A stretch of 32,000 nucleotides of DNA. Origin: Pyrolobus fumarii 1A (GTDB taxonomy: Archaea; Thermoproteota; Thermoprotei_A; Sulfolobales; Pyrodictiaceae). Below are positions 1 through 32,000 of the stretch, piece after piece. The stretch lies in NCBI RefSeq assembly GCF_000223395.1, contig NC_015931.1, positions 425,292 through 457,291 of the forward strand. Reading direction: 5' to 3'. How positions within the stretch are numbered: position 1 is the first letter of the stretch; every line of letters begins with the position of its first letter. The notes beneath the pieces are model-generated. The model was not told the origin of the DNA. It saw only the letters and a program-made list of their open reading frames with translations, and did no database searches. Position numbers and translations under genes: made by a program.

Positions 1-10
1 CCTCGAGACG

Positions 11-334
11 ATGCTCGAGAGGAGACGCATGCTTAGAAACTGGAAGCGGCTCGCGGAGGCAGTAGCCAGGGTCGTCAGGGAGGCCTACCCCGACGCCCGC
101 GTCTACCTAACCGGCAGCGTGGCTAGGGGAGAATGGACCGCAGCAAGCGACGTGGATATACTCGTAGCGCTCGACCATGAACCCTCTCCGCGAGAAGCGG
201 CACAGGTGATAGAATACATCTGGGAGAAGCTAGGCCTACCACCCAACCACCCCCTCGAGATACACGTGATCGGACCCCAAAGCCTCGAGAAGTACAGGAG
301 ACGCGCACCCCTCCAACCCCTAGACACCAAGTGA
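11..334 (+). CDS. Minimal nucleotidyltransferase (MNT; Pol-beta-type NTase domain, HEPN-partner type)
   Basis: 107-aa ORF. The motif LTGSVARGEWTAASDVDILV (G-S-x-A-R-G ... D-x-D) is typical of PF01909-type NTases. The N-terminus MLERRRMLRNWKRLAEAV aligns with the MNT paralogues at 9817-10161 and 10812-11255. Any HEPN partner would lie upstream, outside the window. Confidence 0.8.
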   Translation: MLERRRMLRNWKRLAEAVARVVREAYPDARVYLTGSVARGEWTAASDVDILVALDHEPSPREAAQVIEYIWEKLGLPPNHPLEIHVIGPQSLEKYRRRAPLQPLDTK

Positions 335-406
335 AGCCCCGAACAGGCACAGAGACAACCCCAACCCCATACGAACAGTCACATCCACCCAGGGGCTCCA
401 CACCCC

Positions 407-3400
407 TCTTCAATCCGTTCTTGGTTGTTTCTTCAAAGCTCCATATTTTGTCCTCCAAGGCGAGATACTACCGCTTTCTTTCAATTCATTCCTGGTTGTC
501 TCTCCACCCTTAGACCTACGCCAAATGCCTTACTTTCATACTAACCAACTTTCAATTCATTCTTTGTTGTTTCGTCCTCGCGGCGCTAGTGCTACTTGTG
601 CCTGCTCTGGCGGCTAGCATCTTTCAATTCATTCTTTGTTGTTTCCGGCAAATGCAGCACGTTGTAGTGCCATACCTATCTGCATGGCCTTTCAATTCAT
701 TCTTTGTTGTTTCCTACAGCCAGTGGCGACGATGGACGATGTGAAGACGCTCCACCTTTCAATTCATTCTTTGTTGTTTCTCGTATACCTGGCGGAGTGG
801 CTCCGTGCTCATTATCGTGTCTAGCTTTCAATTCATTCTTTGTTGTTTCCCGCTACGCCGCACTCGTTGACCTTCCGCCCCATCCCAAGAGTATCTTTCA
901 ATTCATTCTTTGTTGTTTCCCGTGCGGGCTGGGGAGGGGCGGGCGGAGACACCGAGGCACAGCCTTTCAATTCATTCTTTGTTGTTTCGAGCCGCAGCAG
1001 AGACTCCTCCTGGCCCGGCACCGGGTCTTTCAATTCATTCTTTGTTGTTTCCACTACGACGACTACCAGCCAACAAGCTTCGACAACGACCTTTCAATTC
1101 ATTCTTTGTTGTTTCCTCACAGCACGTCACCCCACTACCATGACAACCACCCTGCCACTTTCAATTCATTCTTTGTTGTTTCACATAGTGCCGCTTGAGC
1201 GCATTGACGACCCGGAGCGGTTCCTTTCAATTCATTCTTTGTTGTTTCCCGCCCTGCTGTACGCTATCAAACAAAATCCGAACATACTGCGCCTTTCAAT
1301 TCATTCTTTGTTGTTTCGTGCGCATGCTCGTGCTAGTCACCCGCGGATTGCACTACTTCCTTTCAATTCATTCTTTGTTGTTTCTTTGGTATCGGTATTC
1401 TGCTTGGTGCAATTGCTAACGCCACCAACTTTCAATTCATTCTTTGTTGTTTCCTTATGCCCTCTTTTGCCCACTTGCGGAATAGCTCTATCCACTGACT
1501 TTCAATTCATTCTTTGTTGTTTCTACGAGGCGCCCGACTGGCACCCGGAGGGAGTCACGGTAACCGTGCTTTCAATTCATTCTTTGTTGTTTCTGGGCAG
1601 CCGCCAAAGCCCGTCTATGCCAGCGGCGGCTACCTTTCAATTCATTCTTTGTTGTTTCTAGGCCTGCTAACACCCTGGCTCATACTAGGAGCAATGGCGA
1701 CGGGCTACGTCTTTCAATTCATTCTTTGTTGTTTCCTGGCCCTGCAGGTCGATCACTGGGGTTATCGTGGTGTTCTTTCAATTCATTCTTTGTTGTTTCA
1801 AAAGATTGCTAAATGGCTCGAAGAGGACTTGTCTGACGAACTTTCAATTCATTCTTTGTTGTTTCGGGTTCATAGCATGGGCGGTTGGTATAGACGCCGA
1901 GATGGCCAGGCTTTCAATTCATTCTTTGTTGTTTCTAAGGGCGAGGAGCGCGAGGTTGACATGTGGGTCGTGCTTTCAATTCATTCTTTGTTGTTTCCTC
2001 GTCGCTACCCTCGATGAGGTACGGTGGTAGCATGAGCGCTGTCTTTCAATTCATTCTTTGTTGTTTCGCTCAGGTCCTCCGGTGCGTTCTCCAGCGCGTA
2101 GTTAACCTTTCAATTCATTCTTTGTTGTTTCGGGCGGACAGTTCTTCCACTACACGGTGTTGTCGTGGCTAACGCTTTCAATTCATTCTTTGTTGTTTCT
2201 ATGCCTCGCGCCTTGGCCCAAGAACCTATATCGCGTACTCGTGCTTTCAATTCATTCTTTGTTGTTTCCCAGGATGGCCGCCGCGGCGGCAAAGATGTCC
2301 GCCTCTACCAACTTTCAATTCATTCTTTGTTGTTTCTCGGCTCGGCTTCCGTTCCTAGAGCGGCGGTATCGCCTAGAACTTTCAATTCATTCTTTGTTGT
2401 TTCTATGTAACGCCGCGTTTCAGTGGCATGACGATGAGATGGGTGCTTTCAATTCATTCTTTGTTGTTTCACGAGAGCGGCGGCACGATATGCGAGTGTG
2501 AAGCCGACGATGTCCTTTCAATTCATTCTTTGTTGTTTCACAGGGCCTCTCTACTCGACGCCAGGAAGCTGGTAAGGGTACTTTCAATTCATTCTTTGTT
2601 GTTTCCACGTTCTCCAGCCACTTTAGGAGCCACTCTTTCTTCTCCCCTTTCAATTCATTCTTTGTTGTTTCCCATGCGGCGGCTGCCGCTTCTCCACCAG
2701 CCGTCTTCATACTTTCAATTCATTCTTTGTTGTTTCCTCGACCTTATCGCATGGCATGCAGTGAGCATGAGGAATGTCCTTTCAATTCATTCTTTGTTGT
2801 TTCCGCATACCCTCTATACGCGGTGCGGGGATCCGGAAATGGTGGCTTTCAATTCATTCTTTGTTGTTTCCAGGCTTGGGTCGTGTCCACGCCCGAAGTC
2901 CGGTATCTTGCCAGGCTTTCAATTCATTCTTTGTTGTTTCACGTAGCTTAGGGTCGAACATGCCAACCGCTGGCTCTGTGTGCTTTCAATTCATTCTTTG
3001 TTGTTTCGAGGCTCTGGCAGATGGCCAAGGGCAGTGCTGGCAAGAAGCGGCTTTCAATTCATTCTTTGTTGTTTCCGTCCTTCGCGGGTTTACGCGTGGG
3101 GGTGCGTGGGATGGAGGCCGCCTTTCAATTCATTCTTTGTTGTTTCACACGCGTTTTTTCAACTTGCGCGACCTCGCACATCACGATCTGCCTTTCAATT
3201 CATTCTTTGTTGTTTCTTACGCGGTAGGCCCACGCGGAGGTGGTCGCGGGTGAAGCTTTCAATTCATTCTTTGTTGTTTCTATCGCGACAAACGTGCGCA
3301 GTGATGGACGAATATACCTCCTTTCAATTCATTCTTTGTTGTTTCACAGTGGAGGTGAGCAAGCCATCCGACTGGTCTAGGAACAGGGCTACTTTCAATT

Positions 3401-5126
3401 CATTCTTTGTTGTTTCATGGGCTGTGTCGCGAGAACTGCTACCACGCGTGTATCATGGCATTGCTTTCAATTCATTCTTTGTTGTTTCCCGTGTGTGGCA
3501 AAAGTCGAAGGCAGAGGCGGCTACAAACCAACTTTCAATTCATTCTTTGTTGTTTCCTTGATTCTCAGCGCCACGAACGACGCTCTAGTATCGTCAATGA
3601 CCTTTCAATTCATTCTTTGTTGTTTCAGGCTGAACAGCTAGCACGGGGGAGGACACGAGCCATGAACGACTTTCAATTCATTCTTTGTTGTTTCGTGACG
3701 GGGTACCTAGCCACGGTTGTCACCTCCTAGATGTTCATACTTTCAATTCATTCTTTGTTGTTTCTCGCGGTAATAGTCCCCAGCGTCCGGGTCCACTGGT
3801 ATCTCGACTTTCAATTCATTCTTTGTTGTTTCACTGAGGCCAGGGAGGAGCGGGAGCAGAAGCCCAGCGAGGCTTGCTTTCAATTCATTCTTTGTTGTTT
3901 CCGCGCGACGTTATGGTCGTTCCCGCCGCGTCCGCCTCATCTTTCAATTCATTCTTTGTTGTTTCCTCGCTTCGAGAGGATAGTGATAAGGTGCGAGCCT
4001 ATGACGCTTTCAATTCATTCTTTGTTGTTTCGTTAAACTAGAAATGAAAGCGCAAGGTTGTGAAAACGGGTGCTTTCAATTCATTCTTTGTTGTTTCCCC
4101 AGAAATATCTCGAACCGGAAATATCGAGCCCCGATAGGGTCACATTCCTTTCAATTCATTCTTTGTTGTTTCCTCACCCACCCGACCAGCGACCCATCAC
4201 TAGCATTGTAGAACTCCCTTTCAATTCATTCTTTGTTGTTTCGTATTTGCACCACCAGCCGCAAGGCAGTATATGCCGCTTTTTCACTTTCAATTCATTC
4301 TTTGTTGTTTCCGCCTGGAGGTCTTCTGCGAGTGCAAGGGGTGTAGAGCCACTTTCAATTCATTCTTTGTTGTTTCATGATCTCAAATCGCGTCTCTTTA
4401 CCGCCGCGATCCTCTCCAGGCTTTCAATTCATTCTTTGTTGTTTCCATCAACGCTGTATCGTTCTTCCGCGATACGCCAAACCACTTGCTTTCAATTCAT
4501 TCTTTGTTGTTTCGGATGTTACAACCCCAATAGTACCCAGTGTTGCATGTTCTCTTTCAATTCATTCTTTGTTGTTTCCGCGAGTGGTGGTTCGTGAAGG
4601 CGCGTCGCATAACCGTGCTTTCAATTCATTCTTTGTTGTTTCCGCAGTTCCTGGCCACTGCCCGCCAGGTGCTAGAGAAGCTCGACTTTCAATTCATTCT
4701 TTGTTGTTTCTTTGGCTTCTCTTCATCCTCTAGACAATCACCGAGAATCAAGTCCTTTCAATTCATTCTTTGTTGTTTCATACATGTATGGGGTGGAGGT
4801 AGGTGATGCGACCAGTCATAGGCCCTTTCAATTCATTCTTTGTTGTTTCGCGCAAATGCTCGATACGTCCGCGGGAATATCCGCCTGTAGGCCTCCAGCT
4901 TTCAATTCATTCTTTGTTGTTTCAAGTCCGGAATCTCGCTGGAGATGCCGAGGCGCGGTTTCGACTTTCAATTCATTCTTTGTTGTTTCACGGCCGCTGG
5001 CATATCCTCGCTCAGTAGCGTAGCTCCGATCAACTTTCAATTCATTCTTTGTTGTTTCCTGAAGGTTATGCTGGTGGTGTATGATGGTGGAATGCCAGTT
5101 ACTTTCAATTCATTCTTTGTTGTTTC
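407..5126 (-). CRISPR. CRISPR array 1: 70 repeats / 69 spacers, repeat (crRNA sense) GAAACAACAAAGAATGAATTGAAAG
   Basis: By manual enumeration there are 68 canonical copies of CTTTCAATTCATTCTTTGTTGTTTC on the + strand (first 549-573, last 5102-5126). Two decayed copies sit at 407-431 and 478-502. The period is 62-77 nt and the spacers are unique, 37-52 nt. The reverse complement ends in ATTGAAAG, the source of the 8-nt 5' handle in archaeal Cas6-processed crRNAs. The decayed repeats are at the left end and the leader at the right end, so the array is read on the minus strand. Confidence 0.97.
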
Positions 5127-5386
5127 TGCATTCTTGCCATGTAGCTATAGGCCCTTCCCAGTATTTATTCTTGTCTGTCTTGTCTCTGTTTATGTGCATT
5201 TCGAGAGATAGTGTGCGCCATGGCTGCCTGTGGGGCACGGTCCAGCGGTAGTACCGGGGTTATAAGCAGGGTAAAGTCTAAATACTGGATTGCAACAGTT
5301 TGGAGTATGTCCCGACCGCTGATAGTACCATGGGTAATGGTCCGCGGGTAGTACCGGGAGTTTAAAGGGTTACGCTAGAGGGTAGA
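5127..5386 (-). promoter_or_regulatory. CRISPR leader of array 1 (260 bp, homologous to the array-2 leader)
   Basis: The reverse complement of 5127-5386 aligns along its length with 12014-12273. Shared blocks include GGCAAGAATGCA directly abutting the first repeat, AAGAATAAATA, two GGTACTACC-N3-GGACC boxes and TCTACCCTCTA at the distal edge. Confidence 0.75.
5162..5169 (-). promoter_or_regulatory. Candidate TATA box of the array-1 pre-crRNA promoter (AATAAATA in transcript sense)
   Basis: TATTTATT on the + strand lies 35 nt from the leader-proximal repeat. The identical octamer sits at the identical spacing in the array-2 leader (12231-12238). It is preceded by purine-rich AAG, which would be the BRE position. 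Confidence 0.4.
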
Positions 5387-5725
5387 AAAGGGTTGTGTCT
5401 AGGATGTGGGAGTTGCTGATTGTGTTTCCGTGTTTTGTTGTGTGTAGCTGTTGTGGTTGCGAGTTGTAGGTGATGTCTCAGTGTGCGCCTATGTCCGGGT
5501 TGTGTAGTGAGTTTGTTGTTTTACTGTCTCGTGTTGTGCTTGTCGCTTGTGTTGTAGCTTCTCTGTGCTGCTCTCTGGGCGCCCATTGTGCCTCTAGGAG
5601 AGGGTTCTTGCCATGAGACCGTGGGGTATGGTCCCGCTTTTGCCTGGGTTTGGCCTGGTTAGATCGTGGGTGTTGAGCCCGTGGGCCGTGGTGGCCGTGC
5701 CTGCAGGGTACTACCGTGTCTTGCT

Positions 5726-6700
5726 CTACCTCGTCTCTATCCTGGTTGTCCCGAATCCTGCTGCTCGGCTGGCTCCCATGCCCATTACCGCTGCGTGGCT
5801 GAGGAGGTGCTCGGTTGTCTCGGTGTCTTCTGGCGTCGCGTCCTCGACGTAGAGCTTGGTGTAGCCTACTAGTGCGGGTAGGAGCCTGCCGCTGTGTATG
5901 TAGTAGCGGAGTCTTGTTGTTCTCCAGGTGGCTGGTGAGGGTGAGAGTGTCCTCTCGGCGGCCTCCACCATCTCGAGGGCTCTCCTGTGATCGCCCTCTG
6001 CTAGCTCCAGGGCGTTGACGTAGAGGAGGTATGAGGGTGCTGGTAGTAGCCTCTTCCAGCGGGAGCCGGGGCGCCAGGGGTTAACCGGCAGCGTGGGCGC
6101 CATGAGGGTTATCTTGACGCTGGTGGCGTCGCGTAGCCTGATTATGGGCTTGCCGCCCGGATCGTAGGTGGCCACCCTCCTGGCGTCCACGAGCTCGACG
6201 CGCAGCGTGTGCATCGAGAAGTCTATGTTGACGCCCTTATCCAGGCACGAGACCACCTCGTCTATCACATCCTCGAGGCCCGGGCCGAGCCCCACGTGGA
6301 AGGCGAGGGTGGAGCCGCTCTCGACCACTGGGTACTCGGTGCTCCTGCCGTCCCAGGAGCCGGGGTAGACCGCCTCGACCCTGCCGCCCTCGACGCGGAG
6401 GAGGGGTGAGAGCGAGAGGGGCTTGGGAAGAGTCAGCCCATCGTGGTTCAGTATGAGGGCGGCTGTGCGGGAACACGTGGCCACCAAGCCCCTCACGAGC
6501 TTACCCGTGTAGTCCGTGACGAGGAGGGGGCCGTAGCCGAGCCGGAGCCACAGCCTCACCCGCAGCTCCCAACGCTGGAATATCGTCAACCAGCCGCCGG
6601 CCCCTGGCTCCAACCACACGAGAGGCGCGTATAGACATAGAGGCGGCAAAGAACCCAGGCAAACAGTCACCAGTGCACCAGTCTCTACCGCGCTCCACAC
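5726..6700 (-). CDS. cas6: Cas6-family crRNA endoribonuclease, paralogue a
   Basis: 324-aa ORF. The C-terminal glycine-rich loop MGMGASRAAGFG matches the RAMP/Cas6 pattern G-x-G-x5-G-F-G. The motif APTLPVNPWRPGSRWKRLLPAPSYLL resembles the start of the second RRM. It is paralogous over its full length to 8816-9787. It lies directly upstream of, and co-directional with, the leader and array 1. The N-terminus is probably shorter than the ORF; the conserved core begins near WLTIFQRWELRV. Confidence 0.72.
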   Translation of the reverse strand: MWSAVETGALVTVCLGSLPPLCLYAPLVWLEPGAGGWLTIFQRWELRVRLWLRLGYGPLLVTDYTGKLVRGLVATCSRTAALILNHDGLTLPKPLSLSPLLRVEGGRVEAVYPGSWDGRSTEYPVVESGSTLAFHVGLGPGLEDVIDEVVSCLDKGVNIDFSMHTLRVELVDARRVATYDPGGKPIIRLRDATSVKITLMAPTLPVNPWRPGSRWKRLLPAPSYLLYVNALELAEGDHRRALEMVEAAERTLSPSPATWRTTRLRYYIHSGRLLPALVGYTKLYVEDATPEDTETTEHLLSHAAVMGMGASRAAGFGTTRIETR

Positions 6701-6984
6701 GGAGCCCCAAGGATACCCGGCATCATGCCCGTGTGTGACCGCGGCGGCATCGAGAGCAGCTAATGGAATCCAAGACTAGTACGAGAGCGTCGATCACGTT
6801 GGCCCTAGTTCACTAGGGGAAGGCGAGCAGAGGGTACACCGTGGTGCCTCCAACGGGCCAGGTTAGGCCCTACAAGTCGTCCCGGCGATAGACGGTGTAA
6901 AGGACTGCTGTTTGTTTGGGCTGAGAGATTGTGTGGTTAGTGAGGGGCTGGTAAGCCTGGGACGGGGTGCTGGGCTACTGGCCG

Positions 6985-7536
6985 TCAATGCTTGCGGCTG
7001 TGCTCTATCCTGGCCCGGATCTCCTCGACCAGCTTCTCTGCCTCGGCTAGTACGGCCTCTACGTCTCTGCGTGTACACCAGCCCTCGTAGAAGCAGGTGT
7101 GGAGGCTGTTGGCCTCGCGGAACACCCTCCCTATCCACTCTCCCAGCTCGCGAGCGACAACATCCTTGTACTCCCATAGCTCGCCGTGGCTAGCCAGCCT
7201 CCTCCCATCCCTCCAGGCCGCATACGCCTTCACGGCTAGCGCCACAGCGCCCCAAATCTTCTCAGCAGCCTGCCTATGGTCGCCCCTACCCAGCTCTCCC
7301 CTCGCCTGCCCAAGGAGCAGGCTAGCGGCCTCGATGTAGTCCAGAGCCCTCTCCCTCGGATCCGCCTCCCGCTCCACAAGCTCGATGATATACTCCTCGA
7401 CCGTCACACCTAGACGCTCAGCCTCCCTCTTAACCCTCTCACCAACCCTAGGGGGGAGCACGATAACCAGACCAGCCAAGACCCTACCATCCCCAGTCTT
7501 AGGGGTAGGCAGTACGCCCCACAAAACGTGTAACAC
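6985..7536 (-). CDS. PaREP1-like protein with an N-terminal RHH-like segment
   Basis: 183-aa ORF. The stretch GDHRQAAEKIWGAVALAVKAYAAWRDGRRLASHGELWEY...ANSLHTCFYEGW matches my recollection of the archaeal PaREP1/PaREP8 family signature. The N-terminal LPPRVGERVKREAERLGVTVEEYIIELV looks ribbon-helix-helix-like. The start codon is uncertain. Confidence 0.6.
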   Translation of the reverse strand: MLHVLWGVLPTPKTGDGRVLAGLVIVLPPRVGERVKREAERLGVTVEEYIIELVEREADPRERALDYIEAASLLLGQARGELGRGDHRQAAEKIWGAVALAVKAYAAWRDGRRLASHGELWEYKDVVARELGEWIGRVFREANSLHTCFYEGWCTRRDVEAVLAEAEKLVEEIRARIEHSRKH

Positions 7537-7654
7537 ATGAACCTGAGGCGCTGCAACACCCCGGCTTGCCGAGCCGGTTCCCTGGGTCCGGGGGCGGTCC
7601 AGGGCTTTCGAATAGTGTCACTGTAGACTGTACCGCGACTCCCTTGCCCGGCTG

Positions 7655-8761
7655 GTGGTGCTGGCCAGCGGCGCCATGCGCTTTAATTTTATGCAGCGAC
7701 GCTACTGTCTTCGTTGCTGGGAGTGTCTTGGCGTGGCTTCGTGGCGTAGGGTTAGGCTGGTCTTCGCCCCTGGTCTCACAGTAGAGTTTGTTGACCGCGA
7801 GCGTGGTTTGAGGCAGGTTGAGGGTCTCGCCGGGAGGGGTACGAGGTTCCCCGTGGTGATCTATGGGCCGGAGGGTTGCGGGAAGACCGCGTTTCTCCGC
7901 CAGGTTTTCGAGGTTTTGAAGAGCCTCGGGTATAGCGTCGTCTACGTGAATCCGCTCGGGAGGGAGGCTGGGGAGAGGCTGCTGACGACGGAGGATGTGA
8001 GGAGTCTCGTGGGCGCGTTGGCCGAGTTTGCTCTTGGCGGTGGGGCTGCGAGGCTCGTAGACGCGGCTTTGGGAGTCGCGTCTAGGCTGTTCGGGCGTAG
8101 CAGGAGGATAGCGTTCATAGCGGATGACGTATTCCAGGCTATTGGTGTCGAGGAGGCCGAGTTGTACGTCAAGAGGCTGTTGAACCTCATCGAGTATCCT
8201 CCGGGCGAGTATGAGAGGATTGTTGTCCTGGTGGCGTCTAGCGAGGGCGTCACGAGGGGGAGGATCTCTAGGCACAACTGGGCGAAGCTCATGATGATGT
8301 GGAACATGCCGAGGAGCGCCCTGGAGGAGCTCTACGAGCAGATACCGGGCGCTAAGCCGGGCTTCGACGAGGTGTGGGCCTGGACCGGCGGAAACCCGAG
8401 GTACCTGAGCCGACTCTACGAGGCCGGGTGGCGGGTGGACCGCGTGATAGAGGAGATCGTCGCTGAGAGGAGGGTGTTGCGGGCGCTCGCCCGGAGGTGG
8501 AGAAGAGAGCTGGAGGAGACTGTCAACGACCCGGACTACCTCATGGAGGAGTATGAGAGGGTGGAGGGGCTTGCACGGAAACTGATAGAACTCAACATGG
8601 TGGTGGAGGTCGTCGAGTACCGCAGCGAGGATCTCTGGATAGACACGCCTCCGCCCGAGAGGGACCCGGAGCTGGGCATAGGAAGGTTCTACGCATGGGC
8701 GACCCCGCTTCACAGGGAGGCTGTCAGGAGGATACTCTCCGAGTATTCTCTGAGCGGGTGA
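7655..8761 (+). CDS. Archaeal ATPase family protein (PF01637-type AAA/P-loop)
   Basis: 368-aa ORF. It has a Walker A motif VVIYGPEGCGKTAF and a Walker B-like motif IAFIADDVFQ. The layout FVDRERGLRQVEGL...P-loop is shared with the paralogues at 20490 and 30228. The start is probably downstream: the T/A-rich TTTAATTTTAT at 7682-7692 lies inside the ORF's 5' end, and GTG 7733 is a candidate start. Confidence 0.8.
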   Translation: MVLASGAMRFNFMQRRYCLRCWECLGVASWRRVRLVFAPGLTVEFVDRERGLRQVEGLAGRGTRFPVVIYGPEGCGKTAFLRQVFEVLKSLGYSVVYVNPLGREAGERLLTTEDVRSLVGALAEFALGGGAARLVDAALGVASRLFGRSRRIAFIADDVFQAIGVEEAELYVKRLLNLIEYPPGEYERIVVLVASSEGVTRGRISRHNWAKLMMMWNMPRSALEELYEQIPGAKPGFDEVWAWTGGNPRYLSRLYEAGWRVDRVIEEIVAERRVLRALARRWRRELEETVNDPDYLMEEYERVEGLARKLIELNMVVEVVEYRSEDLWIDTPPPERDPELGIGRFYAWATPLHREAVRRILSEYSLSG

Positions 8762-8815
8762 CGCTAGCGTAGAGTAGCCGCGGCTAGTGGTGCGCGTCGG
8801 GCGCCCGTGGGGCTC

Positions 8816-9787
8816 CTAGCCCTCGAGCCTATCGGTGGACGGCATGGCCTCTATGCTTACCGCGCCGAAGCCAGCCGCCCTCCCGGAACCCACCCCCATG
8901 ACCACAGCGTGGCTGAGGAGGTGCTCCACGGTCTCTACCTCCCCCTTGCCCACCCCCTCTGTCTCGACGTGGAGCTTCACATAGCCTATCATCGCTGGGA
9001 GCCTGCTCCCGTCGTACAGGTACCAGTATACCCTCGCGGTGTCGAGGGCCGCGTGGCTGGGGGATAGTATCCTCTCGGCGGCGATCAGCGCCCTCTCGAC
9101 GAGAGCCGTGTCGGGGTCGAACATGTCGTGGGCGTTCACGGCCAGCAGGTATGAGGGTGTGGGCAGCAGCCTCTTCCAGCGGGAGCCGGGGCGCCAGGGG
9201 TTAACCGGCAGCGTGGGCGACCTAAACACGATCTTGACCGCCTCTACGCCGTCGAGCCTGACTATAGGGTCGCTGTGCGTGTCGTACTCCGCTATCATCC
9301 GGGCCTCTACGGGCTCCACGGTGATAGCCGCTCCGCAGAACCTCACCGAGACGCCCCGCGAGAGGCACTCGAGCAAACGTGGCATCTCGTTAATCAAGTC
9401 GCCACCAGCACCAACCTCGAAGAAGACCACCTCGCCGTCTTCGAGCACCGGGGCCCGTATCTTGTCGCGTTGCGGGCCGCCCGGGTACACCGCCTCGACC
9501 CTACCGGGGCCGGTCACGCGGAACAAGGGCGTCACGGAGAGCCTCTTGGCCACGCTCTTCTCCGAGGAGGAGAGTATGGACGCGAACCTCTCCGAGCACA
9601 CCGCTAGGAGGCTCTTCACGAGCTTCCCGGTGTAGTTGCACACGCGTAGAGAGCCGAAGCCATACACCCTAACCGTGAAGGACCATCGCTCGAACCTAGC
9701 CACTCTATAGCCCCCGTGCACAGAGGAGCAGGGATTCAAGAAGGGTTTTCGAGCAGGATTTGCGGGAGACGCGCCCTGGTGCAACAC
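8816..9787 (-). CDS. cas6: Cas6-family crRNA endoribonuclease, paralogue b
   Basis: 323-aa ORF with a C-terminal MGVGSGRAAGFG loop. It contains SPTLPVNPWRPGSRWKRLLPTPSYLL and EHLLSHAVVMG, both shared with paralogue a. The N-terminus is probably shorter; the core begins near YRVARFERWSFTVRV. Confidence 0.72.
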   Translation of the reverse strand: MLHQGASPANPARKPFLNPCSSVHGGYRVARFERWSFTVRVYGFGSLRVCNYTGKLVKSLLAVCSERFASILSSSEKSVAKRLSVTPLFRVTGPGRVEAVYPGGPQRDKIRAPVLEDGEVVFFEVGAGGDLINEMPRLLECLSRGVSVRFCGAAITVEPVEARMIAEYDTHSDPIVRLDGVEAVKIVFRSPTLPVNPWRPGSRWKRLLPTPSYLLAVNAHDMFDPDTALVERALIAAERILSPSHAALDTARVYWYLYDGSRLPAMIGYVKLHVETEGVGKGEVETVEHLLSHAVVMGVGSGRAAGFGAVSIEAMPSTDRLEG

Positions 9788-9816
9788 CGGGGCGGGTGTG
9801 CAGCCCAGCGACCTCT

Positions 9817-10161
9817 CTACCCGTCAACCCCAGGGTCTACCCGCACATGCCTATACCTGGCTAGCATCTCTCTACACTCCTCATCACTATGCACGTGCAG
9901 CTCTACGGGGTAGTCTATCGGGAGGCCGTGCTTATCGAAAGCCTCCTTTAGCACCGCGTGCTTCACCAGCCTCGGGTCGGCGTCCTCCTCGAGGCACAGG
10001 AGCACATCCACATCGCTGAGGACTGTTAGCCTGCCCTCCGCGGCGCCACCGATGACATACACTCTGGCCCTCAACCCGAGGCTCTCGACAGCCCTGGCTA
10101 TGGCCTCGGCAGCCTCCCTCCACCTCCTCAGGTACTCTACGTGGTGCCTAGCCCAGAGCAC
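9817..10161 (-). CDS. Minimal nucleotidyltransferase (MNT), partner of the HEPN gene upstream
   Basis: 114-aa ORF with the motif VIGGAAEGRLTVLSDVDVLL (G-G/S ... D-x-D). It overlaps the upstream HEPN ORF by 14 nt, a coupled-operon arrangement. Confidence 0.85.
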   Translation of the reverse strand: MLWARHHVEYLRRWREAAEAIARAVESLGLRARVYVIGGAAEGRLTVLSDVDVLLCLEEDADPRLVKHAVLKEAFDKHGLPIDYPVELHVHSDEECREMLARYRHVRVDPGVDG

Positions 10162-10648
10162 GCCTCTCGACCTCCTCTAGCAGCTCGAATAGTCTCTTCG
10201 CGGCCAGTATCACATCCGCGACCTCCCGAGCCCCCAGCGTAAAGACCCCATAACGGGCCGATGTATAGGCGTCCTCAGCGTCTATAAGCTGGTCGCGGTA
10301 CTCCCTCGTGTACCTCCTGACCTCACCTGCGAGGCTCCGGCACCCCAGCTCCTCCAGCACACGCGCCAGTATCCCGAGCAGCTCGCGGAGACCGTGTATC
10401 CTCGGCATTTCGCCGGAGAGGCGGAGCAGAGACGCTTTTACGCGCAGCTGCATAGCCTGCTCGGCGCAGAAAGCGGCGATGTCATACCGCCCTCTCTCCA
10501 GCAGCTCGCGAGCCAGGGATAGGAAGAAGCGTGCACGATCCTTCAACAGCTCTACACGCTCACCACTACCCATCACGCACCCCGAAGAACCGAGAAACAC
10601 GAGAACATTATACACCATGACGCCGCCATACAGCTGGTACACCGACAA
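10148..10648 (-). CDS. HEPN domain protein (PF05168-type)
   Basis: The stretch ARELLERGRYDIAAFCAEQAMQLRVKASLLRLSGEMPRIHGLRELL plus YTSARYG matches the archaeal HEPN pattern A-x-f-x-xQ-x-E/x-KA ... P+xH-x-L-x-L ... aRY. The likely true start is the internal ATG at 10573 (MGSGERVELL). Confidence 0.8.
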   Translation of the reverse strand: MSVYQLYGGVMVYNVLVFLGSSGCVMGSGERVELLKDRARFFLSLARELLERGRYDIAAFCAEQAMQLRVKASLLRLSGEMPRIHGLRELLGILARVLEELGCRSLAGEVRRYTREYRDQLIDAEDAYTSARYGVFTLGAREVADVILAAKRLFELLEEVERRALG

Positions 10649-10811
10649 GACACTATGGCCGCGCGCATAACCGCGGGGGAGGACGCCGCTGCTCGAGACG
10701 AGCGTCCCGCTAGACCCGTCAAACCGAGACGAGGTTGGATAGCCGAGAGGAAGAGCACGGTGACCCCCAAGACGCGGCGAGGCGCTACACGCGGCCTCGT
10801 AGAACTATGGG

Positions 10812-11255
10812 CTACACTATGCGCATCCAGTACCTAGACGCGTCTCTCAACACCACGCTCTTCTCGAGCCTGTCGCGAAGCTCCTCGGGCGTGAGGGGTA
10901 TGAGGGTCGCGTCCCTCTCCCACCTCCAGAGCCGGTATAGCATAGAGAGCCTCTCCTCCATAGTGTAGCGCCCCCAGTCCCTAGATACTATCACGAGGTC
11001 GACATCGCTCTCGGCGGTGTAGTCCCCCCGCGCTATACTGCCGAAGAGGTAGACCGCCTCTACCCTCACGCCGCGCCCCCTGAGCTCTACAGTCAGCTCC
11101 TCAACCCACCTGCGTATCTCCTCGAGAAGCCTCCTCCACTGCTCTCTCCGCCGCCTCAACAACTCTCCTAGCGGCAGCCACTGCTCTCTCCGCGGTTCTC
11201 CCGCTGATAACTTCATCCGGGAGGCCCTCCACGACATCCGGGTACCTCGCGACAT
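10812..11255 (-). CDS. Minimal nucleotidyltransferase (MNT), second pair
   Basis: The motif LFGSIARGDYTAESDVDLVIV is present. The listed ORF start overlaps the HEPN ORF by 155 nt. A TTG at 11162 or 11159 (ELLRRRREQW, which aligns with the N-termini of the other MNTs) is a more likely start. Confidence 0.8.
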   Translation of the reverse strand: MSRGTRMSWRASRMKLSAGEPRREQWLPLGELLRRRREQWRRLLEEIRRWVEELTVELRGRGVRVEAVYLFGSIARGDYTAESDVDLVIVSRDWGRYTMEERLSMLYRLWRWERDATLIPLTPEELRDRLEKSVVLRDASRYWMRIV

Positions 11256-11559
11256 AGTAGTATTGTGTCAGCTCGTATGCGTCCTCCAGTTCCTCCCTGC
11301 CTAGCCCCAGGTTGGAGCCTAGCTCCTCGAAAAGCCTCCGGATGCTATGCGTCTTCGGGAAATAGCCTTTAAGAGCGAGCAAGACAGCTTTAAGCGCCTT
11401 CTCGGCAGCCTGCTGCGCCCAGAACACGGCGGCCGCACGATCACCCTCCCTAAGGCTACGCTCGGCACGCTCAAGATCCCTCCTTGCGAGCCTCAACCAC
11501 CATAAAACCTGCTCCCTAACCACCCTCCACACCCTTACAGCCGCGCCACTACACAGCAT
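11101..11559 (-). CDS. HEPN domain protein (PF05168-type), second pair
   Basis: The stretch RSLREGDRAAAVFWAQQAAEKALKAVLLALKGYFPKTHSIRRLFEEL ... YYYVARYPD is a textbook PF05168-type HEPN signature. Confidence 0.85.
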   Translation of the reverse strand: MLCSGAAVRVWRVVREQVLWWLRLARRDLERAERSLREGDRAAAVFWAQQAAEKALKAVLLALKGYFPKTHSIRRLFEELGSNLGLGREELEDAYELTQYYYVARYPDVVEGLPDEVISGRTAERAVAAARRVVEAAERAVEEASRGDTQVG

Positions 11560-11683
11560 CTATACACTACATGACAGCCAGGCAGCTACCGCGCAATGGG
11601 CCCTTTGTAGCACCGACGCCAACCCTACTCATACACCACCCCCACAAAAACACCACCGGAAAACCAAGAACAACCAATGAACG

Positions 11684-11975
11684 TTAGGACCTCGACTCAC
11701 ACCATACCAACGGATCACCGCCCAAGCTCCCTTTGACGCCAGGCATCCCACCAACAATACTCACCTCGAAGAACAGAACCTCACCATATCCAGCCATATC
11801 CGCAGCACCCTCCCGCGTAACAAGCCGCCCCTTACACAGCCTCAACCCTGCCAGGCCAACCACACGGAACAACAGGAGGGTAACAGACAGCCTCTTGGCC
11901 ACACCCCTCTGCGACAGGGGAAGGGACACCAACAAACCTCTCCAAAACATATAACCAATAAATTTCCCACAGACT
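11684..11975 (-). pseudogene. cas6: cas6 remnant (internal fragment covering roughly a third of the gene)
   Basis: VCGKFIGYMFWRGLLVS...GVAKRLSVTLLLFRVVG...GEVLFFEVSIVGG aligns with paralogue b (VCNYTGKLVKSLLAVCS...SVAKRLSVTPLFRVTG...GEVVFFEVGAGGD). Stop codons lie immediately 5' of the homologous part. The C-terminal two thirds, including the G-rich loop, are absent. Confidence 0.6.
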
Positions 11976-12013
11976 CATCACAAGCTTAAAAACAAATACA
12001 CTAGCAATCCTTA

Positions 12014-12273
12014 TCTACCCTCTACAACAATATTTTTAACCCCTGGTACTACCGGTGGACCGTCGCTCACGGTCCCATGGGTGGATGTGAGGTACTCCCG
12101 ACCGCTGTAATCCGGTATTTAACCCTTGCCCGGCTTATAAACTCGGTACTACCCGCGGACCATACCCCACGGCCATCTGTGCCCGGCACGACTACACTCA
12201 AATCACAGAAACAAAGACAACAGAGAAAAGAATAAATAGAAGAGAGACCCTATAACCACACGGCAAGAATGCA
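12014..12273 (+). promoter_or_regulatory. CRISPR leader of array 2 (260 bp)
   Basis: It is homologous to the reverse complement of 5127-5386. It ends in GGCAAGAATGCA directly before the first repeat, and the repeat-proximal half is purine/CA-rich and low in complexity. Confidence 0.75.
12231..12238 (+). promoter_or_regulatory. Candidate TATA box of the array-2 pre-crRNA promoter (AATAAATA)
   Basis: It lies 35 nt upstream of the first repeat (12274). Sequence and spacing are conserved with the array-1 leader. Confidence 0.4.
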
Positions 12274-13532
12274 GAAACAACCAAGAATGAATTGAAAGCT
12301 TCAGCGCGTAGTAGTGGCGCTCGAGACTCCTTGGCGAGTAGGAAACAACCAAGAATGAATTGAAAGTTCATCACGGTCGGTATGAGTGGGAGCGGCGGGT
12401 TTGGGAAACAACCAAGAATGAATTGAAAGTCCAGGTGCTCGATGGCCCATAGTGGCGCCTCTACAAGCGCGAATGGAAACAACCAAGAATGAATTGAAAG
12501 AAGGATGCGTTCGAGAACTGATATCGCGTTGTCAATTTCCCTCCGGGGAAACAACCAAGAATGAATTGAAAGGAGAGGAAGGCTGCCCCGGACCTCGTCC
12601 GCTCTATCGTCGATGGAAACAACCAAGAATGAATTGAAAGGCTATCATCGCCTCCAGTTTGGCAATGATTTGGTCAGCCTGTGAAACAACCAAGAATGAA
12701 TTGAAAGAAGCTTCTTGTACGTCTCAACGTCGGCCTCAACGCGTATTACTTTCGAAACAACCAAGAATGAATTGAAAGGCGACGTACGCGATGTGTGGCG
12801 ACTCGTTGAACTGTGTGTTCTGCCGAAACAACCAAGAATGAATTGAAAGTACAAACTCGTAGTTCTCTCCGCCACGGTTTATAACGATGAGAAACAACCA
12901 AGAATGAATTGAAAGTGCCTCGAACCTCGCGGCGGCCCTGTTATGGTTCGTGGCGGTGTGAAACAACCAAGAATGAATTGAAAGAACTATGCTCTGTAGT
13001 AGCCTGGGAAGCTCCGCGCTCATCCCGCGAAACAACCAAGAATGAATTGAAAGTAGTACACGCAATACGGCATTGCACACCCACCACGCGTACACTCTAG
13101 AAACAACCAAGAATGAATTGAAAGTAGTGTGGCACGACAGTGGCTATGACTTAGTGCCGGGCTATAGCCAGAAACAACCAAGAATGAATTGAAAGGTGAC
13201 ACTATACAACATCACGGACGTCGTGAAGAGGAGCGTGAAACAACCAAGAATGAATTGAAAGTTAACCCGGCCGCGCGCCGCGACGATCTCGAGATCGCGC
13301 CGGCGGAAACAACCAAGAATGAATTGAAAGGTGATAAAGTACGGCGCGCAATACGGCACCGGGTTCTGGATTGAAACAACCAAGAATGAATTGAAAGTGA
13401 TCTCCTGTGGGTTCGGTTTCTCCACCCTGATCTCGACATCAGAAACAACCAAGAATGAATTGAAAGGTAGCTGAGACCATAGCGTAGCCGGTAGAGTTGT
13501 GCCACGGGAAACAACCAAGAATGAATTGAAGA
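12274..13532 (+). CRISPR. CRISPR array 2: 19 repeats / 18 spacers, repeat GAAACAACCAAGAATGAATTGAAAG
   Basis: There are 18 exact copies (first 12274-12298) and a terminal degenerate copy at 13508-13532 (GAAACAACCAAGAATGAATTGAAGA, one A missing). Spacers are 38-47 nt and unique. The leader is on the left, so the array is read on the + strand. Confidence 0.97.
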
Positions 13533-13603
13533 TGTTTAGGGTGGCTGGCTTGGTTGGTCTGGTTGCGTCCGCGTGTTTTGCCGGGTGGGTTTCTGCGTTG
13601 CGG

Positions 13604-14272
13604 TCATCCTCTGTAGGGTGTGCACATTCTTGGTACGGGGCTTTCTTGGGGGTCGCCGTCGTAGGTTATTCTCCCGTCTTGGAGTATGATTACGCGTTGG
13701 AAGTCTAGCCCTGGGTCTATATGCGAGGCTATTATCGTTAGCGTGTATCTCTCCTCTGCCTGCTCGGTTATGAACTCGCGTATCGCCCATATGGAGTCGT
13801 AGTCTATGCCGTTGAACGGCTCGTCTATGAGGGCGACGCGGGGTCGCCGCGCGTAGGCGAGTGCTAGTTTCACTCTCTTCCTGTACCCGGTGGAGAGTGT
13901 GGCGTACCTCTCGGCTAGTACCTTCCGGAGCCCCAGGCCCTCGATTACGTCGCTACAGTCGTTGAGGCACGTCATGTCGAGTAGTTGTTCGACTGTGGCG
14001 TCTGGCGGCTCTACACTGTCGAGTAGGAAGCCTAGCCGGAGCTTGGACCATGCCTCCTCGACGCTCAGCCGTTCGCCGCCCACGTTGTATTCTATGCGGC
14101 CGCGGTTGGGTCGCAGCACGCCGGCCATCAGGGAGAGTAGTGTGGACTTCCCGCTGCCGTTCGGCCCCGCGACAAGGACTAGCCTCTCCCCGATCCTCAG
14201 CCTGTCGATGCGGAGTGTGAAGCGCCCCCTCCTCTTCACGATGTTCTCGAGGAGGATCTCGACGTTGGCCAC
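13604..14272 (-). CDS. ABC transporter ATP-binding protein
   Basis: 222-aa ORF with Walker A GPNGSGKST, ABC signature LSTGYRKRV, Walker B VALIDEP and an H-loop ASH. It is the last gene of a tightly packed minus-strand operon. Confidence 0.9.
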   Translation of the reverse strand: MANVEILLENIVKRRGRFTLRIDRLRIGERLVLVAGPNGSGKSTLLSLMAGVLRPNRGRIEYNVGGERLSVEEAWSKLRLGFLLDSVEPPDATVEQLLDMTCLNDCSDVIEGLGLRKVLAERYATLSTGYRKRVKLALAYARRPRVALIDEPFNGIDYDSIWAIREFITEQAEERYTLTIIASHIDPGLDFQRVIILQDGRITYDGDPQESPVPRMCTPYRG

Positions 14273-14273
14273 G

Positions 14274-14630
14274 CTACCACCCCGTCCTCGAGACTATAAG
14301 CTCGCCTACGTGCGCCGTGTAGGGCGGGACACGCGCATGGACTATGATGATCGTCGGCGAGTGTGTGTAGGCGCTCGTGACGCACCCCAAGCCGGATAGG
14401 ACTTTGACGCTGGTGTTCGCGTGGGCTTGTGGGCCGCCAGCCCAGACTAGGGTTATGTTCGCGCCGCTAACGCCGTGGAAGCATACGGTGTACCTACCGG
14501 CGCCGAGCCACGCGCGGTACACGTACACCGCGTCGACGCTATAGGGCAGCAGGAGCTGCTCGACCGCGACCCTCGCCTCTAGCGGCGCGCACACCACAGC
14601 GACGCTGGCCGCCAGGGCCGCGAGCACCAC
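14274..14630 (-). CDS. Small exported protein of unknown function
   Basis: 118-aa ORF with a hydrophobic N-terminus (VLAALAASVAVVCAPLEA). It is 1 nt from the ABC ATPase start and 37 nt from the upstream gene. The start codon is uncertain. Confidence 0.5.
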   Translation of the reverse strand: MVLAALAASVAVVCAPLEARVAVEQLLLPYSVDAVYVYRAWLGAGRYTVCFHGVSGANITLVWAGGPQAHANTSVKVLSGLGCVTSAYTHSPTIIIVHARVPPYTAHVGELIVSRTGW

Positions 14631-14667
14631 CAGGTACTGGGCCAGGAGTATCCTCGCGTAGCGCCTC

Positions 14668-15426
14668 CTAACCGCGCGCCTTGAGCCTCACCACCCCCGC
14701 CACACAGAGGAGCACGAGGATGCCCGCGAGTAGGGGGTAGGCTAGGGGGCTGGTCTCGCTGGGAAGCGAGAAGAGGGCCGTGAAGAAACGCTCGTTTGCA
14801 GCAAACCCCGCGAGGCTGTCGAGCACGATGAGGAGCACTGTGAGCGCCATCAGCGAGAGGATGGCTAGACCCCTATCACCCACGTGGAGCGCCAGGGCCG
14901 TACCGGCGAGCAGCCCGGCGATACCGGCTCTCAACGCGCCCCAGAAGGCGGCAGCCACGTCACCAACCACGCCGAGATACACGCGCAGAACGAGTAGCAG
15001 CGCGAGACCGCTGGCGGCCGACGCTGGCACCAGGACGCCAGCCACGTATAGCATTATGCGGGCTAGGCCCCGGAGCCTACCCCCAGCAGCAACCATATCG
15101 AGGAACACATAGCCCCTCTCGACTCCACCCCCGAGGGCGAACACCACGTAGAAACCAGCCGCCAGGAACACCAGCAGAAGCACCAGGTCGACATAGCTCC
15201 TGGCTAGTGGGGACTCAAGCGTCAACGGCCTCTCCAGGAGAGTCTCCAACACGAGCTGCGGAGCGGCCCCCGTGCCGGTAGCGTTGAAGAGCATCCTAAC
15301 CCCCATGTACCCGCGGAGAGTATAGAGGAACACCAGGAGAGGCGCCGCCACCATCAACGCGAGGAGACCGGTGCAAACCCTGCACCTCCCCAGCGAGACG
15401 AGCACATACGCCACGCCCATACTCAC
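14668..15426 (-). CDS. Polytopic membrane protein (candidate ABC-2-type permease)
   Basis: 252-aa ORF with about six long hydrophobic segments. It overlaps the upstream gene by 4 nt. Its position next to the ABC ATPase suggests it is the permease component. Confidence 0.65.
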   Translation of the reverse strand: MSMGVAYVLVSLGRCRVCTGLLALMVAAPLLVFLYTLRGYMGVRMLFNATGTGAAPQLVLETLLERPLTLESPLARSYVDLVLLLVFLAAGFYVVFALGGGVERGYVFLDMVAAGGRLRGLARIMLYVAGVLVPASAASGLALLLVLRVYLGVVGDVAAAFWGALRAGIAGLLAGTALALHVGDRGLAILSLMALTVLLIVLDSLAGFAANERFFTALFSLPSETSPLAYPLLAGILVLLCVAGVVRLKARG

Positions 15427-16223
15427 CCCCTAGCCCTCCTCAACACGAGGAAGGCCGCGACCGGTATAGCAGCTAGACCGAGGAGCTTGACCAGCCCACC
15501 CCAGTCTATGTAGTGTACCGGCTCGCACACGCCACCAACTCTGCTCGCGTTAATCCCCACCATATCCAGCTCAATATCAATCACGTGAACACCATCCGGC
15601 ATCACAATCTTCGCGCGAACACTGATCGGATAGACATCCGAGCCATACGCAGCAGACAATAAGTCGTTAGCCTCAACAAGCCAGATGTTGATGACAGTAT
15701 CATTATCTAGGATGAGATCATTACATGTGATGCTAACTCTCTTACCCTGATAAACAAGCCCCATATCGTTAATGGTGTAGTTCAGCACTAATGTGGTGTA
15801 AATTGGTGTGAAGCCTACGAAGATAGGCTCCAGTAGAGCTGTGTTGTTGAAGACCGTTAGCCATGCATAGTTAAACCTCTTGTACACCATGAGTGAGACG
15901 AGCTTCGCCGATACGTTGTTAGCGGGCGATAGCCACACCTCAAGATGCGTCCCGTTAACCTCCCTAACATTCACTCTGCACAAACTCTCGTAGCTCCATA
16001 GCACGTCGTACACATTACCTGCCTCTACCCTAACAATATTATCATTGACGGAGGGAACCATATAATCTATCCAACACCAGTATAACTTACCATAATGCAT
16101 TATGCGTATGTCGGATACGCCTATTGCTGGATGTGAATGTGGCAACAGCAAAGCAGTAATGAAAAACAAAATGTTAATTGGCAGAGTTGCGTAGTGCACC
16201 CTCAGACACGGCATAGCATACAC
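15423..16223 (-). CDS. Exported, C-terminally membrane-anchored protein of unknown function
   Basis: 266-aa ORF with an N-terminal hydrophobic segment (INILFFITALLL). The C-terminal TM helix plus basic tail (LLGLAAIPVAAFLVLRRARG) and several N-x-S/T sequons are typical of archaeal surface proteins. The coding sequence is visibly A+T-richer. Confidence 0.65.
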   Translation of the reverse strand: MYAMPCLRVHYATLPINILFFITALLLPHSHPAIGVSDIRIMHYGKLYWCWIDYMVPSVNDNIVRVEAGNVYDVLWSYESLCRVNVREVNGTHLEVWLSPANNVSAKLVSLMVYKRFNYAWLTVFNNTALLEPIFVGFTPIYTTLVLNYTINDMGLVYQGKRVSITCNDLILDNDTVINIWLVEANDLLSAAYGSDVYPISVRAKIVMPDGVHVIDIELDMVGINASRVGGVCEPVHYIDWGGLVKLLGLAAIPVAAFLVLRRARG

Positions 16224-16225
16224 CT

Positions 16226-16765
16226 CTAGACTCTCGACTTGGGTACATAGGCAATAGCCTTCAGAGAGTGCGGGAACGTCTCTTTATCGTCGCATGATAT
16301 CCACCAAGTGCAATGTGTCACCTTATACTTGGCCTTGCCCTTTGCAACGAACTTATACCAATCACCATCTTTGTACTTTCTTAGATCAAAGCTGGTCTCC
16401 AATACTGTTATGTCGTACTTCTCGAAGCATGTAAGGGAGCACCAGGATTTTGTTCGGTAGCCTAGGCCTCCCGAGATGTATATGAACTTGCCTCGAGACT
16501 CGTCGTAGTCGCCGTAGATGGCTATGGCAGTGGCTGCGTACGCATTGCCCTTCGGGATGTGCACCTTTACAGTTACACCCTTCCTTATCGTTACGGTGAT
16601 CGTCACTGGGTCCTCGACATAGCTGGTCTGTGCTTTGCTCTCGGCCAGCTTCTTGACGCTATAGACAGCTGGACCAGCAGCACCAAGTGTCGCAACCGCA
16701 AGGATGGACGTGAACACGAGTATTGTCAAGACGAATCCCGGTATAATCGGGCGACGCGCGTACAT
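16226..16765 (-). CDS. Exported Cys-containing protein of unknown function
   Basis: The ORF track gives 16226-16885. The internal ATG at 16765 yields a canonical signal-like N-terminus, MYARRPIIPGFVLTILVFTSILAVATLGAAG. ATATATAC (transcript sense) lies about 40 nt upstream of that ATG. Confidence 0.6.
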   Translation of the reverse strand: MYARRPIIPGFVLTILVFTSILAVATLGAAGPAVYSVKKLAESKAQTSYVEDPVTITVTIRKGVTVKVHIPKGNAYAATAIAIYGDYDESRGKFIYISGGLGYRTKSWCSLTCFEKYDITVLETSFDLRKYKDGDWYKFVAKGKAKYKVTHCTWWISCDDKETFPHSLKAIAYVPKSRV

Positions 16766-17236
16766 GGCTTCTGTACCATTTGCGCCCTCCGGGAAGGGCG
16801 TGTATGTATATATCTGAACGGCTCTGTGTAGGCGAGCGCCGTTTTCAGCATGGAGCGCCCCTATACGGCGAGTATCTCTGCACACGTGTAAAGGAGGATC
16901 GTGGCATTATGCGTACTGTCATCCTCCGCCACGTATATGGCTGGGTCTTTGGGGCATAGCAGGGTGTGTATATCGTATAATTATCAATTATGCTATATCG
17001 TATAGCATTCTATTTGAGTGTGCGGGCTATGAGTCGAGTATTGTTTCGTACGTCTTTTCCTTGTAGGCGTTCATCGCGGGATAAGCATGTTGCAGGCTGC
17101 TGTAAACAATGCTATACACCTTCGCGGGGCCAACCCCGAGTATAGTGTTTGTATCGTAAAGCCGCTGACGGTAGTCTAGAGCGGGTGGGATGCATGGCAT
17201 CATCTCTGTCGCTAGCTGCGAGGGCGTCGCACGCCG

Positions 17237-18961
17237 TCACTGTGTGGTGTAGGGTAGCCTGGTTGTTAGTTTCTCGATTTTCACTGTTCTCTCGTCACCC
17301 TCAATTATTAGGGAGGCGTTGGAATCTTTCAATATCGTTGCTAGTATCGCGATGAGTTGAGCCGCGCCCGCTAATATGCGCAGGGCTTCTGTGATATCGC
17401 TTGTGTCGGCTTGGATCACTGTCTTTCCGGCGTTTGGTGTTAATAGTATGGCGCAGCCAGTGTCAGCCTCGCGCCAGGCGTTGAACGCTCCTTTATCGTT
17501 AGTCGCTAGTATGGTCTTTCCCCGGGCGCTTACCAGCATGTTTGCCTCGCATGTGCCGTGGCCCTCGACCCCCTGCTCTAGGAGCGCTTCGGCGGCCATG
17601 GAGGCTATGCCGGAGAGCACAGCCTTGATATCGCTTGTAGAGCGTTTAGCCGCCTCCATGTAGTTGGACAGCGCCTCTCGGTATGCGCACGCCGGGAACC
17701 GTAGCACGTTGGGCTCTCCCCTCCTCCCGCTTAGGGCCATTCTCCACGCTAGCTCGTAGATGTCGTTGTGTGCGCCGAGATAGGCTAGGTTGGTATCCCC
17801 CCACACGCGGTACCCTTTCCCGAGACTAGACTCGAGTATATCAACGAGGCTGGCGTGCTTCTTCACGAACTCCGGACAATTGGCATGCTCGCTCACCACT
17901 AGCCTCCATAGCCCCGCGGCGACCGGCAGCTCCCGGAGCAACCCGAGCCACTTCCGGAAGCCATCGTCTTCGCAGGTGTTTCTCCCTCCATGCCCAGCGA
18001 TAGGGTACGACGCGCTGTAGAGTGTGCAAGCCGCGTCCTCGCTCTTAAAGAGCGTGTGCAGCTCCACACTGACAGTCTCCGGCTCGAAACCAAGCCCCTT
18101 CACTGTCAACACGTGGATGCGTTGCACACCACTGCTCCTCTCACCCACCTCGATGTAGACTCTAGCCTCGTCTCTTGCTACCGAGTTCAGCAGCTGGTGC
18201 ACAAGCCCCACAGCTGTGTTGAGCGGTTGGAAGCCCCGGCCTCTCCTATACGAGAGTGACTCGAGGCGCTTGGGTACACGTATGCGCGTGGGGCTGGGGC
18301 TGGCTGCTTGACGCGATCCACTCACGATATCGAAGATGACTGGTTTTGCGAGGAGCCTTGGCACTCTCGGGTAGAAGCCCGTCTCGTCACTCACTGCCCA
18401 CCAACCGACCAGCCTATCAACGCCGTGCGACGAGGTGTACGTCAGTAACAGTTGGTGGCTACTAGCCGCCCTCACAGATATGGAGGCCGCTGTAGAGGCT
18501 ATCGAGGACATCAGCTTAGTCCCGCCGGTGACATCGACTATAACGTCGTGCCCATTTTGCAGCTCTCGTTTCAATGTGCCCTGGAGCTCCTGGACAACCC
18601 CTCCGGGGTCACGCACAGCATGCGTCATCAGCTCGTCGATCACCACATTAGGCCCGCCCTCTATGAGCGCATCTAGCCTCCTCCTAGCATCCTCGGCGTA
18701 CCTCCGCGACACGTTAGTGGCCAGCAGCACCGCCCTATCATACCCTAGGACCTCGTAGGCAGCCGCTAATACTGATGTTATGGCGGCGGCGTTCGTGCCC
18801 ACGGTGGCATACAGGACTCGGCCCACGCGTATAGCCCCAGCCTTAACGCTACACACCCGCATATAACCATACTTAGGCTCTCCGCACAAGCGCCAAACCA
18901 GCATATACGCGTTGAGAGCTACCCGCCGCCTGGCCTCAGCACACGGGCCTGTTGTGCACAC
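17237..18961 (-). CDS. CARF-domain / PIN-domain fusion protein (candidate cyclic-oligoadenylate-responsive nuclease)
   Basis: 574-aa ORF; the likely start is ATG 18862 (MRVCSV...). The N-terminal Rossmann-like region has VLYATVGTNAAAITSVL and IVDVTGGTKLMSSIAS (nt 18506-18535), the D-x-T-G-G-T/R-K motif I associate with CARF domains. The C-terminal region (about nt 17402-17815) has the PIN hallmarks RVWGDTNLAYLG ... EANMLVSARGKTILATNDKGAF. The middle ~190 aa and the C-terminal tail are unassigned. Confidence 0.65.
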   Translation of the reverse strand: MCTTGPCAEARRRVALNAYMLVWRLCGEPKYGYMRVCSVKAGAIRVGRVLYATVGTNAAAITSVLAAAYEVLGYDRAVLLATNVSRRYAEDARRRLDALIEGGPNVVIDELMTHAVRDPGGVVQELQGTLKRELQNGHDVIVDVTGGTKLMSSIASTAASISVRAASSHQLLLTYTSSHGVDRLVGWWAVSDETGFYPRVPRLLAKPVIFDIVSGSRQAASPSPTRIRVPKRLESLSYRRGRGFQPLNTAVGLVHQLLNSVARDEARVYIEVGERSSGVQRIHVLTVKGLGFEPETVSVELHTLFKSEDAACTLYSASYPIAGHGGRNTCEDDGFRKWLGLLRELPVAAGLWRLVVSEHANCPEFVKKHASLVDILESSLGKGYRVWGDTNLAYLGAHNDIYELAWRMALSGRRGEPNVLRFPACAYREALSNYMEAAKRSTSDIKAVLSGIASMAAEALLEQGVEGHGTCEANMLVSARGKTILATNDKGAFNAWREADTGCAILLTPNAGKTVIQADTSDITEALRILAGAAQLIAILATILKDSNASLIIEGDERTVKIEKLTTRLPYTTQ

Positions 18962-18974
18962 AGGCCTGCGGGGT

Positions 18975-19415
18975 CTAGAGCTCCTCGGGCGTCGTGATGT
19001 GCTCCTCTGGGAGCTTGTGTCTACGGATGAACTCCACTAGGCTGTCGTCTATGGTTAGTAGTGTCAGGTTGTTCGCCAGGGCTATCGAGTATAGGAGGTT
19101 GTCCACCATATCCCGGTGTCCCATCATGTACATGCGTATGGCTTGCTCCACAGCCTCGGCCGTCATGGGGGCGTGCGACATGCTATCCCGGATAGCCTGG
19201 ACGCCCTCAACAACCCTCTGGATGTCCCCCGCCGGTCTACCCCTCAAGACCTTCACTATCTTCCAGAGGGCTTCCAGCAGGCTAATCTCACTATAGTACA
19301 GCTCGTGGCCGGCCAGCCTCGGAAGCGCCCTCATGACCCTCTGTGAGGTTTCGAAGCCCAGCACCGGTAGGAGGAAAGAAGTGTCAAGTAGTAGACGCAA
19401 GCCTCTCCTGCTCAC
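18975..19415 (-). CDS. vapC: PIN-domain toxin (VapC)
   Basis: 146-aa ORF with the four PIN acidic positions in context: LLLDTSFLLP, SEISLLEAL, DNLLYSIALA and LLTIDDSL. It overlaps the upstream AbrB-type gene by 32 nt. Confidence 0.85.
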   Translation of the reverse strand: MSRRGLRLLLDTSFLLPVLGFETSQRVMRALPRLAGHELYYSEISLLEALWKIVKVLRGRPAGDIQRVVEGVQAIRDSMSHAPMTAEAVEQAIRMYMMGHRDMVDNLLYSIALANNLTLLTIDDSLVEFIRRHKLPEEHITTPEEL

Positions 19416-19644
19416 GGAGGCTCTCCTCCTCCACGTCCTCCGCCGGTATGTAGCCTATCCTCCTCCCATGCAGAGCGAGCCAGAGCGCGTCGCGAACCGG
19501 CTCGATGATTATCCGGCCGTCCTCAGCCCGGATCCTAACCCGCTGCCCCTCAACCAACCCCACCGCCTCCGCAACAGCCTTGGGTATCACAACCACCCTC
19601 TTCCTCCCAACCCGCGTCTCGACAACAACGCCCACCACAATCAC
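19384..19644 (-). CDS. vapB: AbrB/SpoVT-type antitoxin (VapB)
   Basis: RVGRKRVVVIPKAVAEAVGLVEGQRVRIRAEDGRIIIEPV is a SpoVT/AbrB looped-hinge signature. It sits immediately upstream of vapC. Confidence 0.8.
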   Translation of the reverse strand: MIVVGVVVETRVGRKRVVVIPKAVAEAVGLVEGQRVRIRAEDGRIIIEPVRDALWLALHGRRIGYIPAEDVEEESLREQERLASTT

Positions 19645-19699
19645 CCAACAGAAAGACGACAGTCAAACCGCCAAATAAGAGTCCAACCCGCCTAGGAGG

Positions 19700-20097
19700 G
19701 CAGAACACCACAATCATGACACCCTGTGGACGCATCCTCGGGGCAACGTGGTAACCCGCCAGCCCCACCGTTAGCAGATAGGCGCCCCGTGCAGCCAGGC
19801 TATGAGGTACGCATCGATAGCCCTGCACCCTATTGCCGACGCTACCCTGAAGCCTCCTCGTCGACACTCCTACAGGGGCCCAGCACCCCGCGATTCCGGC
19901 CACCAGTCTCTCGGTAACGTCCCTCGGGTCGCAACACACTAGCAGCCCCGCGATCCCCGCCTTGGAGAGTAGGGGCTCGCACATGGCGAGGCCATCCACC
20001 CTCATGAAGAGTGTCTCGGCGAGCTTCGACCCGCGCCCGCCCCAACGTTGAACAAGTCGAACCCTAGAGGAGCGTCTATGACGACCGACCGGGTCAT
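19700..20097 (-). pseudogene. Decayed PIN-toxin gene downstream of the DUF104 antitoxin (3' end approximate)
   Basis: An ATG at 20097 overlaps the antitoxin stop as ATGA. It opens MTRSVVIDAPLGFDLF (PIN-like N-terminus) but hits TGA at 20002-20004. Homology-like sequence continues in another frame (LAMCEPLLSKAG ... YRCVPHSLAARGAYLLTVG), with acidic catalytic positions apparently replaced. Confidence 0.3.
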
Positions 20098-20318
20098 CTC
20101 CTCTCGCTCACAAACTCCTCTATAGCCTCCGGCGGCAGCCTCACACCAAACCTCCCCCTATAACACCACACAGGCTCAACGATACCCTCCTCAACCCTCC
20201 TGATCCCCACCAGCACCTCTCTCCTCCCGCAACTCGGCTTCCCAAGCGGCTTCAACACGCCACCCTCAAACCGAGCCCTCACGACCCTAGCCACACTCCC
20301 CTCGCGTAATCTACGCAA
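20094..20318 (-). CDS. DUF104 (AF2212/PF01954-like) antitoxin-type protein
   Basis: RARFEGGVLKPLGKP...REVLVGI matches the Y/F-x-x-G-V-L-K-P-L signature of the DUF104 family. The probable start is GTG 20294 (MARVVRARFEGG). Confidence 0.6.
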   Translation of the reverse strand: MRRLREGSVARVVRARFEGGVLKPLGKPSCGRREVLVGIRRVEEGIVEPVWCYRGRFGVRLPPEAIEEFVSERR

Positions 20319-20489
20319 TCATAATAGAAGTCTATCAGGTTATGCTCCCATGCAAACTCCTCTTGCACAAGGAGCTTATCGCGCCCTCTGTCGTCATGCG
20401 GGGCGTGTTAACCGGTATAAGCATCGATATAGTGTCGTGCCCTGTCTTCCATCTACAACTCGGCTGGCGCTTCTAGGAGGCGTTTAGGA

Positions 20490-21509
20490 TTGACACCGTG
20501 GAGGGATTGCGGGTGGAGGACCGGGCTGGGTACCTGCTTCTACAACCGGAGGGTTGAGACCGAGCGCCTTTCTAGTCTCCTGGATGGTTTCAGCCTCGTT
20601 GTTCTCGTGGGGCCGCGGAATGCTGGTAAGAGCGAGCTTGCAAGATATACGCTCCTCCGCGTGAAGCGCGTCAAGCCGATGATAGTTGATGCTAGGAGGG
20701 TGGTCGCGAGGGCCGGGCTGGGCGGGCGACTAGAGCCTCTCGGCGAGCGTGTGGTCGGCACAGTGGCGAGGTTTGTTGAGGAGAAGGCTGGGCTAGGTGC
20801 GCTACTCGACCTGGTCTCCAGTGTCTATCGGGAACTTGCTCTCGACGAGTATGTCGTGATAGACGAGGTTCACCTGGTTGCGCGCGACACTCTCCGCGAG
20901 CTTGAGGCTCTCGCTAAGCTGCTCCGCTTCTACCCGGAGTATAAGAAGTGGAAGATGGTAGTCACTTGTAGCGAGGGCTTCCTGCTGGCGCAGGGTCTGG
21001 CCGATAGGCTGGACGGGTACGGCGCCCGTGTTCTCCTCCTCGAGCCTCTAGGCGAGGAGGATGCGCGTGCACTCTACGAGGAGTACGTGGAGAGGAGAGG
21101 GTGCAGGCTAGGCTGGAGCCTCTACTGGGGGCTTATCGGCGGACTACCCGGCTACCTCCCAGACTACTGCGCGATGAACCCGGACGAGCTCAGACGATGG
21201 GTGCACGAGAGGCTCTCTAGCCTCGTATCCGCGCTCCTGGAGGCCGCCAGGGAGGCCAGGGTAGACCCCGCAGAGGTACTCCGCGCCGCACACGAGCTGC
21301 TAGTGGAAGGGCAACAGGTGCTAACGCCGCTGCACCTGACCCTAAGCAGGGTACTCGTACACACAAACATAGCGTACCAAGCCGGGCTCCAGCTAAAACC
21401 ACAGCTCAGGGTATACACCGTCGCACTAGCACTATGGGCGTCACGCGGCTACAACGAACCACCCAACCCCCAAGACGTGATCAAAGCAGCCAAAGAAGAC
21501 ACGGTGTGA
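20490..21509 (+). CDS. Archaeal ATPase family protein (PF01637-type)
   Basis: 339-aa ORF. The N-terminal WRTGLGTCFYNRRVETERL and Walker A VLVGPRNAGKSELARY, plus a Walker B-like motif YVVIDEVH, make it closely paralogous to 30228-31403. Confidence 0.8.
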   Translation: MTPWRDCGWRTGLGTCFYNRRVETERLSSLLDGFSLVVLVGPRNAGKSELARYTLLRVKRVKPMIVDARRVVARAGLGGRLEPLGERVVGTVARFVEEKAGLGALLDLVSSVYRELALDEYVVIDEVHLVARDTLRELEALAKLLRFYPEYKKWKMVVTCSEGFLLAQGLADRLDGYGARVLLLEPLGEEDARALYEEYVERRGCRLGWSLYWGLIGGLPGYLPDYCAMNPDELRRWVHERLSSLVSALLEAAREARVDPAEVLRAAHELLVEGQQVLTPLHLTLSRVLVHTNIAYQAGLQLKPQLRVYTVALALWASRGYNEPPNPQDVIKAAKEDTV

Positions 21510-21700
21510 CACCCTCACAACCCACTACACATGCTACATCCCCTGGACAACCACGCCGAGCCTAGCACCGCGCCAACGGCACTCCTATACCGTCTAGACG
21601 CTTACGCCCTCACCCGGCAACCCACACATCACAACGTTAGAGAACGGCACCGATAGAGTACCCTTCCCCAGGCTCTAGGCTCGCACAACGGGCGACTCTA

Positions 21701-22318
21701 CTACGCTCTCTGTTTACCTCCGAAGCACCTGGTGTATACCGGTTTGCGCCCCGCTTCTATCTCTTCGAGCAGCTGGTGTGCCTCCATCACTACCGTATCT
21801 GCTAGTCGGAGTATCCTCTCCCACCTTATCCTTTCAAGCGCGTCTAGAAACGCTTGTGTGTCCAATATGTTCTCCTCGCGGGCGAGAAGAAGGAGGCCCA
21901 CAGTTCCGGTAACAGCTGTGTTCCTCTTAGGGAGCAGCTTCGCCGCCTTTGTCCTCGCTCTCTTATCGTCAAGTACTAGGCAGATGCGTGTGCGACCCCT
22001 CCTGGAATAGTATAGTGCAATTGCGATTGCGTGCTTCTCTCCCTCGCCTAAACCTACAGCTGACTGCTCCACCACCTCTAGGTACTCCAATTGAGCATCA
22101 ACAATGTATGCCGCATACTCGTTAGGGTTGCATTCGAAATTCGGATGTTGTATCTCTTTGTAAACGCTGCGCGGTATGACAATAGTATAACCCTTCTCTG
22201 TTAGCTTATGCACCAGGTTAACCATGCCTAGTTTGCAGAGGGTAACTAGCGTGCTCGTATCCAGTATTATGATGCGGTTAGCCGCTCTACTCCTCGAATA
22301 GCTTATCGCTCGTGACAA
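21701..22318 (-). CDS. DUF3368/COG2405-type PIN-like protein (toxin partner of UPF0175)
   Basis: IIILDTSTLVTLCKLGMVNLVHKL...IVIPRSVYKEI and LGEGEKHAIAIAL...LVLDDKRARTKAAKL...VTGTVGLLLLA match my recollection of the DUF3368 pattern. It overlaps the upstream gene by 32 nt. Confidence 0.7.
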   Translation of the reverse strand: MSRAISYSRSRAANRIIILDTSTLVTLCKLGMVNLVHKLTEKGYTIVIPRSVYKEIQHPNFECNPNEYAAYIVDAQLEYLEVVEQSAVGLGEGEKHAIAIALYYSRRGRTRICLVLDDKRARTKAAKLLPKRNTAVTGTVGLLLLAREENILDTQAFLDALERIRWERILRLADTVVMEAHQLLEEIEAGRKPVYTRCFGGKQRA

Positions 22319-22928
22319 GGCCTCCTAGCTTCCTCCGCGCGATATCAACAAACTCTAAAACGTTCATGCCAGCCACCCTTGCGGCCAGAGTAACTGAGAT
22401 TAAGCCGCGCTCGTATAGCTTGAGGGCTGTCTCTAGACGCAGACGTTTATCCAGGAGTATATGCTTCTTCTCCGACTCCTCATAGCCACCATACACGCTA
22501 TATACGAAGGCTAGTAGCTCCCTATCGTCCAGCTCATTGAATATCTCGAGAGTCTCCCTTAGCAAGGATGCGAGGTTGCCCCGCTTTTCTACAGCTTGCC
22601 ACGCCCTCTCCCCCTCGTTAATGTCACGCAGCCTCACACCCTCCCTGCTGCTCTCCGTTACACCCTTCTTCTCCAACATCTCCAGCTCGTGCTCCACATC
22701 CTCACTCCACGCGCCAAAACGGTATGGTATGAACTCTACATCTTGTACAGCTCGCGGCGCGTGACTCGAGACTATGTAGAGGAGTTTCATGAGACGCAAC
22801 CTTGAGAGTTTGCCACCAGCGGTGTACAACGCCGCAAGTATGAGGTCACGTAGCGTGACCCTCTCGCCAGATCCACGTGCAACACGGCGAAGAGCGTCTC
22901 TGCTCAGCCTTGCCACGCTACTCGCCAA
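22287..22928 (-). CDS. UPF0175/COG2886-type antitoxin with a ~150-aa N-terminal extension
   Basis: 213-aa ORF with a TTG start. The C-terminal LRLETALKLYERGLISVTLAARVAGMNVLEFVDIARRKLG is a UPF0175 signature. The N-terminal part (RLRLMKLLYIVSS...FIPYRFGAWSEDVEHELEMLEKKG) resembles SocA/Panacea (DUF4065)-type domains. TTTTTAAGTAAAT (transcript sense, + strand about 22949-22961) lies 20-30 nt upstream of the start. Confidence 0.65.
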   Translation of the reverse strand: MASSVARLSRDALRRVARGSGERVTLRDLILAALYTAGGKLSRLRLMKLLYIVSSHAPRAVQDVEFIPYRFGAWSEDVEHELEMLEKKGVTESSREGVRLRDINEGERAWQAVEKRGNLASLLRETLEIFNELDDRELLAFVYSVYGGYEESEKKHILLDKRLRLETALKLYERGLISVTLAARVAGMNVLEFVDIARRKLGGLVTSDKLFEE

Positions 22929-23297
22929 GTACCATTAGGACTGCATTTACTTAAAAACGACTACCGTACGTACGGTGGGCCGTGATAGCTGGTTAATACT
23001 CCATAGGGTTACACAAGTCCAATCTGATCATATCTGTATAGTATTGGCGCAGGTGGTGATTAACAGGATGGAGTTTAGCGATATCCATGTTGGTTCTAGG
23101 TTGCTAAGGTCTCCCGGCGTCCTTGTCGATCACAGGGTGTATGAGAGGTTCTGCGTGGATCCGGGTGACAAAAGATATCGAGAAGTATTGCAACAAACTC
23201 CTTATCAATACATACTAGATTCGAAGTATATACGAGTCTGGCGTCGTTTACGAGCCTGGAGAAGGCTGTAAAGCGACTTGAGAAGGTAGTTGAGCGG

Positions 23298-23768
23298 ATG
23301 GACGAAGGCTCTTTGCCCGAGAAGCCAGTAGTGTGGATCTTGCACTTTGATAGCTTGAATGATGTTAGTGCGAGTAGTGTAGCTAAGCTTGTAACTGATG
23401 TCCTAGCGTCATATGATAACATTGGTATCGCGCCTGGTTTCGGTGTAAAAGTGGCCCCCGAGGAAGGAGCAGAGATCGTAACGATGCTCCTCGAGAGTGA
23501 CGCCTCGCACAGAGTATTCATGCCTATGCCTATCGTGTTCTTTCGTGATAACGTAGCGAAGGAAAGGTATCTGAACTCTCTCACCGATATGCTCTCCAGC
23601 GACATCGATGTGGCCGGTATGTGCTTTGACGCCGAGGGAGCTTACTTCGGCTCATCTCGCGTTACACGAATTGCAGCTGAGCTTCTAGGGATGCGCATCC
23701 AGGCCAATGGTGCAATGCCGCTAGTAGCTGTGAACATGAGAACGTCGAGAAAGGCTAGAATCGCGTGA
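23298..23768 (+). CDS. Hypothetical protein
   Basis: 156-aa ORF with protein-like composition. The overlapping minus-strand ORF 23096-23605 is Ser/Thr-rich and looks like an antisense artefact. No motif was recognised. Confidence 0.45.
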   Translation: MDEGSLPEKPVVWILHFDSLNDVSASSVAKLVTDVLASYDNIGIAPGFGVKVAPEEGAEIVTMLLESDASHRVFMPMPIVFFRDNVAKERYLNSLTDMLSSDIDVAGMCFDAEGAYFGSSRVTRIAAELLGMRIQANGAMPLVAVNMRTSRKARIA

Positions 23769-23991
23769 ATAGCATTAGCACCCCTCTTCCGCATCGACGC
23801 TGTTGGGTTGAGTCACGCAAAGGCACCTTGGGCGAAGAGGCAACCACCCAATCCCACGGTCATAGATGTGGTTGTAACGCTTCATGTGTGATGCGCCGCG
23901 TCCGGTGCACCCTGGGGTGGAGGAGGTACTAGCTGCAGCAGTGCCTAGAGGCTGCATGTCGGGCTAGTGGTGGCCCGAGAGGCGGGGTTAC

Positions 23992-24561
23992 ATGGTACTT
24001 TTCCCTGCGTGCCGCTATGTTACAAGGCGAGGGTCCTGTGGCATGATGGCGCTCACAGTGGATGATGGGAGTGTGGGGCGGCGTAGCGGTGTGAGGGAGG
24101 TGGAGCGTCACCGTGGTAACTTGTTATGGGCGTTGGAGCTGGCTGAAAGGGAGTTGGGTACCACGCCGAGGCAGGCGTTCAACAAGGTGTTTCTAGCGTG
24201 GCGCGAGGCTATAGCCTATATAGCGGCGCGGTTGCTCGCCGATCTCCGTCTCTCCAAGGTTGTGCGGGACCAGCTCTCCCGCCTACCCACTCCAGCCTAC
24301 GAGGATGGAGAGGTGAGGGTCACCACGAGCAACGCGGTGAAGACTCTGAAGACCCTGCTTAGGGTGTGTAGCGAGGCTGGTTGCGGGCGGCGCGTGGTCG
24401 AGGCTCTCAGGTTGCTGTGGGAGGTGCGAGACACCGCCTTTAAGCTCCACACGGCGTTTTACGAGGGGCCGGAGCACGCTGGCTTCGAGGATGAGATGGA
24501 GGCTGTAGAGGCGACAGGGAGGCTCCTGGAGAAGATCCGTCGCTTGGTGGAGACGCTCTAG
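23992..24561 (+). CDS. PaREP1-like protein (second copy)
   Basis: FNKVFLAWREAIAYIAARLL ... AFKLHTAFYEGPEHAGFEDEMEAVEATGRLLEKIRRLV parallels WGAVALAVKAYAA ... LHTCFYEGW ... AEKLVEEIRARI in the 6985-7536 gene. The likely start is ATG 24043. Confidence 0.5.
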   Translation: MVLFPACRYVTRRGSCGMMALTVDDGSVGRRSGVREVERHRGNLLWALELAERELGTTPRQAFNKVFLAWREAIAYIAARLLADLRLSKVVRDQLSRLPTPAYEDGEVRVTTSNAVKTLKTLLRVCSEAGCGRRVVEALRLLWEVRDTAFKLHTAFYEGPEHAGFEDEMEAVEATGRLLEKIRRLVETL

Positions 24562-24874
24562 TGGCAGGCCAGGCCCGGGTTGGCCCGCCCCTCCAGCACC
24601 AAGTCTAGAAGATTCAACATGTTATAGTGTAAGGCAGGGATGGGAACGTCAGGCTTAACGCTCAACCCGATCATCATGGAGCTTTCCCGGCGCCGCCCTA
24701 CACCACGCAATAAGGCTGGAAAACATGATAGCCAAAACGCAACCGAATAGAGGCAGGGATAGCGACACAACTAGCCGGGGCATAGCAGTGGACTATAAGG
24801 TAACGCCCCGGCCGCCACCCTCTAGGTGCATAGGTTAATGTTGGGGTGCAAATGCACCACAAATATATACTTGT

Positions 24875-25635
24875 GTGTTGACTGCCCTTAACACGGTGTC
24901 AACTCCCTTGGAGGATCTTTGTAGGGTTATAGTCGAGGGTTCTAGGCGCTACCGGGCTAGTATGGAGGGGCTAGTCTGGGATCGTATACTCGAGGCTACA
25001 CCCATACTACAGTCGTATATACTTCGGGGCTCGGGTCCACGAGGTTACGATGATAACGCCGCCGCGAAGCTACTCTGGGCTAGCCTTGCAGTCTGGGGTA
25101 ACGTGAGGAGCCTACACGCGTACCAGGAGGATCTCCGCGACTGTGCGCTTGGCCCATGGGTGAGCAGGTACGGTCGCGACCTCATAGCCGAGCTGCGTGG
25201 GGGTACCGTTCCGTCGTAGAGAGGCTTGCTGGGCTACCCGAGACGCTCCGACCAGGGGATATCGAGAGTGTCCAGGTAGACCTGGAGAAGCTCTACCAGG
25301 CGTTGCTCGGCGTGAGGTGTATAGGGACGACGGCAGCATCGAAGATAATAGCGTTGCTCACGCTCTTTCACATTCCCCCGGTAGACGGCGTGATAGCCGA
25401 GTGCGTGATCGGGAAGAGGGAGCCTAGCAAGCCTAGCGAGTATGTTACCGTTGTAAAGAAGCTAGCCGAGATTCTGGCAGAGTGCATGGAGAGCAGAGAG
25501 TTCCTGGTGTATCTTGCAGAGAGGAGGGCGGAGGCGCGCAGCGTCATAGCGGCAAAGCCGTTCAAGATACTCGACGAGGGCCTCTGGTTCACACTGGTCT
25601 ATGAGAAGAAGCGTGTAGGGGTGTGTAGAGAGTAG
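24875..25635 (+). pseudogene. Hypothetical gene split by a frame change at a G5 run (or two overlapping ORFs)
   Basis: ORF 24875-25219 ends ...AELRGGTVPS*. ORF 25156-25635 continues in the -1 frame as ...AAWGYRSVVERLAGL. The frames switch at GGGGG 25199-25203, and one extra G would fuse them into a protein of about 250 aa. The second half contains IGTTAASKIIALL...PPVDGVI. AAATATATA at 24861-24869 suggests a leaderless start near GTG 24896. Confidence 0.4.
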
Positions 25636-25711
25636 TAAGGGGCATGCTGAGGCTCTTGCCTAACTCTGGGCCCTTGGTCGTCGCTAGGGGGCGCGCTGAG
25701 GGTGTGCTCGC

Positions 25712-26197
25712 CTAGAGTGTGATTGGTTTTGGTGGTGTTCTTGTCGTCTTGTCGCATAGGGTCTCCGCCCTGTTTATCCTCTGCTGCTCTTCGTGCGGGA
25801 TTGGCGTGTATATCGTCGTGTATCCTCTCCTAACCGAGTACATGGCTGCTATTATGGAGGCTAGTTTGCGGCCCCCGGTGACGTCTATTATGGCGTGTTT
25901 GGCGCCTCTCGTTGCCTCCTCTAGCTTCTCGAGGAGCTCGTTTATGCCCTCCTCGTCCGTGACGTCGTCAACCCTCAGCGCGTGCACGTGTATCGTGGTG
26001 CTTGGCGCTAGTGGTGGTTTGTCCGTGCCGGGGCATGGGCAGGTCCTGGCTATCTCTATCGCCTCGTGTACTGGTGCCCGCCTAGTCGCCACGATGTGAA
26101 CCTCTGTGGGTGTAGCTGCGTTGGCACGTAGCGCGCAGAGCACCGTGTGGAGGACTCCCGGAGACATCCCGAGTAGCACGACGAGCCTTGTGCCCAC
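25712..26197 (-). CDS. Stand-alone CARF-domain protein (Crn1 / Csx14 / NE0113-like)
   Basis: 161-aa ORF with a GTG start. The N-terminal LVVLLGMSPGVLHTVLCAL and the later IIDVTGGRKLASIIAA are the two signature motifs (L-G-T/M-S-P-G-V and D-x-T/S-G-G-R-K) that I recall from small CARF proteins such as Sulfolobus ring nuclease Crn1. No effector domain is fused. Confidence 0.7.
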   Translation of the reverse strand: MGTRLVVLLGMSPGVLHTVLCALRANAATPTEVHIVATRRAPVHEAIEIARTCPCPGTDKPPLAPSTTIHVHALRVDDVTDEEGINELLEKLEEATRGAKHAIIDVTGGRKLASIIAAMYSVRRGYTTIYTPIPHEEQQRINRAETLCDKTTRTPPKPITL

Positions 26198-26278
26198 GGC
26201 GCCGCGCCCCCGTGGTAGCCTTTAGCGCGTCTCGCGCTTGTTGTGCCCTCTGCCGTGGCGTAGTCGCGCTCTAGATTA

Positions 26279-27961
26279 GTGTGGGTGTCTTTCCCCTCCT
26301 GCTCGAGGCGGGGCTCTGGCTGCATGGAGGGTCATGAGCCTCTCCTGCCTCTCTATGCTGGTGTTGGCGTCGCGGCTGTGAGGGTGTTCGGGTGGAGTGT
26401 TGGGGCGGATGGCGTCCCGGTCTCTTGGGACCCGTTGGAGTGGATGGCTTGGCTCCGTTGGCCCCGCGAGGCTGTGGAGGCGTTCTCGACGCTCTATGGC
26501 CGCGTGTCAAGCGGGTGCGAGCGTGTCTCCCTGGTCTACCTGGACGCGGGGTCTCGCTCGTCGCCAGAGGCCCGCCGGAGCGTCTTCGCCGTGAAGCTCG
26601 CGGTGGTGCACCGGGTGTCGGTGGGTGGCGTTGTTGAGGAGCGTGTTGTGCACCCGTTGTTGAGGGGTGAGGGTGGGGCGGGGCTCCCTCTGCTCGTGGG
26701 CCGCGGGGGAGACCGGGCGAGGCAGGCTATCACCTACATTGTGGAGCTCGGGGCTGTCTACTCGCTGCTCCGCGGTGGTTGCGTGCTAGTCCTTAAGCAC
26801 GGGCCTCTCGCGCAGCAGCTGCAACAGTACCTGCGGCCCAGCTACGACCTTGACGCTGACGTGCTGCACTCTGCGCTCGTATACTCGGGCGTCGAGCGCG
26901 ACGAGGCTGACGCGATTGTGGATGCGGCTAGGGTTGAGGGTGGGATGGTCAACGCCGGTGTGGCTATACTCGAGCTGCTCTCTCGCATAGCGCGTCTAGC
27001 CGCGAGCGACGGGTCTGTGGCGGTGGCGGGCGTCACTGAGGACGTGACGGGTAGCCGTGTGCTAGCCTCGAGGCTCCTAGCCGAGGCTGCGAGGGCCGCG
27101 CTCGACGCGTATGAGGGCGGTGTGTTGAAGATCGACGGGCTGCGCTCCACAATCGCTCCGAGGATAGCGAGTCTCGTGAGGCTCGGCCGCGCGGCGCTAG
27201 ACCGTCTGTGCGGGGACGGGGGGTGCCTATCCAGGTGCCTGGGCCTAGGCGGCATGGATGACCGGGAGCTGCAGGCGTTTACGGTTGGTCTCGTGGAGGC
27301 GCTCCACCGTAGGCTCTTCTACGAGAGGCAGGTGCCGCTAAGGTCGGCTTCCATTGCTGCGCTCGAGGCGGCGGTATACACGGAGGTTGGCAGGCTCCTC
27401 GAGACTAGCGACGCGTCCATAATCCTCGCTGGGCATTGCCTCGCCGGCCCCATAGCCGTGACGAGAGCCTGGCGTAGGGACGCTCTGCTCGAACTCCTAA
27501 AGTGGACCGTGAGCGACGTTAAGCGCGACGTGAAGAAGGAGCTTTTGACTAGCTTCGCAGACGTGTATGCCTATGTCGTGCCGGGGGATCCGCCTACATG
27601 CGCGCGGATAGAGGAGCTTCTCGAGTCGAGAGGGTTGGCGGGGAGGGTAGACCCGTGGCTCCTCGTTAGGCTCCAGAGGGTCTACCCGCCGGTCCGCGTC
27701 GACACCGTCGCGCCCAGTGGCGAGGAGGAGGGCGTGGCGCTCGAGAAGCTGAGGGGGCTAGCTGCGCTCGTCTACCTGGCCTCCAGCGTATCCCTCCACG
27801 GGTACCCGGCTGGGCTCCTGGTGGCTGATGCCAGGTCTCGTGTGACGCTAGGCGAGGCGTCTATACTCGAGGAGCTTGCGAGGAGGCTCGCAGAAAGGTT
27901 ACAGCCCTACGCGGCCATCCTAAGACACTGGAGGTTGCGACGAGCAACGGTGGTAGACTAG
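26279..27961 (+). CDS. NurA-like nuclease-family protein (tentative)
   Basis: 560-aa ORF (GTG 26279; ATG 26324 is the likelier start). Its stop lies 2 nt before the HerA-like start. Motif-level resemblance to NurA: LVYLDAGSRS (compare x-D-G-S), VAGVTEDVTGSRVL, and the C-terminal SLHGYPAGLLVADARSRV (compare G-Y-P-x-x-L-x-x-A-H/D). It is larger than the NurA proteins I know. Confidence 0.45.
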   Translation: MWVSFPSCSRRGSGCMEGHEPLLPLYAGVGVAAVRVFGWSVGADGVPVSWDPLEWMAWLRWPREAVEAFSTLYGRVSSGCERVSLVYLDAGSRSSPEARRSVFAVKLAVVHRVSVGGVVEERVVHPLLRGEGGAGLPLLVGRGGDRARQAITYIVELGAVYSLLRGGCVLVLKHGPLAQQLQQYLRPSYDLDADVLHSALVYSGVERDEADAIVDAARVEGGMVNAGVAILELLSRIARLAASDGSVAVAGVTEDVTGSRVLASRLLAEAARAALDAYEGGVLKIDGLRSTIAPRIASLVRLGRAALDRLCGDGGCLSRCLGLGGMDDRELQAFTVGLVEALHRRLFYERQVPLRSASIAALEAAVYTEVGRLLETSDASIILAGHCLAGPIAVTRAWRRDALLELLKWTVSDVKRDVKKELLTSFADVYAYVVPGDPPTCARIEELLESRGLAGRVDPWLLVRLQRVYPPVRVDTVAPSGEEEGVALEKLRGLAALVYLASSVSLHGYPAGLLVADARSRVTLGEASILEELARRLAERLQPYAAILRHWRLRRATVVD

Positions 27962-27963
27962 CC

Positions 27964-29997
27964 TTGAGCAATGTACAGCCCATGGGCTACATAGTGAGGC
28001 TCTCGAGCTACGTGGAGGCGGAGGCCGTGGCGCTGACGCCGCTCGAGGAGAGCCTCCAGAGGGGCCAGATAGTAGAGGTGGTTGACCACAGCCAGGGCGG
28101 CGCGAGGTACCTCGCGGTCATAACGGACGTCTCGGAGACCGAGCCGCACCCCCTCATAGACCCGGAGGCGTTCCAGGCCCTCCTCCGCGAGGCTAGAGCC
28201 GAGCACGTTGATACGACCGAGCTCCTCCGCGCGATGCTCGACCCCACGAGCCCCTTCCGCTTCGCCACAACAGTCCACCTCAGGCTACGCCTCCTAGGCA
28301 GGTTGGTGGGCGACGCACTCGGGGATATCGGCAGGCCGCCTAGACCCAGGTCCACCATCCACCTGCCCGAGGCGGGCCTACTAGAGCAGCTCCTCTGCCC
28401 TAACCGCCCCAGTGTGGTCCCCATAGGGAGGCTCTCGCTGAGGAGCGACGTGAGAGTCTGCATAGACCTCGATAGGCTCAACACGCACATGGCGGTCCTC
28501 GGGCAGACGGGGTCGGGGAAGACGGAGACCGTCAAGAGGCTCGTCTACGAGACTATACGCTCGTGGCTGGCGCGGGGCACCCCACGCCGAGGAGTCATCG
28601 TGATGGACGTCGCAGGGGAGTATACGGGCTACCCCTACCGCCCGCCGAGCGCCACACCCCTCCTCGAGGCCCTGGCGCGCCACGGTATACAGCCGCGCCT
28701 CACGATAATCGTGCCCTTCGACCCGCTCTACGCGCACCCTGCTCTCGTCGAGGCCGGAGTAGCCGAGCTGGCAGGGAGGCTCTCGAGGCTATACCGTGGA
28801 GCCCGCGCGGCGGGCGTAGTCCTCCACGCGAGGAGCCCGACAGCCACGCTGGTACACCCGCCGCCGCGCACCGAGCTAACCCCCGCCGAGCTCCAAGCCC
28901 TCCTCGCCACCGCCGAGATGCTCGTAGTGGCGGCGCCGCTGCCCGACACGCTACCCCTGGGCCTCCTCCTCGAGCTCGGCGCGTTCAACGAGGACGCGGA
29001 GTACACGGCTGCCCTACACGAGGCCCTAGAGGAGCTAGAGGAGTATAACATCGTGTCGTCGGTTACGCTGCTAAGCGAGCTGGCTAGGATAGCTGTCGAC
29101 GCCCGCCCCCGCAGCAGAGACTTCACATACCCCACGAGCATAGACACAACCTCCATATGCAGCGCCGCCGACGAGGCCCAACTGCTGAACGCGATAAGGT
29201 CGCAGCTGTCCATGGCCATAGGGGCTGACCCTCAGAGCCTAGCCGGTACTAGGCTACAGGAGCCCAGCGTGTGGGTATCGAGGCTGACTGGCGACTACCT
29301 CGACCCAAGCCTAGAGGCCCTGAGGGCGACATGCGCCTCGAGCCCGGGGCGCATACGCGAGAGGCTCTTGGGCGTGGCGCGAGCCGCCTACCGCATAGCG
29401 AGGAGCGACGTGAGATCCAGGAAGGCGCTCTACAGGAGGCTCTCTAGGATAGCCAGGGTAGCGTCACCCGCCCTCAACCCGCTCGCGGCTAGACTCATAG
29501 CCTGGAGGGTCTACAACGGCTTCACGATACTCCACCTGGCGCCGCCCTCAGTAGGCGGCGTCAACCACCCGCTCGTAACCTGGCTCCTCAACGAGGTGTT
29601 CGAGGAGGCTGTTAGGGGCTACACGCTCGACCAGAGGATGCTCGTTGTCGTAGAGGAGGCTCACAACCTGGCACCGTCACGCGAGGACACCTTCTCCAAG
29701 AGGATGTTGGTCAGGTACGCGAGGGAGGGGAGAAAGTGGGGACTAGGCCTCGTGATAGTCACGCAGAGGCCGGTCGGCGTAGACCCCACCATACTCAGCC
29801 AAACAGCCACACTAGTAGCACTCCGCATGACAAACCCGGAGGACATCCAGGCGGTGAAAAGCAGCGTCGAGAGCGCCACAGCAGAACTCGTCGAGAGACT
29901 ACCAGACCTAGACCGCGGCGAGGCACTAGCCTCGGGCAACGCGCTACCAGAACGCCGCATACCACTCCTAGCCAGGATAGACATGGTCGGCCACTAG
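27964..29997 (+). CDS. HerA/DUF87-family (FtsK-HerA superfamily) ATPase
   Basis: 677-aa ORF (TTG 27964 or ATG 27982). It has an N-terminal HAS-barrel-like segment GYIVRLSS...GQIVEVVD...YLAVITDV. Walker A context: CIDLDRLNTHMAVLGQTGSGKTETV (nt 28501-). Walker B: MLVVVEEAHNLAP (nt 29638-). The stretch YAREGRKWGLGLVIVTQRPVGVDPTILSQTATLVALRMTNPEDI is typical of HerA. Confidence 0.85.
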   Translation: MSNVQPMGYIVRLSSYVEAEAVALTPLEESLQRGQIVEVVDHSQGGARYLAVITDVSETEPHPLIDPEAFQALLREARAEHVDTTELLRAMLDPTSPFRFATTVHLRLRLLGRLVGDALGDIGRPPRPRSTIHLPEAGLLEQLLCPNRPSVVPIGRLSLRSDVRVCIDLDRLNTHMAVLGQTGSGKTETVKRLVYETIRSWLARGTPRRGVIVMDVAGEYTGYPYRPPSATPLLEALARHGIQPRLTIIVPFDPLYAHPALVEAGVAELAGRLSRLYRGARAAGVVLHARSPTATLVHPPPRTELTPAELQALLATAEMLVVAAPLPDTLPLGLLLELGAFNEDAEYTAALHEALEELEEYNIVSSVTLLSELARIAVDARPRSRDFTYPTSIDTTSICSAADEAQLLNAIRSQLSMAIGADPQSLAGTRLQEPSVWVSRLTGDYLDPSLEALRATCASSPGRIRERLLGVARAAYRIARSDVRSRKALYRRLSRIARVASPALNPLAARLIAWRVYNGFTILHLAPPSVGGVNHPLVTWLLNEVFEEAVRGYTLDQRMLVVVEEAHNLAPSREDTFSKRMLVRYAREGRKWGLGLVIVTQRPVGVDPTILSQTATLVALRMTNPEDIQAVKSSVESATAELVERLPDLDRGEALASGNALPERRIPLLARIDMVGH

Positions 29998-30227
29998 CCC
30001 CGCAAGTTCAGAAACACCGATCCTTATGCTAGTCGAGCTGGGCGGCGCAGCAAGCTATCCAGGCGTGCTCACAGATATGCAGGAACAACGATACGATGCT
30101 AATATGGGCATGGGGGGCGGAGGCCACGACTATGCCCGTGTCCAGATAGAAACGGTAACCATGTAGAAAGCCATATGCATGAGAGCCCGTGCAGCACTAC
30201 CTAACCTGGCTGGTGATCGCTTCCTCT

Positions 30228-31403
30228 TCAGGGTTTGTGCCCATGCAGCTTGGCCACGGCTTCCTGGTATACCCTGTGCGGGTCTAGATCGAGGAGAGTC
30301 TCTACACCCTCCCGGTATCCCAGCTCTATCACCGTACGGTAGACTGGGTATTGGGGCTTGTAGCGTATGCCGTCGCGCCCCCGCGGGTACACCGGATAAA
30401 CTATGTTGTAGGTTGTGAGTATCTGGCCTAGTGCGTGTAAGTGTGGCTCGCGGAGAGGCGCGATGTCGTTGTTTATGAGTTCGTAGGCTAGTCTTATCAC
30501 TTCTCGCGGCTCAAGCTCACGGCGGAAGATCTCCGCGCTTAGCACGTTCCTAGCCCGGCTGAGCCCAGTCTCAACCTCCGCTATCCACATTGGCACACGT
30601 TCCTCCACCACTGTGTTTCTGTCGAGCATGCACAACTCGGGCAGGTAGCCAGGCGTCCCGCCCACAAGACCCAGCACCTCGTCCACATCTACACCGCAGC
30701 TTTTCAAGCTCACATACTCCTTGTAGAGAGCCCTGAAATGATCGACATCCAGATGCTCGACTAGCATCCATGCCGTGGAGTACCCGTGGAGCTTTGACAA
30801 GACGAGGTCTGTAGCCGTGAAACCCTCGCTTACAGTTAACACTATAGTGATGTTCGAGTAGTGCGGATCCTTTGCTAGTAGGCCTGCGAGAGCCTCCAGG
30901 TCGTCAAGAGCATCGAGGTACTTGCTCGCCGGGTCGCTTTTATGCATGTAGCGGGGCAGCAGGTGGAACTCGTCTATAAAGAGGATTATCCGCGTGGAGG
31001 CATACTCGCGGATAACGTCTATGAGTACATCGATGGCATGGTATGTCAGCTGGAGTAGCCCAGTAGACCTATCGTCGAGGTCTTTGAGAACTTCCAGAAG
31101 CCGCTCGGCTAGATTCTTTTTATCGACTAGTAGACCTCTCGTCTCAAGCGCCCTGACAAGATGCTGACCCCGGAGCCGACGCGCATCCACGTACACGGCT
31201 GCTATGCGGCCACGCTCTTGTAGCCCCCGGAGCCAGTACCGTACGAGCTCGCTCTTCCCGACGCCACGCGGCCCATAGACTATAACCGTCCTATGAGAGA
31301 AGACGAGTTTATCCAGCCTCTCGAGCTCCACGAGCCTATCGTAGAAGGCTGTGCCCAGCCCCGTACGGTAACCCCGATCAACATACACCGCTACCATCTC
31401 CAC
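30228..31403 (-). CDS. Archaeal ATPase family protein (PF01637-type)
   Basis: 391-aa ORF with YRTGLGTAFYDRLVELERL, Walker A VIVYGPRGVGKSELVRY and Walker B ILFIDEFHLL. It is closely paralogous to 20490-21509. Confidence 0.85.
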   Translation of the reverse strand: MEMVAVYVDRGYRTGLGTAFYDRLVELERLDKLVFSHRTVIVYGPRGVGKSELVRYWLRGLQERGRIAAVYVDARRLRGQHLVRALETRGLLVDKKNLAERLLEVLKDLDDRSTGLLQLTYHAIDVLIDVIREYASTRIILFIDEFHLLPRYMHKSDPASKYLDALDDLEALAGLLAKDPHYSNITIVLTVSEGFTATDLVLSKLHGYSTAWMLVEHLDVDHFRALYKEYVSLKSCGVDVDEVLGLVGGTPGYLPELCMLDRNTVVEERVPMWIAEVETGLSRARNVLSAEIFRRELEPREVIRLAYELINNDIAPLREPHLHALGQILTTYNIVYPVYPRGRDGIRYKPQYPVYRTVIELGYREGVETLLDLDPHRVYQEAVAKLHGHKP

Positions 31404-31559
31404 GGGTTTTACGCCGCCCCGGCAGCGTATAAGACAGTGTGAGTATGCCCGTCTACCACTGCAGCCCCACAGCTACAACAATGGAACGATTACTTGGGGG
31501 TGCCTTGCCAGGTTTACCGCGTGAGCATTCGCCCTGACCTAGCGCTGCCCTCCTAGAGG

Positions 31560-31715
31560 CTACCTGAGATAGACTCGAGCTATACCACGAGAGTGGACGA
31601 CAACCCTTCCCTCTAGGTGGTCATCCCTCAGCCTCACAGCGTGCTCAGAGTACGCCTCGGGGATAACCCACTTTATGATCACACTCGCATCGGCTACAAC
31701 AGGCTTAGCGCGCAT
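31560..31715 (-). pseudogene. Truncated PIN-toxin (vapC) remnant
   Basis: An ATG at 31715, 11 nt inside the 3' end of the antitoxin gene, opens MRAKPVVADASVIIKWVIPEAYSEHAVRLRDDHLEGRVVVH. This is a typical PIN N-terminus, but the frame stops after 51 codons (TAG 31560-31562). Only about 150 nt remain before the next gene. Confidence 0.4.
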
Positions 31716-31929
31716 CCCTATCCTCCCTTACAAACTCGGCAGCAAGGTTGCCCTCCACCCGGCCTATACTCCGCCGGAGCCTCTCCATCTCATCTCTAAG
31801 CCTACGCGCCTTCTCCCTCCTGACAAGCTCCTCTAGGAACTCCCTAACAGCCGCAGAGTAGTTTATACCGAGCCTCTCCAGCTCCTCCTTAAGCCTCCTT
31901 GGCACCCTCACACTAATGACGACACTCAC
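31705..31929 (-). CDS. Ribbon-helix-helix (CopG-like) antitoxin
   Basis: 74-aa ORF. MSVVISVRVPRRLKEELERLGINYSAAVREFLEELV is a classic RHH beta-strand plus two helices. It is followed by the PIN remnant. Confidence 0.7.
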   Translation of the reverse strand: MSVVISVRVPRRLKEELERLGINYSAAVREFLEELVRREKARRLRDEMERLRRSIGRVEGNLAAEFVREDRDAR

Positions 31930-32000
31930 ACGTCAACACCCACGTATACACGCACTGTAAACAGTAAAACGCTTACCTCGCAGCAGGTCGCCACGCCACT

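Follow-up and report, generated by a model that had tools for sequence, protein, structure and literature searches.

A divergent CARF-PIN protein of Pyrolobus fumarii as a predicted effector of type III CRISPR signalling

What is the role of a minus-strand gene of Pyrolobus fumarii 1A whose product appears to join a CARF sensor to a PIN nuclease, a few kilobases from a CRISPR array? A preliminary description of the 32,000-nucleotide stretch of DNA analysed here (the window) proposed it as a candidate gene for a 574-residue nuclease gated by cyclic oligoadenylate (cOA). Our analysis makes it fairly probable that the protein, at a length of 529 residues, is an ancillary effector of type III CRISPR cOA signalling, most likely a cA4-gated RNase; the comparisons that point this way come from family profiles, a structure model and the neighbourhoods of the relatives.

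The maximal open reading frame, with its GTG start and 574 codons, was recovered exactly as described (17237..18961, minus strand), and both of its proposed domains stood up; it is the length that had to be revised. A database protein identical to the window protein (P0001) begins at the GTG at 18826 (MGRVLYATVGTN, 529 aa), the two orthologues P0002 and P0003 (60-61 % identity) have an ATG start at the same position, and gene callers place the start there as well. From these starts, the GTG at 18826 is likely to be the true one, with a coding sequence at 17237..18826 (minus strand, stop codon 17237-17239) that specifies 529 residues rather than 574. The 45 in-frame codons upstream of it (18827..18961, minus strand) have a counterpart in none of the 16 homologues and are probably an untranslated leader or promoter region. 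Residues are numbered here from the shorter start, by which the D389 and D489 of the preliminary description become D344 and D444.

The family is rare: a set of 1.84 billion proteins includes about 20 of its representatives. An exhaustive HMMER scan supplied the 16 homologues that, together with the window protein, make up the 17-member alignment used throughout. A word-indexed homologue search found nothing beyond P0001 and the pair of close orthologues, also with the 17-sequence profile as its query, and a scan of a genome collection recovered only a locus that was already known. The locus L001/L003 belongs to a Desulfurococcales MAG, and archaeal genes (L37e, Rpb6, Pcc1 and RFC) are neighbours at other loci of the family. 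The AF2 model of the whole chain depended strongly on these relatives, its pLDDT being 34 with three sequences and 90.9, with a pTM of 0.92, when the 17-sequence alignment was used.

The N-terminal CARF domain (residues 1-135; 18422..18826, minus strand) was recognised by PADLOC, by the family profile and by Foldseek. Between 28 and 36 PADLOC CARF models match the protein, with E-values from 4e-9 (best 4.3e-9) to 1e-5, and the 17-member family profile finds the solved Crn1 ring nucleases 7z55 and 8htw in the PDB at E 1.4e-6 to 1e-5. In the family-profile alignment, the GTN and DxTGGxK loops of the family pair with the GTSPG and DITGGRK loops of Crn1. The Pfam matches of the window protein, to Csa3_N, Cas_APE2256 and CARF_Card1, are all below threshold, and one relative barely reaches the cut-off of CARF_Card1 (24.8 against 24.6 bits). 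With the AF2 model as query, Foldseek matched the CARF domains of Sis0455, Cam1, TtCsm6, Can2, Cad1, Csa3 and Cdn1 at a probability of 1.0, and the model resembles CARF structures with bound cA4 or cA6. By both profile and modelled fold, then, the N-terminal domain is assigned to the CARF superfamily; the searches that could have placed it in another Rossmann family led to CARF instead.

The motifs quoted in the preliminary description are all present and occupy the most conserved positions of the alignment. The two ligand loops of the CARF domain, G10-T11-N12 (18791-18799, minus strand) and D98-V-T-G-G-T-K104 (18515-18535, minus strand), which follow beta1 and beta4 respectively, are overall kept in 14-17 of the 17 members: G10 and T100 are invariant (17/17), T11, D98 and K104 each occur in 16/17, and the exception is N12, which is found in 12/17. 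K104 pairs with Lys106 of Sis0455, which binds cA4. Asn12 stands where Crn1 (Sso2081) has its catalytic Ser11, a site at which 12 of the 17 members have Asn and four have Ser; because of this replacement it is doubtful that the window protein limits its own signal by cleaving cA4.

The case for a PIN nuclease at the other end of the protein is built on profiles and alignments, with support from secondary structure (residues ~326-465; 17432..17851, minus strand). A profile of this domain alone (A3) found five matches in the PDB at E <= 10, all of them PIN or PIN-like and with E-values of 3.4e-5 to 4e-3, among them 1o4w (3.4e-5), 7e8k (9e-4), 3ix7 (1.4e-3) and PAE2754 (4e-3). The Pfam models PIN or PIN_12 match five relatives (best E 1e-4), all below the gathering score; the closest call is P0007, a relative in which Pfam PIN scores 23.3 bits (cut-off 23.6) over positions 1-116 of 120. 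The Pfam PIN model did not match the window protein itself even at E <= 10, and PDB searches with single sequences, either the full protein or its C-terminal third, found nothing. Aligned by hhalign with a 28-sequence VapC alignment, the domain gave E 2.9e-4 over 131 columns at a probability of just 40 %, with D/E/D/D aligned; hhalign against single PIN sequences gave no significant match.

The acidic positions that pair with the VapC invariants D11, E48, D102/D105 and D123 are D344 (17795-17797), E384 (17675-17677), E427 (17546-17548) and D444 (17495-17497), all on the minus strand. They fall where a PIN domain has its acids, at the end of beta1, within alpha3, and following beta3 and beta4. 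D344, E384 and D444 are conserved in 17/17 members and the E427 position is D or E in 16/17; the third acidic residue is thus a Glu here and not the usual Asp. Two nearly invariant cysteines, C380 and C426, adjoin the acidic residues, and the order of secondary-structure elements in the AF2 model is consistent with a PIN fold. Judged by its profile matches, the C-terminal domain is a PIN domain, as the preliminary description had proposed, with all four acidic residues intact, and the domain profile returned no protein of another kind from the PDB. That description had picked out D344 and D444 correctly and had overlooked the second acid, E384 (E429 in the 574-residue numbering).

About 190 residues between the two domains had been left without a family, and this was borne out. 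The profile of this middle region (residues 136-325; 17852..18421, minus strand) found nothing related in either Pfam or the PDB, and HTH and wHTH profiles did not match it. It is nevertheless confidently modelled by AF2, and consists of two parts, first a linker in which W142-W143, Y152-P153, P156 and P185 are invariant and then an alpha/beta module in which N214 is. The conserved C-terminal tail (residues 466-529; 17240..17431, minus strand) could likewise not be matched to any family. It had been called beta-rich, and the AF2 model does have three short strands there, which bear an E-G-D motif, but a long conserved helix (478-499) comes first, in which A486 and Q490 each occur in 16/17 members.

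Among proteins already catalogued, the nearest in architecture are Crf10 and Crf11, which the 2025 CRISPR-Cas classification (PMC12669027, Supplementary Table 2) lists, with the legacy name CARF_m3 (CARF+PIN), as archaea-specific sensor-effectors and predicted RNases. They share with the window group the N-terminal CARF domain, the C-terminal PIN domain, the archaeal hosts and the link to type III systems; the window group differs in having its own WW/YP connector, an alpha/beta insert of ~125 residues, and the helix and hairpin of the tail. The PADLOC model CARF_m3--CARF_PIN (PDLC01984), for which PADLOC has no curated cut-off, matches the window protein at E 2.2e-8 with just 31.7 bits, weak for a full-length model, in an alignment of residues 12-453 with model positions 13-365 of 433. 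It matches nine of the 17 relatives (best E 2.5e-16), and PDLC01983 matches five of the 17. In view of these low PDLC01984 scores, the group of about 20 would seem to be either a divergent sister clade of Crf10/Crf11 or a sub-clade within them. The protein would thus be a divergent new member of a CARF-PIN kind that is already catalogued, with a function that is predicted.

Experimental information on this kind of protein is scarce. In the literature we searched, CARF-PIN proteins stand as type III CRISPR effectors by prediction alone, no published proof of their mechanism was found, and ST0035 of S. tokodaii (Shah et al. 2018, PMC6546367) was the only one found with published assay data. Its result was essentially negative, weak cross-linking of cA4 and no induced RNase activity being reported. 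ST0035 is also crenarchaeal and has the same domain combination, a likeness of domain content and not one drawn from sequence comparison. The architecture has been explored somewhat more than the preliminary description implied: CARF_m3 CARF+PIN already bears the names Crf10/Crf11, ST0035 was assayed, and a similar overall fold with cA4 bound is in the PDB.

That similar fold is SiRe_0806 of S. islandicus (PDB 9jxw, apo, and 9jxx, with cA4; released in 2025), and its cA4 complex is the best whole-chain Foldseek match, at E 1e-7 and a TM of 0.58-0.60 when normalised to the 411-residue target. Its TM contribution is ~2.6 times that of matches limited to the CARF domain, and SiRe_0806 therefore shares more than this domain with the window protein. 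At the level of sequence the two are far apart, with 9-11 % identity and SiRe_0806 ~118 residues shorter; the HMMER family profile did not detect it, and the Sulfolobales-like relatives P0013 and P0016, used as PDB queries, gave no sequence link to it. No publication on SiRe_0806 was found in the literature searched, by PDB code included.

The other comparisons concern single domains. Crn1 (Sso2081, PDB 8htw/7yhl; Sis0455, PDB 7z55; CARF7/Crf7) has the CARF domain closest by sequence, but it is a stand-alone CARF protein of ~180 residues without an effector domain, apart from having the Ser11 that is Asn12 here. The VapC and other PIN RNases (AF0591, 1o4w; PAE2754, 1v8o; TTHA0540, 3ix7; HARP, 7e8k; PF01850) have the same four acidic positions and beta-alpha order. 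Whereas VapC is paired with an antitoxin, the window PIN domain is fused to a sensor, is sub-threshold in Pfam, and has in addition the conserved G351, H353-N354 and the C380/C426 pair. Csx1 and Csm6, the CARF-HEPN proteins, have the CARF fold and the principle expected here, in which a cOA-bound CARF dimer allosterically activates a C-terminal RNase; they differ in that HEPN is metal-independent and the window PIN is predicted to depend on metal, and the full-length TM is ~0.2.

The genomic neighbourhood adds a different kind of evidence. A CRISPR array of 19 repeats (GAAACAACCAAGAATGAATTGAAAG) lies at 12274..13532 (plus strand), 3705 bp downstream of the gene, in agreement with the 3.7 kb given before. 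The VapBC-type pair said to sit directly beside the gene is also there, upstream of it at 18975..19644 (minus strand): the VapC (PIN) gene at 18975-19415 (Pfam PIN, E 1.8e-10) and the MazE/AbrB-type antitoxin gene at 19384-19644 (Pfam, E 9e-13). Two other toxin-antitoxin pairs, UPF0175/DUF3368-PIN and HEPN/NTase, are near the gene. In total the window has two CRISPR arrays, two Cas6 genes and one CARF_m13 gene; no Cas10 or Cmr gene was found in its 32 kb, and Rfam and tRNA scans of it were both empty. A giant minus-strand gene at 1-5700 was rejected, that region being a CRISPR array.

Across the family, the link to CRISPR recurs. Six of nine homologous loci are CRISPR-linked, by type III-B Cmr genes, CRISPR arrays or other CARF genes; the remaining three have housekeeping neighbours alone or are too short for judgement. 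Each of the two close orthologues (L001 and L002) has Cmr4, Cmr1 and Cmr6 upstream of it, and CRISPR arrays adjoin the relatives at L008 and L009. At L007 the relative is flanked by a CARF7 (Crn1-family) protein and a CARF_m13 protein with Csx1 close by, a cluster of four CARF genes.

Put together, these features suggest how the protein could work. The predicted layout is that of a CARF sensor, a connector of ~190 residues, a PIN-fold metal-dependent RNase, and a tail of a helix and a beta-hairpin, with the CARF domains expected to mediate a homodimer. Upon recognition of target RNA, cOA would be made by a Cmr complex whose genes lie at another place in the genome, and the CARF dimer interface would bind it. 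The likeliest ligand is cA4, because it is the usual cOA messenger of crenarchaea and is what the closest structures have bound. The connector may then relay a conformational change by which the PIN site (D344, E384, E427 and D444) opens or assembles, and the cleavage of RNA, dependent on Mg2+ or Mn2+, would slow the growth of cell and virus. One could go further and imagine the group as a distinct lineage of cOA-gated metal-dependent RNases, in which the invariant WW/YP connector and the private alpha/beta insert form the link between CARF dimer and PIN pocket, C380 and C426 form a disulfide or a metal switch, specific tRNA or rRNA is cut as by VapC, and regulation is unlike that of CARF-HEPN proteins; we offer this as speculation that is rather unlikely to hold.

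If cOA-dependent activation is true, a metal-dependent class of RNase would join the known cOA effectors, and the control of a PIN active site by a CARF dimer would be revealed, an outcome that is conceptually expected rather than surprising. The family is a well-defined candidate for such work, since its structure is confidently modelled, no residue of the PIN catalytic set is missing, and its loci place it together with Cmr complexes and ring nucleases; K104, D344, E384, E427 and D444 are clear targets for mutation.

Other roles have to be weighed against that of a cOA-gated effector. RtcR has been proposed to sense RNA ends or fragments, and one could picture a stress or toxin module that works without type III cOA drive, in which some other nucleotide-like ligand gates a VapC-like toxin within a defence island. 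The crowd of VapBC and other toxin-antitoxin pairs around the gene, the window's lack of Cas10 and Cmr, the relatives beside housekeeping genes, the weak cA4 binding of ST0035 (PMC6546367) and the related Crf6 clade of CARF+PIN proteins, described as typically not CRISPR-associated (PMC12669027), would all suit such a module. We consider it unlikely in the face of the CRISPR links at six of nine loci, with Cmr genes by both close orthologues and four CARF genes at L007, of CARF loops that resemble those of the cA4-binding Crn1 down to the equivalent of Sis0455 Lys106, and of a closest full-length structure that is a cA4 complex. It is quite unlikely, too, that the protein serves to switch the signal off, as a ring nuclease or a cOA sponge whose CARF domain degrades or sequesters cA4 while the PIN domain is constitutive, auxiliary or inactive. 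By sequence the CARF domain does match the Crn1 proteins Sso2081 and Sis0455 best, and the four members with Ser at the Ser11 position fit this role; the window protein and most members have Asn there, the dedicated Crn1-family gene next door at L007 speaks against it, and the strong conservation of the PIN acidic residues (16-17/17) argues for a catalytic PIN domain.

The same conservation stands against a Csa3-type, cOA-responsive regulator of transcription, with a DNA-binding middle module and the PIN domain kept as a degenerate scaffold. The weak Pfam match to Csa3_N (E 0.013-0.016), the presence of Csa3 among the Foldseek CARF matches and a middle module without a family could be read that way, but the likeness to Csa3 is limited to the CARF domain and the HTH and wHTH profiles do not match the middle region, and we regard a regulator of this sort as extremely improbable. 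Hardly more probable is a three-gene module with the adjacent VapBC pair, in which, for example, the VapB-type antitoxin also restrains the CARF-PIN nuclease. A MazE/AbrB and PIN pair does lie directly upstream both in the window and at L002, with gaps of ~150 nt; it is missing at the equally close L001 and at all more distant loci. Synteny between the window and L002 extends beyond the pair, and the adjacency may therefore be inherited. VapBC pairs moreover abound in these archaea (100 close homologues), and the pair is best described as a neighbour of the CARF-PIN gene whose functional link to it is putative.

The open reading frame at 17237..18961 on the minus strand, which would encode 574 aa from a GTG start, exists as the preliminary description had it. 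P0001, the public protein that corresponds to it, is identical across 529 residues and begins at an internal GTG at 18826, reading MGRVLYATVGTN. The close orthologues P0002 and P0003 (60-61 % identity) have an ATG start at the same residue, and the alignment gives the first 45 codons no counterpart in any of 16 homologues. We therefore take 17237-18826 as the gene; D389 and D489 of the longer frame become D344 and D444. Among 5.8 billion proteins, word-indexed searching picked out P0001 itself and the two close orthologues, and no others. When 1.84 billion cluster representatives were scanned exhaustively with HMMER, 20 proteins reached E <= 1e-3, the majority of 500-580 aa; 17 of the 20 make up the family alignment. 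Residues kept in 16-17 of these 17 members are referred to below as conserved.

The N-terminal domain is a CARF domain, as had been proposed from its motifs. Pfam CARF models gave sub-threshold matches only to the protein; PADLOC CARF profiles matched at E 4e-9 to 1e-5, and the family profile found two Crn1 ring nucleases of solved structure, Sis0455 (7z55, E 1.4e-6) and Sso2081 (8htw, E 7e-6), with GTN opposite GTS and DVTGGTK opposite DITGGRK. An AlphaFold2 model built from the 17-sequence alignment (pLDDT 90.9, pTM 0.92) was compared with the PDB using Foldseek, and residues ~1-140 matched the CARF domains of Sis0455, Cam1, TtCsm6, Can2, Cad1, Csa3 and Cdn1 with probability 1.0, many of these structures having cA4 or cA6 bound. 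Conserved here are G10, T11, E25, D98, T100, G102 and K104, the last being the equivalent of Sis0455 Lys106, whose mutation lowers cA4 binding about 2000-fold.

For the C-terminal domain, the Pfam PIN model gave no match to the protein itself. Among the relatives, Pfam PIN matches four and PIN_12 two; against P0007 the PIN match spans model positions 1-116 of 120 (E 1e-4, 23.3 bits vs a cut-off of 23.6 bits). The profile of the C-terminal region had five PDB matches at E <= 10, every one PIN or PIN-like: AF0591 (1o4w, 3.4e-5), HARP (7e8k, 9e-4), TTHA0540 (3ix7, 1.4e-3) and two entries of PAE2754 (1v8o and 1v8p, 4e-3). In these alignments C-D stands opposite the third acid and T-x-D opposite the fourth. 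When the same profile was aligned by hhalign with 28 homologues of the neighbouring VapC (E 2.9e-4, 131 columns, probability 40 %), D344, E384, E427 and D444 stood opposite the VapC invariants D11, E48, D102/D105 and D123. The conserved positions are D344, G351, N354, C380, E384, C426, an acidic residue at 427, and D444. The modelled elements (strand 340-343, helices, strand 375-377, helices 379-393, 400-414 and 426-433, strand 438-442, helix 445-454 and strand 458-464) have the PIN order, and the four acids would cluster in three dimensions. The PDB matches and the alignment of the acids thus bear out the PIN assignment of the preliminary description, and the domain is PIN-like. Two cysteines, C380 (17687-17689) and C426 (codon within 17546-17551), are each kept in 16/17 members and directly adjoin two predicted catalytic acids, as C380-x3-E384 and C426-E427; judged from sequence, a disulfide or a metal site is conceivable here.

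Residues 136-325, which join the two domains, are modelled confidently and had no detectable relatives in PDB or Pfam by profile searches; W142-W143, Y152-P153, P156, P185 and N214 are conserved. The tail, with A486 and Q490 conserved, had been called beta-rich: three short strands are there, together with a conserved helix (478-499) in the model. The best full-chain Foldseek match was S. islandicus SiRe_0806 (9jxw apo, 9jxx cA4-bound; E 1e-7), with TM 0.47-0.49 on the query and 0.58-0.60 on the 411-residue target. In TM contribution this is about 2.6 times what CARF-only matches give, and at least one further module is therefore in common. Searches of the PDB with the family profile and relatives gave no sequence-level link to SiRe_0806, and no paper describing it was found in the literature searched.

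The architecture is already catalogued. PADLOC CARF_m3--CARF_PIN matches residues 12-453, covering both domains, at E 2.2e-8 (best relative 2.5e-16). With its low profile scores and a connector and tail of its own, the family looks like a divergent sub-clade and not a typical member. Activity is undemonstrated in the literature searched: ST0035, also a CARF-PIN protein, showed weak cA4 cross-linking and no induced RNase activity (Shah et al. 2018, PMC6546367).

The genes of both close orthologues, at L001 (a Desulfurococcales MAG) and L002, are separated from Cmr4, Cmr1 and Cmr6 genes by 1.7-5.5 kb. Another relative (L009) starts 25 bp past a CRISPR array, one (L008) is preceded by an array and Csa1, and that of L007 has a CARF_m13 protein on one side and, on the other, a CARF7 (Crn1-family) protein (E 1e-119), with Csx1 and the same HerA pair as in the window adjoining. 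Three homologous loci, being short contigs or housekeeping neighbourhoods, are uninformative. The homologues in L004, L006, L009 and L010 lie 30-380 bp from a contig end; in L009 the contig ends because the array breaks assembly, and CRISPR adjacency is possible for the other three.

Profile, structure-match and locus evidence together uphold the CARF-PIN interpretation, and of the readings considered, that of a cOA-gated PIN ribonuclease has the best support. A Cmr complex would make cOA, most probably cA4; a CARF dimer would bind it, switching on the PIN site, presumably against RNA. Csx1/Csm6 offer a parallel gating scheme, from which the proposed nuclease would differ in being metal-dependent. 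Four rival readings stand beside it. A ring nuclease or cOA sponge would accord with the Crn1 matches, yet the catalytic Ser11 of Crn1 is Asn in this protein (Asn in 12/17 members, Ser in 4/17). A Csa3-like regulator would share the CARF fold, Csa3 being among the Foldseek matches; the PIN acids are conserved. A ligand-gated toxin outside CRISPR would suit a window that holds several toxin-antitoxin pairs and no Cas10 or Cmr gene in its 32 kb; the Cmr and array linkage of the relatives favours the cOA-gated nuclease. The fourth rival is a module of three genes, in which the CARF-PIN protein would act together with the VapBC pair beside it. The protein belongs to a kind already defined computationally; it offers an experimental entry point and is not conceptually surprising.

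The window has two CRISPR arrays, one of 19 repeats (12274-13532) and one of 69 repeats in minus orientation (478-5126), whose repeat, GAAACAACAAAGAATGAATTGAAAG, is one base apart from that of the former. The longer array accounts for the low GC, strong AT skew and overlapping spurious plus-strand ORFs there. Between the arrays lie two minus-strand Cas6 paralogues (5726-6700, PADLOC Cas6 E 1e-25; 8816-9787, E 3e-31), which enclose a PaREP1 gene (6985-7536) and an unannotated 404-aa ORF (7499-8713). Two minus-strand HEPN and nucleotidyltransferase pairs (10148-10648 with 9817-10161; 11101-11559 with 10812-11255) stand in tandem, and a similar pair occupies the corresponding place in L001. Between the CARF-PIN gene and the array is a minus-strand four-gene cluster (13604-16223) encoding an ABC-type ATPase and proteins of 266, 252 and 118 aa that have no Pfam match; it is syntenic with L001 4610-7220 (263, 248, 118 and 222 aa). 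The 219-aa ORF nearest the CARF-PIN gene (16226-16885) has no L001 counterpart.

Upstream, an archaeal AAA ATPase (20490-21509) keeps its position in L001 and L002, and a UPF0175 and DUF3368/PIN_4 pair (22287-22928 and 21701-22318) recurs in L002 only. Beyond this pair L002 continues into its Cmr module, the window into PaREP1, CARF_m13 and HerA genes. The CARF_m13 protein (25712-26197, E 1e-44) is encoded in divergent orientation beside a HerA-like ATPase (27964-29997, 677 aa) and its conserved, unannotated upstream partner (26279-27961, 560 aa). In L007 (1455-10299) the HerA pair is found again, 34-36 % identical to that of the window (E 3e-53 and 3e-103), and around it are the CARF-PIN relative, Csx1, the CARF7 (Crn1-family) protein and a further CARF_m13 protein. 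The 560-aa partner had no Pfam or PADLOC match; the impression from its motifs is that it may be NurA-like.

Follow-up and report, generated by a model that had tools for sequence, protein, structure and literature searches.

A NurA-like nuclease and HerA ATPase pair with a co-inherited Crn1-like CARF protein in hyperthermophilic Thermoprotei

Three adjacent genes of Pyrolobus fumarii 1A (Pyrfu_0485-0487), encoding a CARF-only protein, a NurA-like protein and a HerA ATPase, form a conserved accessory module of hyperthermophilic Thermoprotei, and their pairing is not due to chance. We put at roughly 45% the probability that this trio couples cA4 signalling to ATP-driven DNA destruction, with the CARF protein serving as a separately encoded sensor and timer. 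The preliminary description of this DNA had presented the trio as a candidate new module, a claim of novelty that earlier work overtakes: Bernick et al. 2012 (PMC3396285) had already reported a CRISPR-associated nurA-csm6(CARF)-herA cluster, Vestergaard et al. 2014 (PMC3973734) catalogued “Cas HerA/Cas NurA” together with a “Csx1 minimal” family, and HerA/NurA are the “Type III coevolved” clusters 57/58 of Shah et al. 2018 (PMC6546367). The concept is thus not new, and the trio is a very divergent variant of CRISPR-linked NurA/HerA/CARF clusters. Its further statement that no characterised example exists holds for the literature searched, in which no experimental study of a CRISPR-linked NurA/HerA/CARF module was found. 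CRISPR-associated NurA/HerA pairs have been catalogued since 2012 without an assigned role; here, a compact, co-inherited three-gene unit is defined, including a NurA-fold protein missed by every sequence model tested.

Gene layout and identity of the three proteins

In the window (the whole stretch of DNA analysed, 32,000 nt), the CARF-only gene Pyrfu_0485 (25712-26197, minus strand; 161 aa) is divergent from the NurA-like gene (26279-27961, plus strand; 560 aa from a GTG start, probably 545 aa from ATG 26324), and herA (27964-29997, plus strand; 677 aa, TTG start) begins exactly 2 nt past the stop of the NurA-like gene. The divergent intergenic region, read as 26198-26323, presumably holds shared promoters and measures 81 bp to GTG 26279 or 126 bp to ATG 26324, in agreement with an earlier estimate of about 80-125 bp. 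ATG 26324 is the likelier start, because homology with relatives begins after it, because an identical protein from another assembly (P0006) starts there and because residues 1-17 of the NurA-like model have pLDDT <50. A bacterial-type promoter and terminator scan of the region was uninformative, the host being an archaeon. The trio is flanked by a 159-aa ORF of no known family and an archaeal ATPase_2 gene (Pfam), and neither mre11 nor rad50 is adjacent among the window ORFs searched with Pfam, as had been observed from the sequence. All three are genuine genes and not shadow ORFs of GC-rich DNA, since each has homologues together with a high-confidence model or strong profile matches.

The 161-aa product had been called a CARF protein on the basis of two motifs, LGMSPGV (residues 9-15) and DVTGGRK (residues 105-111), and profile, PDB and fold comparisons all bear this out. 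It matched PADLOC CARF_m13 at 1.2e-44 and, among PDB sequences, best matched Crn1 (Sso2081/Sis0455, 1.5e-10), while the APE2256 model was reached only at E = 0.04 (Pfam). The NCBIfam Crn1 profile NF040581 matched at 1.1e-12 with 48 bits, below its equivalog cutoff of 125 (CARF homologues from related loci scored 53-82 bits), and at the level of sequence the protein is related to Crn1, although not an orthologue by the NCBIfam equivalog criterion. Crn1 itself has reportedly been placed in both CARF7 and CARF_m13 (PMC12409355). An AF2 model built from a 5-sequence alignment (pLDDT 91.3) had Crn1 as its best 11 Foldseek matches (TM 0.70-0.77), and all 41 matches with E ≤0.001 were CARF proteins, with Crn1 first. 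Alignment to Sso2081 showed that Crn1 motif I (G10-M11-S12), motif II (G109-R110-K111) and D78 are kept; G10, G109, R110, K111 and D78 are invariant in 10 CARF homologues, and the S12 position is Ser in nine and Thr in one. In Sso2081, S11, R105, K106 and D75 are required for cA4 binding or cleavage (PMC10018336). The counterpart of Sso2081 Tyr133 is Gln138 in Pyrfu_0485 and Tyr in most homologues. Like Crn1 (Sso2081, Sso1393, Sis0455), with which it shares its fold and significant sequence similarity, the protein is stand-alone, of ∼160-180 aa size, and has the motif I Ser, the motif II Gly-Arg-Lys and the adenine-binding Asp. It differs in a family-specific signature of four invariant cysteines (C21, C53 and C55 of a CPCP motif, and C148) that Crn1 lacks. 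Pyrfu_0485 is therefore best described as Crn1-like, with cA4 binding and ring-nuclease activity predicted from its sequence and modelled fold.

For the 560-aa protein, the preliminary assignment to NurA stood at the level of fold and failed at that of sequence models. It matched nothing in Pfam, PADLOC or NCBIfam (the PADLOC library has a “Type III coevolved” HerA model and may also have one for Cas NurA), and none of 34 family members matched Pfam NurA at E up to 1. PDB sequences gave no match even by profile search, and k-mer-seeded searches with the single sequence and with a profile returned a truncated identical copy only. Exhaustive HMMER searching alone revealed the family, which is rare and patchy (42 representatives in 1.84 billion); the source names of 30 members are all blank or “hypothetical protein”. 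The AF2 model (pLDDT 87.7, pTM 0.89) nonetheless had NurA chains as its best nine Foldseek matches in the PDB, followed by RNase H and Argonaute, with 2ygk_A the best (E 1.7e-5, probability 1.0, TMt 0.54). Global superposition on NurA was poor (rmsd >13 Å) because of a large insertion in the 560-aa protein. The model comprises N-terminal helices, an RNase H/PIWI-like core and C-terminal helices, the core being split by a large all-helical insertion at about residues 261-420. This secondary-structure order agrees with that described for NurA by Chae 2012 (PMC3300031): an RNase H/PIWI-like alpha/beta core interrupted by a middle (M) domain, helices at the N terminus and extended helices at the C terminus.

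The NurA catalytic set consists of an Asp on strand S1, a Glu on helix H3, an Asp at the end of S4 and a His, Asp or Glu on the C-terminal helix (D51/E105/D126/H411 in PfNurA). In the NurA-like family D89, E156, E254, D378 and D517 are invariant, and D89, E156 and D517 are the probable counterparts of the catalytic set by secondary-structure order rather than by residue-level superposition, with the Asp on strand 1 and the Glu on the next helix as in canonical NurA. Position 174, the counterpart of PfNurA D126 by fold topology, is His in 42 and Asp in 6 of 48 sequences, and most members thus depart from canonical NurA at the second catalytic Asp, a change that may mean a different or weakened nuclease chemistry. 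On the evidence of the model, the 560-aa protein is a putative, very divergent nuclease of the NurA fold, with membership at the fold/superfamily level only.

The third gene had been considered an unambiguous HerA/DUF87 ATPase, and the profile searches agree: Pfam DUF87 matched at 1.4e-16 (61.7 bits, cutoff 23.2), Pfam HerA_C at 4.9e-9 (35.8 bits, cutoff 22), PADLOC HerA at 6.9e-42 and PADLOC “HerA, Type III coevolved” at 1.1e-20. NCBIfam HerA models matched at 1e-28 to 7e-34, the best with 117 bits against equivalog cutoffs of 800-970. Judged by these scores, the module HerA is a subfamily apart from both repair HerA and antiphage HerA. Nine of nine module HerAs have the same Walker A (GQTGSGKTE, K186), the same Walker B (VVEEAHN, E564/E565) and the same downstream Arg motif (AREGRKWG), and a large variable insertion lies between Walker A and Walker B. 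Both proteins of the pair exceed canonical sizes, as had been remarked: SsoNurA has 319 aa and PfNurA ∼430 aa (PDB), and the NCBIfam HerA profiles span 487-561 positions.

The closest folds to the 560-aa model are those of canonical HerA-NurA systems (S. solfataricus 2ygk, P. furiosus 3tal, T. kodakarensis 9x1n), which also share closely coupled adjacent nurA-herA genes and intact HerA Walker motifs with the module. Canonical NurA-HerA resects DNA ends (PMC12977600), and several related loci have housekeeping neighbours, which would suit a pair that is simply a housekeeping paralogue for double-strand-break resection beside a CARF gene by coincidence. We regard this as very improbable. The module differs from the canonical systems in being apart from mre11/rad50, in its linked CARF gene, in its large insertions in both proteins and in having no detectable NurA sequence similarity; this very rare family has diverged beyond the reach of any NurA sequence model, and in 11 lineages it has an adjacent CARF gene that co-diverges with it, as set out below.

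Recurrence of the trio and its CRISPR context

The NurA-like/HerA pair is kept in all 18 lineages examined, with herA following wherever the sequence suffices. A genome scan with a NurA-like sub-alignment gave at least three loci. The CARF subfamily, defined by at least 31% identity to Pyrfu_0485 and the CPCP/Cys4 signature, adjoins the pair in 11 of the 11 lineages where it was found (the window plus 10), with linkage sampled from both the NurA-like and the CARF starting points. Its gene is divergent and upstream in seven lineages (L004, L005, L011, L014, L016 and L018 in addition to the window) and directly downstream of herA in four; in one of these loci (L013) the CARF start overlaps the herA stop, which suggests that CARF and HerA are co-produced. 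In the remaining 7 of the 18 NurA-like lineages a CARF subfamily gene was not seen; the contig ends too early in three of the seven, and one carries a different CARF gene. As a control, eight loci with distant, canonical-looking Crn1 (24-29% identity) were inspected, and their flanks contained neither a NurA-like gene nor herA. Divergences of CARF and NurA-like proteins were correlated (r = 0.87, Mantel P ∼2e-4), as were those of HerA and NurA-like proteins (r = 0.94), although such a mirror-tree correlation would also be expected from plain vertical co-inheritance. Chance adjacency was rejected, the CARF linkage being both recurrent and co-diverging. The proposal in the preliminary description therefore withstood the three checks set for it there, on the CARF identity of the 161-aa protein, on recurrence of the trio and on the NurA relationship of the 560-aa protein, the last at the level of fold. 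No viral contig with the NurA-like or the CARF family was found, and a viral or anti-CRISPR source was therefore dropped from consideration.

This linkage bears on a further explanation, in which the CARF protein does no more than bring down cA4 throughout the cell as a Crn1-type ring nuclease, the pair is blind to cA4 and adjacency reflects co-expression only; the pair might then, for example, degrade interference DNA ends or supply fragments for spacer acquisition. Crn1-family proteins are free-standing ring nucleases, which counts against a cA4-coupled effector, and the sequence, fold and catalytic motifs of the CARF protein are all Crn1-like. Searches with Pfam, PADLOC and NCBIfam recognised no nucleotide-sensor domain in the NurA-like protein or HerA, and a role of the pair in adaptation or repair was proposed by Bernick et al. 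(PMC3396285). However, one would look for a ring nuclease serving the whole cell beside type III loci and effectors activated by cA4, whereas this CARF subfamily accompanies the pair in every lineage in which it was detected, in either of two gene orders and even where no cas gene is seen nearby. Canonical Crn1 relatives show no such linkage, and the L013 overlap again points to co-production with HerA. We consider the cell-wide ring nuclease somewhat unlikely, yet the strongest of the competing explanations.

Surroundings of the trio in the window are CRISPR-rich, with arrays at ∼478-5060 and 12270-13546, two Cas6 genes and a 574-aa CARF-containing gene; no Cas10 was found in the 32,000-nt window. 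The preliminary description had counted CRISPR arrays among the neighbours, which is loosely true in that the arrays are in the window, at a distance of 12-25 kb from the trio, and had named a CARF-PIN gene, of which the CARF part was recovered in the 574-aa gene and the PIN part was not confirmed. Among related loci, one pair (L006) is beside Cas6 and two array-like repeats and another (L010) is beside a Csx1-like CARF gene. Most others have neither cas genes nor arrays in their 6-10 kb flanks and are located amid housekeeping genes (in L004, L005, L011-L013 and L018 the flanks were free of cas genes and arrays alike). As the linkage holds where cas genes and arrays are not nearby, the CARF gene appears to travel with the pair rather than with cas loci. 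The predominance of loci outside cas regions also weakens the argument from CRISPR neighbours.

The same distribution is what would be expected if the trio were a CRISPR-independent defence or DNA-surveillance system, whose CARF protein senses a nucleotide not made by Cas10 or is merely a structural subunit. A HerA ATPase with a nuclease is an established antiphage design (PMC11291478), the bacterial TdpAB complex (8wfd) is among the fold matches, the NurA-like family is rare and patchy, and next to the module a divergent TGT-family gene is found repeatedly. Yet the CARF protein keeps the cA4-specific residues of Crn1, the window trio shares its CRISPR-rich island with Cas6 and a second CARF gene, the L006 and L010 modules are beside Cas6 or a Csx1-like gene, and surveys show HerA/NurA co-evolving with type III systems (Shah 2018, PMC6546367). 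A CRISPR-independent role is accordingly improbable in our estimate.

A proposed cA4-coupled DNA-degrading machine and its relation to known systems

Our preferred reading, that of an effector coupled to cA4, is favoured by the combination of identified components, a conserved pair and a co-inherited CARF subfamily; by the retention of Crn1 cA4 residues in the CARF protein alongside intact HerA ATPase motifs; and by the pairs adjoining a Csx1-like gene (L010) or Cas6 and array-like repeats (L006). A type III CRISPR complex encoded elsewhere in the genome would make cA4, which a CARF dimer would bind and in response to which it would switch conformation, as does Sso2081, which undergoes a large rearrangement on binding cA4 (PMC10018336). 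This switch would license the NurA-like/HerA machine. Solved HerA-NurA complexes suggest how that machine would work, with a HerA hexamer that would feed DNA into a NurA-like dimer for processive cutting (for the HerA-NurA mechanism in DNA-end resection, see PMC12977600). The same CARF protein would also cleave cA4 slowly and so shut the system down again, and the sensor and timer would be encoded separately rather than fused to an effector domain. A more specific form of the proposal, in which a detachable Crn1-like CARF sensor/timer licenses a NurA-like/HerA shredder with an unusual Asp-Glu-His-Asp site, is offered tentatively. The evidence is compatible with the earlier suggestion of a DNA-degrading machine controlled by cyclic oligoadenylate (cOA) or buffered by a ring nuclease.

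Cyclic-oligoadenylate effectors in the 2025 CRISPR-Cas classification comprise HEPN, PIN and RelE RNases, PD-(D/E)xK and HD DNases, proteases, transcription regulators and membrane proteins, and an ATP-driven translocase-nuclease machine is absent from among them (PMC12669027). With the three-gene unit defined, a vague association becomes a testable proposal: is processive degradation of DNA switched on by cA4 through the CARF protein? If so, type III effectors would gain a new class in the trio, multi-subunit and ATP-dependent, with a sensor encoded apart from the effector, and the sensor/timer reading would explain the role of CRISPR-linked NurA/HerA pairs. If not, it would follow that a ring nuclease can be devoted to one specific machine for processing DNA.

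With the cluster of Bernick et al. 2012, known from Pyrobaculum/Thermoproteales, the trio shares a NurA-type nuclease and HerA apart from mre11-rad50 and tied to a small CARF-only protein, and the surroundings of the window copy are CRISPR-rich. In Pyrobaculum, however, the CARF gene (annotated csm6, APE2256 family) is located between nurA and herA and co-transcribed with nurA (PMC3396285), whereas here it is upstream and divergent or downstream of herA, its product is CARF_m13/Crn1-like, and most loci related to the window trio are away from arrays and cas genes. Some distance from the published Cas NurA/HerA proteins (PAE0122/PAE0128, VMUT_1471, Tagg_0814/0815) is hinted at indirectly by PADLOC, which gave no match to the NurA-like protein and reached its “Type III coevolved” HerA model only at 1.1e-20, compared with 6.9e-42 for other HerA models. 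Bacterial systems such as DUF4297-HerA (PMC11291478) and TdpAB (PDB 8wfd) likewise combine a hexameric HerA-family ATPase with a nuclease as a defence unit; antiphage HerA models (PADLOC, NCBIfam) matched the module HerA at 1e-28 to 7e-42, and the 8wfd match of the 560-aa model was to the NurA-like subunit of TdpAB. They differ in their nuclease family and in having neither a CARF partner nor a cyclic-oligoadenylate link, while the module lineage is archaeal.

Gene anatomy and protein families of the trio

The ORF list bore out the three-gene anatomy of the preliminary description, namely a CARF ORF of 161 aa (25712–26197, minus strand) facing away from a NurA-like ORF of 560 aa (26279–27961, plus strand) and a HerA ORF of 677 aa (27964–29997, plus strand), the last starting 2 nt past the NurA-like stop. 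The CARF ORF corresponds, at 100% identity, to Pyrfu_0485 from Pyrolobus fumarii 1A (family Pyrodictiaceae). The divergent gap measures 81 bp if the NurA-like gene begins at GTG 26279 or 126 bp if it begins at ATG 26324; three observations favour the ATG as the start: relatives align only 3′ of it, the identical protein P0006 of another assembly begins there, and residues 1–17 of the structural model are disordered. P0006 (Logan assembly, 15,361-bp contig) has 307 aa, is 100% identical to NurA-like residues 16–316 and then stops; this reflects either a frameshift or truncation of the gene in a second assembly of this organism or a misassembly.

The CARF protein was classed as CARF_m13 by PADLOC (1.2e-44), and among NCBIfam models Crn1 (ring nuclease) scored best (1.1e-12), though its 48 bits fall short of the cutoff of 125. 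In a PDB sequence search, significant matches were confined to Crn1 (Sso2081 and Sis0455; 1.5e-10), and the closest structures to its AlphaFold model (pLDDT 91.3) were the same two Crn1 enzymes (TM 0.70–0.77), followed by the CARF domains of Cam1, Cdn1, Can2, Csm6, Cad1 and Card1. Hoikkala et al. assigned Crn1 to families CARF7 and CARF_m13 (PMC12409355). The residues of importance in Sso2081 (Ser11 of motif I, Gly104-Arg105-Lys106 of motif II, and Asp75; PMC10018336) align with S12, G109-R110-K111 and D78, which were invariant in ten CARF homologues save for one with Thr in place of S12. Four further residues, C21, C53 and C55 (in CPCP) and C148, are cysteines invariant in the CARF subfamily tied to NurA-like and HerA genes; canonical Crn1 lacks them, and they could serve in a metal site or in disulfide bonds. 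The protein showed no effector domain and no DNA-binding domain, and is predicted to bind cA4, the type III CRISPR alarm molecule, and probably to cleave it.

HerA matched Pfam DUF87 and HerA_C, each over threshold, and PADLOC HerA models as strongly as 6.9e-42 (‘Type III coevolved’ HerA model, 1.1e-20), together with NCBIfam repair and antiphage HerA models at 1e-28 to 7e-34, far under their equivalog cutoffs. Across nine HerAs of related modules, Walker A (GQTGSGKTE), Walker B (VVEEAHN) and the motif AREGRKWG were invariant, and a long insertion between the Walker motifs was poorly conserved. These profile matches and intact motifs mark the protein as a bona fide HerA-family ATPase of a separate subfamily that is probably active.

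For the 560-aa protein, the preliminary description had reported NurA-like motifs; no sequence model supports these, but a NurA fold was recovered in the AlphaFold model. There was no match in Pfam, PADLOC or NCBIfam, no homologue from a k-mer-seeded search, no match of Pfam NurA models to any of 34 family members and no match in a PDB sequence search with the family profile. An exhaustive HMMER search yielded a family of 42 representatives among 1.84 billion (37 at E ≤1e-10), mostly 480–570 aa long; traceable sources were metagenomes or MAGs of Thermoprotei, and cluster records were nameless or read ‘hypothetical protein’ in 30/30 members checked. The model built from the family alignment was confident (pLDDT 87.7, pTM 0.89). 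Against the PDB, the top nine Foldseek hits of the model were NurA without exception, led by S. solfataricus 2ygk (E 1.7e-5, probability 1.0); the others included P. furiosus 3tal/3tai/3taz, TdpAB and the T. kodakarensis HerA-NurA complex, and RNase H and Argonaute came next. The order of secondary-structure elements agrees with the published NurA plan (PMC3300031): after the N-terminal helices come three long strands, one helix and a short strand, then a middle insertion, which here is large and all-helical (about residues 261–420), and finally more strands and extended helices at the C terminus. The topological positions of D51/E105/D126/H411 in PfNurA are occupied by D89/E156/H174/D517. Across 48 NurA-like sequences, D89, E156 and D517, as well as E254 and D378, were invariant, whereas position 174 (codon 26798–26800), where NurA/RNase H-fold nucleases canonically carry their second catalytic Asp, was His in 42 and Asp in six. 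The fold match and invariant residues make this a NurA-fold protein with a conserved predicted metal-site constellation that is probably catalytic; judged by its sequence, it lies outside the NurA family as now modelled.

Co-inheritance and proposed function

Gene context was established by four independent routes (NurA-like members, CARF homologues, a reference-genome scan and a scan of metagenomes that took the CARF alignment as seed), and the window trio proteins were placed on related loci (L numbers) by tblastn. HerA comes after the NurA-like gene wherever the contig reaches far enough downstream. A CARF subfamily gene (at least 31% identity to the window protein) adjoins the pair in 11 distinct lineages, divergent and upstream in seven (the window, L004/L023, L005, L011, L014/15, L016 and L018) and directly after HerA, in the same orientation, in four (L012, L013, L020 and L021; in L013 the CARF start overlaps the HerA stop), and every subfamily homologue with enough flank adjoins the pair. 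Eight loci that carry distant, canonical-Crn1-looking CARF proteins (24–29% identity, about 181 aa, ‘GTSPGG...CC...DITGGRK’) served as a control, and their flanks contained no NurA-like or HerA gene. Over eight loci, pairwise divergence of CARF correlated with that of the NurA-like protein (r = 0.87, Mantel p about 2e-4); for HerA against the NurA-like protein, r was 0.94. Given this recurrent adjacency, the Crn1 control and the co-divergence, the trio forms a unit that is conserved and inherited together; that it reflects coincidence or housekeeping repair is highly improbable.

Seven NurA-like lineages were without a subfamily CARF gene. Three of their contigs stop at or within HerA (L001, L007/8 and L009); of the remaining lineages, L010 carries a Csx1-like CARF gene after HerA and L006 carries Cas6 and two array-like repeats. 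In L002, the roughly 2 kb on each side of the pair contain no CARF gene. On a 117-kb hydrothermal-vent contig that has no CARF gene (L019, 6423–8734), HerA lies in two or three pieces beside an intact NurA-like gene, and the module is probably decaying. In three separate lineages, a short (360–364 aa), divergent TGT-superfamily gene lies directly upstream of the module; copies were placed at L002 1450–2532 (−), L003 949–2031 (−), L018 8295–9389 (+) and L012 7501–8121 (+, truncated), those of L018 and L002 being 47% identical. Identity as arcTGT (57–63 bits against a cutoff of 350) or DpdA (19.5 against 200) was ruled out, and the window has no such gene; this neighbor could be a case of conserved synteny, or the module could be functionally linked to base exchange or modification. 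Upstream of the pair in L001, a 677-aa SLFN-g3/Nhi/AbiO-like helicase (2466–4499, +) suggests a defence-island setting at that locus.

At L004, L005, L011–L013 and L018, the trio sits amid housekeeping genes (IleRS, ABC transporters, thioredoxin, ribosomal protein S8e) with no cas gene or array seen in the flanks (to 10 kb in L018); thus the CARF gene tracks the pair, not cas loci. The trio might on its own be a HerA-nuclease defence system independent of CRISPR, which we regard as quite unlikely. No viral contig carried the NurA-like or CARF family. HerA hexamers move DNA into a NurA dimer, where cleavage is ATP-dependent (PMC12977600), and Crn1 has nanomolar affinity for cA4, undergoes a strong rearrangement on binding it and cleaves it slowly (PMC10018336; PMC12409355). 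In the reading that we tentatively favour (probability about 0.45), a CARF dimer would sense cA4 from a type III complex and license DNA degradation by the NurA-like/HerA machine, before ending the signal through cleavage of cA4. If CARF were instead a ring nuclease only, with the pair working without cA4 sensing, Crn1 biochemistry would be respected, but the loyalty of the CARF gene to the pair outside cas loci would fit poorly, and we consider this rather doubtful.

Relation to published clusters

Vestergaard et al. (2014) listed Cas HerA and Cas NurA, which always occur together and number 14 each, as well as a ‘Csx1 minimal’ family with Pyrfu_0517, likewise from the P. fumarii genome, as exemplar (PMC3973734). 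HerA and NurA were entered as ‘Type III coevolved’ clusters by Shah et al. (2018) (PMC6546367), and FLSHclust placed both among putative CRISPR auxiliary genes (PMC10910872). No experimental study of CRISPR-linked NurA/HerA was found in the literature searched. Compared with these clusters and that of Bernick et al. (2012), the window module differs in gene order, in its Crn1-like/CARF_m13 CARF protein (the APE2256 model matched only at E = 0.04), in a NurA-like protein missed by every sequence model tested and in often lying outside cas loci. It is therefore a variant of a CRISPR-linked CARF/NurA/HerA kind that is already known and uncharacterised.

The defence island in P. fumarii

The window is a defence island and has no Cas10. 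The ATPase_2 (PF01637, STAND-like) ‘archaeal ATPase’ gene just downstream of HerA (30228–31403, −) is convergent with it, and a second lies at 20490–21509 (+); no ATPase_2 gene was found beside the module in the related loci examined. Overlapping genes at 21701–22318 (−; PIN/DUF3368, PADLOC candidate PDC-S70, 4e-20) and 22287–22928 (−; PDC-M19A/DarG-like, 1e-13) look like a toxin-antitoxin or candidate defence pair. Of the ‘CARF-PIN’ label previously given to a 574-aa protein (17237–18961, −), the CARF part held (N-terminal, residues about 49–173, PADLOC 7e-9); the PIN part was not confirmed. The C-terminal stretch of some 400 residues had no Pfam or PADLOC match. Two Cas6 paralogues (5726–6700 and 8816–9787, both −; PADLOC 1e-25 and 3e-31), about 3.1 kb apart, look like a tandem duplication because they share DNA segments (71–89% identity) at a spacing of 3114–3120 nt; a 404-aa ORF between them had no family match. 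CRISPR array 1 (about 478–5060, +) holds at least 66 copies of the 25-nt repeat CTTTCAATTCATTCTTTGTTGTTTC, the copy at 478 being degenerate, and array 2 (12270–13546), in the opposite orientation, at least 19 copies of CTTTCAATTCATTCTTGGTTGTTTC, also 25 nt and different from CTTTCAATTCATTCTTTGTTGTTTC at one base. An Rfam search at gathering thresholds gave no match. At 3941–4098 in array 1, adjacent spacers show about 73% similarity (Tandem Repeats Finder, 2.4 copies with a period of 66), suggesting either that spacers were taken more than once from related targets or that a spacer-repeat unit was duplicated.
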